A stretch of DNA of 63,058 nucleotides, filler included, from Hausera hauseri (taxonomy: Eukaryota), in assembly GCA_046269625.1 (NCBI GenBank). It is 10 parts of 10 records of this genome, joined end to end, with 100 filler letters (N's around TTAATTAATTAA, not from the genome) between each part and the next. Parts side by side here need not be neighbours in the genome. Positions count along the whole stretch, not along the records: positions 36,853 to 40,815 come from JBJURY010854411.1; 9 more parts are not named here. The stretch is one strand, 5' to 3'. Below the pieces are notes generated by a model. That model did no database searches and was not told the DNA's origin. It worked only from the letters and a program-made list of their open reading frames with translations. Position numbers and translations under genes: made by a program. This document shows, piece after piece, positions 1 to 63,058 of this stretch; the stretch's first letter is position 1, and the number at the start of each line of letters is the position of its first letter.

Positions 1-2
1 AA

Positions 3-368
3 GATACTATAGAAAAACTCCAGCAAAAGATTAGATCTAAACTAAAAGAAAGTAAGACTAATACGTTAGAAGACGGGGATAAGATAGCTGAATTAAAACA
101 GCTATACCTCGAATTAAAAGAACAGCAGACTTGTGAAAAAAGACACAAAATGCTGAGTGAAAATGTTATCATAGCTCCAGTTGGTAGACCCAAAAAGTCC
201 CCCGAGTATGAATCAGAAACTGAAAAGAAGATTAAGAGGAAAGATAAACCTCTCATACAAGAATTAAAAACTCCTGAACTAAGTTTGTCTTCGGAAAGTG
301 AAGTTGAGAAAAGCGAATCTAATGGGAAAGGTGAACCAAAAGAAAAGATAAAGAGAACAAGAAAGTAG
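3..368 (+). CDS. 3' end of upstream ORF (possibly gag C-terminus), K/E-rich
   Basis: Frame open from base 3 to TAG at 366-368; overlaps the start of the -1 frame ORF, which is open from 335; no gag motif visible. Confidence 0.45.
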   Translation, partial: DTIEKLQQKIRSKLKESKTNTLEDGDKIAELKQLYLELKEQQTCEKRHKMLSENVIIAPVGRPKKSPEYESETEKKIKRKDKPLIQELKTPELSLSSESEVEKSESNGKGEPKEKIKRTRK

Positions 369-496
369 AACGGTCACCTGAGTTTGATAGTCCACCCATA
401 GATTTAGATAAGGATGGTATAGAAATAGTTCGGAAGATATCCGGCTATGCCAACCAAGAATTAATTGATGGAACACAGTTTAAGCAGGACCTTTCA

Positions 497-3400
497 ATGT
501 TATTATCACCGACAATTAACCACCATCAATTTGCTAATTTATTGGACTTATTGTTAGTGTATGCTGCAGGCACAAGTCCATACCAGAATATTATACGGTA
601 TATAATTTATCGTTATGCAGATAAAGTAAGCAGAATTGGAGAGAACCCAGAAGTAATAGTTACTCTTCAGCAATACAATCAGGACTTTTACGTCCTAAGA
701 ATGAAGTCGTCAGATACGATAGCCTTTTTAAAGCATAGAATTAATGAAATAAAACAATCTCAAGGAGAACTAGACTTGCGTTTCTATGGACGAACGCTGA
801 TGGATCATGAAACCTTATATGAGGTAGGTATCTGGGAAAACAGATATAATCCAGTATGTATTACTTATAGACAGCCCGAGCAAGAGGTAATTGATGAGAT
901 CATAATGGATGTTAGGCGAAAAGAAACGGAAGAAGCTGAACATCATCAAGAAGTAAGAACTGAAATGAATATTCCTATATCTGAGCAAATACAAACAGAT
1001 AAAAAACCCCGTGGAAGACCGAAAGGTACGACAAAACTTTACCAATTAAAAGGCAGAAAAGCCAGAGATGACGAAGTTGTTCGGAGATTGCTAACAACAG
1101 AAGATGAGTATGATGTAGATAATGTATCATTAACAACATTACTACAAACCTTGTTAGCAAGAATACACAATGCATTTGTTGAGTTCAATACCAATTTACA
1201 AATACCTGATGCACTAATGCAAGCTATAAGAAACGAAATTGCAAAGATTAGTGAGCAATTTGCAGATATCCCTACGGATGAGAGAATAAATGAAATTCAA
1301 GAAAGGGATATTTTATCAAGAATGATGGGAACCGGTATATCCCGAAATAAAATTATAACGGCCATATCGTATCTCTTGTATAAAATAATAGTCATGAACG
1401 GTGTGAATCCGAATCAAGAAGAAATAGAAAGAAACATAGAAATTGCTACCAAAGCGTTAAAGGCCAATGTTGAAGGATGGGTAAAATGTAGAGGTGGATG
1501 GATCACTAGTTTGATTCATACGACAATACATGAATCGGTGCCAGTTACACAACGACAAACGGAATATCTTCCACCTCAACGACCAGAGAGGCAACAAAAT
1601 GTACAACCAGATTTTGATCTATCGTGGTTAACTAAAGTTATACCCATACTTCTCTTATTCAGTCTTATGCCAAAAACACTCTCTATCATTGCTTATGATT
1701 GCAGTCAAGCTAAGGAAGGTCCTATATATTCCTTGTTGGATTTAGAAAAGTGTCCATTTGCTAATCCGGCATCATTAACTACAATAACAGATAAGGATTA
1801 TTATGTTTATCAGGAATCGGAGTTTGTAAAAACCAAAGTGAAAGAATGTTTTGTTCGAAGAAACCAATTCCATTTTATCTGCGGATATTGGTATAGGAAT
1901 TCGGCCATAGTAGAACCGACTACTCCGTTTGAGCCACTCCCTATAAGCAAACGAATGTGTATAGAGGCCTTCGTAACAAAACAAATTAACATCGGAAGTA
2001 TTCGATTAAAAGCTCAAAAAGGAAAAATTATCAACAAGAGGATATTTGTGGCTGGAACAATTGACAAAACAGGCTACTGTAAAGGACAATCCTACATTAT
2101 AAATGGTGAAATGTTGGATAATATAGTAGCTATTGAGGATTATCAAGTTGAGTTGAGAGAGTATGATGCTCTCTTTGAGTTATCATCAGGAAAAATGATG
2201 ACATTTCCTGAATGCGATTACTACAACAAGGAATGTGACACTGGAGAATCAATTATGTCATATGAAGTGGATAAGGATCAATGCCAATTAGCCTTTTTAA
2301 GAAGTGGGAAGTTTAATAAAACGAAAGGAAAGATATACAAAGAAGAGATATCGAAGAGTAGATTAGATCGAATATCAGATACGATTGAAACACCAACCAT
2401 AATATATTCGGCCGATCCAAGCGAAGGTATGAGATTTAAAATAGAAGGTAAAACTAAAAGATGTAACCAAATAGTATATCGAACAAATTATAAAGGTATA
2501 TTTCTATCAATAGATAAAATAAAGGAAGCAAAGAGAAATATAGACAAATCGGAAGTAAAGCCACATTTGTATTTCGATAACAAGATTGACTTTATCTACC
2601 ACTTCCAACAAGAAAATATCTATGCAATGTATAGAGAAATAATACTAAATGATTGTAAACTGAACAAAGAGATTATTAGGAATCGAATATATTTGTCAGC
2701 AATAACGGACGGTATAATGAAAGATCCAGCAGAATCACCCGATACAGAAGGAAAGTTTGCCAGAACAATGGGTGAAACCCTCGTAACTTTCGAGTGTGCA
2801 AAAGTAGCAGTTAAATTAAGACCTATTAAAGATTGTACTATGGAACTACCCGTCTGGTATAAAGAGAAACCACGTTTTCTACAACCAATTACTAGGATAT
2901 TGTTGGATCCTATGGAAAAGCCACTTGTACACCAGAACTGTACATATACTATGTCACCAACGTTCAGGTTGACCAATGATTATTGGATAAGCATGCCCGG
3001 TAAAGAACGGGTGACCACACCCAGAAGAATTAGTTTAATAAACCTAAAGACTGAACAAACCTATAAGCCATTGACAGACTTAGTAAAAATGGGTGTATAC
3101 TCCGAACAGGATATGGAAAATCATAGAAGGATGATGATGGTCCCACAACAGAGACAAAAAGTCTTAACAGAAATGGCCATGAAGGTATTATCTGAACATA
3201 CCGGCAAAGCTAACTGGGAAAATTTGATGGGACCCGATTACGCAAAGAAAATTGCTAGAGATATATTTGCAACTGCATGGGGATGGTACATGTGGTTCGG
3301 CCAGTTTAACTCTGGATGGTTGGGATTTTATTATATCTTTGCCTTCATAAAAGCAATATTAACCATGATAACAAAAGGATATGGTATAAAGCAAGCTGCT

Positions 3401-6322
3401 GGATGCACATGGAAAATTATTTATGCGGTGATCCCATTCGTAGCTAGTTGTTTCTTAATAAAAAAAGATGCTGAGTGGAAACAGAAAAATAAAAATGATA
3501 ATAATGATGAACCATCAACAAAATTAATTGAGAAGATGGGAGAAATAAAACCTCAATCGCTTGAGAATACAAAAAAGACGTGGAGTTTGATTACTGCCCG
3601 AAGTAAGAAAAGAAGAACCTTACTTGCGGATATCCCTCAAATGAAACGATGGAACGAGTATCCAATGGAACAACAATGTTTTATGTCACCTAATGAATAT
3701 ATAGATGTACATTGTTCCAGTGATGTGGATAATTGCGAGTCAAAACATATGAAACTTACATTTTATCCAACGGCCCCAAAAGAGGCTCTGATAACAAGTA
3801 TTGACGGAGGAAAAGTAATTCCGAGAATAGTAATTTGGATAGACGGATATCCTCTTACTGCAATAATAGACACGGGAGCATCAGCTTCGATGATCTCTCG
3901 CAAACAGCTGCCAGAACAATTAAAGAAAAAGTTACAGAAACCTATAGAAGATCTCACAAATGTCGGTGCTTTTGGAACAAAGGTACAAGTGCGAGACATA
4001 ATAAAATGTGACACTAAAGTCCTGAATCAAAAATTCGAACAAGAATTCAGAATAGCGGATGAACTAGTAGCCGAAGCTATACTTGGGTGCGATGCATTGG
4101 CAAAAATGAAAGATATGTGTATCCATTTAGAAACTCAACAAATCCAACCTCTTCGAAAGATGAAAAATGGAAAGAAAGATACAGTCTCCATTAAAGAAGA
4201 TGTACTGATTCCGGCTAAAACAGAAGTTGTACTCAAAGCAATAGTCGAAGGAAGATATGAAGGTGAAGTTTATATAGAACCAAATATAAGTTTTATGACT
4301 AAGAACGAACTATGGATAGCTCATATGATTGACAATATCCGAGAACAACAAGTGATCGTCAGGATAGCCAATGTTTCAAATAAGTCTAAATTTCTCAGGA
4401 AAGGCACAAGAATTGCCTACGTTTACACTATAAAAGATGTAGGCAATAAGGCAACAGAAGATATTATTTCTATTGTACAGGAGTTATCCAATTTTATGGA
4501 AAGACAAAAACAAACTTCAAGAACCAAGTGCGATATACGATTCGAAACAGAACCGATGAATAAATTAAAAGGACATCTTAATAAAAAGAAGATAATAACA
4601 CAGTTAACTAAAACTCTAATTAATTGGAATGATTTTGATCTATTTGGCAAGGACAGTACATTAACAGATATAGAAAAAGAAGGTATAGTTAAAATATTAC
4701 AACAATATAAGGATACCTTCGCAATAGATGAATATGATATGGGTATCATACCAGTCATCAAGCATGAGATCAAATTAAAAGCCGGGATGGAAACCCCTAT
4801 TAAAAAGAGACCATACAGACTCAATTATGACAAAAGAGAAAAAGCCAAAGAAATAATAGCTGAGATGAGAAAATATGACATAATCAGACCCAGCAATTCC
4901 CCCTGGGCGGCTCCTATCGTTATGGTACAGAAGAAGGATGGATCCATTAGAATGTGTGTAGATTATCGTGCTCTTAATGAAGTAACGGTAGACAATACCT
5001 ATCCGTTACCCAGAATTGATGAGCTATTGGATAAATTAAAAGATAAAATGTTGTTTACTACATTAGATCTACAGAAAGGATTTTGGCAGATAGAGGTACA
5101 AGAAGAAGATAAACAAAAAACGGCCTTCGTCACAGCAGATGGACATTATGAGTTTAACCGAATGGCATTTGGAATGAAGAACTCTCCGGCAACGTTTCAA
5201 ACAGCCATGGATATAATAACAATGGATGCTCCACACATAATGTGTTATGTAGATGATGTGATAATTGCTTCAAGTGATTATAAACAACATAAGGAACATC
5301 TCAAAGATATGTTGGAGAGGTGTGCCCTTCTCGGTATAAAAATAAGTTTAAAGAAATGCTGTTTTGCTAGGACAAAAGTAGATTTTTTAGGCCATACGGT
5401 CAGTAGAGAAGGCATCAGTCCACAGATTGGAAAGATCAATAAAATACAGGATTTTCCAGTCCCAAAAACAGTGAAAGGAGTTCGTAAATTTCTCGGTCTT
5501 ACAGGATATTATAGAAAATTTGTTAAAAATTACCAACAAATAGCTTCTCCTTTACATTCGTTACTACAAGAAAACTCTAAACTAGTGTGGACCCAGGAAT
5601 GCCAAAAAGCGTACCAACAACTGAAAGATAGTTTGTTAGCCCCACCAATATTGGCTTATCCAAATATGTCTAAACCATATTTCTTAGCCACAGACGCAAG
5701 TAAAGTTGGAATAGGAGTTGTTTTATCTCAGAAGGATGATCAAGGACAAGAGCATCCTATATCATTTGGAGGACGAAAATTGAGAAAACACGAGAAAAAT
5801 TATTCTACAATTGAAAGAGAATTACTCGCGATCGTATATGCTTTAGAACAGTACGGACAGTATTTGTCGGAAACCAAACCAATTGTTATCTATACCGACC
5901 ATAAGCTGCTACAATGGTTAAAGAATCATAAAAATCCAAATAGTCGTTTGATGAAATGGGCAATGCTACTTCAACCTTACGACTTGAAGTTTGAATATAA
6001 GACTGGTAAGGCCAATGCAAATGCAGACTACATGTCCAGAATACCTGAGGACATAGATCAAGAGGAAGAAATAACGGATAAACCAGGCGTTATAGCAGCC
6101 ATCTGGAGTATTACGGAACATGAAAAATCTTTGCAACAAAAACAACAAGATGATGAACAAATAAGACAAATTATGGAATATATCCAAAAGAAAATTACAC
6201 CAAAAGATATTGATCTTCATACTCACTTAATAAAGTTTGCTGAAAACTATCAAATAAAAGATGGCATATTACATTACAATTATAAAGGAAAATTGGTTGT
6301 TGTTGTCCCCAAGAGGATATAA
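497..6322 (+). CDS. pol: Polyprotein part 1: Ubl, AT-hook, fusion glycoprotein, aspartic protease, RT, RNase H, start of IN (frame open from 335)
   Basis: PR IIDTGASASMI (~3869); RT SPWAAPIVMVQKKDG..MCVDYRALN and YVDD (5246-5257); RNase H ATDASKVGIG, YSTIERELLAI, TDH, NADYMSR. Confidence 0.93.
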   Translation: MLLSPTINHHQFANLLDLLLVYAAGTSPYQNIIRYIIYRYADKVSRIGENPEVIVTLQQYNQDFYVLRMKSSDTIAFLKHRINEIKQSQGELDLRFYGRTLMDHETLYEVGIWENRYNPVCITYRQPEQEVIDEIIMDVRRKETEEAEHHQEVRTEMNIPISEQIQTDKKPRGRPKGTTKLYQLKGRKARDDEVVRRLLTTEDEYDVDNVSLTTLLQTLLARIHNAFVEFNTNLQIPDALMQAIRNEIAKISEQFADIPTDERINEIQERDILSRMMGTGISRNKIITAISYLLYKIIVMNGVNPNQEEIERNIEIATKALKANVEGWVKCRGGWITSLIHTTIHESVPVTQRQTEYLPPQRPERQQNVQPDFDLSWLTKVIPILLLFSLMPKTLSIIAYDCSQAKEGPIYSLLDLEKCPFANPASLTTITDKDYYVYQESEFVKTKVKECFVRRNQFHFICGYWYRNSAIVEPTTPFEPLPISKRMCIEAFVTKQINIGSIRLKAQKGKIINKRIFVAGTIDKTGYCKGQSYIINGEMLDNIVAIEDYQVELREYDALFELSSGKMMTFPECDYYNKECDTGESIMSYEVDKDQCQLAFLRSGKFNKTKGKIYKEEISKSRLDRISDTIETPTIIYSADPSEGMRFKIEGKTKRCNQIVYRTNYKGIFLSIDKIKEAKRNIDKSEVKPHLYFDNKIDFIYHFQQENIYAMYREIILNDCKLNKEIIRNRIYLSAITDGIMKDPAESPDTEGKFARTMGETLVTFECAKVAVKLRPIKDCTMELPVWYKEKPRFLQPITRILLDPMEKPLVHQNCTYTMSPTFRLTNDYWISMPGKERVTTPRRISLINLKTEQTYKPLTDLVKMGVYSEQDMENHRRMMMVPQQRQKVLTEMAMKVLSEHTGKANWENLMGPDYAKKIARDIFATAWGWYMWFGQFNSGWLGFYYIFAFIKAILTMITKGYGIKQAAGCTWKIIYAVIPFVASCFLIKKDAEWKQKNKNDNNDEPSTKLIEKMGEIKPQSLENTKKTWSLITARSKKRRTLLADIPQMKRWNEYPMEQQCFMSPNEYIDVHCSSDVDNCESKHMKLTFYPTAPKEALITSIDGGKVIPRIVIWIDGYPLTAIIDTGASASMISRKQLPEQLKKKLQKPIEDLTNVGAFGTKVQVRDIIKCDTKVLNQKFEQEFRIADELVAEAILGCDALAKMKDMCIHLETQQIQPLRKMKNGKKDTVSIKEDVLIPAKTEVVLKAIVEGRYEGEVYIEPNISFMTKNELWIAHMIDNIREQQVIVRIANVSNKSKFLRKGTRIAYVYTIKDVGNKATEDIISIVQELSNFMERQKQTSRTKCDIRFETEPMNKLKGHLNKKKIITQLTKTLINWNDFDLFGKDSTLTDIEKEGIVKILQQYKDTFAIDEYDMGIIPVIKHEIKLKAGMETPIKKRPYRLNYDKREKAKEIIAEMRKYDIIRPSNSPWAAPIVMVQKKDGSIRMCVDYRALNEVTVDNTYPLPRIDELLDKLKDKMLFTTLDLQKGFWQIEVQEEDKQKTAFVTADGHYEFNRMAFGMKNSPATFQTAMDIITMDAPHIMCYVDDVIIASSDYKQHKEHLKDMLERCALLGIKISLKKCCFARTKVDFLGHTVSREGISPQIGKINKIQDFPVPKTVKGVRKFLGLTGYYRKFVKNYQQIASPLHSLLQENSKLVWTQECQKAYQQLKDSLLAPPILAYPNMSKPYFLATDASKVGIGVVLSQKDDQGQEHPISFGGRKLRKHEKNYSTIERELLAIVYALEQYGQYLSETKPIVIYTDHKLLQWLKNHKNPNSRLMKWAMLLQPYDLKFEYKTGKANANADYMSRIPEDIDQEEEITDKPGVIAAIWSITEHEKSLQQKQQDDEQIRQIMEYIQKKITPKDIDLHTHLIKFAENYQIKDGILHYNYKGKLVVVVPKRI
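650..868 (+). other. Ubiquitin-like domain within the polyprotein
   Basis: SSDTIAFLKHRI and LRFYGRTLMDHETLYEVGI align with ubiquitin PSDTIENVKAKI and LIFAGKQLEDGRTLSDYNI; no C-terminal GG. Confidence 0.75.
1001..1027 (+). other. AT-hook motif
   Basis: KKPRGRPKG. Confidence 0.7.
1625..3460 (+). other. Env-like class III fusion glycoprotein (chuvirus/Jingchuvirales G-like)
   Basis: Internal signal peptide WLTKVIPILLLFSLMPKTLS, then IIAYDC..YSLLDLEKC; Cys-rich ectodomain (KVKECFV..FICG, GETLVTFECAKV, CTMELPV..FLQPITRIL); C-terminal WGWYMWFGQFNSGWLGFYYIFAFI TM. Confidence 0.8.
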
Positions 6323-6327
6323 AACTA

Positions 6328-9300
6328 TTGTTAATACAATACCATGATGGTATGTTGGGAGGACATCAATCAAAGAAGCGAACATTGGGTAGATTGAGAA
6401 GAAAATATTACTGGCATAAAATGCCTAAAGATGTAGAAGAATGGTGCAAAAGTTGCCCCAAAAATACTGGCTCAAAAATTAAGGTCCCCCTTAAACCACT
6501 GGAGTGTCCACCAGCCCCAATGGAGTTCTCAGCAATGGACATTCTAGGACCGTTACCTATGACAATAAATGGAAACAAATATATGTTAGTATTTGTTGAT
6601 CTATTTTCCAGATGGCCGGTCGTAATACCAATACCAGACCAAAAAGCCCAGACGATTGCTCAGGCCTTTGTCGAGGAAATTGTTTTTAATTATGGAGCAC
6701 CAACCAAATTATTGACGGATCAAGCACCAAACTTCACAGGAGAAGTCATGGCGCAAATATCAAAAATATTTCAGGTATTACAATTAAAAACTACCCCGTA
6801 CCATCCTCAAACAAATGGAACAGTGGAAAGATTTAACGGAATTTTAACCAATATGTTAGCTACAATGGTCAATGAACGACAAGACGATTGGGATGAGTAT
6901 ATTAAACCATGCCTGTTTGCAATTAGAAACACAATTCATCCAGCAACTAAGGAAACACCTTTTTATTTGATGTATCTGAGAGATACTCATATGCCAATTG
7001 ATTTGGATTTTAAAATTCCAATTTCCCATTTAAAAGATCTGGAATATAAAGAATTGTTAGAAGAAAAATTAGGGTATGTATGGAATCTAGCGTCTCGTCA
7101 CATGAAGATATGTCAAAAAGAATATAAAGAACGATACGATGAAAAAGCGAAACCACATGACTTTAAACCTGGTGATAAAGTCATGTTACATACACCCTTA
7201 AATAAGAAAGGAAAGACACCGAAATTAGATAGACCATACAAAGGTCCATACATAGTTCAAAAAGCAGATGAAACTAACATCTATCTAAATAAAAATAAAA
7301 GAAATAAAATCGACCCTATAAAAGTTCATGTAAACAGGTGTAAACCAGCACCTATAGAGTCGAAAATAAGGAATGAAAACCTCAGTTCGTTATTAATGGT
7401 AATATTTATGACATTAACCTTAGTGACCGGTATATCAGCTCAAACATTAGATGTAAACTATAAGGCCGTACAAATTGGAAAATATCCCTGTATAAAAATT
7501 ACAGCCAATCGGAATCTGACAACAGATGAATATATACACATATTCATATCGAAATATCCGGTACTAGAGAAAACAACACCAGAAAATTGCGACTTATATT
7601 ATAATCACTCGGTACACATTTGTTGTGGACTTTCATTTGGAGAAACATATAGAATTCAGTATGCAACTGGGAAAAGTGATCAGAGTTACAGAACATATTT
7701 CTCCTTCCCTGGTACTACCCATCATTTTAATCGACCATATTTTCTTATTTCATTTTACCCTAAAATTATGAAAAATGGACCTTGTGTAACAGCGGAACCA
7801 GATGTTACAATTACGAGATATGTCACATTCAAATACATAATATTTGATGGTATTAACAGTATATACTGTAAACCAAATTATGAAAATCCATATATATGTT
7901 GTCCCATTGCCTTTGACAAGGAATATATGATATATTACTGGACTACATATAATGGCCAAACCTGGTCAAAAACATCAGATGGCCCGGAGATAATGGTAAG
8001 ATCTCCCCCTAAGAAAATTACAATCTCAACAAAGAAAACAATTACTTTAACAACAACACCCACTTTAGTAACCAGCCTAACAACTAAAGCCAAAAAATTC
8101 ATTAAAGAATTAGATATAATCATCCAACCTACAATTCATTCATTGGTTATTACGGCATCCGATTTAAAAACTACCAATATAAAATTTGAATGCTATCTTA
8201 ATTATAGAATAATTAGTGAAGGTGTACTAACTCCAGATGAACCAACATCATCTTGCTTATCTTTGAAAGCCGACACCAGTTACCAAGTTATTATAACAGA
8301 ACTAGATGAGGATGGACAAGTTTTACAGGTTCTTAAAAGGAAGGAGAAAACGTTGAAATTACCTATGATTAATACAGAAAGAGTTACGAAAATAGTTACT
8401 ACACAAAAATTTGAACAAACTTCAAATAAACATTCTTGGATAATTATTATATTATGTATTCTTTTAATATTGGTAGTCATATTAATACCTTTAACAATTT
8501 ACTGTTTAAAAATAAGGCGGCGACAGAACAGGGTAAGAAAAATGCTAAATCATTTAAAAATGTTAAAAGAAAACTCCCAAAACTCCTTATTAGATATAAG
8601 CGCGTCTGTTTTAGAAAATCCACGGCAAGTTGAAAAACTTACCGACCAAAAACGGCTAATCCGCCCGTTAAAAGACACGACCGTTTGTCTATGTACTCGA
8701 ATATACGATGAGGCCGCCAAAACCTTAGTGACCTATATAAGAATTAAACAATCAAAATACGATAATGTCCTATTCTTTAAAACCGCTTGGCTAATGCTAA
8801 TGTTTTTATTTTTAGTCCAAGAAGGTGCAGAACGAACTGAAAGGCCCAATGCTTTTTACAATCACATTTTGTCTAATTTATGGGCTACTTCTCATCAGAA
8901 CTATTGCTACTATGGAAAAGCTGTACTCATCCCCAATAACCTCAAGGGATATTCTATCCAGCAAAGAAGTGGTCTCATAGTAAAATTGCAACAGAGATCA
9001 ATTAATCTCTCCGATCTAATAAATACATCCGGATATACCTATGCTGTATATATCTCAGTCGCCAGAGGAATTATTCAACTCAAAAGTAAGTCACATGCAA
9101 CGGGAATCACGGATGTGATGGAGATCTTAAACCGAGTAACCGTTCGTTTGGACCCTCGACTATACCTTAACGCTACAATTACTATACGAACATGCGAAGG
9201 ATCATTCCCAATAATTTATATAGAAGTGATTAAAAAGGATCAAATACTTCGCTTGGATTACCAAATTCCAAAATTTATGACACCCAGACCTAAGGAAACT

Positions 9301-10221
9301 GATGTAGAAGCAGGGTTATCATTTATAAGAAGGCCAATAACTTCAAAAGAAGTAATAATAATAATGGCTTTGAATTCGATATATTTATTCACTTCAATCA
9401 GAAATACTGAGACAACTCCTGTAGAAGTAACGTTAATGAAGTTAAACGGTGAAATTATCCTGGATGAAATTCTATGTCCTAGGGAAAAAATTGATAACTA
9501 TAATACCCATATAACAGGGTTAAAAGAGGACCACATTATCGGTAAAAAAGATTTCTATCATGAAGAACCCCTTTTGAGAAAAGCAATTGTGGGAAAGGTA
9601 ATTGTAGGCATCGATGTTTATAACATCTTTGCAACCACATTCAGATACGACTATAACAATCTCTTGGGGATCAGGGAACTTTTATATCACAAGGATGTCA
9701 ATCCTCAGCGGATATATACAGCTAAACAAATTCTCACCCAATACAATGATAATAAATACCCTCAAAGGACTCGAGACAAAGCTTTGACCATACTGAAGAT
9801 TTATAACTCTATTTTCGAGTATCAAAATGAGAAATTCGAAGAACTAACAAGTTCAAGAGAATCAATGGATACACAACCAATCGCTGACTACCCAATCGCG
9901 CTAATTCCTACAGTGTCAACTCTACCTATCGATGATCAAACTGAAACATCCTCTTCCGTTCAGATAATGAAAGACTGTTCTATTGATCTGAAGCCGTTGG
10001 AATTAACCAGCTCTACTGAATCTATTCTCGTAGACCTTACGAAGACGACAAAAAGAAAAAAAATTCCGAAGAGAGAAACAATTACTCTGAAGAGACAGAT
10101 TAAAAAGAAAGGGCGAGTACTTCATATCAAATCCGTCGACTACCAAGACTCAAATGGAATTATAGAAGCCTACCCTTTGATGCTGCGGACAGCATCATCT
10201 AAGGAGGGAGGTGTCAAATAA
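6328..10221 (+). CDS. Polyprotein part 2 (after a 1-nt frameshift near 6312): integrase, signal peptide, 3 FN3-like repeats, TM, unknown domain, DEDDh-like domain
   Basis: H..H..C zinc-binding region; DDE residues AMDILGP, LTDQAPNF, GTVERFNG; GPY module KGPYIV; hydrophobic segments at 7381-7440 and 8437-8508. Confidence 0.88.
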   Translation: MLIQYHDGMLGGHQSKKRTLGRLRRKYYWHKMPKDVEEWCKSCPKNTGSKIKVPLKPLECPPAPMEFSAMDILGPLPMTINGNKYMLVFVDLFSRWPVVIPIPDQKAQTIAQAFVEEIVFNYGAPTKLLTDQAPNFTGEVMAQISKIFQVLQLKTTPYHPQTNGTVERFNGILTNMLATMVNERQDDWDEYIKPCLFAIRNTIHPATKETPFYLMYLRDTHMPIDLDFKIPISHLKDLEYKELLEEKLGYVWNLASRHMKICQKEYKERYDEKAKPHDFKPGDKVMLHTPLNKKGKTPKLDRPYKGPYIVQKADETNIYLNKNKRNKIDPIKVHVNRCKPAPIESKIRNENLSSLLMVIFMTLTLVTGISAQTLDVNYKAVQIGKYPCIKITANRNLTTDEYIHIFISKYPVLEKTTPENCDLYYNHSVHICCGLSFGETYRIQYATGKSDQSYRTYFSFPGTTHHFNRPYFLISFYPKIMKNGPCVTAEPDVTITRYVTFKYIIFDGINSIYCKPNYENPYICCPIAFDKEYMIYYWTTYNGQTWSKTSDGPEIMVRSPPKKITISTKKTITLTTTPTLVTSLTTKAKKFIKELDIIIQPTIHSLVITASDLKTTNIKFECYLNYRIISEGVLTPDEPTSSCLSLKADTSYQVIITELDEDGQVLQVLKRKEKTLKLPMINTERVTKIVTTQKFEQTSNKHSWIIIILCILLILVVILIPLTIYCLKIRRRQNRVRKMLNHLKMLKENSQNSLLDISASVLENPRQVEKLTDQKRLIRPLKDTTVCLCTRIYDEAAKTLVTYIRIKQSKYDNVLFFKTAWLMLMFLFLVQEGAERTERPNAFYNHILSNLWATSHQNYCYYGKAVLIPNNLKGYSIQQRSGLIVKLQQRSINLSDLINTSGYTYAVYISVARGIIQLKSKSHATGITDVMEILNRVTVRLDPRLYLNATITIRTCEGSFPIIYIEVIKKDQILRLDYQIPKFMTPRPKETDVEAGLSFIRRPITSKEVIIIMALNSIYLFTSIRNTETTPVEVTLMKLNGEIILDEILCPREKIDNYNTHITGLKEDHIIGKKDFYHEEPLLRKAIVGKVIVGIDVYNIFATTFRYDYNNLLGIRELLYHKDVNPQRIYTAKQILTQYNDNKYPQRTRDKALTILKIYNSIFEYQNEKFEELTSSRESMDTQPIADYPIALIPTVSTLPIDDQTETSSSVQIMKDCSIDLKPLELTSSTESILVDLTKTTKRKKIPKRETITLKRQIKKKGRVLHIKSVDYQDSNGIIEAYPLMLRTASSKEGGVK
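7381..8508 (+). other. Second type I membrane protein with three FN3-like repeats and a Thr-rich linker
   Basis: Repeated motif ICCGLSFGETYRIQY / ICCPIAFDKEYMIYY / SCLSLKADTSYQVII; TM WIIIILCILLILVVILIPLTIYCL followed by basic KIRRRQNRVRK. Confidence 0.65.
9350..9820 (+). other. REXO4/ISG20-like DEDDh exonuclease fold with catalytic residues substituted
   Basis: EVTLMKLNGEIILDEILCPREKIDNYNTHITGLKEDHI..KAIVGKVIVG resembles the REXO4-type RVSIVN..G..YDKYVKP.EPVTDYRT.VSGI....L..LKGRILVGH; ALNSI stands in place of ALDCE. Confidence 0.7.
10201..10211 (+). promoter_or_regulatory. Polypurine tract
   Basis: AAGGAGGGAGG immediately before TGTCAA. Confidence 0.75.
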
Positions 10222-10988
10222 ATGAAATCATTGAAGTGCTGTTTGATCAATAATATAACCATGAGTATTGAACATATGTGAAATTATTGAACAGATAATT
10301 AAAATTGATTGACTTATGGTTTTGCAGATTAAAAAGGATTTTCTTTTCATTTTTCTTTGACGATATCAACCATGTGTAATAATTAAAATAGATTTGTAAT
10401 TATCTCCTCATTTTTTTGACATATGTCACGGCTGTAGTTTTATTATAAATACCGTTACTATTCATACCATTGACACACAATTTTTGACTGAATACTGACT
10501 TCTGATACATTATGAATCTGACGTATGATAATTGTAAGTTATGTTTTTTTGTTCCTTTTTGTTCATATTTTCTTCTCGTATTTTGGTTGATTATTTAATT
10601 TAATATTTTATTAAATATTCCGATAGTTTCAGTTGTTTTGATTTATTGGTTTAGCGTAAAGTAATTAACTAAAAGGTACCGTATTGTAATAGAGATAAAT
10701 AAAATAAATTCAAGACAACCCCTTTTTGGTATACCTTCCTTTAATACAGGTCGGTTGTTAAAAATCACAATAAATAAGGGAGAGCGACGTCGGTGTACCT
10801 CCCGACCGAACTCACACATTAAGAAAAAGTAATTAAATAAAATTCCTGAATTTCGGCAGACCCACAGGCTGCCGAATACTCTGACTAATTAAATAGAACT
10901 TGGGACACGGAGAGGACCCAAGTTGAGAACTGATAGTATAAGTTTAAGGTCGTGAGACCAAATAAATTTTACACCTTCAAACTTATCA
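10212..10988 (+). repeat. 3' LTR (~777 bp)
   Basis: Starts with TG after the PPT; TATAAA ~10445; AATAAA motifs; ends ..CTTATCA, where homologous coding sequence of another element resumes; collinear with 11391-12090. Confidence 0.7.
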
Positions 10989-10989
10989 T

Positions 10990-11411
10990 AGAGATAAAGC
11001 CTTAGTTATTCAAAAGATTTATCGGTCAATCCCTGACTACCAAAAATAAGTGAAAAATCGAAAAACACGCCAATTAACGTACAAGTATTCCCACATCCAC
11101 CAGCACCTGTCCAACTAGCGCCAATTCAGACGCTTTCTCAAAGTGCATCGCCAAATAATTGGAAACATTTACTGCGTGATATCTTATTGTCTAATATCTC
11201 TACTCGTGATATTAATAACCTCATCAAAAACTACATACAACAAATACCAGATAAGAAAACAGTTACCATCAAACGAAAAATTATGGAGGATAATGAATGG
11301 ATAGAAGTTGATTCAGTAAGATACAAACGTGCCGATGGTTCCTTTATAATCTTCCCTCTTAAGCCGAGCGTAGCTTCTTCTAGGAAGGGATATATCGACG
11401 ATATAAACTGA
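10990..11411 (+). pseudogene. 3' polyprotein tail of a related element (end of exonuclease-like domain plus C-terminal motif)
   Basis: RDKALVIQKIYRSIPDYQ vs RDKALTILKIYNSIFEYQ; TIKRKI..EVDSVRYKRADGSFIIFPL..VASSRKG vs TLKRQI..HIKSVDYQDSNGIIEAYPL..TASSKEGG; one frameshift. Confidence 0.8.
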
Positions 11412-12090
11412 CTAAACTGTCCGCCAAATTCAAATAAACCAGACGAAATTGATCCGGTTAAGTATAAACTATGTAAACAATTTACATTGATGTGAAATTT
11501 AATTTTTCGATCTAATCTATGTGATCATTGATTTAATTTATTTCATGTGAAATTTAATTTCATTATTTTGAAATTTATTTTTTTTTTTATTGTAACTGAA
11601 CTCTTGATTTATATAAATACCACTCACATCTTAACAAGACTGACACAATCTTTAACAATTTATAATTTTTTGCACTGTAACTTTCATAGATGTATCCTTC
11701 CTATGATAGATGTAAACCTCATTTCTATTGTTATTTCGTTTGATTTCAATTGTTACAGTAGATTTCATTTTAATTCATATTAAAATTTTATATTATTGTA
11801 CTTTTATTCTTTTTAGTTGAGAGTAAATAAGTAAGTAGTTTTACATTAACAAGACTTACGAAACAATTTAATTAATATCTAATGGGTTCCCTCTTCGGTA
11901 TACCGCCCCATAAGGACGATTGTCTAAAATGATATAAATAAGGTAGACTATCCGTAGTATGCCTCCTAGCGATCAAGTCACACCGTAGGATCAAATAATA
12001 CAGAGTAACCCCACAGGTTACTGCGAGAATAATTAAAAATTAAGTTTAAAGTCGCGAGGCCTAAACTATTTAGAACTTTTAAACTTAACA
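11391..12090 (+). repeat. Diverged 3' LTR of the related element
   Basis: PPT AGGAAGGGA at 11382-11390; blocks TATAAATACC, GGTATACC, ATAAATAAGG, CCCACAGG and AAGTTTAA shared with the first LTR; ends AAACTTAACA. Confidence 0.65.
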
Positions 12091-12842
12091 TTAATGTAAA
12101 CTTCAGCATTTTTTACCTTCAAGAGTAATAATTTGTCCAGCCCCATTGACAGACATGCATCCCCATACCATCAAACCTGTTTCTACTGCTGTTGCACTTG
12201 TATGATAGTTCATTACCTGATTTATGTCAAACGTAAACTCTGCAATGTGAATACCTCAACATAATCATTGATTCGTCAGTTCAAAGGAATGTGTGCCAAA
12301 ATTTTCATTCTTTTCCTCAAATGTAGGGTCTTTTAAGTGCAAAGCGACAATTCAATCCTGAGCTATGTAATCTTCTGCATATTGTGCTGCTTAACCGTGC
12401 ATTTTTGTCCTCACTGATAATCTGTGTATGTATTTTTGGTGCACAAGTGAACGGGTTTTGGTTTGAAAGTACTTTAATCTGAGTATACACTCTTTTGGTA
12501 GTCGTTTGTAGCCTCCTTGGTCAACTTCATCGATTTAAAAGACCATTTGTGGAAAATTTATTGATAAATCTATTGATCGATATGTCAGGTTTTCCAAAAA
12601 TATTTGCTATGTACCGATTTGGAAAAACGCATTCCTTTAATTTTATAATTGCTCTTTTCTCTGAGACGGTCAATTGCTAGAATTTTGCCATTTTGTGCTA
12701 AAATTTGAATTAAAATTTACTTTTACTAATAATGCCGCTTAAATTCAAATCTTACTTCAAGCCGTATAATAGAATGTAGAACTTATTTGTTAAAATGATT
12801 ACATTATAAATATTTATTAAAAGTTCAAAGTAATTCAGTTAT

Positions 12843-13113
12843 TTAACTTCAAATCTACTCTTAGCCTGTTGTACATATTGATGACGTTTTGTGATATTCG
12901 AGCAGCCTCAATAGACATTTTGACCGCAAGATTGCACCATGCTCGATCAGAGATCCCAAGCTTAAGAAAGGTGTTGTTGTTCTCTGGTCACCAGGAACCT
13001 TTGATTAGATGTTTGTACCAACTGGTGTTTTCGTTTATTACTTGATCGATTATCTCTTCACCATCGAATGGACTTTTAATATCTATAATGTAGCAGAAGC
13101 CTTTGGCATAGAT
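12843..13113 (-). pseudogene. 3' fragment of an RLE-endonuclease (R2/NeSL-like) non-LTR retrotransposon
   Basis: Minus-strand translation CYIIDIKSPFD...GSW*PENNNTFLKLGISDRAW resembles the restriction-like endonuclease C-terminus; contains a stop. Confidence 0.45.
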
Positions 13114-13804
13114 TATTATTATTATTATATTAATCTCTGGTGTAGGTAGCACTTGCGCCTTTGCCTACAATGGGAAGTCATAGTGACAACATTTTTGTTA
13201 AAACATTTTCCAAGTCTAAAAGGATGAAGGTTTATCGGAAGAAGATTTAGTTTAGCCACGTAAAAAATTGCCATGTGTAGCCAGACAAGGAAGTATCTAC
13301 ATTTGTCATGCATCTGGAGGAAAGGGAATGACGACCGACTGATGATGCTCACTTATTTTGACGTTTGTCCGCTAGCCAGTCCTAATAGTAATATTCGTTA
13401 TACATTCCGGAATTTTAGAGGATACAGAATGGAATTGGTCAGAACCAATGAAACCTGTTTGATTTGTCGTAATAATAGTGAGTTTGACTTTGCTACTGCC
13501 ATCGAGTTGGAAGAATATGGTTATATTAAGACGTCGAATTTGCCGGTTGGACAGTCGAATCTTCATCCAATGGCACACACACCTAAGAGCGGACATATAT
13601 GATAGATTTTTTGTTCTCAACCTGCAGCAGTAGCGACCTTTCGATTCATATCATCTGGGCTGTTAAGGAATTAAAAGATCTGGGTGACTGATCATAGGAG
13701 TANNNNNNNNNNNNNNNNNNNNNNNNNNNNNNNNNNNNNNNNNNNNTTAATTAATTAANNNNNNNNNNNNNNNNNNNNNNNNNNNNNNNNNNNNNNNNNN
13801 NNTA

Positions 13805-14113
13805 ATGCAGCAACATGCTAAAATGCGAGACATTAAATGTCCGATAGTGTTTCCAGCCAAAAATAAAAGCCGTCCCGCAGGATTACGCTCATCGTGGGAA
13901 AAAGCTTTAAAACAAGCAGAAATTAGCGACTTTAGGTTCCATGATCTTCGGCATAGTGCCGCTTCTTATCTAGCCATGAACGGCGCGAGTATGGCAGAAA
14001 TTGCCGAGGTGCTTGGACATAAAACATTAGGGATGGTAAAACGCTATGCGCATTTATCGGAAGCTCATACCGCAAAAGTCGTGGAAAGCATGAATAAAAG
14101 AATTTTTGGGTAG
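13805..14113 (+). CDS. Bacterial/phage tyrosine recombinase (integrase), C-terminal part
   Basis: FRFHDLRHSAASYL..EVLGHKT..MVKRYAH carries H-x-x-R, H and the catalytic Y; 5' end cut by the gap. Confidence 0.92.
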   Translation: MQQHAKMRDIKCPIVFPAKNKSRPAGLRSSWEKALKQAEISDFRFHDLRHSAASYLAMNGASMAEIAEVLGHKTLGMVKRYAHLSEAHTAKVVESMNKRIFG

Positions 14114-14191
14114 GCGAGGCCCTCACTAGATACTCGTACGGTTTTCAAATGGTTATAGGAGAATAAGCTATTTTGAAGTTTATCAAAAAAC

Positions 14192-14311
14192 TTACCATTG
14201 AGTGGGTTTTAAGTCCTGATATTTTTCTATTTGGCGTTGCTCTGCTGTTTTACACCCAACACTAGCTATACTAATTAAAATAACAAGCAACACACCAATT
14301 AATCTACTCAT
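14192..14311 (-). CDS. Small putative bacterial lipoprotein (39 aa)
   Basis: MSRLIGVLLVILISIASVG-C lipobox-like sequence; ATGA overlap with the upstream ORF; GAGG upstream. Confidence 0.55.
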   Translation of the reverse strand: MSRLIGVLLVILISIASVGCKTAEQRQIEKYQDLKPTQW

Positions 14312-14535
14312 GATCCAAGTCCACCTCTTTTGCGAACTGTACTCCATCTGCAACCACAAGAGCAAGTTTTAAAGCTCTGAATAGAATTAAACAAACCCGT
14401 CCACTCTCGACCACAATCGCACATACATTTAACCATAATACTATTGTTCTTGTTTCGCCAAGCTGTTTGAATTTTTAACAGGCTAAATTTTTGGCCTATT
14501 AACGTGGTTATGTCTATCCTGAATTTATTGTTCAT
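14308..14535 (-). CDS. Phage-type hypothetical protein with CxCDCG...SCGC motif
   Basis: GQKFSLLKI..KCMCDCG..SCGC is typical of the N-terminal domain of phage HNH/AP2 proteins; ATGA-coupled to an upstream 43-aa ORF (14532-14663). Confidence 0.65.
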   Translation of the reverse strand: MNNKFRIDITTLIGQKFSLLKIQTAWRNKNNSIMVKCMCDCGREWTGLFNSIQSFKTCSCGCRWSTVRKRGGLGS

Positions 14536-14826
14536 CTAAAATCAACCCCATACAGAATCTTTGTTGAGGTACCAGAGTGGATGTACTTTGTATTAGGTCT
14601 CGAAAGAACGAGACCGTAGTTTCGATAATTGAATTTCTTTATATGTTTATTACACTTGTTCATTTTAGTTAACCTGAATAAATTAGAATTAATTGGTTAA
14701 CGGACTGCCTTGTCAAATCGACTTTATCAGTTCAGCCTTGTTGTTTGAAGTTGAGTTCATTAGAGTGTTCGGTGTTGCCACTTATATAATTAAGGGTTGA
14801 TCTATCACAACAAATATATTAGTTTT

Positions 14827-15042
14827 TGTGGTGCCTTAGGACCAGGATATCCGGTCAGGATCATATCCGGTCAAGATTTAGATAGCCCTTCCGGCACCCA
14901 AGCACTAACCACTGAGTCTACCGTGTGTTCACTCTACGGTAGGACGAATAAAGCAAGTGGGCAACGATAAGAACTGTAACACGACAAGGCAGTATTGGAT
15001 AATTTAAATGTTTGGCTCACGTACCTTGTACACGTGAATACA
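14827..15042 (+). repeat. Candidate 5' LTR of Gypsy element B
   Basis: TGTGG...AATACA with internal AATAAA, upstream of gag; partner LTR not in the contig. Confidence 0.4.
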
Positions 15043-15537
15043 TGTTTGTCGGCTGCAAGGTATAGTCGGTTTGAGCCGGTCCGTCAGGTCAATTGTGCCC
15101 CGCTACTTGCTTCCATTGTCTTTTGGTGATAATCTTAGCCTTTACACACTGAGATCTGTTTAATTGTTGTGACGGCAGTGGAGTGTACGTTGCGGCGTCC
15201 TACGATCGGCCCCGCCACTGCTTTCACCAGTTTTTGGTGAAATCAACTTCCGATTTGTGCTGACGGAAGTCCGTTGTGTGTTTCTTGAAATAACGTGTGA
15301 GCCATAGTGTATGAATTTGATCATCATCAATCGAGAAACAGTTGGTTGCATAATTTTAGAAATAATTAAAATGTAAACGCTGATCATCATCAATCAGAAG
15401 AGAAGCTGGTACAGCCACTTGATAGTTTAGTTGATAGTCATTGTTGATCATCATCAATCAGCAATAAGGTTGAGAAGACGGTACAGCACTAGTGATAATA
15501 AAGTATAATCATTGATTATAATAAGTTCATAGCTGAC

Positions 15538-16712
15538 TTGAAAGAGTGTATAGAAGACAAGATGGCGGAAGCACCATCTGTACCAATGGTTGCTATTCCC
15601 CAACAGCAACTAGACACCATGTTAGAAGAGTATGGCGCCATGAGAGCGGCATACGAAGAAACAAGGAAAATGTTGGAAAATTTACAAGCAGGAAGCCAGA
15701 CCCCAATTAAGGAAGGGAAGCTTCATGTAAAGTCAGGTTTGGGTAAAGAAGACCCAGTGCGAAAGGCCTTAGATAAGATAGAAACAATGGTGACTAAGGT
15801 TGACATGAATAGTAGGCACCAGAATATTAGAACCTTTGTACAACCTTTCAGTGGGAAAGAAGCGAAGACATTTAAGACTTGGATATCACAAATCGAGAAA
15901 TACGCATACTTGGTGAAGGCCACAGAAGAAGAGAAAAAGGAACTGGCGTACATGACCTCAGATGCGTTGGCTAATGACTTCATAAGAAGAAGATTTAGTT
16001 CCCACCCGGAAGAAACGGGACGAATTTAAGAAAACACTGGCCAATAGATACGCTGAAGTCAGTGACATGCATTATGCAGCGGCAGCACTTAGAAAGAAAA
16101 AACAGGAGCGAGAAGAAGCGTTACAACTCTACGGTGACCGAATGCTAAATATGGCAGAAGAGGCATACTCTGGACAGAATATTATGACAGAAGAGATAGG
16201 AAAGCTATTAATACCGATATTTACAGACGGTCTAAGAAACACAAGAATCAAGATAAAGTTAATGAAAGACGAGCCAAAAACAATACAAGCAGCCATTCAA
16301 ACTGCAGTGGAAGAAGAGAATTTTAGTAAAAGGGTGAACATGAGGTTAGGCAGAGAAAAATATGACGACAGGGGAGAAGAACAAATGGAGATAGACCAAT
16401 ACAGACCAAGATGGCACAGAAAGTTGCATGAACACGAGAAGCATAGCGGAAGAAGATAGGAAAACAGTACATGAAGTAGAGAAGAGAATACAGTGCTACA
16501 AGTGCGGCAGAGCGAATCACATAGCAAGGGAATGCAGAAGTAAACCAGTAGAACCGAATTCTACTAGACCGAATGCAGGAAATCAGAGAAAGTGCTATAA
16601 ATGTGGCAAAGAAGGACATTTTGCCAGGGTGTGTAGGTCGAATGAAGTACATGAGCAAAGAGACAGCAGAAATCAGACGCAACAGGGAAACGGAAACCCC
16701 GCTTTGAAGTGA
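15538..16712 (+). pseudogene. gag: Gypsy element B gag (frameshifted) with two CCHC zinc knuckles
   Basis: PFSG..FKTWISQIEKY; EQMEID; CYKCGRANHIAREC; CYKCGKEGHFARVC. Confidence 0.88.
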
Positions 16713-19700
16713 GCTTCCGGTGAAGGGGGGAGCTAAAGGAAGCTAAACGAGAAGTGAAATTTGAAAGAAAAAATGAGCTAAAGGAAGCAATTAATAGTAT
16801 AAATCGAGAAGAACATGAACCAGGTTGCCAAGCAGGCGTTAGACTACGAAAACGAAGTAAAGAGAAAACTGGGCAAGGTAGGAGAATAGTGAGAACCCAA
16901 CAGTACAATACAAGATATGATAACTACAAGGAAAATCGAGAAGCGAGACTTGAAAGAAAAAGAGAACACAATGAAGCAAACCACAGTAGAAACGGAAAAC
17001 AAGAACACACACAAAGCAGAAGAACGGTAAAGATGCGACAACCTAATGTAAGACAACATAGTCGGAAAAGGTACGAGAATGAACACACCACACCGCTAAG
17101 AAGGGGAACTAGATATGAAACACGATTTATAAGGAAAAGAGACCCAAGTGAAATAAATCCTAGAACAAGAATTGGACAACGAAACAGCCGAAGAAGATGT
17201 ATGAACCAAGATAGATACGGAACCAACTTTGAAACGAGAAGAGAAAAACCCAAAAGGATAAGTCGAAACTTGAACACCAGAAGTGATAGACACTGGCTGA
17301 GGACCAACCAACCAAATCAGCAAAAGATAAGAAGAACAATTAGTCAAGATATGCAACTACGCCGAAATCAGAACAGCCAGCGACAAAACCAAGAATCAGA
17401 ACCTATGGAAATAGACGAAACCGAGAAAAAAAGATGTGTAGTGAAAGAACCAAAACACAAACCCCAAAAGCAAGTCCATCCCATTCCCGAACACAAGAAC
17501 GAAGTTAACACCCATCACCCACATCCCAGAGAACAACGACCCTATCCCAACCAACGAAGAGAAACAGTTACAAGAAGGAAACCACCGCGAATATCAGCCA
17601 GAAACGGAAACAACCAAGTAAGGGAGAAATCAAAGAAAATATACGAAATTAACTACACCGAAGACCCAAGCTCCTGCATCGTATACTTTGGGAAGGTTAG
17701 AGTGAGATGTCTTATAGATACCGGTGCCCATGTAAGCATCATAAGTGAAAGGATCTATAAAATGCTGAAAAAACCGAGTAGGTTAGTAAACCAAGACATC
17801 GACCTAAGATCAGTATCAGGGAGCGAATTGAAAGTATTAGGAAAAACGCAGTTAGAGTTCAAGATTGGCAAGAAAACGATGAAACATCACTTCTTGGTAA
17901 TCAAAAACATGTGCCGGAGCGCAATTATAGGTAGAGACTTTCTACAAAAGAACAACGCCCGCATTTATTTTGACCTGAAAAAGATAAGGATAGAAGATGA
18001 ATATGTAGATTTGGAAGACGACATCCACATAGCTTCAATAATACAGGTCAAGCAAAAGATTACCATGAAACCACATTCTCTGAACATAGTGATAGCGGCA
18101 ATGAAAGGAAACCAATATTGGGAAGAAGGAGAAAGCATACTGGTAACAGCATTAGAAGAAAAAGACATAATCGACGAGCCTGGATTACAATCCATATGTA
18201 GGATAGTGAAGTTAAACAGAAGAAAGGAGATACCAGTGATGGTGGCAAACCACACCGGAAAGACAATTACTTTGCAAAAAGGCTGCATTGTAGCGAAAGT
18301 GGAGAAACTGCAGACAACGAAATGTGAAACAATCGCTCGATATATGAAAAGCAACCAAAGAGAAAAGAAATTAGAAATAGAAACAGAAGAGAGATGACAA
18401 AGAAGAATACACAGAGACAAGGTGCTAAAGGAAATTAGAGATGGAGTGTGGAAACGGAAACAAAGCAAAACAGTAGCAGAAGTAACAAGAGATGATGAGA
18501 GAACCAGAAAACTACTAGAAACAATAAAAGTAGACTCAACACACAGAGAGAGAATAGAGAAGTTTGTTAGAAAACACCCCGATGTATTTGCACTATCAGA
18601 TATGGAACTCGGAAGAACGCAGACGGTCACGATGAGAATTGATACTGGTGACCATCCACCAATTAGTCTAAAACCATATCGAACACCACTTGGGAATCGA
18701 GAAATTGTGGAAAAAGCCATATTGCAGGCTGGAATTATCGAGAGGACCAGATCATCACCGATAGTTATCGTTCCAAAGAAAGATGGGAGTCATCTGTTTT
18801 GCGTCGACTATAGGGCACTGAACGCAATAACAGCCAATGTGAGTTATCCAATGCCCTTAATTGATGACATTCTGGGAGTACTAGACGGGACTACTTACTT
18901 CACCACATTAGACGCGAGGTCAGGGTTTTGGTGCATCCCGATGTCACCGGATGCGAAGATGAAGAGTGCATTCTGTACGCATACTGGATTGTATGCATGA
19001 ACGTCATGCCATTTGGGTTGAAAGGATCACCAGCGACCTATATGTCGCTAATGAACATCGTTCTATAAGGTATGCAACAGTACGCACTGGCCTACATCGA
19101 TGATATCCTTATCTTTACAAAGGGAGACATTGAAGATCACTTAGAACATGTCGAGAAGGTGTTTGACCGACTGAGAGAGCACAAAGTGAAACTCAAACTA
19201 AGTAAATGTGAATTTTTAAAAGAAGAAACGAAATATCTAGGATTTGTAATCAACAGACAAGGGGTACAACCAGATAAAGACAAAGTGACTGCGATACGAT
19301 CGATGGCAGCACTGAAATCTACAAAAGAAGTTAGAGAACATGCGGGTATTACCGTAGATTTATTCCCAACTTCTCGGTAATAGCGGAACCGCTGGTGGCG
19401 TTAACATGAAAATTCGCAAGGTTACGATGGGACGAAAACTGTCAAAAAGCTTTCGAGTATTTGAAGGAAAGTTTGACCATAGTGCCATTGCTGACCTATC
19501 CGAACGTTAACAAAGAATATGTGTTATACACAGACGCATCAGAATACGCGGTAGGAGCCGTATTAGCACAAGAAGACGGTACAGAAATCATCAAAGACAA
19601 AGAAGTACCCAGAGAGAAACCGATATACTTCTTATCACACAGGTTAACGAAGTCACAGAGGAAATGGTCAGTGACGGAGAAAGAAGCCTATGCAATTCAC

Positions 19701-20737
19701 TATGCCTTGCAGAAATTAAATTTTTATTTACATAACAGTAAATTTACCATCAAGACCGACCACATACCACTCAAGGCAATGCTAAGAGCTGACATGCAGA
19801 ACAAAAGAATACAGCCATGGATAATAAATTTACAGGGATACAATATGAATATTGAATATATTCCAGGCCGTGAAAACGCAATTGCTGACCTATTGTCATG
19901 AATACCGGACAAACACAGTGAGGAAGATAACCAGAGAGAAGAGATAGAAGAAGGTACACCGGAAATCGACGACCACACATTACAAATATCAGCAGTCGAT
20001 TCAACGGCAATGAAGGGTAACAAAACGGAAGAGTCAGAAACAGACAAAAGCGAGATAGACGAAAACAAAATAGATATGCGAGAAGAACAACAAAAAGATG
20101 AAGAATTACGTGGCATTATTGAAGACTTAAAATCAGGCATGGAAGAAAAATTGAAAAAGTGGAAAAGGTTTATGTTAGACAATGAAGAATTATATAGAAT
20201 TGGAGGAGAAGAGAAGAGAAATTTTCAGTTATGTGTACCACACCACATGAAACATATGGTGATACAACAGCATCACGATCAATTAGGACACCTCGGAAGA
20301 GATAGAACAGCAGAGCTAATAAGTAGGAAGTACTATTGGAAGAATATGTTACAAGAGATTGGAAATTATATTAAGAATTGTGAGATCTGCAAATTACGAA
20401 ACATGGAAATATTGAAACATCCGATCCAAGAACCAGACTATGCAAGGTTACCAATGGAAAAAGTAAGCCTAGATCTTTCCGGACCGCACCCATTAACAGC
20501 GTCGGGAAACAAACATATTCTACATATGGTAGACATATATAGTGGATGGCCAGAACTCTATGCCGTGCCAGATAAGACAGCTGAAAACATAATAAACATC
20601 TTGTTGGGAAAATTCATACTGCGATACGGATGCCCGAGAATAATTATAACTGACAACGGTCGCGAGTTTGTAAACAAGGCTATAAAAGACGCATTGAAAG
20701 AAATGAACATCAAACATGTGAGAACATCTGTGTATAA
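16685..20737 (+). pseudogene. pol: Gypsy element B pol (basic spacer, PR, RT, RH, IN) with multiple stops; cut by the gap
   Basis: LIDTGAHVSII; FCVDYRALN; YIDD; YTDASEYAVG; HHDQLGH..CEIC; SLDLSGP; ITDNGREF. Confidence 0.9.
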
Positions 20738-20837
20738 NNNNNNNNNNNNNNNNNNNNNNNNNNNNNNNNNNNNNNNNNNNNTTAATTAATTAANNNNNNN
20801 NNNNNNNNNNNNNNNNNNNNNNNNNNNNNNNNNNNNN

Positions 20838-21309
20838 AACCCTTGAACTTTCAACAAGACTTTTTTTTACCAATAAAATCTCTTGATTTATATTTTCTTC
20901 TGGCACGACTTTTATTCCGTAACGCGTTTACACGCTGAATATTCTTTTACTTTAATACACTAGTTTTCTTCTGATTACTTCACTTTAATATACTTATTTA
21001 ACAAATTCACTGATTCACTGAATCAGAACATCACAAGTCACGTATTTTAGTGGAAAAACTTCATTAGAAATATATTATGTCCGTCTTAATCGCTTGACGT
21101 TGGGAGACTGAGTGATTTTTTACCTTCAATTCAAAAATCGCTCACTAGTTTTCTGTTTAGATTTTTGTTCTAGTGGCTTCTATTTACATTTTTGTCGCCA
21201 TTTGCTTATCTTATATGGTCATTAACTTATTTCTACCTGCCTTTTCCTTTTATGGTCAATGTATGTGTTTATCTATTTGTAGCTTTCTCTAGTCAAACTA
21301 TTACAGACA
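20838..21309 (-). repeat. 3' LTR (partial) of Gypsy element C
   Basis: Minus-strand PPT AAAAAGGGGG (plus strand 21312-21321), then CT-TGTCTG. Confidence 0.5.
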
Positions 21310-22079
21310 AGCCCCCTTTTTAATAAAAAAGAACATTTTATCTGCCCTCCAGTAGACTAAATCTTTCTTTACATAATATCGTCGTCAGCCGTCTATGTTT
21401 AAACATAATCTTTGGTGCAGTTGCTATTGTAAACTGTACCATAATCAACGTGCTTTTGTTTTATAACTCTAAATGCTCGTCTGTGGAAACAAATACTTAT
21501 TTGCTTTTATCTCAGTCTTAGATTCTTAATTTAACTATTATGTCTCTCTTATTATTTTAACCTTGATTGAATCGTACTATTTCAACTCTCATTCATCTCA
21601 TTTATCCATCATGGACATCTGTAAGTGGATGTACATAGTCGCTGTGGGTTGATTTAACTGCTTTAAATCCCGCAGTTTCTCATTCATACTTATTTCATTC
21701 ATCCTTCCTCATTCGCGGGTTTGGTTTAGGTGATAAGTCTCCCAGTCCCTTCCAAAATAATGTAATACTGTTTTCTTATCTGTCTAAACAATACACAAAT
21801 TGTTTCTTTTCTTTATCTTATCTCTACTTTCTCATTATTATTATCTTTCCCAGGGATATATATATATATACAATTTTATATTTCTTGGACAGTCAGGTTA
21901 GGGTAATCTTTTTCCCAATATTCCTGAAATCTATCCTTGTGAGTTGCATTTATCTTCCATTTATCATCCGCACTTGAAATCTCCTCTTAGGAATATCCTT
22001 CCCCATTTCTTTTCGTCAATTTGGCAACCATAAAATTATTTGTCCATATGGTCAACTGAATATATTTGTTAATATTTGT

Positions 22080-22958
22080 GCTAAACTCAGCATGAACTGT
22101 GACATCGTTGTCAACAACTGTTCATTCTTTCGTCTCCTCTAATTTCTTCAACTTCTATATTCTCATCTTGAATGTCTGCTTCTGCAACTTCTTTGAACTT
22201 CTGTTTGTTCCGTGTTGCTAATTTCTCTTCTCCTTTTGCGTTCTGACTACTGCGATTGTGTTTCGCTTCATTTCCATTGTTAATTATCTTCGCTAGCTGC
22301 TTCCGTAGTTTGGTGATTATTCCTGTTTTCGTAACATTTTCTTCTTCTATTTCTCTCTCGTTTGTTTCTCCATTTCTTTCATAGTTTCTTCTTATTCTTT
22401 TAGTCGGCTTTGTAGTTCATTTACTTTCCCTTCGAGTTTTCTCTTAGATTCTATTAAATCTTCAATTATTTGCTTTATGTCTTGCATTTTTTCATCTTTC
22501 TTCTTCCCCACGTTTTGGACTTCTTGTATTTTTGTTTCAATTGCTGTTTTCATTGCTTCTTGTCTCTTTCTTACTTCTTCTGCCTTTAGATACTTAATGC
22601 ATTTCTTTCTTATTGCTGCTTGTCTTGTAATTTTCTTTCGTGGTTCTTCTTCCGTAGTCGTTCCTGAATCTCTGAGTGTTTTTAACCTTCTCGCCATCTG
22701 ATCCATTTCTGACGATTCGGTATCCGCATCTTCAGCTAGTGTATCTGAGGTATCTTCTTTGGCTTCTTGTCTTTGATCTTCTTGCGTTTCTTGGTAATCG
22801 CCGTCATCTTCTTGTTCTCTTAATCTTCTCTCTCTTTCTTGCAATCGTCTTTTTCTTTCCATAAGGGGAAGATCACTGTCATCAGATGAGTTGCTCAAGC
22901 AGTTTCTTCGCCGTTTCAATTGATCTGCTCTTGCCTGTGTTGTTTGCATCTCTTTCAA
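22080..22958 (-). pseudogene. Charged coiled-coil extension/ORF downstream of IN in element C
   Basis: 188-aa E/K/R/Q-rich ORF; similar composition continues past its stop. Confidence 0.45.
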
Positions 22959-23003
22959 CTTCTGTATCTGCTCTTATACTAGGTGTTATCTGTGGTAGAT
23001 GTA

Positions 23004-26000
23004 CTAGCTCATATCGTGTGTCATTTTCTTCTGTTTTTTCTGTTTCACTTGTGCTTTGTTCTCTAATGCTTCTGTGTCTATTATCTCTGGTCTTACTACA
23101 TAATTAGACGTTCTTGCATTTCCTTCCGGTGGAGGTTCTTCTGGGAATGATCGATCATCTCTTCTTAGATGGTCTGTTGTTGCCTTTGCCTGTTGTCCTG
23201 TACTTTGATTCTTGATGAGGTAAGATATTGGTCCTCCTTTTTCTGCAATTGTGTACTCAGTTATCCACCTGTTCATCTTAGAATTTCTGTGGTGTTTCCT
23301 ATAGCATACTTTGTCTCCTATCTGGAATTCTTGTGATACTGTCTTCAAATCACTTCTTTCTTTCCTCTTTTGAAAAGATTTTCTTACATTCCTGCTGACC
23401 TTAACTGTTATTTCATGTAGTTTTTGTAGTAAATATTTATGAAATTCTTCTCCATGATATTTGTACCTTGGTTTCAGGAGGTTATCTAGTGGTAATATCG
23501 GTTCTCTTCCAAAGACCATTTCATAGGGTGAATATTTTCTGCTTCCATTTTCCATAATTCTAATAGACATGTCTGCTTGGTTCAGATACAGGTCCCATTC
23601 TTTAGATTGATCTTGTACATATTTTGCTATGATGTCATATAGTATCTTATGCTGTCTTTCATTAACACCGTTGGCTCCCGGGTTGTAGTAGGATGTTTTT
23701 ATATGTTTGATATTGAGTTCCTTTAATGTTTCTTGCATTGCTTTATTGACGAACTCTTTTCCATTGTCTGTAATTATTACTTTCGGGCATCCATATCTCG
23801 GGATAAACTGTTGTAGCTTTGTTGGGTATGCCGTATAGCTCTGGCCAACAGCTATAAATATCAACAATATGTAAGATGTACTCATTCCCTGATGCGGTCA
23901 GCGGGTGAGGTCCTGATAGGTCTAGGCTGATTCTCTCAAATGGAAAGTTTGCATGATTGGGTTCTTGCATAGGGTGTTTCAGAATTTCCATATTCCTGAG
24001 TTTGCATATATGACAGTTCACTACATACTGTGCTATATCTTTCGCCATGTTATCCCAGTAGTATTTTCTGGATATCATCGAATGCGTTCTGTCTCGACCT
24101 AATTGCCCTGTTTTATCATAATACTGGTTTAGTACTGTATTCTTCTAGTGATTTGGTATGCATTGCTGGAATTCACCTTGGGTGTTAATTCTGTATAGTT
24201 CCTCATCTTCCAGAATGTATTTCTTCCACTTCTGTCGTTTCTCTTCACTGTCAGACTGTAAATCGGATATGATTGGCTTGAGCTGTGCATCTTTTTGTTG
24301 TTCAGTTTTCATATCTAATATATCTTCTTCGCTTTTCTCCGTTTCTGAGGTGTATTCCATTTCACTTGACTTCTTATCTGTAGAGTTGATGAGAGATATT
24401 TGTAAAGTGTGATCGTCTATCTCAGGTGTTCCTTCTTTTCCTTCGGTATCTGTTGTTTCACTTGGTCTATCTGGCATTCTTGAAAGTAAATCTCTTACTG
24501 TATTCTCTTTTCCTGGAATATATTCTATATTCATGTCATAACCTTGGAGGTTAAGTATCCAGGGTTGGATTCTTCTATTCTGGACATCTGCTTTCATGAG
24601 TGCTTTGAGTGGCATGTCGTCTGTCTTTATTACAAACTTGCTATTGTGTAGATAGAAGTGTAGTTTTTGTAGTGCATAGTGAATAGCGTATGCTTCTTTT
24701 TCTACCACTGCCCATTTCTTCTGAGACTTTGTAAGGCGGTGTGATAAGAAGTACATCGGTTTTTCTCTCACTACTGTCTTCCCTTTTACTACTTCTTCTC
24801 CATCTTCTTGAGCTAAAACCGCACCGATAGCATAGTTTGAGGCGTCCGTGTACAAAGTGTATTCCTTGTTGGTGTTAGGGTAAGCCAACAATGGAACAAC
24901 TGTTAGACTTTCCTTTAGATACTCAAATGCTGTTTGGCACTTCTCATCCAATTTAAATCTGGCAAACGTCTGTGTTAAGGACACTAGTGGTTTGGCTATG
25001 GCTGAAAAGTTCGGTATGAATCTTCTATAATAGCCGCAGGTGGCTAAAAATCCTCTTACTTCTCTGGTGTTCTTCGGGCTTGCCATCAACATAATAGCAG
25101 ATACTTTTTCATTATCTGGTCGTATGCCATTGCGAGTGATGATAAATCCCAGATATTTCGTTTCGGTCTTTAGAAATTCACATTTACTCAGTTTGAGTTT
25201 GACTTCATGTTTTCTCATTCTTTGAAATACTTCTTCGACTTTCTGTAGATGATCTTCAATATCTTCTTTGGTGAATATCAAGACGTCGTCAATATACGCT
25301 AGAGCAAAGCTTTGCATTCCTTCCAGTACTCTGTTCATAAGTGCCATATACGTTGCTGGTGATCCTTTCAGACCGAACGGCATCACGTTCCATGCGTATA
25401 CCCCATTATGTGTGCAAAAGGCAGTTTTCTGTTTAGCCTCTGGTGACATGGGTATACACCAGAATCCGAATCTAGCATCCAATGTTGTAAAGTATGTAGC
25501 ACCATCGAGTGTACCTAATGTATCATCAATAAGTGGCATAGGGTAGCTTATATTCGATGTTATCTCGTTGAGAGCCCTATAATCTACACAAAATCGATGG
25601 CTTCCATCTTTCTTTGATACAATTACTACGGGAAATGACCATTCCGATCTTGTTCTCTCTATGATACCCGCTTGTAACTTTTCTTCTATCGCCTTCTCTG
25701 TTATTTCACGATTTCCCAATGGTGTTCTGTATGGCTTCAAGCTTATGGGTTTATGTTCTCCAGTATCTATCTTCATCGTTACTGTTTGTGTTCTACCCAG
25801 CTCCATATCTGATAATGTAAATACGTCAGCATGTTTCCTTACGATATTTTCTATTCTTTCTTTATGTGTTATATCCACTTTCAGTGTCTCTAATAATTTT
25901 TATACTCTGTCTTCCTCTGGAACTACTTCTGCTACTATCTGTCTTTTCTTCTTCCATATACCTTCTCTTATCTCCTGCAAAACCTTTTTTCTGTGTTTCT

Positions 26001-26265
26001 GTCGTTGCTCTATTTCGTTTTCATGTTCTGTTACATCTTGTCTTTTGTTCGTATTGTTGCTTTCTTCCGTTTCTTTTTCTGTCATCACTTCAGCTGTTCG
26101 TTCGTTCTTTCTTTCTGTTTTAGCGATTATGCACCCTATGTCTTTGCATCTCTTGTACATCTCTTCCATGTTCAAGCCTTGTATCTCTGTGTCTTTCATG
26201 TTCTCTTCGTTGGGTTGTAAATCTGTATTGGTCAACTTCCATGGGTTCATCGGTTCTTCTTTCAT
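23004..26265 (-). pseudogene. pol: Gypsy element C pol (RT-RH-IN), protease missing
   Basis: RFCVDYRALN, YIDD, YTDASNYAIG, SLDLSGP, ITDNGKEF, GVNERQH; closely similar to element B. Confidence 0.9.
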
Positions 26266-27106
26266 GTCTATCTTTTCCTAATCTCATATGTATTCGCTTT
26301 GTAAAATTTTCTTCATCTACTGTTGTTTGAATGGCATCTTGAATAGTTCGTGGTTCATCTTTCATCAGGTTTATTTTGGTTCTAGTGCTTCTTAGACCAT
26401 CTGTAAATATGGGGACCAGTAGTTTGCTAATCTCTGTTGCCATAATATCTTGATCTGCATATGCTAATTCTGCGATGTTTAGCATTCTTTCAGCATATAA
26501 TTGTGTTGACTCTTCATTTTCTTGTCTTATCTTTCTCAGTGCATCAATAGCATAATGTGAGTCTATGACTTCTGCATATCTATTAGACAGGGTTTTCTTA
26601 AATTCTTCCCATGGTTCATCAGGATGTGATGTAAATCTTCGTCGGATGAAATCATTTACTAACGCCTCTGATCTAAGATATGTCAGCTCTTTTTTCTCCT
26701 GTTTTGTCGACTTGAAAAGGTAAGCATATTTCTCGATTTGACCTAACCAAGTCTTGAATATCTTGGGGTCATTGCCATTAAATGCTTGTATAAAAGATCT
26801 CACATTTTGATGCTTATTGTTCAGATCAACTTTCGACACCATTGCTTCGATTTTATCCAGTGCTTTCGTAACAGGGTCAAGTTTACCCAAACTTGACTTG
26901 CTCGATTTTGTTTCTCTTACAGGGGTTTGCCCTCCCATTTGTAAACTTTCTACTAATCTTCTCATTTCTTCATATGCCATTTTCATTTCAGCATACTCTG
27001 TTGTCATTTGCTCCAATTGTTGTTGAGAAATTGCAACCATTTTCTCTCCTGTTACTGAACGTGGGGATGCCATCTTCATGTCTATTAGTTTAAATATCTC
27101 TTCCAA
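26120..27106 (-). pseudogene. gag: Gypsy element C gag (capsid region; nucleocapsid absent)
   Basis: Aligns with element B gag (MVAISQQQL, KALDKIE, FKTWLGQIEKY, EPMEVDQYR). Confidence 0.85.
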
Positions 27107-27474
27107 AAAGTTTTCTCATATACCGTACAATCAGTCTAATATAATGTATTCAAGTCAGTCTGACCATACATTAGTGTAAAATTCATCAAATCTAACATAA
27201 TATATTTATGTCAATCTGACCATACACTTTTCTATAAACTCATTATGTCTTGCTTGCCTTTCTATTCAGCTTCAGGTTTGTAAGGTCATGGGACCATTAA
27301 TAAATATATACATATATGTGTGACACTTTTACTTCTTATGTGCTCCCCTATAATATTCTACAATATTCTTTTNNNNNNNNNNNNNNNNNNNNNNNNNNNN
27401 NNNNNNNNNNNNNNNNTTAATTAATTAANNNNNNNNNNNNNNNNNNNNNNNNNNNNNNNNNNNNNNNNNNNNGC

Positions 27475-27556
27475 TCGTTCGTTCGTTTGTTCGTTCGTTC
27501 GTTCGTTCGTTCGTTCGTTCGTTCGTTCGTTCGTTAGTTCGTTAGTTCGTTCGTTT
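27475..27556. repeat. (GTTC)n microsatellite
   Basis: About 20 tandem tetramers with a few variants. Confidence 0.95.
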
Positions 27557-27689
27557 GTTTTTTAAAAAGTCATGTGTGAATTTTATTTTGTACGACGAAC
27601 TCATAATTGAGTACTTTTACTATTACTACTATTCACAAGGAGAATGATTGTGACATATCATATTATTTCTCGTGATTTGTTCACTCTTT

Positions 27690-28120
27690 GGTACACAAAA
27701 CAACAACCATAAAATAATACAGATATATTTCACAAAAGTTATTGTAATTTAAGCCACAATAAGCAGTAATATCCACATAGTATAGTCATTGGATGTTGTT
27801 TATGAACTCCATTATATTCAACACAGTATGATTATGATGATGATGATGATGATGATGATACTTGTCGTTCAATTTGAAAAACTAATGATGACAGATAGTA
27901 AAATCTGAGCGAATCGAATACTCTGACGACGTTAGTCGGATGGACGTACACAACAATCCAATGTTCGCCCGGCAACGATGAAATTTGTGTATTGACAATA
28001 AAGCTACCAGTTTGTCGTAAATCACGTGGCACAAAGTCCAGTGGAAACACACCACGAAATTTCACGTCAAACAGCAGTTTTCCGTAGTGACTGATCTCGA
28101 TAGAGCTAAATGTGAATTAA
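27690..28120 (-). pseudogene. Polinton adenain-like cysteine protease
   Basis: FRGVFPLD..FIVNT...PGEHW..FDS; downstream Q..LCGYYC. Confidence 0.85.
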
Positions 28121-28228
28121 GTATAATATTAATAGTAATAAATTACTTCATAGTACGAAGAAGAAGAATGACGGTGAGACACAGCGGATTTTATTTATTT
28201 ATACAATGACGGTTCTGTTTTTTGTTAT

Positions 28229-29001
28229 TTAAACCTCGGCATCAAATACACCGTAAATGTACATTACGGTAGATTGCTCCAAAACTTTAGCAAAGTGAAC
28301 CTCCAGTCAGAGGTTTCCCAGCTGATGTAGTTGTATATGCTTCATGTCATAGTCCTGAGCCAGGACCAAGGTGAAGAATGGGTAGGTGGACTTGAACAAA
28401 TCCATCGATATGCCATTGTTTACATTTTTGTTCAGGAAACCCATGTTGCAAACGATAGATTTTATATATGTGCAAGCGTAATCGCTGGTCTCGAAATCCT
28501 ACTTGTATGTCTTAACGAAATCCGCATTTCGACCAAATCTGATGTAATACACATTGCTATGGATAAACGTTTCCGAATCGGTTGTATAACTACCCGTTTG
28601 TTGAACAGTTGTTTGAAATGTAACGAGCACAAATTTCGTCAATCGCAAGTCGCCAAACAGTGCATCTTTGTAAAATGTAGTTGAACCTTTGGGTGTGGTG
28701 TAAAAGACGAGTTCTGTGCGTTGTATCGGGTAAGAGGCATTTTATGTTTCCAAGCCCAATCGATGTCAGATGAGCAGAGATGGTTCTACCTTTACACGAC
28801 GTACGTATAATCAGGCCTCGGTAACGATGGTTTTCAAACAAGACATTATCAGTGCGTTTGAGTCGAATCATGGATTAGACATCTGGCAGTAGGTATTTCG
28901 GCTGATCGAAAAAGTCAAAGTACTTAAAATGCCGCATTGTCAATAATAACTTGTGGCGCCGCTTTGTCAAATATACACAATTCATATTTTGAAGATGCCA
29001 T
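28229..29001 (-). pseudogene. Polinton major capsid protein, internally deleted
   Basis: N-terminal KYELCIFDKAAPQVII; QPKYLLPDV..IRLKR; C-terminal LEVHFAKVL..YGVFDAEV. Confidence 0.7.
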
Positions 29002-29009
29002 TTGTCTGT

Positions 29010-29375
29010 CTGTCTGCCAATCGAAAATCGTACGACGACGACGTTTGTTTATAGTTGATAATCTCGATGATGCTCTACGGTGTTTTTACAAGCCACTGCC
29101 AGCGAATTGTTTTTTGACAGTTTTAACGACTCTCGGTGTAGAGCTTTTTATTTCTGGCAAGGCGTGTTTCTTCAATGATGGTAAAATTGATTTTTTTCAT
29201 ACAGTACATCCTGCGTGGTTTTTGTTGCCACGGCCCCAATACGCTTCAACACCGGAAATGCTAAACGTGCCAATGTGCCAACCATTTAGAGCCGCACTGT
29301 TTACCAACGAAATACAGCAGTTCACCGCCCTGCTGGGGTTTACTGGAAATGTAAACGATTTCGGAATCAATCACG
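29010..29375 (-). pseudogene. Polinton small core-like protein (Q-x-G-x-G motif family)
   Basis: QQGGELLYFVGKQCGSKWL; basic C-terminus. Confidence 0.5.
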
Positions 29376-30430
29376 TTTTTGTTTTTGTTGTTGTTGGATT
29401 CGACGGAAATGGAGAGTTAGACTGGCTGTGGTACCGTATGGAAATTCAATAAGGTAGCCCGCGTTACGTCGGATATTCACTTCAACATTGTTTATAGATG
29501 TAGATGTCACAGGTAGGTCCATTGGATTATCAAGCTTGACAGTGCCATTGTCACCACCTAGTATATTTGCTGCTTTCCGGATAAATTGCACGGAATAGTG
29601 GTACACGTACTCCACTAATTAAAATCGGTTCGGTGACTTTTACGTAAATGTACATTTGACTTAGTCCCGTTTTCAGTTTGTGTTTAAGTATTGCAACATG
29701 TGCCTCCGCTGCCGCCGTCGATGACTCAAACTGCTTTACTTTAAAACCCAATACCATGGCCAAGGCTTTGCCCAATGAAATATCGACAATATCCTTAGCC
29801 ATTTCAAATTTAGTGTAGCTATTTGCATCTGACTCGAAAACTTTAAATATCGCCGTGTGCTTTTGATTTGAAGAAGAATAGTGTTGACAGAGATGTGCTC
29901 CAGATTCGCAATAGACATTGTCTCCAATCGATACGTATGACATTGACATCCTTTCTGTTGTATAGGTAAATTACACCAACTACATATCCACTTTTAATAT
30001 GTTTACCTTTGTACTCTGTATTTTTGGATCCAAATTTTTGCGCCATCTCACAGGACTCAAAGGTAACATTAAATTCCAAATCGGCCATAAAATGTAAGTA
30101 TTGATCTAAAAGAAAAACACCGATCTTGCAGTGTAAATCGTAATTTGCTTCGGACGTGCAAATAGCTCATTCTCCTACCGTTATTTTGTTGATAGTAAAT
30201 GTCAGAGGATAAGAATGTGTTTTGCTTTCAGTAACAGTCTTGTTGTACGTTATTTTTATATTACCTTTTAATGTCACCGGTGCGTAGGGAAAGTTGAATT
30301 CAGTCAGTGAAGCCTCCCATTGTCCAGATAATTCCAAAGGATTGTTCCAATCTACAACGTATTCACTGGCGGAATTGTTCGGACGAGTTGTTGGACAACT
30401 CTTGCTCGGCAACACCATGTAAATACTCAT
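29367..30430 (-). pseudogene. Polinton minor capsid (penton) protein B
   Basis: YMVLPSKSC..NNSASEY..LELSGQWEASLTEF; MYIYVKVTEPILISG..PLFRAI; IEFPYG..LTLHFRR. Confidence 0.8.
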
Positions 30431-30489
30431 ATTTGCGCTAATGATGACGATGATTTTGACGATAACGCAGTTTGTTTATTATCGACGTT

Positions 30490-31440
30490 GGCGACGTCCA
30501 AAATGTAACGTCAAATGTGTCGTTGACCTAAAAAATTTAATGAGTTCCAATAATTCATCAAGCATATACATGAAAATACTATGCGCAATATTGTGAGATA
30601 ATCATAAGTACATGGGTCTGAGCATATTAACGCGAACAGTTTCATCCGATGTTTTGTACGTGTCATAATCCAATTCAATAGAAGCCAGTAGTTGTTTACG
30701 TTCTCCACCAACGAGTACGGATTCGGTTGAGTCCGTTAAAATGTTGATTCTATGAAATGCTCCATAGAACTGCGGTTTGTATTTGGCAACAATGGATCGA
30801 CCAATAATGTTTTGATAGAATTCGCGTTTTGAAAAACCCAGATTCCCAGCCAATAATTCATCAAAGGCAAAATATGTAACATTGTCATGTAGTATAATCA
30901 AAATATGACCATCTGTGTTTATTTCACACTGTCTTTACGGCTAATGTAGCCGTTTTCTTAACGTACTTACACAATTCTAGTTCCATTTCCATTAATAAAT
31001 CGTGTGGTATAATGTATGAGCGGAAGACGGATTCTGACTTAGTCCACTTTACTATATTATCGGATTCCGCATTGGATGAAAAATCCGACTTTTCACCAGT
31101 TATAACACATCGACCTAGCCGTATATGTTTTGATTGTACATTGGCTGATTGAATACCCCATGCCTAAGCATCAGATATCGGTTATTGTGTCTGATTGTCC
31201 GCAAACGACTTGAAATAGGGTACGATTTTTGTCGGGCAAAGTAAATACCACTGTTCTGACGAATTGTCATTGGTGAAACTGTAAATGTGAATTCCGTCAG
31301 AGCCACTTTCCAGGCTCCCTGGCATAAATCGACCAGTTGGTCCAAGTGCATGGTAAACTGTTTAGCGGTACTGTCATTGTCGTCATGTTGTGATAATTAT
31401 TTGTTGCTATCAAGTACCAAGTAAATGCCGCGGTGATGCA
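30490..31440 (-). pseudogene. Polinton minor capsid (penton) protein A
   Basis: YLVLDSN..QFTMHLDQLVDL.QGAWKVALTEF; INILTDSTESVLVGG..QLLASI; RPMYL. Confidence 0.75.
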
Positions 31441-32500
31441 AAAATCCAACTCAATGCAATGTATCCGTGCCACTTGACGAGATATTGTTTATTCAAACCT
31501 TTGCCACGTGAACGTATAATTTCCTGAATACGATAAACATCGGGTTTCTGGGCAGTACCTGCAGTTTCGGTTCGTAGAATTTACCGCGTATTTCCTCACC
31601 GTTTTCATCCTCTAAAACGTACATGAAAGGTGTTTGTTTTGTGTTGATTGACGAAATGGAAAAAACCTTGTCGCTCCAGTTCTTATTGAAATTCTTAATG
31701 AATGGCGCCGTACTTATTTTTGAAATAAGTACCTAAGCAACTATTTTATATTTTCAGCGTTTAATTGTCTGTTGTTGTAGTCGTTGTCTTGTTCGATTTT
31801 GATAAAGTCACATGTCCAAGTCATCTATTGCGTCAACCGGCCGTAATCCATTGATGCCACGATGTGTCAAATGATTGCATGCATAAATAGTATCCGACAG
31901 TACATTTACCCAGCGTTTGTTGCCTTGCTTCGTAGAGAATTTGGTTAGGCGACCGCGCAATAGTCGAATAAATCGTTCAACAATTGCAGACTTGTATTGG
32001 GAAAACATAGAGTAGTGGTTTACGCCGAACGGTTTCAAGACCGTTGAAACGTGGGCGTTGTAGAGTTCCTTACCTGAATCCGTTTGTACATGTTTCTGTG
32101 GTGGTTGTTGTTGTTGTTCAATTAATCTGTAAACAGTATAGGCAATCTCTTTACCGAATTTAGATTTCACGCCAAATGCATGCGCAAAATGACTAAACAC
32201 ATCAACGCATATCAGCACGTGCCGATACCCATAGTTGATGCTGGCGTACGGATTCATTTCCACTAGATCCACTTGCCATACGTTATTTACACCTGCAGCA
32301 CAATATGCATGAGTTGCAAACTGCCTTCTTATCGGTTTGTTTAGGCTGTATGCTAACTGTTTCCCGAACCAACGTTTGGTCTGTTGCCGAGTCTGTTTGA
32401 CAGCCTTTGCCAATTTGTCGACGCCAGTATACCCGACGGGATGACGCGGGTCGAACCACACGTTCCCCATCGTTGCCGTCGGTAATGTCGTTTTTGTCAG
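31440..32500 (-). pseudogene. Polinton retroviral-type integrase with chromodomain
   Basis: WFDPRHPVGYTG, WQVDLVEM, QTDSGKE, SAIVERFIR; C-terminal KYLVKWHGY. Confidence 0.9.
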
Positions 32501-32756
32501 CATTACAACAATTAGAATAAAACGTAAATAAAAGATTTGGTAAACTGGGGTAAAAGATGAAAACCATGCACCCATATCGCCGAATCATCATACACTTACT
32601 GTCACTGTTTATACTACGCTGTTGCAGAACTAATGAGTCCACCCAGTAATGACGTGNNNNNNNNNNNNNNNNNNNNNNNNNNNNNNNNNNNNNNNNNNNN
32701 TTAATTAATTAANNNNNNNNNNNNNNNNNNNNNNNNNNNNNNNNNNNNNNNNNNNN

Positions 32757-33574
32757 GTGCTGCAGAGATAGTTGGTGCTGCATGTGAGTGCAGCACTTCA
32801 TATGCCTTGTCTGCCATTTCGGCTAGCTTGTCAAGAGCCGTGGAATCCTCAACCACTATTAACAAGGTTCTTATTTAAAGGGGCAATGCATTTAAGAAAT
32901 AGCGACGAAGAAGCTCGGGACTGTGTTCAAAGGTTACGCCAAGGGTGTTGAGGTGAGACAAGGATGTGCTTAGGAACTCAAAAGGCTTCTGAAGGCCCAT
33001 GGCGTTGTCGTTAAAGAAACTTTGAATTATTGAATCGATTGAAGGCTCAGTAAGCTTGAAAACGGCATTATAGAGTTGTGTATATGGGTCAGCGTGCTGA
33101 AGGATATTAATTATATTGGTGATTTTAGTTTTAATGGAAGCTGGTAAGTGAAAAAAGAGGCTGTTGGCTTTGGCTAGAGTTGACAACGTTCTGCGATTGG
33201 AGCCAAAATTGGTGCAGTTTTAACCACGTTTGAGTAGAGTTTTGGCTATCGAGAAAGTATTCGGTGCAGGGTGAATGAGTGAGGAGGGCATGTTGTGTAG
33301 GGATGTTGGAAGCGCTGTGTTTGGATAAGTGAATGATGGGGATTTGTGGTTTTGTGAGTTTGTCCGTGGTGTTAATTGTGCGTGACGAATTCATTCTACC
33401 ACGGATACGAAAATGAATGTGGAGACAGATGTGGGTTGAGGAAGATTGTAGATTTTCATCAAGGGGTACTAGAGATCCGTTGTGTGTAAGGTAGAAATCA
33501 GAGGAGTAGAATAAGGTAAAAATGAAAGTGTGAATGGTCGCAGTGTGTAAATATAATGCTGTGTGTATGGACAT
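32757..33574 (-). pseudogene. gag: CsRn1-like Gypsy gag fragment with ubiquitin-like leader
   Basis: Homologous to the gag at 51518-52575 (WL..HQ.WL, LP.S.K, PY..L..AV, GxQKP..FL, RYFL); leader SDFYLTHNG..LHIHFRIRGR. Confidence 0.65.
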
Positions 33575-33862
33575 GTTTATTATTTAAGAAAAAGAAGATA
33601 GAGAAGGGCGAGGTTGTGTGCCTGGGGGCGTGTTAAGGGGCTAAAGAGACAGGCGCCGTCTGACTCACTGGCGCAGGGTGGGCGGCCGGGACCTCGGCCT
33701 AGCAGCGGCTGGTTCCAAATTTCGGGATAACCGACCTCCCCACTTGTATTGTTTTTCCTTCGGTTACTGTGGCATTTATCCTCAAAAGTGGCACATATTC
33801 CTTTATATTAGTAATGGTAAGAAACATTACATTTTTATTAATCCATCCAATATTTAGCACGA

Positions 33863-35255
33863 TTAAATCTGTACATCGTCTTCCGTCTGACTTGAAATCA
33901 AATCGCGATTTTTTGGTGCAACGAAAGATCCCTCTTGATCAGTGTCATTCAATTCATCAATTTGTGTTTCTCGAAGTAAGGTGGGGATGTGAAAAACTAT
34001 ATTATTCAAATGTAGTGCTAAAATTGGTTTTGCTTCATCGCTCTTTTCGGACAAAATATCAGATAAGGAATTAGCCGCCATGACCTTTACTGGCAATTCC
34101 GGATCGTTGGAAATCGTATGGACAATGTTGTGAATCATATTTTCGAACACGACCTGGTTTTGAAATTCGGCACCAGACAACTGACCGACTAACCAACAAG
34201 CACGAGCTCGACGGAAACCTTCTGGCACCTTAAAGATCGGTACGACATAGTGGGTTGAAAACTGTTCCATTTGAATCAAGAAATTCTTTCGTTTCAATGA
34301 AATTTGTGCCAAATCACAAATATTATGAAAGGCGGTATCTTTTTGGCCCAGTTGTGCCAAGTGAATTAAGAACATCGGTAATGAAAGACATTATAACTTC
34401 AATAGCACCCTGTCGTTTTTGACAGACTTCCGTTAACAAAGTTGCAGCAGAAAAACTGGTAGTTGGATCCGAAAGGATGTCGAAAAATCGACGACAAAAC
34501 CAATTACTAAATTCCTTGAATTTCTTAGTAACCGATTGCGGATTGGAATATTTATCGGTGAAGCGAGACTATTTGAATGGACCATTTCTTGCATTGCCTT
34601 CAGATCAAATTCGGTCGTTCGTCCGCGTCAAAATTGTTTATTTCAATCGGAATGGGTCTTGACTTTGTGACAGAGAATGTCAATCCAATATGAAAATGTT
34701 TCTTTTGAAATTGTATCAAGACACAAATGTAAATATGTGTATGCATAGTAAATTTTAATTACATGCTTTTGGAATGTTACACTAACTTCCGATTGATCAC
34801 CAAGCAGCAATTCGATGTTCCATCACCGTTTCTAAAAATGGAAACGTGTGTGGGTTTGAAGGTGTGCGTTCGGTGACCTTTTCATATTCGTAGCATTTCA
34901 TCAATTTCAACAGGCACAAATATCCACCTATCATATAAATTTGATTTTCTAATAAAAGGTACCTCATTCTATAATTTGGGAGCTTCTCCCATCGACCTGG
35001 AAAGTAATTACAAATCATCACTTGTAAACATTCTAAAAATGAGTTGCGAATCTTGTTTGGTGTGTTGACAACATATTCAATAATTCTAGATCGAATGTAC
35101 GATTTATCATCTTCATGGATGGAATAATCAGTTGGATCTTCATGAACGGTCCAATATTCTTGAATGTTATTTTTTAGCGTAACATCAGCTGACTGACGTA
35201 CACCGTCTTCAAGTTCATGTGATACAGCAATGTTGTAAAGATTAGGACAAAAGCC
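33863..35255 (-). pseudogene. IPO7: Importin-7/8 fragment (intronless, disrupted)
   Basis: [30 protein letters not shown] (IBN_N domain); QMEQF..VVPIF..RARACW..ELPVKVMAA. Confidence 0.85.
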
Positions 35256-35625
35256 AATAATTTTCTTCACTCCAGTTGGATCTTTCGTAACTTCGGGGAA
35301 AGTATCCCTCAATAACTCAACGACTGTATCGACTAAAGTGAAAGTCAATCCGGGTTTAGCATTCAATTTGTCCCAAGGGTGTCGCACACCACGTGGTAGT
35401 ATTCGTCGAAGAACATATCCTCGACTAGTATTGCTGGGAAGTCCGTTATTACTCAACGCAGCTGTCAGAGTACGGGCATGGTCAGCCAACACGCGATATG
35501 CCATATCAATGCCGTCGATATTATCGGCACCAACTTTACCTGTGTATGGTCGGTATCCTGTTACTTCTTCAATTTTCTTGAATAACGCAGTAAACACGTC
35601 GGTATCGTAATTCGACATGTAGAAT
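35256..35625 (-). pseudogene. AARS: Alanyl-tRNA synthetase fragment
   Basis: [46 protein letters not shown]-like. Confidence 0.9.
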
Positions 35626-35629
35626 GGTA

Positions 35630-35870
35630 AATTCATTGCGGGACTCGGGAAAAAACTTTCCCGTCCTTTGACGAGCAAATTCAGATTGACAATAAATCCG
35701 ACATCAACACGTTTGTCATGAACTAAATCTACACGTTTGATTGAGTCGAGTGCGAATTCCTGTCGCTAACAAATCGGGCAGAGAACGGCTTTGTATACGT
35801 TGTTTCAGTAAATTCGCTAAACAACAGAGACAGAAAATGTGACCACAATTGTCCGTCCGAGGGATAAATG
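35630..35870 (-). pseudogene. RING-finger fragment (RNF10-like)
   Basis: PRTDNCGHIFCLCCL; frameshifted. Confidence 0.5.
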
Positions 35871-35879
35871 GTTTACCCA

Positions 35880-36460
35880 AATGATGAATTGCATGAGCCT
35901 GTATGAACATACGAATTTTATCTTCCGATGGTGGGCGAAATGTTCGATCAAACTTATCCACCGGTATATCATTGACCAAATTATTCATATCGTGAATTTT
36001 CACACTATAAAAATATTTATTCTTTACCGGTACTGATTTCTTTTTGATATTCTCTTTATCACTGCTTGCCGCATCAGAATTGAGTTTATGTGGAGATCTA
36101 TCTTGTTCTTTGTCTTCTGATTCTTTTGATCTGTCAGCCTTCACAACAAATCCAGGTAAAATTATTTCCTTTGAATTTATTAGTTTGATCTTGATGGATC
36201 AAAGTCCAAGCTTTATGTACTAATCCATCCAGGCATTCTTTACTATGATGGAAAAATTGTAAAACAGCTGCTTCAAGGCGTTTCTTAAACGTATTTTTCA
36301 AAGTTTTTGCGCAGCTTTGTTCGGATTTTAAAGCTTCTTTAAATGTGAGATTTATTTGTCCAGTAATTTTGCACGTCCAAATTTTTGACATAAGAAAGAT
36401 TTTCGATTAATTTCATCTTGACTTTCACAATGTTTATTTAATAGAGCCAAATAATATCTG
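35880..36460 (-). pseudogene. BAZ1B: BAZ1/WSTF WAC-domain fragment
   Basis: IWTCKITGQINLTFKEALKSE..VLQFFHHS..LDGLVHKAW; YSVKI..RTFRPPSEDKIRMFI. Confidence 0.75.
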
Positions 36461-36852
36461 CATTCGTCACTTTTTTTTGCTTCATTTGATACATAAAGTT
36501 TGTTTGACAATAATGGCATCGTCTTGAAATATGATCTGATACCAATTATTATTCTGCCTTTTATACCCCGCCAATAAAATGATGGTTAGTAACAAAGAAG
36601 TAAATCGGTAATGGTTAAAAAGTTTGAAAATTCGAAATTTAATTGTCTGAAAATTTCTAAAATCGAAGACACAAATTGAAAATTCAAAAAGTTGATAACT
36701 TTGTTTATTATTTGAACAAATTTTTAAAAAAACAATATTATTCACACGCTGCNNNNNNNNNNNNNNNNNNNNNNNNNNNNNNNNNNNNNNNNNNNNTTAA
36801 TTAATTAANNNNNNNNNNNNNNNNNNNNNNNNNNNNNNNNNNNNNNNNNNNN

Positions 36853-39310
36853 CCTGTTGGAATGTTTTCATTATTAGGACAAATTGATCCTGACTGTAGG
36901 TTAATATGGAACCCTTCGAGTTTTCGTAAAACGTTCATTCCTATAATGCATCGTGGGTCTAAGGTAGTCATTACATCGAGCGTTACTTTAATCCTTTGTC
37001 CACAAATCAAGGGTTCACATTTCCAATATCCATACGGTTTTAAACACTGTTGGAAAGCTGAAGTAGTCCTGCACATTCTTTTGGGGCTATCTTTACTTGA
37101 GATTGAAGTTCGTTAGGTATCGCATGCTTACCTATTAAAGAAACACTAGCGCCTGTGTTTATCATCGCATTTATATCAAACGTATCAAAATGGATAGTAG
37201 TATGCGATCGATTGTCTCTTATTAATTTAAGAAAAGTCAAGACGTCATTATGATCGTCTATGTGCGGTTCCATCAAGGTATACATAGCTGCACAATAATT
37301 TATTACCTATTTTGAGATTGAGTATCTTCCTCTAGTTTCATATTTTTTTGTTTGAACTCGGTGAGGTCTGGATAATAACTAGTGCGCTCTGTTACAATTT
37401 GCTGCACACTACCAGATTTTTTTATTAAGGGTATGTATTTTGATTCTTTTTGATATTCAGAGTTATGGTTGTCAAATAAAGTGTTAACCTTCACTTAATG
37501 GTAAGGTATCGGTTGTGCTATACTCATTCGAGGAGATACCGATAGTGTCACACGGTTCTTCTCCATGTTTTGAGTGATAAGAGAATGTAGTATCTCTTCC
37601 TTTAAGAATTTGATAAATTACGTATCCTTATGTACTCTTCTATAGTTGCGTATGGATCTTTTATCTCTGGTAAGTTTAAGTTGGGTAGTTTCGTAGTCGG
37701 AATAGTTTTACTTTCGTAAGATGCATTTGGTTTACTATTTTTACCTCCTAATTTTGTTTTCGCCATGGTGAATAATTTTCTTTTATTTTTCTTGGGAATT
37801 TCTGATTCGGGATAATATCCTGGTGCATCGTTTCTGTTGGAGCTTGATGACGTATCTTCAACGATTGACTTACCAGTTTTGTAGTCTACATGTTTCTCTA
37901 ATTTGCCTCGCCATTGTTTCTTATGGTGGGCTTTAATAAATTTTCCAAGCGGTAAAAATAATGCACCAATTATTCTTAACGACAACCCCGTTAAACTATA
38001 AATTTCGTAGGCATTCAATACCGAATTAATGCAGACTTTCAAGGTTTGTAAAATAAAGTAAATAGCTAAAAATCCTGAGGCAACTTAGCCAAATTTGAGG
38101 AATCCACCCCACATTTTATACCACAAATTCGAAGCAATTTTTGTATACGCCTCTGGCGTCCATAATTGATCCAATTTACCTTCTACTGCCGTATCATAAA
38201 TCACCCTATGTATTCCTCAATTTACAATTTGTTTTCGTTGTCTTGGATAAGCTAGAAACTTTACGAATGCGTCTGTTTCTTTTTTACTGTATAGGGCTGA
38301 TTTTGACACATCCGTAAACATGTTGGTTTCAATGGTGTGTCTAAGATTGGTCATGGTTAATTTCTTCGGTTTTTCTTTCACTCTTTTTCTATCAGGTAAT
38401 CTGACCCATAAGCCTTGATTATCGTATTTAATGTATGGTTTATTTAGTGCCGTACAGTTTTGAATTTCTGTTGGAATGGTACATGGTGCTAATAATACTC
38501 TAGAAATAGGTTGAACATAACGGATCTGATCCTGGTATTTAATAGGTATTTCGAAATAACAGGGTGTATTTGTAATTAATGGCAATTCCAATCTTTTGCA
38601 TTTATATGTAAACAATACTTCACTTAGGACTCTGCCTTGAACTCCTTCATCAAAAAGAAGAGTGAATGTAATCATTTCTGAGTCGGATGCGTAAATGGCT
38701 AGTCTATTTCTCAATGTATCAAAGTGAACCCTGCAGAAATTCTGAATCGTCTCGGAATACACATCTTCTATAGTTTTGTGTGTTAAGTAAAACAGGAAAT
38801 CATCGCTGTTAGCAATATAATCGGCTATATTAACCAATTGTGCTTTATTAATTGGTGAATTATCTGCTTCTACAATCTCTTTGTCTGATATAAAATAATT
38901 TTCATAATTAGTGCTAAGCACTTGTCGTTCACACTTGGTGGTGAGATTTTGTTGTATAAACTTGACTCCTCCTTTAATATTCTTGGATATTATGATTTTC
39001 GGAGTTTTTACTTCAGGAATTGTTTGGATATTTGAATTCTCGAAGTTTGCTTCGTAATGTCGAGCGTAACGTTTTCCAGTTGTTACATTAAATTTATCCT
39101 AATGTACCACCACTAGTGTACCATCGTAACATTTCGGTGCTGTTTATATTATAGTTGAAGTTCTTGTATTATAATGTCCTATTTCTAATTTGCAGAAAAA
39201 AGCATCCATTATAGTTTTGGTACTTGTTTCAAAAACAAAGGTTTTTTCTTTAATTACGACTTCGTATTGATCATGTACGACAACTTTTGAAATAACTCCT
39301 TTGCCTGTTT
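36853..39310 (-). pseudogene. Decayed relative of the first element: glycoprotein, TM, spacer, protease
   Basis: TPKII..KCERQVLSTNY, EVLFTYKCKRL..CYFEIPI..YVQPISRVL and WGGFLKFG..SGFLAIYFI match the glycoprotein at 1685-3460; INTGASVSLI protease motif at ~37160. Confidence 0.8.
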
Positions 39311-39422
39311 TGACGGGGAAACTCGATTGATAAAATTTAAATTGGATATTAATTATTAACTTTAGTAAAATATTTTGTTTCTTTTTATCAAATAAAACCG
39401 GTAAATTTTTTTATTTAGAATT

Positions 39423-40690
39423 TTGACAACAATGCAATCGAAAGAAATCATCAAGCGGTCAAATGACCAACTCGACGAAGGAGAACTCCATTTTAATATA
39501 CAATGTGACGTTGAAATAAATGATTCTTCACAGACTCCGCGTTTCGTCCCATATATCAACTCTAACATGGCTGACCTACCCCAGCTAGAACAGAGAAACC
39601 TGAAAAAATTTATTAAAAACTTTCAGGAGTGGATAAATTTCACCGAATCAGTAAACAGAATAACGCTATCCAACGAAGAGAAATATTGAATCGTGCACAA
39701 AACTCTGCCATCGGAGTACGGTAGATTGTTTCAAGTAGAGACCAAAGCAGCAAGGAAAACAACAAGTTGGGAAGACAGACTGCGCAAAACCTGCAGCAAA
39801 CCGCTATAGGTCACAGAAGATATGTAAAAACTGCTGAGTTACCGGAAAGGCATAAATGACATAGAAGTATACCTGATGAAAGTACAAGAGCTCGTTGAGA
39901 AACTCTTGCAACACGACATGTTGAAAGAAGAACTGGTGAAAACCTTTCTAGTCCATTGCATGGACGACAGGGAAACCAAGAAAAAATTCAGTACATGTAG
40001 AGCACAATCCGTAGAACAATTCCGAGACGTCATGCGAAAGATCGAAAAATTTCGCGAAGTGGACAACAAAGAAGGACTATATGCAGTAGAGTCGCGACCA
40101 TATAAACAGCGAGGTACAGAAAGGACACATCGAGATGCGAATGTTGGACAGAGTCATGCACCGCTGTCTTACGCAAGTGTGGCCCAACAAAAAGCGCACA
40201 GCGTATATGGTTGGGACAACAAACGAACAACAAGACGACAGCCGGCCGAGAAACGGAAACCACAAATCAGGTCCCCAAACCGACATAATGCTTGCATTGC
40301 CACATAGAAGGGCATACCAGAAGAGAGTGACCAATAGTAAACAAAACAAAGGGCATAGGCAGATGCTGCTACGCATGCCACGAAGAAGACCACATTCAGA
40401 AAAACTACCCATATTTGAAATGCCCGCACTGCAGAAGGAACGGGCACCTAGGATCGCAGTGCTACCAAAGACGCCGTGAACAACGAGAATACACGACGAA
40501 TTCAATCTATCGCGATATGCAATACGATGAATATACCGACTTCGTCAGACCCACAAAAGAGTCGATTGTCGAACGACATCCACGGTCACTTAGTGTTTCG
40601 TCGTACGACTGTACATCCGACAACCAAACAAACCGATCGGGAAACGACCGTGCTCCCCTGCCAAGAAAGTCAGAAGGAGCATGTTAAGTA
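39423..40690 (+). pseudogene. Degenerate gag-like ORF with CCHC knuckles
   Basis: CYACHEEDHIQKN and CPHCRRNGHLGSQC; stops and frameshifts. Confidence 0.6.
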
Positions 40691-40916
40691 ACTCAATTAT
40701 TGAACCTTATCGTAGTGTAGAAAAAAATTGTAGTGTAGTTAAACAAAAAAATAGTAAAAGTAGTATAGTTAACTGTAAATATAGTAAAAATAGTAATAGT
40801 AGTTATAGTAGAGTTNNNNNNNNNNNNNNNNNNNNNNNNNNNNNNNNNNNNNNNNNNNNTTAATTAATTAANNNNNNNNNNNNNNNNNNNNNNNNNNNNN
40901 NNNNNNNNNNNNNNNA

Positions 40917-41216
40917 ATGATAATTCATCGATTGTATGACACAAATTACTTTAATACTGTTGAAAAGGTACGCAGTGAATTAACCAACTTGAAAGAAAAA
41001 ATAATGGACAAAGTACGAGACTGTCACTTGATGTGTATACTATGTAAACAAAGAAAAGTGGATACGGTATTCTTAATGTGCGGCCATCTCGTTATTTATC
41101 AAATGTGTTCCACCAAAGTAATCCACCAATGTCCAGAATGTAAATGTGTTACAATGGAAATTGTACACATTTATTACGAACGAACGGAGACGTGGAGGTC
41201 ATTTGTATCATTCTAA
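40917..41216 (+). CDS. IAP/MDM2-type C3HC4 RING protein C-terminus (one ligand substituted)
   Basis: CILCKQRKVDTVFLMCGHLVIYQMC..CPECK..IVHIY. Confidence 0.75.
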   Translation: MIIHRLYDTNYFNTVEKVRSELTNLKEKIMDKVRDCHLMCILCKQRKVDTVFLMCGHLVIYQMCSTKVIHQCPECKCVTMEIVHIYYERTETWRSFVSF

Positions 41217-41318
41217 TGAAACAATACTCACAAAGTAAATGTCTATTGTTTACAATGAAAACAAACCTTTGATATAAATATGGATGACATTTCATTTCAC
41301 TTTTGCCTTCTTTAAAAA

Positions 41319-41740
41319 ATGTCTTTGGAAAACAATTCAGCAGGTGACAGTCTCTCAAAAAAGCCACGGTACAGAGAATATTCGCTCAGAAATTCCCGGT
41401 TGTATAGTGGATACAACTTACATTATCTGCGCAATGCTATTCAATTGCCATTGACGCAAACGGTGAAAATCAAACCGGTGAAATATGGTCTATTGGTGAA
41501 AAAGATCAGCGTCAATGATCTGGATAAAAAGGAAGACAATTTAAAAAGTTGACAGTGATTTGACGTTGAGTAACGATATCTGAGATACATCGTCAATTTT
41601 TCTCAAAGGAAATATAGCGAAAATTGTAAGTTGACATAGCGGAGAGGTAGCAGCTACCTGACACTGAAGCTTAAAGGATACAAGGAAAGGAGCGGCGTCA
41701 AATCCCGAAATATGCAAAATACGGAAGTTTACTATGATTT
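41319..41740 (+). pseudogene. Polinton-associated unknown ORF, convergent with polB
   Basis: Homologous to 59156-59575 (YS.R...LY.GY.L.YLR..QL.L.Q..K.K.VKY.LL.KKI; YLTLKLKGYKE). Confidence 0.6.
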
Positions 41741-42009
41741 AACTGACTTACTTTGTGTGTTTTTGTGATTTTAGTTTTTCGCCGATTAATAAATAAATGT
41801 ATTTGTGTTACTTATTTTGTTTTCTCGTGCAAGGTTATTGCTTTACTTTTACTTCTATCTTACTTAATAATAATAGGTTAAGTAAGTAAACGAAAACAAA
41901 ACACAAAAGACACTGAACAAAATACGTTATTGAAATACGCAACAACAAACAACGGATAATTGTCAATGATTGTCACGGTAATTGAACTGAACTGAACTGA
42001 TTGTTTTGA

Positions 42010-44450
42010 CGTACGTTTATTTCAGCCGCCAATGTCCGTACGCTCAACTCTTATTTCACCCCACCCACTTTCGCTTGTCATCGTTACATGACGAAACGAC
42101 TTTTGCACCAGTTATTGTGTACAGCTGGTGCTCAAGTGATCGGATGATCGTTTGGGACACAACAGCCACTGATTATCCTCCTTCTACTGCTACTTCTTCA
42201 TATATACGTCGATAATCACCGTGATCGATTTCCGTCTGTCTCAGCTGGACTCCACTTGCCCGCATTTTCGGTCCACAGTTCGTTAGAAGACTGTAGCACT
42301 TTGTGCATAGGAATATCCATTCCCGATATTGGACACGACCTTCACTTTCATCCTTGAAGCAGCCGATTTTGTTGGTTATCGTGCTGCTGTACAAGAGATG
42401 ATCAGGTGGGTAGTTAGACGTGTCAAGTAATCCATCTGACTTCATTTGCTGCAGTAGCTGTTCACGATTAACTTTTTTCAGCCGCAGGAAAGAACTGTCT
42501 ATGTCACCGGCAATTATACTAATGCCACAGCCGTCAAACACTTGCCGGTAACGTGCCAAGTCGCGATGCTGTACCTCATATATCCGCAATTTGCTGAGGT
42601 CCAATACCACTTGTCCTATGTAACTTGGCCAGTCTAGAACGACTTCTTCTCTGTTTAACAGCACCGCAACCAATCCATCGGCAATGTGCATTGACCGCCG
42701 AAACTGCACCTTTCTGGTATACGTAGCCAGCTGCTTTTCGCTGTTGTATAGGCATACATTGAGGCGCTTTTTCAGATTTTCCACTGTTATTCCGTTCAGG
42801 GAATTGTTTCTCAGCTTGTAATAGTCCTTGCGGCTCGTTTCTCCGAATTTCCCTCTGTGTACGCCTTGAATACGGGAGCCTGAGCAAATCGGATTGCACG
42901 ATGCAGCTGTGTAACGCAAACACCGAGCTGCATGTAAAACTGTAGCAGACGTTAATGGACCACGTAATTCAGCTTCGGTTCATGCGTTATGAGCCGTTTC
43001 TTCTCTTTTGAGCTTGGCGGACATTGGTTAAATGGTGCGACCGGTAAATCGTCCAAAACGTCATGCAGCTCATCTGGTATCACGAGATCGACCTCCATCA
43101 GGTATCGACTGAGCCTGCCATGTCTAGGGTGACCGTTATGTCGTCCAGATCTTGTCTGTCGACTACCCATTCGAATGAACTGTACGGCAAGGGTTGCGAA
43201 AGCGCCTAGCCATACAGACTGTTAATATCCTTATGAAGCAGTGATGTGGTATCGATAGTACTAATCTGATGCTTGTTGACAAATTTTATGCCATCTCGAA
43301 TACCAACATCAAACAGCCGGTACATTTCCAAGTCTTGCAGCAGCTCAATGTCTCGATCTAGTTAGATTAAAGCTGACGTCCAACTCATTCCCGGTATGGA
43401 AGAAAAGTTGAGTGGCTCCAGCCTATCTTCAGCCAACACTTTAGCTCGAAATGTCTGAAACACATCGGCTAATAAGCACACATCCAGTTTCAGATACTGA
43501 AGCATATACTCCAACATGTTTCTGCAACAGAGTTCTGTCCAACACCTCTGTGCTTTCCGGTATTCATCCTCTGCGAAACCTGTCCATAGCGGCTGTAATT
43601 CCTTTGCTGATCGTAGTCCCATATGTTGTTGCAAAGTCATACGGGAATATGCCTTTGCTACGCGCCATGTGTGGAAAATCAGCACATCCTACAAGGCATT
43701 TACGAGCTTTGCTAGAGATTCATTGAGAAATTGCAATGAGTCGAGAAAGCGTACCTGGAACCGGTTTATGTGTGCTGACAGGTACAGGTATTTTTCCATT
43801 GTTATTGGGGCTACTGACAATTTCTAGTGGGAAAATCCATTGATTGCCAATTTCAGTATATGGTAACAATCCTAACCTCGAAAATTGTGAAATATCGCCG
43901 GTATGAATGGTCGCACACGTCTTGCCAAATTGCATGTCCACATCAAGGGTTTATTGCTATTTCTACTGTATCAGGGTGCAATTTTAGTTTCCACTATGGT
44001 TTGCAACATCTGCAGGAAATCACGTACACAGTTCCAGCGGTGAAAGGCATAATACTGCGGCTGACCGACCGCTTTTATTGGGACGACCAACATACCAACG
44101 GCAATTGGAACGTGTTTTTAATCATAGACGTTGTGCAGTGGTAGAATTGCCTCAATATTGGCATATACCACATATGTCGGACTGTCCGTTTTCGACCAGT
44201 CACTGAATCTGAGCTCCTTTTTGAGTGGCATGACGTACATGGTTGTTCCCGTTGAATTTTGCTTGCACAGCGTCACATGTTTCTCCCATGTTGTTTTTGA
44301 CATGAATCCATGCAGAGATACAGGACAGCATTTGCATCGTATTCGCTTTTTGATGAACTGGTCATGCTCCATGTTCAACAGTCTATTCAGATTTGTCACT
44401 GCCTGTTGTTTAATAATTCCATTGGAGTTGTAACGGTAATTTGACACACA
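42010..44450 (-). pseudogene. polB: Polinton protein-primed family B DNA polymerase (degenerate)
   Basis: YLKLDVCLLADVFQTFR, DINSLYG, KLRNNSLNG, AGDIDS, KIGCFKDE. Confidence 0.9.
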
Positions 44451-44474
44451 CCAGCATCGCCACTATTGGGGATT

Positions 44475-44650
44475 TTCGATAGAAAATGTATTCGAGAAGA
44501 ATGCAAGGACCATCCAAAATCTGCCAATTTCAGATTGTAATCATAATCGATGAGCCAATTTACAGGATTTACGTCGCGATGTATAACTCCTTTTAAATGA
44601 TAATACACGAGTGATTCACATAGAGTAGCCGATATCTGACCGCACCACGC
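44475..44650 (-). pseudogene. Aurora-like Ser/Thr kinase fragment
   Basis: VIHRDVNPVNWLI..LKLADFGWSLH. Confidence 0.7.
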
Positions 44651-47600
44651 ATACGCAGGAACCAGAAAAATTCGAATATCACCATCAAATCGAGTATTTA
44701 AATAAAAAGTTTTCTGAAGGGATAATTTGGTCATAATATCCACTTCACAAAAAGAGAAATTAATAGAATTATTTTCATACAATGATTTTTTAGCATAACG
44801 TTCACTGCACAGATAAGTCCTTCCTTTTTTCTCTCAACTAAAAAAGGAACACGACCAAATTTCCAATTTAAATAATATTGAAGAATTCAACAAATAAGTT
44901 AATTTTGTAGTTTAGCTCATGGAACGATGTAGAGATTTTCGTACCTTTCGATACAAATGACCCAGTTTCACCGAGAGTAATTGTTTTAGACAACTGGTGA
45001 TCTCCCATTGCCGCAATCTCTAATTAAGTCAACTGTTTCAGGTGAATAACTTCGTTTTGTCGATTTGTTTATCCGTCTGAGAAATCGTACGTCTGCTAAG
45101 TAGAATATTTCGATCTGTNNNNNNNNNNNNNNNNNNNNNNNNNNNNNNNNNNNNNNNNNNNNTTAATTAATTAANNNNNNNNNNNNNNNNNNNNNNNNNN
45201 NNNNNNNNNNNNNNNNNNTGGCGTTCATTTAACTGAACGCCCTTTTTAAATTAATATACAATTTAAATATCATCAATCGAGTTTCCCCTTCACAGCATGA
45301 ACGGCATTACTCACGAACAATTGTTACCTTTGACATGCTAATTATTGTACTAAATTAAAACATCGTAATTTTGAGTGTATTTTTGGTTTCATATTGGGAA
45401 CCCTTTATGCAGGAAGTGCCAGTATTTAAAATATTATCTAGATGAGGATAAAATATTTCCATATTTGAATTCATCGTAAAACATTACCTTTCTGGACAGA
45501 ATTTCGTCAAAATTTGCTTCATATTGTTCTTTGTTAGTATTTCAGAAATATTTTCATTTTCAAAATGATGTGTTATTTTTGACAAATTGGTATATATCTG
45601 ATGGCGTTTTTGGCGTTTTTCATCGGAAAACGTTCAAAAGCATTCCTCAAAGACAGAATCGTTCAAGAACAGAAAAAGAACCCAATTCGGGCATGAAACA
45701 TCGAAAGAAGTCATCGATCCATGAGATGAAAAGTGAAAGTGTGCTTTACTCATTATCAAAAAGTTGTTGCTATTTGACAATTATATTTCTGAAAGCTTCT
45801 CTCCACGGAGCATTTATTATGAATTGTTGAAACTTTCATGGTAGATTGGTAATAATCGTTTCACTCAAACACTATCAGCTTGTAAATATAGTCGAGGGAG
45901 AGGTGCTGAATATGAATAAATTTTACTCCTTTCTGTATCCCATATGCACATAATTATCAAATGAAAACATAAGTCAAAATTTCATTAAATTTCAGATAGA
46001 GACAAATAAATAAAAGGTAAGCTGCACAAAAATTGGAAATTTGAATGATTTTGTCGTTAAATTTGGTTTAAATTAAGAAAAAAAAAGAAAAGAAGTTTAC
46101 CCTTGGTGACTGAATATCGGTCAGAAATTCGATTGATTCGTCCAGTTTCTTTCCAACAAATTTTGCCAGTTGTATTTCCTTCGTTTCTTTGTTATAATAA
46201 AGTTTCACTTCATCAACCGATTTAACGCTGCTAGACTGAGGAACATTCTGAGTACCAATATCAACATCGAAATTTAATAGGCTTTCCATTTCCGGGATTT
46301 GGTTTTCAACTTACATCCAACACTTCGCTGATTATTCAACGGTATGTTCATTCCATAAACGTTAACGGCAGAAATATCATTAATAAACTTCAAAATTCTG
46401 TACAATTTTCCATTTTCATCCAAAACATTTTGACAATTGTCAATTATTAAAAGGCTGACCCGTGAAAACCAATTTGACCAAAATTCATCTGAATACTCAT
46501 TCGCTTGTTAATCTATGAAAAACAATTATCCAATATTTGGCATTCCATCTGACGGTTTTAGAACGAACGTTTCATTATCATTAGATAGTAGAATAATCCG
46601 CGAATCTTTGATTTTCGAATACTTTCTAATTAACATCAACATGACAAATAACTTCATATCCTGATTATCGGAACACAGAACTATACTTCTCTTCAACGAA
46701 CAATCCCACTTCTGACACCAATGTGAGTTTAAAATTGTAATCATAAAATCCAATAATTTTTATTCAAATTTAAAAAAAATCGGTCTTTTGTTTCCATTCA
46801 TTCACTCTCTTAAAAGAAATCAACGAATAAGCAAACAGTTATTATAATATTGGAAATGATGACATCTAGATCGGCACAAAAGTGTAAACCCCAAAAGGAT
46901 CTGAACAAAGCTGATGACTGTGGTGCCGCGGTTGCGGGTACAGCTCTTTTCCTCAGATTCAAAAATTCAACTTCAAGCGGAAATAGCAATCTCTCCGACG
47001 TGTCCCTCTCATTTTGGAAAGCAAACAACAGATCGATATCTCAATGTTAAGCTTGGCGATTTTGGATTCGATGATAGGAATTGTTGGATGTACGGCTTCT
47101 GAAATTTACGATAAACAGTACGATGTTTAAAAAGTTCATTTGACGACTGTCATACAGTCATTAATTTTTGTATCCATTCATTTTAGACTTATACTAACAA
47201 CATCAACGAAAATATTTCACCATCCATTATTCATGGATAACTATCTCGATGATTCAGTATATTTACGTCATCTCACACTTCTTCAATATCCCCTACTAGT
47301 AGGCAGAAGAATTGTGTGATTATATGCATCAATAACGAGTTTTTTCAACACGTCATCAGTAGCGGGTTTATCGTCTGAACATTTCAAGTGTAACAAATCA
47401 TGCAACTGACCAGCAAAACATTCGGTGAACAACAGACCCATGTTCAACAATCGAACAATTATTTTGTCAAGGGTCACATATTCTGTACAATCAATTTTGA
47501 ACTTCATATTCAACCGTTCTAAATAAATGGTGATTTCTAGTTTAGAAGACGCCAATAGCAACGCATCAAAACAATCCAGGAAACTCAATAATGACGAAAA

Positions 47601-48161
47601 TGAATCGACATAGAACAATAGTTAGATTTGTATTCAAATTATCTTATTCATGCTGGCCCCAAAGACTATATCATTATGAACATTGATTTTATAGATAGAC
47701 GTTGATTTTAGATATAGACGTTGTTGTTTGAATTTTTAATCAAAAACAATAAAAGCGTTATTCATCGGCTTCATTCATTTTGGATTTAACTTCATCTTGG
47801 ATTATACTTTCGCGAATTAATTCAATCACTAAAATGACACTAACACCTCCTTTCACGAGTACAGAATAAAGCAAATTGCTTCCAATAAAGTTTTTAACTT
47901 CATCTGAACAGCCTGCTTTGAAAGTATTGGTGGACGAACATGGCTCTGATTTACAGAATGGAATTGGAATTTACTTGTTCAATTTTATATAATCATTTTG
48001 ATCGTTTACTGCGCAACAGTGATATGTTGACTGATCCTAAATTCTATATCAACGGATTTCATGTTAGCAGTTGTGAGATAGACGGGTGCATTCAGATTAC
48101 CTTCCCAAAATTTCATACGTTTCTCTGTTCGATCGAAAGCAAGTATCAACTTTACCATCGT

Positions 48162-51100
48162 TGACCCATGCTGACTTCACATCATTACTAAAGCTGCTAT
48201 ACGTAGCTGGCTATATTTATGGTGGGGAAAATTTCCCCACCGATTCGCTAAACCATCCAGCTCGACCCCACTTGAGGCACTACATCACCCCCGTGGCAAA
48301 AGTGAAGACGATGAGGAAGAAAAATAAACGTTGAATATCGTAAGAAAAGGAAGAGCTTTTACCTATTCAGTTTTGATATGTGTCAGACGTTGGATTCCAT
48401 CTATGAACTTCTCCCTACTCTAAGTACTAAATGTCACTTGGTGTGACTTGTTAAATGTTGCTGGTGCTTGTGGAGTTGTTCGAGGGACAGATGCTGTGGA
48501 TTTTGTGGTGTTTTGGGAGGATGCTTCATGAAGAGGTGAAAGTGGACAAGAAGCTAAAAAGGGAAAAGGATCACGCGAAGAAGGCGAGACTGGAGATGGA
48601 AGCGAATCGCTCGATGAAGGTGAAGTAAGTGGTGGATGTGCAGGCAATGACGGCGAAGTACGTGGTGAAGGAGCAGGGGACGATGACGGAAGTGAATAGA
48701 ACTAATTGTGACATGAGAATAATTGTTTAAACGGATCAAAATCATCGATGAAATTAGATGATGGCTGGAGGAAAGAGAAGTTAGCGTTAGGATTTGAAAC
48801 AGGGCTGTTATCCTGGTCATTGTCAACGAAGAATGCTGGCTTAAGATTAGAAATGTGTACATTTTGAGGTCTGTCCTTACGTAAAATCGTAACGGTATGC
48901 AAAGAAAGGTTGAGTAGTCTATAAGGACCAACGTACTGAGGCCGAATACCAGAAGGTGACGGATCCTTCAGCCATACAAACTTGGCTATGTATAAGTCTT
49001 CTGGAATATACGATTTGTCTTTATTTATAAGGCAGCAAAAGGCATTTGAGTTGACATCTACAAAGTGGGACTGTGCCGCACGAATAACTTCATCTGACGG
49101 ACTTTCATCGAGATTGAAGATCTCAAATATGGCACGAATTGGTATCCCAAAGAGAGCCTCGCTGGAGCACAACATGTGGTGGTGGATGCCGTGTTGCGCC
49201 AACCGAGTAGGACAAGAGGAAGAATTGAGGTCCAGTTATGATTGTCATTTGCCAAGATTTTCAAAGAAATCTTCATGGTGCGTTGAAATTTCTCGAGAAG
49301 ACCATTTGCTTGGGGATGGTACGGTGTTGTATAAAAATGGGCTATACCCAAGTGCCTTACCAGAGATTTAACAAAATCAGCTTTAAATTGCGGACCCTGG
49401 TCCGTTATGATGTGACGTGGTAAGCCAAAACGGTTGACCCGTATCTTGATAAATGCATCTGCTACCGAGTCGGTATTGGTTGATTGAAGAGGAACGGCTT
49501 CCTGCCAGAGAGAAGCGCGAGCTATCATGAATTAGATATATTGATAGCCATTGTCGGATGGTAAAGGACCGAAAAGATCCAAGTGAACGGTGTCAAAACG
49601 AGACGTGAAAGGGAAATGGTGAAGTGATGGTTTAAGGTGTTTATGGACTTTATATTGCTGACATGCTACACTTTCATTAACTCAGACCTGTACATCTGTA
49701 CGCATAGTTGGCCATACAAAGTGGCGTTGCAGTATACGAAATGTGGCTTTTGAACCCGGATGATGAAGAGAGTGAATATGAGTGAAAGCTGTCTTTTGTT
49801 GGTTTACTAGATTGGGAGTCCAGTGGATTAATTGTTTTTTCTTCTTGGATGAGTGGTGTGCAAAAGGTGCCGTTAGTTCGGAACAGTGTGGCATGTATTT
49901 GTGTACGAAATTCAGTGTCCCTAGAAAACTCCTTAAGTCTGTGGTAGTCTTTGGTAATATGACATTTTGTAACTGTTGTAAGAGATCAGGCTGGGGCAAA
50001 TGACCTTCGGGAGTAATTATGAGGTCTAAGACGTTGACGCGTTTCTCTAAGAAATTGCATTTGGAGAAATTAATTTGCAGGTTGCTTTGATGCAATCTGT
50101 GGCAAATAATTCTAAGGGGCTCATGATGTTGTTTGATAAAGATGGAAGCGACTAATATGTCATCTATGTATGGATAAGCAAAATCAAAACCAGGAGGAAC
50201 GGTGTCAATGTGGCGCTGAAAGGTCTGAGATGCGGTACGTAGGCCGAAGAGCATGAAGATGTATTTCTAAATACCAAATGGTGCGATGACAGCAGTTTTT
50301 GGAATGTCATTAGGTGCAACAGGAATTTGATGGTAGGCCTTGTACAGATTAATAGTAGAATAGGTATTGGTGTTATTGAGGCTATGAAGAATATCCTTAA
50401 TTAGTGGTAGGTTGTTTAATTGTCACATGGCCTATATGTGCCATCTTTCTTTACTATTACATGAAGAGAAGAAGCCCTAGGTGAATTTCTTCTCCGAATG
50501 ATATATGATCTTTGTAGTTCATTGAATTCCTGTTCCACAGCTTTACGTCTTCGTGGCAACAAAGGTCTGACCTTTTGTTTGATAGGCTTGCGATGCTCTT
50601 TTTCTATGTGATGATAAGTTGAGGATGAGAACTTGAAGTGATGTCCCTTTTAACTATGCGAAAGCATGACGTTGTGATGTGTGATTTAAGATCGGAGTCT
50701 AGAGATAAGGATGATTGAGACATGTCATCGGAAGAAACAGTTGCAGTAATTGAAGAAAAGTCACTGGCACTGCCACAGTCAAAATTCTGTTTGGATTTTT
50801 GTTTTAAAATAGAACTGTGATTGTTGTTCATAACTGAAGGAACGCCTAATTTATTTAAGGCTTTGTCATTAGTTGACGAATCATTCAACATATTTACAGA
50901 GAAGTGCAATGAATTGCTCGCTAGATTGTTTGCGAGACATATGTTTGGAATTACAATCGAGTTCCTGCTCAGCAGACAGCCGTATTTGCAATTGACCAAT
51001 AGATCATGTGCGGCAAGAAAATCTGAGCCTATTATGAGAGATTTAATATTGGCCACGTGAAACTTCCAGACAAACTTATCTGGCAAGTTGGCGAATGTGA

Positions 51101-52575
51101 AAGTCAGTTTCGTGGTTCCTGCAACGTGCAACGGTTGCCTACTGTCAGTGAAGAGCGGTGAACAGGAAATTATAGTGGATGTATGAGTGAAAAACAAGGG
51201 AAGGAGCGAGAAGGCAGCTCCTAAATCTATAAGGAAGTCGATATGTGAGGTATCTCTGCATAACAGAGCAGCTTCCAACAAAAAGACTGCAGATGCGGTG
51301 TTGAAACGGCCAGAAGATTGAGCGATATTGTTTGCGCCAGAATGTGCCATAAAATCTGGCTGCATTATTGGTTTTTTGAAGGATTTGGAGAAAAGGAAAA
51401 AGCGAAAGGAAAAGGCGGAAATTTATTTTTATAGTGTTTGCAACCAGGCACACATGATCTGGCCTGTGACTGATACTTGTCGTGGTAGATGCAAATAGGA
51501 TTGTCCGCAGCGTATCGTTAGCTGTAAAATCGACAACCCAAGAAGCATTTCCTTGCATCCTTTCGAAATCGCGTGTGATAAAAGCACGTCATACGTCCGC
51601 CAGGTGAAATGGATCGAGTAGAGTGTCTTGAAGTGCTTCGCTCCCTTAAAGGTCTGGTGTCACTTAGTCGAGGCCTATTAAGATTGTTTAATTGGGTGAT
51701 AATGGTCGCAACTGACTGCTGTAATGTGCCAAATTGTTGTTGCATCATTTACAGTTGTTGAGCAAAAGATATGGTGTCTATATTTTGCGTATGTGTGATT
51801 TCAGCCGCAATTGGAGAGAATTATTTGTATGGAGGATTTCGAAGGACTTATCAGCCATTATGGTCAGTTTTTCAATAGCACTAGACTCGTCGACGACATA
51901 AAGTAAGGCTCTGATTGAGGTGCACAGAGATGACAAGAAATAACGGTGACTTAGGTCCGCGTTATTTGTAGGCGTCACGCCTAAGGAGTTAAGCTGCAAA
52001 ATGGCCGTTTGGAGAAAATCGGATGGTTTTTGGTTTCCTATCTCATGATTTTTAAAGTATTTTCGTATAATGTGACCTATTAAAGGACTTGTGATAGAGA
52101 GTACAGCCTCACAGAGTGTTTCGTAAGGCGTCGAGGATCGGAGCAGTTTGGAGATGTTACTGATCTGCTGCTTGACGCTGTTAGGCAGAAGTATCAAAAG
52201 AATATTGGCTCGCACAAAGGAGTCGGTGATGTTGCTGGATTTTAGCCACTGTTGGTGGAATTGAAGCCATGGTTTGCTGGAGTTGTTTTATCAAAAAAAA
52301 ATCCATACAAGGTCGATTTAGTTAAGTTCGTAATTGTTGAAAGTTTAGTAAACGATAAAAATTCCAGGTTTTTGTGAATTTATCATCCTAGAAAGATGGA
52401 TTTTGGTCCGATCCACTCCGAAGGCGGAAGTGGAGCATGAGATGAATGATCGAACGTTTGTAGCATGTGAATGACAAAATGGAGTCAGAAGGATGTACAG
52501 TAATGCCTCAATATGTGAAATAGAAGTCAGAAGAGTTGAATGAGGAGGATAAAGAGTTGTATGAGTTGTGCTGTG
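48162..52575 (-). mobile_element. CsRn1-clade Gypsy element (Ubl-gag, PR, RT, RNase H deleted, IN) with candidate short 3' LTR at 48162-48284
   Basis: CHCC knuckle CFYHTRFRKDARKCFLGC (C-X2-H-X9-C-X3-C); FLIDLGAAFSLLP; YIDDILVAS; ITDQGPQF; YHPQANGLLE; GPY; GGGGGTGA-TGTAG junction. Confidence 0.88.
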
Positions 52576-52675
52576 NNNNNNNNNNNNNNNNNNNNNNNNN
52601 NNNNNNNNNNNNNNNNNNNTTAATTAATTAANNNNNNNNNNNNNNNNNNNNNNNNNNNNNNNNNNNNNNNNNNNN

Positions 52676-55600
52676 TTTTTGATTCAACTCACTGCGGACA
52701 GTCCTAATATGCATGTGTCCGGAACTGGGTCAGTCCAAATATTTCTTCGACTCAACTCATTGCGGAAAGTTCAAATTTGCACTTATCCGGAACTGGTTCA
52801 GCCCAAAATTATTTTTCGACTCAACTCATAGGGGTGAGAAAATATATGCATGTGTCCGGAACTGGGTCAGTCCAAAATTTTCTTTGATTCAATTTATTGC
52901 GGTGGGTCGGAATATGCATGTCTCCGGAACTGGGTCAGTCCAAAATTTTTTTCGAGTCTATTCATTGCTGTGAGTGCACGTATGCAGGTGTCCGGAACTG
53001 GGCCAGTCCAAAGAATTTATCGACTCAATTCATTGCGGAAGAATAAGTGTGCATATGTCCGAAACGGTGTCAGTCCGAAATTTTCGCGACTCAACTCATT
53101 GCGGTGAGTTCAAATTTGCAACTTCCCGGACTGGGTCTGTCCAAAATTTTTTTCCACTCAACCCATTGCGGTGAGTCCAAATATGCAGGTGTCCGGAACT
53201 GGGCCAGTCCAAATATTTTTTCGCCTCAACTCATTGCGGCAAGTACAAATTAGCAACTGTCCGGAAGTGGGTCAGTCCAAATTTTTTTTGAATCATCTTG
53301 TTGCGGTGAGTAGGAATATTCATGTGTCTGGAACTGCTGAGTCCAAATTTTTTTGATTCACCTCATTGCAGTGAGTCGGAATGCGCAGGTGTTCGGAAAT
53401 GTGCCAGTCCAAAATTTTTTTTGGACTCAACCCATTGCGGTGAGTCCAAATATGCAGGTGTTTGGAACTGGGCCNNNNNNNNNNATTCAAATTACCACGG
53501 TGAGTCGGAATATGCATGTTTCCGGAACTGGGTGAGTCCAAAATTTTTTTGATTCAATTCATTGCGCTGAATCGGAATGCGCAGGTGTTCGGAACTGGGC
53601 TAGTCCAAAATTTTATTTCGACTCAACCCATTGCAGTAAGTTCAAATTTGCTACTGTGCGGAACTGGGTCAGTCCAAATTTTTTTTCGTGTCAATTCATT
53701 GCTGTGAGTCCACATATGCAGGTGTCCGGAACTGGGTCAGTCGAAATATTTTTTCGCCTCAACTCATTGCGGTAAGTTCAAATTTGCAATTGTGCGAAAC
53801 TGCGTCAGTCCAAATTTTTTTTCGTGTAAATTCATTGCTGTGAGTCCACATATGCAGGTGTCCGGAACTGTGTCAGTCCAAATAATTTATTGAATCAATT
53901 CATTGTGGTGAAAACCAGTATTTATATATCCGGATCTGTGTCCGTCCAAAATTTTTTGGATTCAAATCACTGAGGTGAGTCCAAATGTGCATGTTTCCGG
54001 AACTGTGCCAGTTCAAATTTTTTTTGCTTCAGATCATTGCGGTGGGTCGGAATATGCATGTGTCCGGAACTGGGTCAGTCCAAATATTTTTTCGACTCAA
54101 CTCATTGCGGAAAGTTCAAATTTGCACGTATCCGGAACTGGGTCAGCCCAAAATTTTTTTTCGACTCACCTCATAGCGGTGAGAACAAATATGCATGTGT
54201 CCGGAACTGGGTGAGTCCAAAATATTTTTGATTCCACTCATTGCGGTTAGTCGGAATGTGCAGGTGTTCGGAACTTGGCCAGTCCAAAATATTTTTTCGT
54301 CTCAGCTCATTGCGGTGAGTTCAAGTTTGCAAATTTCCGGACTGGGTCTCCGAAATTTTTTTTCACTCAACCTATTGCGCTGAGTCCAAATATGCACGTA
54401 TCCGGAACTGGGCCAGTCCAAATATTTTTTCTACTCAACTCATTGCGGCAAGTACAAATTAGCAACTGTCCGGAACTGGGTCAGTCCAAATTTTTTTTCA
54501 TTCAGGTCATTGCGGTGAGTCGGAATATGCATGTGTCCGAAACTGGATGAGTCCAAATTTTTGACTCAACTCATTGCGGTGAGTAGGATTGCGCAGGTGT
54601 TCGGAACTGGATCAGTCCAAATTTTTTTTCTTCTCAACTCATTGCGGTGAGTTCAAATTTGCAACTTTCCGGACTGGTTCAGTGCAAAAATTTTTTTCGA
54701 CTCCACCCATTGCGGTGAGTCCAAATATGCAGGTGTCCAAGACTGAGTCAGGCCGAAATTTTTCTCCATTCAACTCATTGCGGAGAGTTCGAATGTGCAT
54801 GTGTCCGGAACTGGGTGAGTCCAAATTTTTTTGCTTCAACTCATTGCGGTTAGTCGGATTGCGCAGGTGTTGGGAACTGGGTCAGTCCAAAAATTTTTTT
54901 TGACTCCACCCATTGCGGTGAGTCCAAATATGCAGGTGTCCGGAAATGGTTCAGTCCGAAATTTTTCTCCATTCAACTCATTGAGGAGAGTTCGACTGTG
55001 CATGTGTCCGGAAATGTGTCAGTCTACATTTTTTTTATTCAACTCATTGCGGTGAGTCCAAATTTGCAGCTGTCCGGAATTGGGTCAGTCCAAATTTTAT
55101 TTGGAATCAATTCATTGCTGTCAGAACCAATATGCACGTGTTCGGAACTGGGTCAGTCTAAATATTTTTCGTCTCAACTTATTGCGGTGAGTTCAAATTT
55201 GCAACTATCCGGACTGAGTCAATCCGAAATGTTTTTTCGACTCCACCAATTACGGTGAGTACAAATATGCAGGTGTCCGGAAATGGGTTAGTCCGAAAAT
55301 TTTCTCCATTCAACTCATTGCGGAGAGTTTGAATATGCATGTGTCCAAAACTGGGTCAATCCGATTTTTTTTATTCAACTCATTGCTGACTGTCCTAGTA
55401 TGCTTTCGTCTGGAACTGGGACAGTCGAAAATATTTTTTCGACTCAAATAATTGCTGTGAGTCCAAATAATCAGGTTTCCGGAACTGGCTCAGTCCAAAT
55501 ATTTTTTCGACTCAATTCATTGCGGTGAGTCGGAATATGCATGTGTCCGGAACTGGGTCAGTCCAAAATTTTTTTTGATTCAACTTATTGCGGTGAGTAG

Positions 55601-58600
55601 AAATATGCATGTGTCCGGAACTGGTGAGTCCAAAATTTTTTTGATTCAACTCATTGCGGTGAGTCAAAATGCGCAGGTGTTCGGAACTGGGTCAGTCCAA
55701 ATTTTTTTTCGTCTCAACTCATTGCGGTGAGTCCAAATATGCAGGTGTCCGGAACTGGGTCAGTCCGAAATTTGTCTCCATTCAACTCACTGCGGAAAGT
55801 TCGAATGTGCATGTGTCCGGAACTGGGTGAGTCCAAAATTTTTTTGATTCAACTCATTGCGTTTAGTCGGAATGCGCAGGTGTTCGGAACTGGGACAGTC
55901 CAAATTTTTTTTCGTCTCAACTCATTGCGGGGAGTTCAAATTTGCAACTTTCCGGACAGGCTCAGTCCAAAATATTTTTTCGACTCAAACCATTGAGGTG
56001 AGTTCAAATTTGCAACTGTCCGGAACTGGGTCAGTCCAAATTTTATTTCGAATCAATTCATTTCTGTCAGTCCAAATATTCATGTGTCCCGAACTGGCTC
56101 AGTCCAAATATTTTTTCGACCCAATTCATTGCGGTGAGAACAAATATCCATGTGTCCGGAACTGGTGAGTCCAAAATTTTTTGATTCAACTTATTGCGGT
56201 GAGTCGGAATGCGCAGGTGTTCGGAACTGGGTCAGTCCAAATTTTTTTTCGTCTCAACTTACTGAGGTCAGTTCAAATTTGCAACTTTCCGGACTGGGTC
56301 AGTCCAAAATACTTTTTCGACTCACCCCATTGCACTGAGTTCAAATTTGCAACTGTCCGGACCTGGGTCAGTCCAAATTTTATTTCGTATCAATTCATCG
56401 CTGTGAGTCCAAATATGCAGGTGTCCGGAAATGGCTCAGTCCAAATAGTTTTTCGACTCAATTCATTACGGTGAGAACAAATATGCACGTGTCCGGAACT
56501 GGGTCAGTCCAAAACTTTTTTTGATTCAACTTATTGCGGTGAGTTCAAATTTGCAACTGTCCGGAAGTGGGTCAGTCCAAATTTTATTTCGAATCAATTC
56601 ATTGCTGTGAGTCCAAATATGCAGGTGTCCGGAACTGGGTCAGTCCAAAAATTTTTGATTCAACTTATTGCGGTGAGTCGGAATATGCATGTGTCCGGAA
56701 CTGGGTGAGTCGAAAATTTTTTTGATTCAACTCATTGCGGTGAGTCGGAATGCGCAGGTGTTCGGAACTGGGTCAGTCCAAATTTTTTTTCGTCTCAACT
56801 CATTGCGGTGAGTTCAAATTTGCAACTGTCCGGAACTGGGTCAGTCCAAATTTTTTTTGTCTCAACTCATTGCGGTGAGTTCAAATTTGCAACTTTCCGA
56901 AACTGAGTTAGTCCAAATTTTATTTCGAATCAATTCATTGCTGTGAGTCCAAATATGCAGGTGTCTGGAAATGGCTCAGTCCAAATAGTTTTTCGACTCA
57001 ACTCTTTGCGGTGAGTCGGAATATGCATGTGTCTGGAACTGGTGAGTCCAAAATTTTTTGATTCAACTCATTGCGGTGAGTCGGAATGCGCAGGTATTCG
57101 GAACTGGGTCAGTCCAAATTTTTTTTCGTCTCAACTCACTGAGGTGAGTTCGAATTTGCAACTTTCCGTAGTGGGTGAGTCCAAAATTTTTTTTCGACTC
57201 CACCCATTACGGTAAGTTTAAATAAGCAGGTGTCCGGAAATGGGTCAGTCCGAAATTTTGCTCCATTCAACTCATTGCGGAGAGTTCGATTGTGCATGTG
57301 TTTGGAACTGTGTCAGTCTAATTATTTTGATTTAACTTATTGCTGACAGTTCTAATATGCTTGCGTCTGGAACTGGGTCAGTCCAAAATTTGTTTTGATT
57401 CAACTCATGGCGTTTAGTCGGAATGCGCAGGGTTTCGGAACTGGGACAGTCCAAAATTTTTTTCGACTCAACTCATTGCGGTGAGTACAAATTTGCAGCT
57501 GTCCGGAATTGGGTCAGTGCAAATTTTATTTCGAATGAATTCATTGCTGTGAGTCCAAATATTTATGTGTCCCAAACTGGCTGAGTCCAAATATTTTTTC
57601 GACTTAGTTCATTGCGGTGAGAACAAATATGCATGTGTCCGGTACTGGGTCAGTCCAAAATTTTTTTTGACTCAACTTATTGCGGTGAGTCGGATTGCCC
57701 GGGTATTCGGAACTGGGTAAATCCAAATTTTATTTCGTCTCAACTCATTGCGGTGAGTACAAATTTTCAGCTGTCCGGAACTGGGTCAATCCAAATATTA
57801 TTTCGAATCAATTCATTGCTGTGAGTCCAAATATGCACGTGTCCGGATCTGGCTCAGTCCAAATAGTTTTTCGACTGATTTCATTACGAAGAAAAGAGAC
57901 ATGCATGTGTCCGGAACTGGGTCAGTCCAAAATTATTTTTCGACTCCACTCATTGCGGTGAGTCCAAATATGCAGGTGTCCGGCAATGGATCTGTCCGAA
58001 ATTTTTCTCCATTCAACTCATTGCGGAGAGTTCGATTGTGCATGTGTTTGGAACTGGGTAAGTCTAAAATTTTTTTTGATTCAACTCATTTCGGTGAGTC
58101 GGATTGCGCAGGTATTCGGATCTGGTTCAATCCAAATTTTTTTTCGTCTCATCTCATAGCTGTGACTTCAAATTTGCAACTTTCCGGACTGGGTCAGTCC
58201 AAAATTTTTAATCGACTCCACCCATTGCGGTGAGTCCAAATATTCAGGTGTCCGGCAAAGGATCTGTCCGAAATTTTTCTCCATTCAACTCATTGCGGAG
58301 AGTTTGATTGTGCATGTGTCCGGAACTGGGTGAGTCCAAAATTTTTTGATTCAACTCATTGCGGTGAGTCGTAATGCGCAGGTGTTCGAAACTGGGTCAG
58401 TCCAAATTTTTTTTCGTCTCAACTCACTGAGGTCAATTCAAATTTGCAACTTTCCGGAGTGGGTGAGTCCAAAATTTTTTTTCGATTCCACCCATTTCAA
58501 TGAGTTCAAATTTGCAACTGTCCGTTAATGGGTCAGTCCAAATTTTATTTCGAATCAATTCATTGCTGTGAGTCCAAATATTCAGGTGTCTGGAAATGGC

Positions 58601-58949
58601 TTAGTCCAAATAGTTTTTCGACTCAATTCATTGCCGTAAGAACAAATATGCATGTGTCCGGAACTGGGTGAGTCCAAAACTTTTTTTGATTCAAATTATT
58701 GCGGTGAGATCAAATTTGCAACTGTCCGGAAGTGGGTCAGTCCAAATTTTATTTCGAATCAATTCATTGCTGTGAGTCCAAATATTCAAGTGTCTGGAAA
58801 TGGCTCAGTCCAAATAGTTTTTCGACTCAATTCATTGCGGTAAGAACAAATATGCATGTGTCCGGAACTGGGTCAGTCTAAAATTTTCTTGATTCAACTC
58901 ATTTCGGTGAGTCGGATTGCGCAATTATTTGGATCTGGTTCAATCCAAA
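52676..58949. repeat. Tandem satellite, ~68-bp monomer (~90 copies)
   Basis: Consensus approximately GTCCGGAACTGGGTCAGTCCAAATTTTTTTTCGACTCAACTCATTGCGGTGAGTCCAAATATGCATGT; GGAACT recurs at 52721, 52789, 52858 and onward. Confidence 0.97.
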
Positions 58950-59155
58950 NNNNNNNNNNNNNNNNNNNNNNNNNNNNNNNNNNNNNNNNNNNNTTAATTA
59001 ATTAANNNNNNNNNNNNNNNNNNNNNNNNNNNNNNNNNNNNNNNNNNNNGTTTGTAATATAAACAGAACAACGTGTTAGACAGGCACATATATAACGGTA
59101 TAATTTCATTTAACTCCGTCTCTCTACATCTCTTGCTCTCTCTCTCCTTACGACA

Positions 59156-59575
59156 ATGAATTCCGATAAAGCGAATAATTTGAGTTCTGCGACTTAGCCC
59201 AGATACAACGAATATTCGGTTAGAACGGCCCTGTTGTACAATGGGTACAAGTTGAACTATCTACGAACGCCTGTTCAATTGAGGTTGGCGCAATCGATAA
59301 AACTCAAACAGGTGAAGTATTCTTTGCTGGCCAAGAAAATCGATGACAATGATTTGGACGCGATGGAGGAAACAATGAAAAAACTCGACAATGACTTGGA
59401 GTTGTCTAAACATATCCGAGATACCTCCGCATTTTTTCTCAAGAGCTATATGCGGAAAATTGTCCTTTCAAATAGAGAAGCACCAGCAACATTGCCAGCT
59501 GAAGAAGCTAAAGGCTACTTAACTCTGAAGCTGAAAGGCTACAAAGAAATGATGTTCGTGAAATCTCTTAATTGA
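59156..59575 (+). pseudogene. Polinton-associated unknown ORF (second copy)
   Basis: Homologous to 41319-41740; one early stop; convergent with polB. Confidence 0.6.
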
Positions 59576-62500
59576 TTGTCCTCCTCTCCCTTGTCGTCCC
59601 CCGAATTCTTCGTCTGCTGCTGCTTCATAGATACGGCGATAATCACCGTGGATCAGTTCAATCTGGGACAGCTAAATGCCTTTTGCGCACATTTTCGGTC
59701 CACAGTCCGTCAGGAAACTGTAGAACTTTGGGCTTAGGAATATCCATTCTCCGTACTGAACACGGCCTTCGCTTTCATTCTTGAAGCATCCGATTTTGTT
59801 CATGATGGCGTTGCTATACAGCGGATGATTCTGCGGGTGATTCTGCCATTATTTGAAAAAGAAGTTGGTCGCGATTGACGTTTTTTAGCTCTAGGAAAAA
59901 GCTATCTGTGTTACCTGCAACGATCCTGATCTCGCAGCCGTCGAACATTTGCCCCTAACGTGACAAATCGCGATACTGTAGCTCGTACATTCGCTACTTG
60001 CTCAGGTCCAATACCACTTATCCGATATAGCTTGGTCGGTCCAGTACGACTTCTTCCCTGTTTAACAGCACGGCGATCAATCCATTGGCAATGTGCATTG
60101 ACCGCCTGAACTGTGCCTTGCTGGTATACGTAACCAGCCGTTTTTCGTTGTTACATAGGCACACATTGGATCGCTTTTTGAGGTTCTCTACTGTTTTGCC
60201 GTAAAGAGAATTATTTTTCAACTTGCAGTAATCCTTTTCGAACTTTGTACAAGCTGCGGCTCGTTTTTCTGAATTTCCATTAATGTATGCCTTGAATATC
60301 GGCGCTTCATTGAATTTGATTGCGCTATGCAGCTGTGTGACGCGTACACCAAGCTGCATGTAGAACTGTAGCATACGCCAATGGACTATGTAATTCAGCT
60401 TCGGTTCATATGTCATTAAGAGTTTCTTCACCTTTGAACCGCCGAGCGTACATTGGCTGATTGGCGCGACAGGCAATAGGTCTAAAGCGTCATGCAACTC
60501 ATCCGGTACCACGAGATCAACTTCCATCAGATAGCCAAATGAGCTGTTTTCTGCCTTGTCTAATCTAGGTAAATTTTCCAATATTGCTTCCAGATCTTGC
60601 TTATCCGTTAACCATTCAAATGAACCGTACGGCAAGAGTTGCAAAAGCGCCCAGCCATACAGGTTATTAATGTCAATATACAGCAGTGATGTGGTGTTAT
60701 CATTACTGGCAGTATCAGTACCACTAACGTGGTGCTTGTTAACAAATGTCATGCCGCCACAAATACCAACAACAAACAGTCGATACATTTTTGGGTTTTG
60801 CAATAACTCACTGTCCCGGTCTAATGACACTAGAGCCGACGCCCAACTCATTCCCGGTATGGAATAAAAGTTGAGCAGCTTCAGCCTATCTTCCGCCAAT
60901 GCCTTAGTCCGAAATGCCTAAACCACGTCGGTTAGCAAGTACACGTCCAGTTTCAGATATTAAAGCATGTAATCCAATAGTATTGTGCAGCCGAGCTCTG
61001 GCCAAAATTCCTGTGCTCTACGATATTCATCTTCTGTTATACTGGGCCGCTACGACGGCAATTCCTTTGATGTCTGAAGCCGCTCATACGATACAGCAAA
61101 GTAATACGGGAATATGCCTTTGCTACGTGCAACATGCATCGAAAACTGTGTTTATGTTTACGGCACATCCGGCAGGGCATTTACCAGCTTTGCTAGAGAC
61201 TCATTGAGGAATTGTAATGAGTCAAGGAATAGTACCTGGAACCAGTTTATGCGTTCCGACAGAGACAGGCATTTTTTTATTGTTGTTGGAATTATAGACA
61301 ATTCCCAGTGTGGAAATCCATTAATGGCCCATTTGAGAATATGGTCACAATCATAACCCCTGAAGTTAGGAAATATCACCGGCAGGAATGGCTGCAAACG
61401 CCGTGCTAAATTGCATGAATTGCATGTCGCTCCCAGGTATCGTCCTGTAAAGTGGTCGTGATCAGGTACGAGCCATTCCTGTTTATCCAATGTTAATATT
61501 TTGTTGCACATGTAGCATTTATCTGTGACTGCGAATGCAAGGCGTTCATTTTCCTCTGTCCAGATCAAAGACTTAGTGCTGTAGCTACTGCACCACGGTG
61601 CGATTTCCGCTTCCATTGTTGCCTCCAACTGGTGCAGGAAATCATGTGCACAGTTCCATCCGTCGAAAACGTAATACTGCGGTTGTCCGGTGGCTTATTG
61701 GTACTAGTAACATACCGACGGCGATTGGAATGTGCTTCTGGTCGCATACGTTGTGCCGCGGTACAATTGCTTCAATATCCGCATAGACCACATATGCCGC
61801 ACTGTCCGTTTTTAACCGGTAACTGAATCTCAGCTCCTTTTTGATGGGCATAACGTACATTGCTGTTTCCGATACGTTTCTTCTGCATAACGCCACGTGT
61901 TTTTCCCATGTCGCTTCTGATTTAAAGCCATGCAAACATATAGGGCACGATTTGAAGTGTATTTGTTTTTGGATAAACTGGTCATGGTCCATGTTCAGCA
62001 GCCTGTCCAGATTTGTTACGGCCACGTAATGAAAATTTTCTGCCTGTTCCAACGGCAAGAGGTATATTGGACGTCCATTCGGGTTCCAACTTCGATAGAT
62101 TATGTCCACGTGAGGATTCTTGTAAATTTCCTCATCTGCCAGTATCTCATTACTGAGTTGTACCGGAAAACGTTGATTGACAGTGTCGGATAACGCCGTT
62201 CAAAAGCGGGAATGGTTTTAAGTTTCATCGGCATCCAGCTTTCATCAAAGTCAAATTCGGAAAAATACTAACAATATTGTTTTGAACGATTACACGATTT
62301 CTGGACACCGTCATATTTTAATATGGCTAAAATACTGTAAAAACAGTATACGTCGCTATTATTTTCTACATTCACTACAGTTTTAGTGTTTTAGGGCTGC
62401 AGGTGTCGGTATGAATGATCTCCCTGATAAATCATGTCACTCGACTTTATGATAAAGCCGAGGGTGACAATCTTTACAATTCGCCACCCACTAACCTTTT

Positions 62501-62900
62501 CCGTGCAGTTGGAGATTTTCTCCTCGAGCTTTTCGCCAATCTCGGCGATAAAATCCTCGGTATATAGTACAGCTCGATGTGACAGGTACCATTGTTTCTT
62601 GTCGCATTGCATGTTTTCGAATTCTGCAAATGCATAATACTGCACTTTGCAGTTATGTTGGAAATTTTCCACTTCCGGTTGTCCAACCGGTTTAGCACAA
62701 TGGATGGAACATGTCTCAATTGCGTTGTTGGTTTCGCTGACATGTTCACTTTTATATCCACGTACGATTTTTTCAGATCGTACATGACAGTAATGCATGA
62801 TTCCTCCCCTGTTGCTCCTGTTTTTGATTTCTGTTGTTTTGCAAGTATTCGTCAAGGCTTGTTGATGCCTGACGTTTCCTACATATTGAGGGAATACTGC
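59570..62900 (-). pseudogene. polB: Polinton protein-primed PolB with endonuclease VII-like insert (degenerate)
   Basis: YADIEA; CYMC..DHDHFTGRYLGATCNSCNL; FLDSLQFL; YIDINNLYGWA; KLKNNSLYGK. Confidence 0.92.
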
Positions 62901-63058
62901 TGCTGCTACTTTTTTCTGCGTCCATCAATGTTTTTTCGACCGCTTAAACTGGTTTAAGTGGTCATGGTGCTGATTATAAAATTGTTCATACTTGATTTGA
63001 TCATCAGCTATAGAACAACCGGGACACAGGCCAGTTTACTGTGCCCAAAGTGGTGCCG

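Follow-up and report, generated by a model that had tools for sequence, protein, structure and literature searches.

A defective Burro-like Ty3/Gypsy copy from Hausera hauseri with a modelled gB-type glycoprotein in frame before pol and a predicted membrane protein after integrase

The window, i.e. the whole stretch of 63,058 nucleotides of Hausera hauseri DNA that was analysed, is a join of separate records, and the element described here lies in the record at positions 1-13702. It is read on the + strand in two long frames. The first (335-6322) comprises 1995 aa from stop to stop, is uninterrupted and encodes, in this order, a ubiquitin-like domain (Ubl), an AT-hook, a predicted signal peptide, a glycoprotein, a predicted TM helix, protease (PR), reverse transcriptase (RT) and RNase H (RH). 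The second (6286-10221, 1311 aa) overlaps the first at one frame change near 6306 and continues with integrase (IN), a second predicted signal peptide, an ectodomain, a predicted TM helix and an ISG20-like domain, followed by a polypurine tract (PPT) and the 3' LTR. This order, established from the frames, Pfam, hydropathy and the ISG20 match, is that of the original prediction, which had allowed for a single frame break near 6312; the break itself stands, near 6306, but a second one lies near 358, where a further frame (3-362) runs in from beyond the 5' end of the record. Upstream of env, a Bcl-2-like domain had also been overlooked. The features are the following:

3..362, + strand: upstream polyprotein piece in another frame (translation; coiled coil and first GRP motif)
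404..652, + strand: conserved helical domain, paired with the Ubl domain (alignment across relatives)
653..874, + strand: ubiquitin-like domain (Pfam ubiquitin at aa 119-167, E 2e-4 to 0.002, below cut-off)
1001..1024, + strand: AT-hook-like motif RGRP (sequence, aa 226-229)
1130..1519, + strand: Bcl-2-like domain, aa 266-395 (profile and Pfam of family members)
1622..1690, + strand: predicted internal env signal peptide (hydropathy; in relatives, a hydrophobic stretch before a conserved YDC)
1691..3304, + strand: modelled class III (gB/chuvirus G-type) fusion glycoprotein ectodomain (Pfam, structure model, Foldseek)
3314..3460, + strand: predicted env TM helix (aa 994-1012) and a second hydrophobic stretch with two Cys (hydropathy)
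3821..4111, + strand: aspartic protease, DTGA intact (Pfam RVP, E 2e-9)
4160..4480, + strand: possible degenerate dUTPase-like segment between PR and RT (weak; sole PDB match a dUTPase, E 1.2)
4925..5980, + strand: reverse transcriptase (YVDD) and RNase H (Pfam RVT_1, E 4e-38; RT_RNaseH, E 4e-37)
6286..7365, + strand: integrase, past the frame break near 6306 (Pfam Integrase_H2C2 and rve; DDE and GPY intact)
7381..8505, + strand: predicted type I membrane protein, in frame past IN (hydropathy)
8506..9330, + strand: region past the post-IN TM, with one weakly hydrophobic stretch (no Pfam family)
9340..9840, + strand: ISG20-like exonuclease domain, likely inactive (ISG20L2, E 3e-5; ISG20, E 5e-4)
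10201..10211, + strand: polypurine tract (sequence)
10212..10988, + strand: 3' LTR, TG...CA, 777 bp (likeness to the adjacent LTR-like copy ends at the same motif)
10989..12090, + strand: 3' remnant of a diverged relative, with a reading-frame end, a PPT-like tract (11382-11390) and LTR-like sequence

Hydrophobic segments were found at aa 427-456, 994-1012 and 1024-1042 of the first frame and at aa 366-384, 719-737 and 826-844 of the second; signal peptides and TM helices are predictions from hydropathy.

As the 5' end of the element lies outside record 1-13702, no 5' LTR, PBS or TSD is present. The piece at 3..362 is 70% identical to aa 249-339 of P0001, a relative 79-84% identical to the element that has Gag and a CCHC knuckle upstream of the matching region and reads Gag-CCHC-Ubl-Bcl-2-env in one frame. 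With P0001 as a proxy, the Gag of the element would be placed further upstream, outside the record. Neither frame contains a stop over 3,306 codons; the PR, YVDD and DDE motifs are present, as had been noticed originally, and so is that of RNase H. The absence of stops fits the proposed youth of the copy, but three lesions do not: two frameshifts and a damaged integrase zinc finger make the copy at 335-10988 defective. Compared with gag-env-pol, the segment at 8227-10054 has a far lower summed contig depth; depth is unsuited to ranking the parts and nothing is drawn from it.

Four domains or motifs precede env. The helical domain gave nothing under E 0.05 in a PDB profile search, for which reason a TFIIS-N/LEDGF-IBD identity was dropped. 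The Ubl domain is kept in relatives, including L001 (E 0.005) and P0001, and GRP motifs occur at a similar place in P0001, P0003, P0004 and L001. The Bcl-2-like domain is present in six relatives; a profile built from six members matches Bcl-xL (E 6e-6), and Pfam recognises Bcl-2 in five of the six members (best E 2e-5). It retains the BH2-type GGW and has SRNK in place of the BH1 NWGR, and this change of the BH1 motif makes BH3 binding doubtful. An ESM Atlas search with the region returned no usable match.

The env ectodomain is matched by the Pfam family Monjiviricetes_fusion (PF24664) at aa 436-1067 of the first frame (E 2e-76), and 12 of its cysteines are nearly invariant across 122 sequences. 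Its structure model (pLDDT 90.5) retrieved gB (E 1e-12) and chuvirus G (E 4e-36) with Foldseek, the top solved matches being all herpes gB and the top viral matches chuvirus-type G. The modelled glycoprotein shares its fold with herpes gB and chuvirus G, in line with the class III fusogen that had been proposed together with this structural comparison. By sequence, env had no match in the PDB, and no relative was found among viral contigs (a weak blank). A furin-like RLDR at aa 676-679 falls inside a low-confidence loop of the model. The TM segment at aa 994-1012 has a hydrophobic peak as its counterpart in relatives, and the second hydrophobic stretch may form a cytosolic amphipathic helix.

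Pol follows the Ty3/Gypsy order PR-RT-RH-IN with YxDD, DDE and GPY/F, and the element has, at its 3' end, a PPT and an LTR with TG...CA ends. The predicted Gypsy assignment was upheld by the Pfam families RVP, RVT_1, RT_RNaseH, Integrase_H2C2 and rve; RT_RNaseH, H2C2 and GPY are of Gypsy and not of BEL/Pao type, and the best-scoring pol matches carry the same Gypsy-type domain set. A segment resembling the dUTPase-like one also occurs in P0004, P0005 and P0127. All seven relatives compared have a longer zinc finger in their integrase; that of the element misses its last Cys. In the RT trees (FastTree, 123 rows; IQ-TREE, 23 chosen rows), the RT of the element is unplaced: it sits on a long branch outside a group of seven env-in-frame relatives, and its grouping with them is neither rejected (AU p 0.41) nor shown.

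Past IN, 7381..8505 is composed of a predicted signal peptide, a beta-rich ectodomain with two repeated domains (D1-D2 repeat z 8.6; none of 300 shuffles as high), a Thr-rich stalk, a third domain and a predicted TM helix. The Pfam match of this ectodomain to Fn3_Dep-1 (E 8e-4) is below the cut-off and the PDB gave none, so that an Fn3 identity is a lead only. The next region (8506..9330) has no Pfam family and no homologue, all ESM Atlas matches being under 0.8. In the ISG20-like domain, the Asp of the ISG20 HDF motif aligns with Ile, which suggests that the nuclease is likely inactive. For the post-IN cargo, no homologue was found in a protein search among proteins of 523-1665 aa, its single-sequence fold was unusable (pLDDT 34.7), and six of 11 listed differences within it fall at third codon positions, too few to use. 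A similar layout is seen in P0005, P0124, P0127 and P0135, and a signal-like segment follows IN in four of the six relatives that extend beyond it; their post-IN ectodomains and that of the element are not significantly alike (z <=2.8). The predicted layout is thus shared with relatives, its homology being unproven.

The stop codon of the second frame falls inside the 3' LTR. In the adjacent remnant, the protein tail (10989-11400) aligns to the C-terminus of the element itself (none of 500 shuffles as high) and the LTR-like sequence to its LTR (score 100, against a shuffle mean of -99, sd 19).

Of the 21 relatives scanned, 14 have protease behind env in one frame and eight have both PR and RT there; P0005, P0046 and P0139 run from Gag through IN in one unbroken frame. 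A second env-protease element, 27% identical, lies in another record of the window. The in-frame position of env before pol, correctly noticed in the original prediction, had there been taken as new; it has been published for Burro (Arkhipova and Yushenova 2019, PMC6431247) and, across three phyla, for Gypsy elements with a gB-type env (Chary and Hayashi 2026, PMC13524379), and the present element adds a member, not a concept. According to the description in PMC6431247, the planarian Burro/GYPSM1 encodes Gag-CCHC, a Ubi/SUMO-like domain, a BCL2-like domain, a mononegavirus-type in-frame env, PR, a dUTPase-like domain, RT, RH and IN in one polyprotein. Ubl, BCL2-like, env, PR, dUTPase-like (weak), RT, RH and IN follow each other in the same order here; the likeness is by domain description, no named Burro sequence being among those compared. 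Burro is a giant (frame of 4,873-5,140 aa, over 30 kb; PMC6431247), whereas adding the parts of our element gives about 3,600-3,700 aa. The post-IN membrane protein and ISG20-like domain are absent from the account in PMC6431247. The MATH, BIR, ankyrin, Smc and AIR1 domains of Burro had no Pfam match in either frame or in P0001; an upstream accessory ORF is possible.

The GAG-ENV-POL HSV/gB-type errantiviruses of Platyhelminthes, Bryozoa and Nematoda, as described in PMC13524379, share with the element a Gypsy pol, probably a multicopy state, and a gB-like class III env that lies between gag and pol, with a signal peptide before it and a TM behind it. Uninterrupted frames, copies at over 98% identity and host-specific cysteine-bridge classes (C1/C2/C3) are described for them. 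Our copy has two frameshifts and, of 27,607 related contigs from one run, 1,814 are at least 99% alike but short; this comparison is by description, not by sequence. Within the main text of PMC13524379 the word 'exonuclease' does not occur and no discussion of cargo was found, and the transmission route is stated there as unknown. The nematode NERV metaviruses are cited in the same article (PMC13524379). They too have env before pol in a metavirus. Those of Sacco et al. 2022 reportedly have a continuous gag-env-pro-pol frame and are said to be nematode-restricted. We know of no Bcl-2, Ubl or post-IN cargo in NERV.

Two further systems are partly comparable. The Anakin elements (Dezordi 2020, PMC7642597) also combine an LTR retrotransposon with a chuvirus-type glycoprotein, as described there on a BEL/Pao and not a Gypsy backbone. 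In the account of Rodriguez 2017 (PMC5408684), the bdelloid Gypsy elements Juno and Vesta have a DEDD-family nuclease downstream of pol and a dUTPase between PR and RT. Their DEDDy exonuclease (ORF3) is RNase D-like, has intact catalytic residues and forms a separate ORF without TM, whereas that of our element is ISG20-like, degenerate and in frame behind a predicted membrane protein. For this last combination a literature search returned no published description; it did not extend to Grohme 2018, Sacco 2022, the 2026 Burro1 paper or Repbase.

We therefore propose, with a probability of roughly 0.6, that this locus holds a Burro-like Ty3/Gypsy element of the GAG-ENV-POL type in a defective genomic copy. 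On this reading, intact members of the family likely make a single polyprotein at the ER, which signal peptidase and the element's protease would process, and enveloped particles likely carry them from cell to cell in their animal host. The chain of about 3,600-3,700 aa would cross the membrane four times. Gag-Ubl-AT-hook-Bcl-2 would be cytosolic. After cleavage, the env signal peptide would tether this piece to the membrane and serve the Bcl-2-like domain as a C-terminal anchor, as is usual in the Bcl-2 family. Env would enter the lumen, and PR-RT-RH-IN would loop through the cytosol, tethered by the env TM on one side and by the second signal peptide on the other; the hydrophobic segments imply this topology, and Pol had indeed been predicted between two membrane anchors. 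The second ectodomain would again be lumenal and the tail with the likely dead nuclease would stay cytosolic. Neither a frameshift nor splicing would be needed to bring Gag, Pol and Env to the same membrane in a ratio of about 1:1:1, and CA, NC, RT and IN would be released by the protease. The Bcl-2-like and Ubl domains, the second surface protein and the nuclease-like domain may be accessory, host-modulating cargo, in which the second surface protein is perhaps a receptor-binding partner or a decoy.

The most serious alternative, which we nevertheless regard as unlikely, is that the family moves inside the cell only and keeps env and cargo for host-cell or element survival (anti-death, cell fusion, RNA transfer). 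The BIR/RING region of Burro1, its IAP domain, is indeed reported to protect planarian stem cells (in PMC13465017, citing Dev Cell 2026), and the weak blank among viral contigs means that no free virus with this env was seen. However, env retains the whole fold and the 12 cysteines common to viral glycoproteins, and relatives of 26-38% identity still have it in the same frame as pol.

Decidedly improbable is a real polyprotein frame in which splicing or read-through sets the stoichiometry, so that distinct messages or a leaky stop supply most of the Gag-cargo, Env and Pol, and full chains are rare. Gypsy elements do not usually make Gag and Pol at 1:1, L001 has one in-frame stop after the Bcl-2-like domain and before the env signal peptide, and P0002 and P0003 stop after the protease domain, before RT. 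Such single stops may, however, be decay, and the unbroken frames from env through RT in eight relatives, three of them from Gag through IN, argue for the whole chain.

That the post-IN part is a private capture or nested piece of this copy or subfamily, without function for the family, is very doubtful. It would explain the cargo without homologue, the weak likeness to the tails of relatives, the lost nuclease residues and the absence of a tail from P0004 and P0046. It fits poorly with about 950 stop-free codons that continue the frame of IN and end inside the LTR, with the signal-like segment at the same place in relatives, with the C-terminal tail kept by the diverged neighbour and with the nuclease-like segments before env in P0129 (weak, 3/300 shuffles as high). 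Finally, the record was assembled over short range from a repeat, and none of the related contigs spans the whole stretch, but there is a negligible chance that env and pol were joined by a chimeric assembly or by a single nested insertion, as the env-protease junction recurs in the 14 independent relatives and the second element of the window and is described for Burro (PMC6431247); a nested-insertion origin of env was rejected on this shared junction.

Beyond the proposed Burro-like enveloped element, we tentatively suggest, as a possibility less probable than not, that the compact Burro-like clade comprises complex enveloped invertebrate retroviruses. Each of their chains might yield two surface proteins: a gB-type fusogen encoded ahead of Pol and, past IN, a variable Fn3-like protein that binds a receptor or acts as a decoy, a pairing reminiscent of herpes gB and its partner. 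The Bcl-2-like domain, anchored by the env signal peptide, and the ISG20-like pseudo-nuclease might serve as accessory counter-defence genes. The element indicates that the Burro plan (Ubl-Bcl-2-env-pol) exists in a compact form with exchangeable cargo and that the predicted second membrane protein past integrase is a recurrent feature of the clade; the proposed topology predicts a balance of Gag, Pol and Env without frameshift or splice. PMC13524379 raises the question of how cell entry by gB-type errantiviruses works when the herpes partner proteins are missing; the post-IN protein is a candidate for such a partner.

Two open frames were found on the plus strand of the first record (positions 1-13702), with a mutual overlap near 6306. 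Their domains and the features closing the element are as follows, amino acids being counted within each frame.

335-6322, plus strand: frame 1
Frame 1, plus strand: weak ubiquitin domain (Ubl), protease, reverse transcriptase (RT) and RNase H (Pfam)
Frame 1 aa 436-1067, plus strand: fusion family PF24664 (Pfam, E 2e-76)
Frame 1: signal-like segment ahead of the glycoprotein and transmembrane segment (TM) behind it (hydropathy)
6286-10221, plus strand: frame 2
Frame 2, plus strand: integrase (Pfam)
Frame 2: second signal-like segment 3' of the integrase, and strong TM at aa 719-737 (hydropathy)
10201-10211, plus strand: polypurine tract (PPT), closing the element
10212-10988, plus strand: LTR, TG...CA, closing the element

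The description of the domain layout from Ubl to PPT and LTR in the original prediction was right, since frames, Pfam domains, hydropathy segments, ISG20 match, PPT and LTR agree. Of the single frame broken once, the break near 6306 stands but the start at 335 does not. Indeed, a frame at 3-362, open off the end of the record, is 70% identical to P0001, a close env-bearing relative (79-84% identity over the common part), in which Gag and a CCHC knuckle lie upstream; we therefore place a second break near 358 and read the order as gag-cargo-env-pol, the cargo being the accessory parts outside gag, env and pol. At both breaks an indel separates this copy from related contigs, and the integrase zinc finger, shorter than in all seven relatives compared, lacks its last Cys. 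The copy, formerly taken for a young one, is thus defective, but recently inactivated, both frames being free of internal stops. The spacer between protease and RT gave a single, weak PDB match, to dUTPase (E 1.2).

The env-pol junction is real. Relatives of the glycoprotein numbered 988 at E 0.001 in a full-library search, of which the best 150 were used. Pfam scanning of 21 env-bearing proteins (15 from these best 150, mostly picked by length, and 6 others) placed a protease in frame behind env in 14, and both protease and RT in 8; among the seven without protease, five stop in or just past env and two resemble stand-alone glycoproteins. These 14 proteins, with a decayed env-then-protease element on another record of the window (36853-40815, minus strand, env identity 27%), show that the junction is not an assembly chimera. 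In one sequencing run, which may be the source of the window, 27,607 contigs match the stretch (1,814 at at least 99% identity), numbers in keeping with a large family although they are not a copy number. Two to four tandem protease domains follow env in the related proteins P0002, P0003, P0004, P0123, P0124, P0126 and P0134, and P0004 and P0124 have a further one past the integrase. NCBI lists P0127, a retroelement protein of animal type, under a Flavobacteriaceae MAG, contamination being the probable cause.

Twelve cysteines are nearly invariant in an alignment of the window ectodomain with 121 of the best 150 relatives, and the model built from it reached a mean pLDDT of 90.5. All 36 PDB matches listed were herpesvirus gB (best E 1e-12, TM-score 0.47), and chuvirus-type glycoproteins came top in a viral library (E 4e-36, TM-score up to 0.72). 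The predicted fold therefore resembles both, in line with the class III fusogen on which the original prediction had been set beforehand to stand or fall.

A Bcl-2-like domain, overlooked earlier, sits downstream of the AT-hook and upstream of the env signal peptide. Among the proteins searched, a profile seeded with four members added those of the relatives P0123 (E 1e-22), P0125 (E 7e-12) and P0129 (E 0.014). The six-member profile, built without P0001, reached Bcl-xL in the PDB at E 6e-6; Bcl-xL or Bcl-2 made up 58 of the 60 matches listed, the top one being a designed helical repeat protein. Five of the six members match Pfam Bcl-2, the window's own falling below the curated cut-off. The domain is missing in P0002, P0003, P0004, P0124, P0126, P0127, P0128, P0134, P0135, P0139 and P0046. 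The related sequence L001 has one in-frame stop (3058-3060) between this domain and the env signal peptide, by decay or read-through, and P0005 carries a duplicated helical-plus-Ubl unit (aa 357-681).

Past the integrase, a signal-like segment occurs in four of the six relatives that extend so far (P0005, P0124, P0127 and P0135), in three of which a TM above threshold comes later; neither feature occurs in this stretch of P0004 or P0046. In the window ectodomain one domain occurs twice (z 8.6), and a third shows a comparable Cys-Tyr pattern. No significant resemblance to the ectodomains of the relatives emerged (z at most 2.8), a homologue search with the post-integrase cargo gave no match among proteins of 523-1665 aa, and an Fn3 identity is a lead only. 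The C-terminal part of the frame matches human ISG20L2 (E 3e-5) and ISG20 (E 5e-4), the HDF motif carrying another residue in place of its Asp. At 10989-12090 lies a diverged neighbour that shares the C-terminal tail, the PPT and the LTR (72% identity across the aligned LTR bases), which makes this distal end of the frame an old feature. The element, whose LTR adjoins this 3' remnant, has apparently inserted into a relative. Weak look-alikes were seen elsewhere, a DEDDh nuclease upstream of env in P0135 (aa 110-290, by eye) and two degenerate ISG20-like segments ahead of the Ubl and Bcl-2 domains in P0129 (aa 370-800). Nuclease cargo may recur at varied positions within the clade.

We favour enveloped spread within the host, with a probability of about 0.6; purely intracellular movement, the cargo protecting the host, seems unlikely. 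Judging from the anatomy, a single polyprotein of about 3,600-3,700 aa would cross the ER membrane four times. Gag, Ubl, AT-hook and Bcl-2 would be cytosolic, held on the env signal peptide, and env lumenal; Pol would form a cytosolic loop that the env TM opens and the second signal peptide closes, and a lumenal second ectodomain and a cytosolic nuclease-like tail would follow. Signal peptidase would cut twice, and the element's own protease would release the enzymes. This topology treats frame 1 aa 1024-1042, as a cytosolic Pol demands, and, with uncertainty, frame 2 aa 826-844 as non-spanning. Separate messages replacing this single polyprotein message are improbable.

In an RT/RNase H tree (23 rows picked from 123, LG+G4), seven env-in-frame relatives cluster (93/97) and the window sequence stands outside on a long branch, its nearest row by identity being P0004 (52%); a single clade uniting them is not rejected for these rows (AU p 0.41). 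The ten records of the window are joined by N-run linkers (13703-13802 and eight like places), so features across them are not physically adjacent. By eye, the remaining records resemble animal genomic DNA with abundant Gypsy and Polinton pieces. Two decayed Gypsy elements (15502-20737 and 21000-27115, about 70% mutually identical) gave no env-like match to the element of the first record. The record of the former also bears, by eye, a C-terminal piece resembling a bacterial phage-type tyrosine integrase (13803-14113), reflecting either a symbiont sequence within the host's genome or a chimeric record. Polinton/Maverick-like integrase, capsid, protease and protein-primed polymerase genes were recognised by eye at 27473-32656, 42173-44374 and 59608-62924, with two polymerase copies about 78% mutually identical. 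At 33863-35765 (minus strand), intronless importin-7-like and alanyl-tRNA synthetase-like fragments are interleaved beside a RING-like piece (by eye), possibly captured host gene pieces, and a tandem satellite of 68-bp units occupies 52676-58949, its higher-order periods lying near 269 and 540 bp.

Env ahead of pol has precedents in print: nematodes, bryozoans and flatworms have Gypsy elements of the GAG-ENV-POL gB type, Schmidtea elements among them reaching 45 and 215 copies (PMC13524379). Rotifer Gypsy elements carry DEDDy nucleases behind pol (PMC5408684). The element works like Burro, the giant planarian Gypsy elements with env in frame between gag and pol (PMC6431247), but would be smaller and showed none of their MATH/BIR/ankyrin cargo; we therefore class it as a GAG-ENV-POL errantivirus of Burro-like type rather than as Burro. 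We found no published account of a post-integrase type I membrane protein with an ISG20-like domain behind it, although Grohme 2018, Sacco 2022, the 2026 Burro1 paper, Repbase or eLife figures and supplements may hold one. The observation is real and correctly seen, and mostly known already. Tentatively, and with considerable doubt, the element might represent a two-glycoprotein complex retrovirus of invertebrates carrying accessory counter-defence genes.

Follow-up and report, generated by a model that had tools for sequence, protein, structure and literature searches.

The giant gypsy-like elements of planarians, Burro and GYPSM1, encode ubiquitin/SUMO-like, Bcl-2-like and mononegavirus-like envelope domains together with protease (PR), reverse transcriptase (RT), RNase H (RH) and integrase (IN) in one polyprotein (PMC6431247), and errantiviruses of GAG-ENV-POL order with an HSV/gB-type envelope have been described from Nematoda, Bryozoa and Platyhelminthes (Chary and Hayashi, PMC13524379). 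In bdelloids, ORF3 of Juno and Vesta encodes 3'-5' exonucleases or small membrane proteins, typically from spliced messages (PMC5408684), and sORF2 of the Drosophila MDG1-group is a retrotransposon membrane protein linked to direct cell-to-cell transfer (10.1101/2025.03.14.642691). In HTLV-1, DLG1 is bound by the class I PDZ-binding motif of Env, which promotes fusion between cells at synapses (PMC4810129).

Envelope-bearing retrotransposons are thought to need a fusogen alone, and the clade-wide second surface protein analysed here adds to this picture. Our preferred reading, which we hold to be about as likely as not, is that this protein mimics adhesion molecules and directs spread to the places where cells touch, and is no trigger of the gB-type envelope; the evidence is set out below with the alternatives that bear on it.

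Element structure

The window is a stretch of 63,058 nucleotides from Hausera hauseri (assembly GCA_046269625.1), made up of ten contigs joined by N44-TTAATTAATTAA-N44 spacers, so that contigs flanking a spacer need not adjoin in the genome. The module under study sits in contig 1 (positions 1-13702), which has two long frames on the + strand, ORF1 (335-6322; 1995 aa, stop to stop) and ORF2 (6286-10221). ORF1 has a ubiquitin-like domain (689-835; E 0.002) and a Bcl-2-like domain (1208-1501; E 0.024), both weak and below the Pfam cut-off, the former present too in sisters P0165 and P0171. Behind them, 1640-3535 encodes a signal peptide followed by a fusion glycoprotein of Monjiviricetes/gB type with an anchor (PF24664 at aa 436-1067, E 2e-76, and hydropathy), and then come aspartic protease, RT and RNase H (3821-5980; domain matches). 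ORF2 starts with the integrase (6307-7350), in which H2C2, core and GPY/F module were matched. The pol order is PR-RT-RH-IN, and the gB-type envelope, with its signal peptide and anchor, stands upstream of pol. The element is truncated at its 5' end by the contig start; CCHC knuckles or Retrotrans_gag are found in sisters P0165, P0167, P0168, P0171 and P0174, and the corresponding 5' part is missing here. A self-blastn of the contig, run as an LTR test with the left end missing, gave no repeat pair.

Because the order Ubl - Bcl-2 - env - PR - RT - RH - IN is that of Burro, and gag-env-pol elements with a gB-type envelope have been published, the kind of element is already known. We call this Ty3/gypsy element, of gag-env(gB)-pol layout, Burro-like; the label reflects the domain order and not an RT tree, and the contig measures 13.7 kb as against more than 30 kb with LTRs for Burro. 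Burro and our element share the domain order and the placing of ubiquitin-like, Bcl-2-like, envelope and protease domains in one frame, and accessory ORFs are common to Burro and this family, as are ankyrin repeats, present in sisters P0003, P0164 and P0165, but the Burro description, in its available text, mentions neither a PDZ motif nor an exonuclease ORF nor a signal-FN3-anchor module (PMC6431247). ORF1 and ORF2, the 5' part being absent, gave no Pfam match to ankyrin, BIR, MATH/TRAF or dUTPase-like domains. The gB-type errantiviruses share with this family a Ty3/gypsy pol, a gB-type envelope before pol and many copies; the main text of that report contains "fibronectin" and "accessory" zero times and, in the text available, describes no second membrane protein past the integrase (PMC13524379). 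Juno and Vesta also have additional ORFs past pol, but their exonuclease is of DEDDy type and replaces env, whereas here a DEDDh/ISG20-like one accompanies a true fusogen. Unlike their extra ORFs, the membrane protein of our element is in the pol frame (PMC5408684). The sORF2 protein is small, fusogen-like and an Env replacement, whereas ours has 300-400 aa, is of FN3 type and occurs alongside a gB-type Env (10.1101/2025.03.14.642691). In the text available to the literature search, no gB-bearing retrotransposon was described as having a PDZ motif or a second membrane protein of FN3 type; a C-terminal anchor may be mentioned in Repbase entries or figure supplements, which lay beyond that search.

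The RT-to-IN frame is interrupted near 6300 here, where ORF1 and ORF2 overlap between the RNase H linker and the integrase (6286-6322, from frame translation), whereas RT and IN are in one frame in sisters. Contigs of other copies show loose ends near this frame break. Each of the 30 bins of 6100-8900 is covered by pieces from two public runs (5793 and 970) that are 80-100% identical to it, and therefore many diverged copies contain the module region; the summed contig depth drops along the post-integrase region, and such depth cannot rank genes. Further downstream, a diverged second copy of 10012-11037, which comprises the end of the accessory ORF and an AT-rich 3' region, lies at 11190-12150 on the + strand (alignment and tblastn). 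The two agree in 622 of 1096 columns, and their score is 363, with 169 as the highest among shuffles.

A membrane protein at the end of the integrase frame

The first-pass annotation had seen a signal-like segment directly after the GPY module of the integrase, and a hydrophobic stretch does stand there (ORF2 aa 365-385; 7378-7440, + strand), which hydropathy marks as an internal signal peptide, with a probable cleavage after TGISA as judged by eye. The same annotation took the protein for a separate gene. As no stop parts the module from the integrase, it is no separate ORF and forms the end part of the integrase/polyprotein frame. Behind the signal come repeat 1 (7441-7737; four Cys), repeat 2 (7738-8010), a Thr/Ser-rich mucin-like linker (8011-8103; 13 of 31 residues S/T), repeat 3 (8104-8370; two Cys) and the membrane anchor with a basic stop-transfer (8437-8541). 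The 24-aa transmembrane segment and its basic flank were found as described before (aa 718-741, nt 8437-8508; hydropathy 3.55), with KIRRRQNRVRK directly C-terminal, whereas the main Thr-rich stretch, which had been placed after the repeats, lies between repeats 2 and 3. The frame extends 570 aa beyond the anchor, to 10221. A furin-type R-x-K/R-R site was found neither in gB nor in the module ectodomain.

The kinship of the three repeats held in part. Repeats 1 and 2 are homologous (alignment score 70, where 5000 shuffles average 27.5 and 0 of them reach 70; p 2e-4), and both have the P-C...C...I-C-C cysteines that had been pointed out, but repeat 3 showed no detectable likeness to repeats 1 and 2 in pairwise alignment (p 0.35 and 0.75) and is linked to them solely because a profile from sister elements joins all three. 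The motif L-x-x-x-(x)-T/E-Y-x-I/V, said to end each repeat, is strict in one of the three and loose in the other two, and it stands 20-30 aa ahead of each repeat's end.

Predicted fold of the repeats

A single-sequence AlphaFold model had a mean pLDDT of 36, and in this low-confidence model repeat 1 matched fibronectin FN3 module 6 over 97 columns (TM 0.71). With an alignment of 14 rows (the query and 13 sister ectodomains), the pLDDT was 80-92 in the core of repeat 3, 53-71 in repeat 1 and below 50 in repeat 2; as this model leaned on the sister rows, the fold of repeat 3 partly mirrors the sisters. The best Foldseek matches were fibronectin, IL-12 receptor, IFNAR1, Tie2, DCC and other FN3 arrays (best E 6e-7; 90 matches below 1e-3, with identities of 6-14%). 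Their whole-chain rmsd is high, since the model does not predict how the domains are oriented. Against viral structures, the top matches were generic FN3 proteins, with no known attachment protein there. The AlphaFold and Foldseek check suggested with the first-pass annotation, which named the lack of an Ig/FN3 fold as the outcome that would count against it, returned an FN3-type, seven-stranded beta sandwich, predicted with confidence for repeat 3 and moderately for repeat 1; repeat 2 is unsettled by the model and is predicted to share the fold by its homology to repeat 1.

In searches by sequence, the profile of the 14-row alignment matched mostly FN3 proteins in the PDB, all weakly (best E 0.026), and fn3 matched 3 of the 14 alignment members (best E 5e-4). 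The best Pfam match on the module was PF25300 (E 0.007-0.017; 16.6 bits against a cut-off of 26); no repeat reached a Pfam cut-off, PF00041 included, and the module is no member of a curated Pfam family. The nearest ESM Atlas clusters were FN3 at 0.85-0.87, which is below the tool's own mark and has the value of a lead only. The ectodomain alone had no match below E 0.3 in a PDB sequence search and no phmmer match at E 0.001 among 1.84 billion representatives; a word-based search with the 387-aa module gave 0 matches among 4083 candidates, and phmmer with 7381-10218 gave 39 matches, every one in the exonuclease-family part. A profile from whole sister ectodomains did not detect our module (E 0.82), a first unit profile placed it 3 of 3001, and an earlier unit-profile round ranked its repeats 1, 2 and 158 of 3001. 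In the sister-only unit profile, where each stretch was compared with shuffles of itself, repeats 3, 1 and 2 ranked 1, 3 and 24 of 5001, and two control stretches ranked 3682 and 2827 of 5001.

The cytokine-receptor FN3 arrays among the Foldseek matches would suit a protein that manipulates the host and has no direct role in spread, such as a decoy or dominant-negative form of a host receptor (of cytokine-receptor or phosphatase-receptor type), a protein that disrupts junctions or one that blocks superinfection. We hold this to be quite improbable, as there is no recognisable donor receptor family: the structural identities are as low as given above, and the ectodomain found no sequence match at E 0.001. 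The clade also keeps a layout (signal, head, stalk, anchor and PDZ tag) and not a single ligand-binding fold. The short tail without a recognisable domain speaks for manipulation of the host, as does the gathering of host-control domains in the clade (Bcl-2-like, ubiquitin-like, ankyrin, RING and exonuclease; PMC6431247), and viral PDZ motifs can displace junction proteins (PMC4810129); rapid divergence and the swapping of folds would be compatible with an arms race.

Occurrence in sister elements

The integrase query returned 11 proteins at 50-56% identity and then 15 longer ones at 43-56%, and of 11 close loci from a metagenome scan, 4 duplicate proteins found before; a search of viral contigs returned no relative. 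A quick integrase tree puts our element in a 34-row clade (SH-aLRT 99) and there in a 10-row subclade (SH-aLRT 99) of three-unit, Cys-bearing forms, of which 9 rows, our element counted in, have FN3-like units. An anchored ectodomain ends the polyprotein in 29 of 33 clade sequences (hydropathy, partly by eye). It is lacking in P0006, which is truncated, P0013, P0170 and P0176, the last with a signal and an Ig domain (PF13927, E 4e-8) but the anchor absent from the frame. The sister-only unit profile found 47 FN3-like units in 21 of 32 elements (L011 left out), and the domain, whose absence from sister elements had been named as evidence against it, is thus conserved as a slot across the clade. 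Six three-unit sisters resemble our copy, with mostly four cysteines in units 1 and 2 and about two in unit 3, and in P0003 the Thr-rich stretch too stands between units 2 and 3. Other folds in the slot are helical Cys-rich (three cases), Ig (one) and further beta-rich heads. The helical cases, P0010, P0168 and P0169, form one subclade and have a small Cys-rich ectodomain of no Pfam family in the same slot.

In addition to the slot behind the integrase, P0012 (aa 47-232) and L007 (ORF 2-10279, aa 1582-1772) have a further signal-FN3-like-anchor module between envelope and protease, which indicates that the module moves inside the polyprotein too. We also observed extra aspartic-protease domains behind the integrase in 12 of 26 clade proteins (P0003, P0005, P0013, P0162-P0164, P0166-P0168, P0170, P0172 and P0173).

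Among 15 long proteins, gB was found in 14, and the complete second protein in 12 of those 14 and in L007. The expected co-occurrence of the second membrane protein with the glycoprotein was thus borne out in 13 of the 15 relatives that have gB on record. The earlier view that the second protein is not a fusogen also stands, the fusogen being the PF24664 protein upstream of the protease.

Co-occurrence in these 13 relatives, together with the shared frame, which implies equal amounts and the same membrane, and the mucin-like stalk below a fast-changing head, would fit a particle attachment protein beside gB that binds a receptor on the target cell and sets tropism. Viral attachment proteins may be loosely coupled to their fusogen, as RSV G is, or tightly coupled, as are paramyxovirus HN and herpes gD. 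We consider this explanation unlikely, because the head switches between FN3-like, Ig and helical Cys-rich folds and the stalk is unconserved, whereas gB stays 30-38% identical to our gB; such swapping beside a steady gB argues against a coupled trigger. P0170 keeps gB without the module, a PDZ motif acts in the producer cell and would be of no use in a free particle, and other gB-type errantiviruses have been published, in the text available, with a single envelope protein (PMC13524379).

Rate of change and constraint

The ectodomain changes faster than gB wherever close relatives were compared. The identities of ectodomain and gB are 58 vs 94% (P0163/P0166) and 48 vs 94% (P0172/P0173), and in three more close pairs 41 vs 65%, 24 vs 68% and 21 vs 50%. 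Variable positions are more frequent in the ectodomain than in gB in 5 of 5 clusters built at 90%, for example 15/285 vs 3/539. For L001/L002, dN/dS was 0.32 in the ectodomain, 0.18 in anchor and tail and 0.03 in RT and IN, ratios that are rough because dS is near saturation (1.7-2.4). The ectodomain ratio of L009/L010 was 0.58 with a poor alignment, and the ectodomain of L006/L007 was saturated. Among the 38 differences listed for the synonymous tally (2 at or upstream of the frame break dropped; 365 further), 11 of 22 were synonymous in the ectodomain and 9 of 14 in IN, against a random expectation of 33%, these numbers being few. On these sequence comparisons, the ectodomain is held by selection yet quick to change.

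The two-component entry system of the first-pass annotation, taken strictly, is not supported by these data: the ectodomain outpaces gB, and unrelated folds take its place in some relatives, which fits a host-facing accessory better than a fusogen-coupled partner. That the module is the least conserved part of all, and that our own copy is damaged, could also be taken to mean that it is a neutral passenger, a decaying scrap of a host membrane protein behind the integrase. This is very improbable and largely refuted: past the integrase, frames of 300-1300 aa have stayed open, complete with signal, anchor and terminal motif, in the majority of 33 relatives whose integrases differ at up to half of their residues; dN/dS is below 1, and no insertion or deletion in 6100-8900 is common to 30% of the contigs compared.

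C-terminal PDZ-binding motif

The new observation of this work, in an element of known kind, is that this clade-wide second membrane protein has a class I PDZ-binding C-terminus (S/T-x-V/L/I) in 19 of 29 anchored relatives. V, L or I is the last residue in 24 of the 29, and 10 are without the class I form. Among the controls, such a C-terminus occurs in 4 of 112 pol proteins from outside this set and in 1 of 39 proteins of the exonuclease family, and the tail composition leads one to expect it in 3.8%; the Fisher p of 8e-13 ignores kinship, the 29 relatives being kin and no independent events. The class I motif was kept in all members compared of 4 out of 5 clusters.

In our own copy, the candidate counterpart of the sisters' terminal motif is a T-L-V at 8722-8730 (+ strand), 72-74 aa past the anchor and non-terminal. 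Its position falls inside the range of sister tail lengths, and it is suggestive at most because the tail holds 6 triplets of this kind. As the frame continues beyond it, our copy has no free PDZ motif.

HTLV-1 Env, like the sisters, has an S/T-x-hydrophobic C-terminus on a retroviral surface protein, and there it is tied to contact spread; the carrier of the motif is the fusogen in HTLV-1, whereas here it is the second protein, the fusogen being internal in the polyprotein (PMC4810129). PDZ motifs also serve plain surface retention, and this function is equally compatible with the alternatives discussed above.

Proposed role

In sisters, one frame carries envelope, pol and module. We propose that the polyprotein enters the ER membrane at the gB signal and comes back at the gB anchor, that PR-RT-IN would then stay cytoplasmic, and that the second signal would re-enter the membrane and place the ectodomain in the ER lumen. 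Signal peptidase would free the second protein, one-to-one with gB and in the same membrane, and the element's protease, often present in an extra copy between integrase and signal peptide, would free the integrase. A retroelement polyprotein of 3000-4000 aa that threads the membrane in this way is, we assume, alphavirus-like. A subgenomic route starting at an internal Met may also produce the second protein.

At the surface, the PDZ motif of the tail would dock on junction or polarity scaffolds, the fast-changing ectodomain would grip a surface ligand of the neighbour cell, and gB, as a self-standing fusogen, would carry out fusion, so that budding or fusion would be placed at contacts. A complex prediction of gB and ectodomain without alignments scored 0.00, which counts neither way. 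We tentatively suggest, as a possibility somewhat short of even, that one polyprotein supplies two surface proteins: a class III fusogen, which is conserved, and an adhesion mimic with an exchangeable head (FN3, Ig or helical) on a PDZ-tagged anchor, which chooses the contact and thereby the cell type. This division is known in herpes- and paramyxoviruses and is not known to have been described for a retrotransposon.

A conserved docking tail with an exchangeable head would offer a handle on how target cells, whether stem or germ cells, are chosen in animals other than insects. Pieces of retroelements can also be mistaken for FN3-TM "receptor genes" when genes are predicted in such genomes.

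Downstream exonuclease-family ORF

In frame with the membrane protein, 8821-10221 (+ strand) encodes an accessory protein with a beta domain and an ISG20/REXO4-like DEDDh exonuclease fold; ORF2 residues 846-1190 belong to a family of proteins mostly of 420-660 aa. Our copy keeps, in the alignment, 1 of the 5 residues of the D-E-D-H-D catalytic set, all five of which are present in 23 of 39 homologues, and its exonuclease is predicted to be dead. In the sister loci that are long enough, a stop closes the polyprotein and the exonuclease-family ORF is separate (10 of 10). The frame break near 6300 and the run-on into this ORF look like peculiarities of the present, damaged copy.

A branch point, T-tract and AG at 8791-8815 (+ strand) form a candidate splice acceptor, which suggests a spliced message for the downstream ORF; a similar site is found in 3 of 10 sister loci, and 8.4 kb of coding sequence has 4 weaker ones. 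Another hydrophobic stretch, at aa 826-846, was considered as a signal peptide and rejected, being probably this splice acceptor translated in frame. Among the sister loci, L001 (6861-9920) and L002 (7268-10371) have a tandem pair of exonuclease-family ORFs, and L003 has a RING-finger ORF (2684-4135) in the interval between pol and the exonuclease ORF.

Other parts of the window

On other contigs, a second gB-type envelope is present as broken remains at 37902-39296 (- strand; 27% identity to the envelope of contig 1), and decayed gypsy elements, about 70-72% alike, lie on separate contigs at 15730-19921 (+) and 24458-26899 (-). One open frame at 34797-35765 (- strand) combines an alanyl-tRNA-synthetase piece (PF01411, E 7e-31) with an N-terminal piece of importin-beta (PF03810, E 2e-12) and is an intron-free host-gene chimera. 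A satellite with a 68-base period occupies 52676-58949. The segments 59608-61994 and 42181-44374 are two copies, 73-85% alike, and the former contains a piece of a type B DNA polymerase (PF03175, E 1e-11), which is presumably Polinton-like.

Follow-up and report, generated by a model that had tools for sequence, protein, structure and literature searches.

Why would a retroelement keep an exonuclease fold that has lost the residues needed for catalysis? The question arises in Hausera hauseri, within a window (the whole 63,058-nucleotide stretch analyzed, 10 parts of assembly GCA_046269625.1 joined end to end) where a sequence-only reading had marked a REXO4/ISG20-like fold with the degenerate motifs ALNSI, GIDVYNI, and QRTRDKA. 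All three motifs are present where that reading placed them, in a module that forms the last 463 residues of the open reading frame (ORF) at 6286-10221 and whose residues are numbered here from 8830. Our preferred reading, to which we assign a probability of roughly 0.5, is that the module is a kept accessory gene with a probably spliced mRNA, and that its product likely binds nucleic acid without catalytic activity.

The region 8830..10221 is the final cargo gene in a Ty3/gypsy element of the Burro-like GAG-ENV-POL kind, probably from a planarian (Table 1). Pfam matches in ORF1 include the fusion protein (E = 2e-76) and reverse transcriptase (RT; E = 4e-38), and the gB-type envelope lies in frame ahead of protease, RT, RNase H, and integrase. 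The ubiquitin-like (E = 0.002) and Bcl-2-like (E = 0.024) matches follow the published order, both under the curated cutoff. Two related loci, L002 and L003, carry catalytically intact copies of the gene in the same slot behind the same polyprotein, with the slot of the second membrane protein also filled; the genomic context of the dead form was read at the present locus only. Since L002 and L003 run through the RNase H/integrase junction in one frame, the frame break seen here is probably damage particular to this copy.

This element is inserted into an older related element, the remnant of which begins 1 nucleotide past the end of the 3′ long terminal repeat (LTR). The LTR and the LTR-like end of the older copy share 464 identities (score 469 versus 307 ± 15 for shuffled sequences), and the remnant matches the module at 57% over 30 amino acids (E = 8e-4) and, in the C-terminal motif, at 33% over 51 amino acids (E = 7e-7). 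The RDKAL-containing element at 10990, cited in the sequence-only reading as a sign that part of the non-catalytic state is conserved, is thus a real related copy, but it is a broken older remnant that displays ExoIII only. Similarly, the C-terminal motif described as conserved recurs in this remnant, and a similar ending is visible by eye in several relatives, but its conservation across the family was not significant by phmmer.

Table 1. Features of the element and its insertion target, in window positions
Feature	Position	Strand	Basis
ORF1, 5′ end missing: ubiquitin-like, Bcl-2-like (both weak), Monjiviricetes/gB-type fusion glycoprotein, protease, RT, RNase H	335..6322	+	Pfam
Integrase (H2C2 + rve), frame differs from RNase H	6286..7377	+	Pfam, sequence
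Second membrane protein after integrase: signal-like segment, ectodomain (weak Fn3-like match), transmembrane helix	7378..8520	+	
Predicted 3′ splice site: CTAAT branch-point-like motif, T-rich tract, AG	8791..8815	+	Function inferred
AlkB/cupin-type double-stranded beta-helix domain, residues 1-141	8830..9252	+	Predicted model and fold search
Linker with S-F-x-R motif, kept across family	9253..9357	+	
REXO4/ISG20-type DEDDh pseudo-exonuclease domain, residues 177-338	9358..9843	+	Sequence, fold, selection
Tail: low-complexity, basic stretch, C-terminal motif (10057-10209) common to older remnant	9844..10221	+	
Polypurine tract	10201..10211	+	Sequence
Likely 3′ LTR, TG...CA, 777 nt; 5′ LTR outside contig	10212..10988	+	Inferred
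Older related element, 3′ end (insertion target): RDKAL 10990-11004, stop and frame change, C-terminal motif 11238-11390, LTR-like end ~11391-12090	10989..12090	+	

The DEDDh identity of the module exceeds chance. Pfam returned no match within the module itself, and structure prediction from its single sequence reached a pLDDT of only 32. Searched alone, the module matched ISG20L2 (7yw5, E = 5.7e-6) and ISG20 (1wlj, E = 9.4e-5), the sole two matches at E ≤ 10, while the family profile matched ISG20L2 (1.4e-31), ISG20 (2.4e-21), SDN1 (5e-16), and PolC (1e-8), E values that place its nearest homology by sequence in the REXO4/ISG20 branch. The predicted model of residues 177 to 338 (pLDDT 86) has a DnaQ-like fold and aligns 159 residues with ISG20 (Z = 15.5, root mean square deviation [rmsd] 2.9); the EXO-like domain of Exuperantia (5l80, Z = 9.7) is also among its fold matches, and an Atlas lookup gave no clusters other than RNase_T ones (score 0.92, with 166 shared features). 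The earlier proposal of a captured REXO4/ISG20-type scaffold, recognizable end to end, is therefore upheld by both profile and structure.

None of the five catalytic residues (D-E-D-H-D) is kept in this copy, which makes it a homologue rather than an active member as far as its sequence indicates. The catalytic residues of ISG20, D11, E13, D94, H149, and D154 (PMC9157404), correspond here to S183, Y185, I266, Q312 (or a gap), and K317, and none of the equivalent codons, at 9376, 9382, 9625, 9763, and 9778, encodes an acidic residue or His. The proposed loss of catalysis is thus supported, with all motifs degenerate, although ExoI sits one residue later in the family alignment than first read. 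Because residues 175 to 193 contain no Asp or Glu, no alignment register restores the ExoI acids, and no register restoring the full set of acids was found. It is improbable that the protein is still a nuclease working through a rearranged active site. Two acids do remain near the pocket, D262, which aligns with the non-catalytic D90 of ISG20, and D316, which aligns with the acid preceding the catalytic Asp. However, both metal-binding ExoI acids are missing in every register, no His that could act as general base occurs from position 288 through the end of the domain, and D262 and D316 are retained in only about one-third of dead members.

An exhaustive HMMER search defined the family. Eight of its 45 matches were cellular-type RNase_T proteins, and among the 37 relatives with this gene, all five catalytic positions were acidic or His in 23 (15 of them with the DEED variant) and were lacking in 11. 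The dead state arose at least twice on the tree, where starred branches force two changes. A single origin was neither shown nor clearly rejected (AU test, P = 0.051), with long branches meeting, and the tree of the first domain gave five changes, only one of them forced; P0040, which has three domains, was excluded from both trees and fragments from the first-domain tree. Given that 23 of 37 relatives are intact and 11 are dead, probably through two or more independent losses, the family likely descends from an active exonuclease. Word-index homologue searches with the module recovered 0 of 5,952 and 0 of 1,891 candidates, and 2 of 7,997 with the profile; the protein from this window yielded no matching locus among viral or metagenome contigs, the intact-relative alignment had no match in viral contigs, and none of the 30 family clusters looked up (of 37) had an informative name. 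The majority of relatives with an active site, the probable recurrence of the loss, the AlkB-like upstream fold, and the usual separate ORF behind a splice acceptor are points beyond the sequence-only reading.

Is the dead domain simply decaying? Between related copies, 32 of the 40 best-supported differences (of 124, from source contigs at least 80% alike) were synonymous versus 35% expected (P = 7e-9), giving a pN/pS of ~0.13 for the differences listed; 30 of these 40 fell at third codon positions, and no stop or indel was among them. As coding changes go, this pattern indicates that the dead DEDDh domain is under purifying selection, and since 32 of 40 differences are silent with no indels listed, it does not appear to be decaying. 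A relaxed relic, a gene now without purpose, would be consistent with the longer branches of dead members (median root-to-tip distance of 2.23 versus 1.76 in active members), the broken older copy next door, and the frame break in pol of this copy. Against such a relic, in addition to the silent differences, stand the 11 other dead genes, full or partial, which are open at 18 to 29% identity; we regard it as largely refuted. These same observations give the claim that the non-catalytic state is conserved a firmer basis than the RDKAL remnant could. Contig depth was lower across this ORF than across pol, an observation that was set aside because such depth cannot rank genes.

Dead members share no common residue in place of the catalytic acids, and they still keep P217-R218, D241, and G280-x-R282 in the DEDDh domain and I34-P35-N36, K39, R46, and E132 in the first domain. 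The latter domain, ~170 amino acids earlier described as unassigned, proved assignable: fold searches identify an AlkB-type double-stranded beta-helix, with ALKBH6 (Z = 11.4, rmsd 3.7, 139 amino acids), ALKBH7 (10.7), and Ofd2 (10.3) ranking above cupins (Z = 9.6 and lower), among them the dimerizing CENP-C (9.4) and Mif2 (8.7). The margin of AlkB over other cupins is a Z of ~2, at 7 to 11% identity and with no Pfam match. Neither the HxD..H iron triad nor the 2-oxoglutarate (2OG)-binding Arg was found, with triad positions set by strand order rather than superposition; no HxD occurs anywhere in the family, and the lone conserved His column, position 76, is Ser in this copy. The iron triad thus appears to be missing across the family, and the module, as modeled, is an accessory gene in which an AlkB-like beta-helix is fused to a DEDDh exonuclease fold, neither of them with its catalytic residues.

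How the gene is expressed bears on where its product would act. The tract at 8791..8815 is the most T-rich among the 10 best-scoring of 268 YAG sites in positions 1 to 10221, a T-rich AG lies within 4 nucleotides of the start codon in six of seven loci, and in relatives the gene forms an ORF of its own. With this predicted branch point and acceptor ending 14 nucleotides ahead of the module, a spliced mRNA is likely. No RNA data set was listed as carrying the gene, which says nothing about its expression either way. No in-frame ATG lies nearby past the acceptor, and translation would therefore start from an upstream exon or from the in-frame Met codons just before the acceptor. Alternatively, the module could be the end of a polyprotein threaded into the secretory pathway by a hydrophobic stretch (ORF residues 827 to 846) and act outside the cytosol. 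The stretch from integrase to module has no stop, the hydrophobic segment matches the upstream signal in strength, three N-glycosylation sequons lie in the first domain, and the closest relative, P0003, is likewise hydrophobic at its start. Nevertheless, the hydrophobic codons are the T-rich splice tract itself, sequons are no more frequent in dead members than in active ones, the tail is basic and resembles a nuclear localization signal, and the gene stands alone in relatives; we consider secretion unlikely.

With both folds without working residues yet preserved by selection, the product likely acts by binding and not as an enzyme. We suggest that a REXO4-type exonuclease was taken from the host by an ancestral element, which employed it as an active 3′-5′ nuclease, and that several lineages then lost catalysis while retaining the fold. 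The dead protein may hold nucleic-acid ends, whether of the element's own RNA or cDNA or of host small RNAs, and could thereby protect the element against RNA decay or silencing by the host without cutting. The nucleic-acid target is the weakest step of this proposal. Precedents exist in the DEDD pseudonuclease PML PXL, which binds nucleic acid (PMC13659232), and in Maelstrom and EXD1 (as cited in PMC5408684). However, binding gains no support from charge or contacts, since the net charge of the domain is 0 and the positions of Met14 and Arg53, which contact the ribose 2′-OH in ISG20 (PMC9157404), are L186 and N225 here and are also not kept in active relatives. Mean net charge is +4.8 in dead and +2.0 in active members, with wide spread.

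Less probable, though a serious competitor, is that the fold serves as a protein scaffold or decoy that binds a host or element protein (e.g., partners of REXO4-type nucleases or the active copy of a sister element) instead of nucleic acid. Neutral charge, conserved non-catalytic surface residues, and the dimerizing cupins among the fold matches are all compatible with such a role, as is the presence in these elements of protein-interaction modules (Bcl-2-like, ubiquitin-like, TRAF, RING) as further cargo. Conversely, the two best fold matches are both nucleic-acid enzymes, and the protein has invariant Arg residues and a basic tail.

Each ingredient has been published separately: the type of element, DEDD exonucleases as cargo, and AlkB as cargo. 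Burro/GYPSM1 giant gypsy elements of planarians (PMC6431247) and GAG-ENV-POL errantiviruses with HSV/gB-type envelopes (PMC13524379) likewise place ubiquitin/SUMO-like, Bcl-2-like, and mononegavirus-type fusion domains in frame before protease-RT-RNase H-integrase, with TRAF and RING cargo in relatives, and by eye the envelope stretch here looks similar to Smed_errantivirus_1/2, with YYVYQES and cysteines in common. Unlike here, exonuclease or AlkB cargo is unmentioned in the accessible parts of either text; "exonuclease," "AlkB," and "DEDD" have no match in that of PMC13524379, nor "exonuclease" in its seven supplements. REXO4, ISG20, and ISG20L2 (PF00929; PMC9157404) share the fold end to end as best sequence and structure matches, whereas the present domain lacks the five catalytic residues, is fused to a beta-helix, and is element-borne. 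Rotifer Juno/Vesta LTR elements and Terminons also carry a DEDD-family exonuclease as an extra gene after pol (ORF3), and a DEED variant occurs among them too, but theirs is DEDDy (RNase D-like) with intact catalytic residues and no reported AlkB-like domain, a separate capture (PMC5408684). In orchids, a large Ty3/gypsy element bears an AlkB-type m6A demethylase that is active and in its own ORF (PMC9289625), in contrast to the fused, triad-less domain here. PML PXL, Exuperantia, and Maelstrom/EXD1 similarly keep a DEDD fold without catalytic residues for nucleic-acid binding (PMC13659232, PMC5408684), although these are host genes of unrelated origin in which binding is demonstrated rather than predicted. 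For the AlkB-fold/DEDDh fusion and its repeated inactivation we found no description in the literature; annotation in Repbase or subscription papers is possible.

The gene brings to a published element group a cargo and a domain fusion that appear to be undescribed. Elements of planarians thrive in stem cells rich in PIWI proteins, and to our knowledge few proteins with which animal retrotransposons counter silencing have been described. It is conceivable, albeit speculative, that planarian-type endogenous retroviruses carry an undescribed AlkB-fold/DEDDh family in which an enzyme that trims RNA has more than once become a double pseudo-enzyme; this dead form would cap or sequester RNA ends and, as a product of the element, suppress piRNA/RNAi silencing in stem cells. 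The family is a probable example of pseudo-enzymes evolving repeatedly within mobile DNA, and its natural active and dead forms in one gene slot, with selection on the dead form, offer a ready comparison for what purpose RNA-end-binding proteins may serve in such elements.

The 463-residue module, searched alone, matches ISG20L2 (E 5.7e-6) and ISG20 (E 9.4e-5). With 37 relatives supplying the alignment, its predicted model reaches a pLDDT of 86, and residues 177 to 338 (numbered from 8830) match ISG20 in a structure search at Z 15.5. The ISG20 catalytic residues D11/E13/D94/H149/D154 (PMC9157404) fall in the family alignment at S183, Y185, I266, Q312 (or a gap), and K317. The DEDDh motifs of the sequence-only reading (ALNSI, GIDVYNI, and QRTRDKA) lie where it placed them, and the ExoI acids are indeed missing, with the true register one residue later than proposed. 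Residues 175 to 193 contain no acid, so no register shift restores ExoI, and there is no His near ExoIII. Of the two outcomes that the sequence-only reading named as refuting it, lack of a DEDDh match and an acid-restoring alignment, neither came about. Cryptic catalytic activity within this recognizable fold is very unlikely. The preceding domain of ~170 residues, previously called unassigned, can be assigned: in the model, residues 1 to 141 form a double-stranded beta-helix, whose top structure matches are the AlkB-family proteins ALKBH6 (Z 11.4), ALKBH7 (10.7), and Ofd2 (10.3), followed by slightly lower cupins. Foldseek also returned cupin and 2OG folds. The HxD..H triad is absent from the module and across the family alignment, and the sole conserved His column is Ser in the window copy. 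Its donor may have been AlkB or another cupin.

The window strings together several contigs with N-spacers between them. The module lies in the first contig (1 to 13702), within an element whose type is already published. Planarian Burro elements are described with the same domain order (PMC6431247), and gB-type env in GAG-ENV-POL order is reported only in nematodes, bryozoans, and flatworms (PMC13524379). By eye, the env of the element resembles Smed_errantivirus_1/2. These features suggest a planarian as the probable host. Numerous diverged copies occur in two public runs (32046 and 4466 contigs aligned).

Features of the element carrying the module
Feature	Coordinates	Strand	Basis
Ubiquitin-like and Bcl-2-like domains (both weak), Monjiviricetes fusion glycoprotein (E 2e-76), protease, RT, RNase H	ORF 335-6322	+	Pfam
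Module, last 463 residues of ORF 6286-10221, which starts with integrase	8830..10221	+	ORF and Pfam reading
Polypurine tract	10201-10211	+	sequence
TG...CA stretch right after polypurine tract, likely 3′ LTR	to 10988	+	sequence, by inference

The frames of RNase H and integrase differ at 6286 to 6322, where loci L002 and L003, metagenome relatives, have a single continuous ORF; the break is likely a lesion of the window copy. Another frame change occurs around 335 to 368. On a separate contig, 37902 to 39296 (minus strand) holds a broken gB-type env, 27% identical to the ORF1 env over 476 aa. Elsewhere in the window, 52676 to 58949 is a long tandem array (period ~68 nt, copies ~76% alike).

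The related remnant at 10990 begins one base past the final CA of the LTR, is interrupted by a stop and a shift of frame, and terminates in an LTR-like sequence akin to the LTR of the first element. Most likely, it is an older relative that served as the insertion target. RDKAL and the C-terminal motif are common to this remnant and the module. RDKAL had been taken as evidence that this part of the dead state is conserved; it does place the ExoIII change before the split of the two, and is uninformative on ExoI and ExoII.

No stop separates polyprotein and module in the window copy. Leading up to 8815 are a CTAAT that resembles a branch point, a T-rich tract, and a final AG. Among relatives, 6 of 7 loci, of which four are close kin, have a T-rich AG ≤4 nt from the ATG. 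One also stands directly or nearly in front of 7 of 9 other cargo ORFs, but gag has none ahead of it. TRAF, RING, and coiled-coil cargo ORFs in L004 to L007, and at 9105 in L003, mostly begin right after a T-rich AG. The arrangement looks as if each cargo ORF were released from one long RNA by splicing, and the module is likely made from a spliced mRNA. The T-rich tract probably gives rise to the hydrophobic stretch ahead of the domain as a by-product, and secretion of the module seems improbable.

A HMMER search of 1.84 billion representatives returned 45 matches: 8 cellular-type RNase_T proteins and 37 element-type relatives, mostly 400 to 660 aa with both domains. All five catalytic positions are kept in 23 of the 37 (8 DEDHD, 15 DEEHD), and another 3 are fragmentary but retain ExoI. 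The remaining 11, including the best match, P0003, are missing the aspartate of ExoI together with most of the other catalytic residues. P0040 (804 aa), similar to a giant-virus exonuclease among the fold matches, carries at least three RNase_T domains in tandem, and in some of these the catalytic residues are altered. Genomic context came from seven loci of a single metagenome assembly, each carrying an intact-site gene. L002 and L003 encode an env-pol polyprotein of 3000 residues with a membrane protein at its end, and this gene stands behind it in an ORF of its own; the gene follows TRAF genes in L005 and L007 (plus RING in L007) and precedes gag in L004. A second type I membrane protein, possibly with two Fn3-like repeats, follows integrase in the window (7378 to 8520), L002 (8400 to 9636), and L003 (7720 to 8935); BLASTP found no significant similarity among the three. 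Residues 1000 to 1730 of the L002 polyprotein, between env and RT, include at least two protease-like stretches as well as additional hydrophobic segments.

In a tree built with catalytic columns removed, the element-type family is a single branch against cellular proteins (support 100/99). The dead state requires at least two changes (two to three in bootstraps), with P0037 placed among intact members; forcing all 12 dead members together gave an AU p of 0.051. The first-domain tree gives up to five or six changes, weakly supported. These trees suggest an active ancestor and repeated loss of catalysis.

Related-copy contigs aligned to 9340 to 9850 show 124 differences and no listed indels. 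Among the best-supported 40 of the 124, 30 affect third codon positions. Silent differences number 32 of the 40, where 35% would be expected for changes of these types (p 7e-9; pN/pS ~0.13). None of the 40 creates a stop, and none touches the five catalytic-equivalent codons. The proposal that the non-catalytic state is conserved is borne out by these differences, and decay of the gene is correspondingly improbable. Branches leading to dead members are longer than those of active members, so constraint on the dead ones is looser but real.

The module as observed is real. Earlier publications describe LTR elements with DEDD cargo (PMC5408684), AlkB cargo (PMC9289625), and cellular pseudonucleases (PMC13659232); we found no description of an AlkB-fold/DEDDh fusion or of repeated inactivation in literature other than the primary Burro paper and Repbase. 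A net charge of 0 and unconserved ribose contacts speak against nucleic-acid binding, and the main competing explanation, possible but less probable, is a role as protein decoy or scaffold. Both folds belong to nucleic-acid enzymes, basic residues are conserved, the tail is basic, and there are cellular precedents; on these grounds we consider a non-catalytic nucleic-acid binder most likely, at roughly 50%: it would shield the ends of element RNA or cDNA or, alternatively, sequester host small RNAs.

Follow-up and report, generated by a model that had tools for sequence, protein, structure and literature searches.

Does the glycoprotein that precedes an aspartic protease at 36853-39310 represent an inherited env-before-pol gene order, or did two unrelated sequences come to lie side by side? 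The locus is part of a window (the whole stretch of DNA analysed, 63,058 nucleotides from Hausera hauseri) in which 10 contigs, most of them bearing mobile-element fragments, are joined through N44-TTAATTAATTAA-N44 spacers. The initial annotation had described here an independent second copy of a glycoprotein, a TM pair, a spacer of ~250 aa and a protease, all on one strand, and had read the layout as old and shared by at least two subfamilies. This copy is found on the minus strand of the contig 36853-40815 and was compared with the first contig (1-10221, with ORF 335-6322 and ORF 6286-10221), from here on the reference element (Table 1). We consider 36853-39310 very probably a dead, 5'-truncated fragment of a Burro-like Ty3/gypsy GAG-ENV-POL LTR retrotransposon, of a different family from the element at 1-10221. 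The contig contains no RT, IN, own gag or LTR and ends directly past the protease, so that its Ty3/gypsy membership rests on its relatives.

Table 1. Coordinates of the features of the env-protease copy, its flanking sequence and the reference element.
Feature	Position	Strand	Evidence or remark
Retroviral-type aspartic protease, two frames, break near 37090	36856..37215	-	Family profile
Env-protease linker, ~245 codons, one decayed frame, minimum of 3 breaks	37216..37946	-	Fewest-break path
YPDL on the fewest-break path, ~53 codons ahead of the protease domain	37363..37374	-	Not significant alone
env, C-terminal ~three quarters of a Monjiviricetes/gB-type fusion glycoprotein	37947..39311	-	tblastn, Pfam
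Second hydrophobic segment, shorter, contains proline	~37947..38003	-	Kyte-Doolittle 1.6-1.75 (both segments)
First hydrophobic segment, contains one stop	~38016..38105	-	Kyte-Doolittle 1.6-1.75 (both segments)
44-bp junction sequence, marks the env cut	39311..39354	+	90.9% identical to 45292-45249, another contig
Gag-like ORF, decayed, unrelated	39432..40687	+	One full and one degenerate CCHC knuckle, by eye
Reference: Gag-to-Env linker piece	3..365	+	63% identity with P0001 aa 245-361; frame differs from that of the next ORF
Reference: ubiquitin-like domain	689..835	+	Pfam PF00240 E 0.002 (E 1.3e-4 on sub-region), below curated cut-off
Reference: Bcl-2-like helical domain	1208..1501	+	Pfam PF00452 E 0.0025, below cut-off
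Reference: internal signal-peptide-like segment, fusion glycoprotein and two hydrophobic segments	1613..3469	+	PF24664 E 2.2e-76; hydropathy
Reference: YPTAP motif in the Env-protease linker	3764..3778	+	Motif scan
Reference: protease (DTG intact), dUTPase-like stretch, RT and RNase H, in frame with env	3821..5980	+	Pfam
Reference: dUTPase-like stretch between PR and RT	4187..4420	+	Sole Pfam match dUTPase, E 0.1
Reference: integrase, signal-like segment, ectodomain, membrane anchor and 520-aa tail of no family	6286..10221	+	Pfam, hydropathy

That the two glycoproteins are homologous and strongly diverged was borne out. In tblastn, aa 593-1051 of ORF 335-6322 aligned to 39296-37902 (minus strand) with 26.7% identity over 476 columns (E 1.2e-47), and PF24664 matched both open env pieces of the copy (E 5e-25 and 4e-8). 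By this profile an HSV/gB-type (chuvirus/Monjiviricetes-like) env is predicted in both copies. Part of the divergence behind the ~27% figure is due to decay after insertion. The env of the copy has in-frame stops at 39146, 39101, 38219 and 38087, with zero frameshifts, and has lost ~140 codons at the 5' end. No solved relative of the Env ectodomain was found by sequence with phmmer, and a word-index search with the open env piece gave 0 among 1026 candidates, which is weak evidence.

A HMMER scan with this env (stops as X) retrieved 596 proteins at E<=0.001, and relatives were taken from the best 150 of them. Ten of the top 15 have a protease after env and the other five end at most ~45 residues past the env match, too early to tell. 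Among the best 150 of the 596, a protease was found in 14, always downstream of env and never upstream, while most of the others are proteins of ~650 aa that resemble free-standing glycoproteins. With ORF 335-6322 and four more, env is N-terminal to the protease in all 19 proteins that have both domains. Pfam independently found the protease in 15 of the 18 database env-PR proteins (P0014, which ends inside the protease, was missed; P0069 and P0133 were left unscanned). The closest relative among the matches listed is P0157 (31.5% identity, E 2e-75), with the order CCHC-Env-PR-PR-RT. Median env identity among 16 env-PR rows is 36%, and the copy at 36853-39310 shows a mean of 26% to those rows; P0001 and the reference element are 79% identical over 767 columns. 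With at least two families, env first in every case and such divergence, the layout is shared, as had been proposed, but its age cannot be dated from the window. It is a trait of the family and no accident at one locus, and it also has been published for three phyla. The independence of the copy needs a similar qualification: it belongs to a separate family, but it is no separate env capture, only a dead fragment.

In intact relatives a single polyprotein comprises Gag, Env, PR, RT, RNase H and IN. Both window contigs are truncated and lack a gag of the family, but Gag stands before env in P0001, P0006, P0012 and P0016, and in P0006 Gag, knuckles, Env, PR, RT, RNase H and IN are all within one ORF of 3,181 aa. 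As read from sequence, the intact layout is Gag-(ubiquitin-like)-(Bcl-2-like)-Env-PR-(dUTPase-like)-RT-RNaseH-IN in one polyprotein. The pol of the reference element gives Ty3/gypsy-type RT-RNase H-IN profiles, in the order env-PR-RT-RH-IN. Its frame changes near ~350 and ~6286-6322, where P0001 and P0003-P0006 are continuous, may be either decay or an assembly error; at the second one the integrase is out of frame with RNase H, and in P0003-P0006 it is in frame. The ubiquitin-like, Bcl-2-like and dUTPase-like stretches of the reference, all below cut-offs, stand in the order published for Burro; in the copy at 36853-39310 the part before env is missing and the stretch between PR and RT would lie past the contig end. 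For the Bcl-2-like part the top Foldseek rows were nearly all of the Bcl-2 family, but with E>=0.39 and from a model of pLDDT 50 built on a poor six-row alignment; phmmer against PDB was negative, VIA-align gave no clear match and Atlas no usable one. By eye, a Bcl-2-like stretch is located just before the Env signal in P0006, P0008, P0013 and P0043 (Pfam matched it among these only in P0013, E 9.6e-4), and it is absent from P0002-P0005, P0009, P0011 and P0012, indicating a variable accessory domain.

Two further features were seen in some members. In ten of the 18 proteins Env is followed by 2-4 protease domains, which precede RT in those that have one (P0002-P0005, P0008, P0010-P0012, P0016 and P0157), and an additional protease follows IN in four proteins; the copy at 36853-39310 has one protease, and the family profile found no second one inside its linker. 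A second signal-like segment and membrane anchor come after IN in the reference, P0003, P0006 and P0009. In the reference this region (7381-8496 and 8650-10221, plus strand, in frame past the integrase) consists of a signal-like segment, an ectodomain of ~330 aa that matches Fn3 weakly and is rich in Thr over one stretch, and a strong membrane anchor, the final 520 aa having no Pfam family. About 1.2 kb downstream, at 10990-11390 (plus strand), the last part of ORF 6286-10221 recurs in diverged form (33% over 51 aa, E 7e-5).

How could such a polyprotein work with an ectodomain in its middle? Gag would be synthesised in the cytosol, and an internal signal sequence would thread the Env ectodomain into the ER; a hydrophobic segment ahead of env is found in the relatives that include that region. 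One C-terminal segment would then anchor Env and the second hydrophobic segment would stay on the cytosolic face. With a single membrane anchor, the linker and Pol would be back in the cytosol, where the protease could cut itself, RT and IN free. All three products, Gag, Env and Pol, would be made on the same membrane in a ratio of about 1:1:1 and would leave the cell by budding, in an enveloped particle, allowing cell-to-cell transfer (soma-to-germline or stem-cell). We propose budding and transfer of this kind by analogy with Drosophila errantiviruses; for gB-type elements PMC13524379 and PMC6431247 state them as still to be tested. The copy at 36853-39310 is incapable of these steps, with its at least eight breaks, the loss of the catalytic Asp and an env cut by opposite-strand sequence.

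The topology is the point at which a different reading has the best chance, if a minor one: the gene order would be right, but both hydrophobic segments would cross the membrane and Gag-Pol would be made from a spliced RNA skipping env. Hydropathy shows a pair of hydrophobic segments past the ectodomain in most relatives, and if both crossed, Pol would end in the lumen; besides, a 1:1:1 ratio of Gag, Env and Pol is unusual among retroelements. On the other hand, the Env-to-Pol frame has been kept at a median env identity of only 36%, something that skipping would not need, and the second segment is short and contains a proline. Of the TM pair of the initial annotation both hydrophobic segments are there and the first (38016-38105) is a probable membrane anchor, but we infer that the second (37947-38003) is not membrane-spanning.

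Much less probable is that the protease comes from an unrelated element which, by insertion or recombination, came to lie behind a viral glycoprotein that had inserted on its own. The linker is central here. Env is in frame with PR-RT in ORF 335-6322, and in the copy it is in frame with the protease after three linker breaks; the spacer measures ~245 codons up to where the protease domain starts and ~263 up to the triad, close to the ~250 aa first estimated. Three breaks in the 730-nt linker on the minus strand compare with 9.0±1.6 in 300 dinucleotide shuffles (0/300 as low) and with 10 on the plus strand. The fewest breaks on the minus strand are 4 for env (16.9 in shuffles) and 1 for the protease (4.1 in shuffles, 2/300 as low), although on the plus strand, too, the protease region has unusually few breaks (1 against 3.2, 7/300 as low). 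Break density is similar in env, linker and protease, 2.8-4.1 per kb, which fits a single decay age. AT skew is <=0 in all 13 windows over 36853-39452 and >0 in all six from 39453 on. No long repeats were found within the contig 36853-40815, and LTR-like repeats were absent from it and from the reference contig, both of them short. A linker that is one decayed frame, with neither an LTR-like repeat nor a skew change, makes a nested protease unlikely; env, linker and protease of the copy once formed a single reading frame. In favour of the nested origin, the linker has no alignable similarity to relatives except a non-significant YP motif.

The protease itself had been called from its motif, and this stands: the profile of 28 family protease domains (seeded from 16 of the 19 env-PR proteins), searched in six frames over the whole window, gave two collinear pieces on the same strand as env, at 37201-37091 (model 5-41, E 3.8e-4) and 37085-36888 (model 41-106, E 1.1e-9), but they are split over two frames and the motif at 37159 is NTG in place of DTG, with Asn at the catalytic position. 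The only other matches of this profile in the window were the two intact proteases. Pfam RVP gave weak independent support (E 0.024 on the first piece, none on the second). Plain tblastn of ORF 335-6322 against the whole window did not report this protease, which was recovered by isolated-domain searches and the profile. In pairwise comparison with 27 protease domains its best match was ORF 335-6322 (score 118, z 20.8), and the top 12 scores were all from env-pol polyproteins; the env-less gypsy protease of the window ranked 14 (score 58). This control is a single one and reaches 125 against family proteases, so that protease similarity discriminates weakly.

In the env tree (40 of 128 rows used, as in the topology test) the copy falls in a clade of 25 rows (93/93) with all 16 env-PR rows and eight others. 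Within it, the weak pairing (85/78) with the protease-less glycoproteins P0042, P0151 and P0049 is a point for the nested origin. Against it, the rows at the shortest tree path from the copy are env-PR proteins or fragments grouping with them. Constraining the copy into the env-PR group was no more than not rejected (p-AU 0.457). In the RT tree a single env-less row, on a long branch, was located inside the group beside ORF 335-6322, leaving this tree uninformative on one origin. Taken with the continuous frame and the uniform breaks, the nested protease, which the initial annotation gave as its own refuter, is not supported by frame, skew, repeats or protease scores.

A nested origin could also appeal to the second element that the contig does contain, but its gag-like ORF is on the opposite strand. 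This element sits 5' of env and cuts it near 39311. The 44-bp junction sequence could not be classed as an LTR end; at 45219-45292 a sequence like it adjoins a short G+C hairpin at a contig end. Pfam found neither a gag nor a knuckle match in the ORF 39432-40687. As the gag of the env-protease element this ORF was rejected, being on the wrong strand and with zero similarity to the family Gag. Domestication of the fragment by its host, as a fusogen or an antiviral env gene, is highly improbable. In its favour, env is long and has no frameshift; against it, env contains four stops (contradicting, unless they are assembly errors), lacks the signal peptide and N-terminal part, and decays at the same rate as its neighbours.

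The rest of the window is also rich in decayed elements. Two related Ty3/gypsy elements, 15502-20735 (plus strand) and 23004-27115 (minus strand), are 67-70% identical and contain gag, RT, RNase H and IN, with a protease motif in the first only; neither matches the glycoprotein. A further decayed RT-IN region, 49163-50679 (minus strand), is 28-31% identical to the env-pol family. The region 29551-32584 (minus strand) contains an integrase ORF (31808-32584) with small ORFs nearby, and 59608-62023, with a type B DNA polymerase fragment at 60018-60917, is 74-76% identical to 42181-44403; this suggests Polinton/Maverick-like remnants in these three regions. Host-like fragments were found at 33863-35765 (minus strand), where a piece of alanyl-tRNA synthetase and an importin-beta N-terminal match overlap in the same frame and HEAT-like sequence follows downstream; this looks like a chimeric pseudogene. 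The whole contig 52676-58913 is a 68-bp tandem satellite (~92 copies, 74% match). Rfam gave zero matches over the whole window.

To return to the linker, 14 of the 16 compared have a Tyr-Pro dipeptide 15-75 residues upstream of the first protease. YPxL is present in 6/16 (shuffle mean 0.3), YPx1-3[LI] in 10/16 (shuffle mean 1.5) and PT/SAP in 3/16 (shuffle mean 0.06), and PPxY is not enriched (1/16). For these counts P0004 was dropped as a near-copy, the linker limits were set by hand and the proteins are related to one another. In seven linkers not inspected beforehand, YP was present in six and YPxL in five, and P0157 also has a YP motif. The YPDL of the copy at 36853-39310 is a poor case: with a position matrix from 14 family YP sites it was matched by 26% and 33% of 500 shuffles, and the env-less control outscores it. 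PTAP, PPXY and YPXL are known retroviral late domains (PMC8952333). Tentatively, YPx(n)L and sometimes PT/SAP may act as ESCRT late domains of the Env-protease linker, on the cytosolic Env tail, and the Gag-Env-Pol polyprotein would then drive its own budding; tandem proteases and, in some members, a second membrane protein after IN would be further family traits. Aromatic-Pro is also the type of site cut by retroviral proteases, and a cut there freeing Pol from the membrane would explain the motif equally well.

The env-before-pol arrangement is genuine, but the literature has described it since 2019. The giant gypsy elements Burro and GYPSM1 are known from planarians (Grohme 2018 and Jurka 2007, cited in PMC6431247). 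Burro is described as one polyprotein with Gag (CCHC), ubiquitin/SUMO-like, BCL2-like, Env, PR, dUTPase-like, RT, RNase H and IN domains (PMC6431247); its Env is related to mononegavirus fusion proteins, and it was called the first case of an in-frame env between gag and pol (Arkhipova & Yushenova 2019, PMC6431247). Compared with that description, the reference element and its relatives have in common with Burro an env in frame between gag and pol within one polyprotein, and the ubiquitin-like, BCL2-like and dUTPase-like stretches may be further common features. They differ in that Burro is a giant of >25 kb whose ORF1 of 4,873-5,140 aa has MATH, BIR and ankyrin domains, for which Pfam gave no match in the window ORFs, both window elements being truncated, nor in the scanned relatives of up to 3,243 aa (the longest relative found has 3,761 aa). 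The Burro section of PMC6431247 mentions neither multiple protease domains nor a linker motif, nor a membrane protein downstream of IN.

GAG-ENV-POL errantiviruses with an HSV/gB-type Env have been reported from Nematoda, Bryozoa and Platyhelminthes (Chary & Hayashi, eLife 2026, PMC13524379), with 36, 10 and 9 rows respectively in supplement 1. According to the same source they do not form one clade and the layout is read as long-standing. They resemble the elements described here in the Ty3/gypsy pol with a chuvirus-like gB-type env before it, in having several divergent families per genome (six in Schmidtea mediterranea) and in an env identity of ~20-30% within groups. Their inclusion was based on intact ORFs and several near-identical copies (PMC13524379), whereas the copy at 36853-39310 is broken at least eight times and the reference element is out of frame at two places. 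The main text of PMC13524379 is silent on ubiquitin, Bcl, polyprotein, late domain and single ORF. Non-canonical nematode endogenous retroviruses have the env/pol order flipped likewise, an RNA-virus glycoprotein having been captured by a metavirus (Sacco et al. 2022, via PMC13524379). BEL/Pao elements with a chuvirus-derived glycoprotein (Dezordi 2020, PMC7642597) share the glycoprotein family, also on an LTR retrotransposon, but have a BEL/Pao pol in place of the Ty3/gypsy-type pol of the reference element.

Outside the retroelements, the flavivirus polyprotein is also threaded through the membrane, with capsid, internal signal, envelope protein and then enzymes; this is an analogy in how it works and no homology is claimed. 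As the gene order was already published, the fragment adds one more divergent, dead member to the family. The linker Tyr-Pro motif, the tandem proteases and the membrane protein after IN were not found in the literature searched; paywalled papers, figures or supplements may cover them. The Tyr-Pro motif is the only lead worth following, being a small but concrete handle on how Pol may be released from the membrane or how particles may bud.
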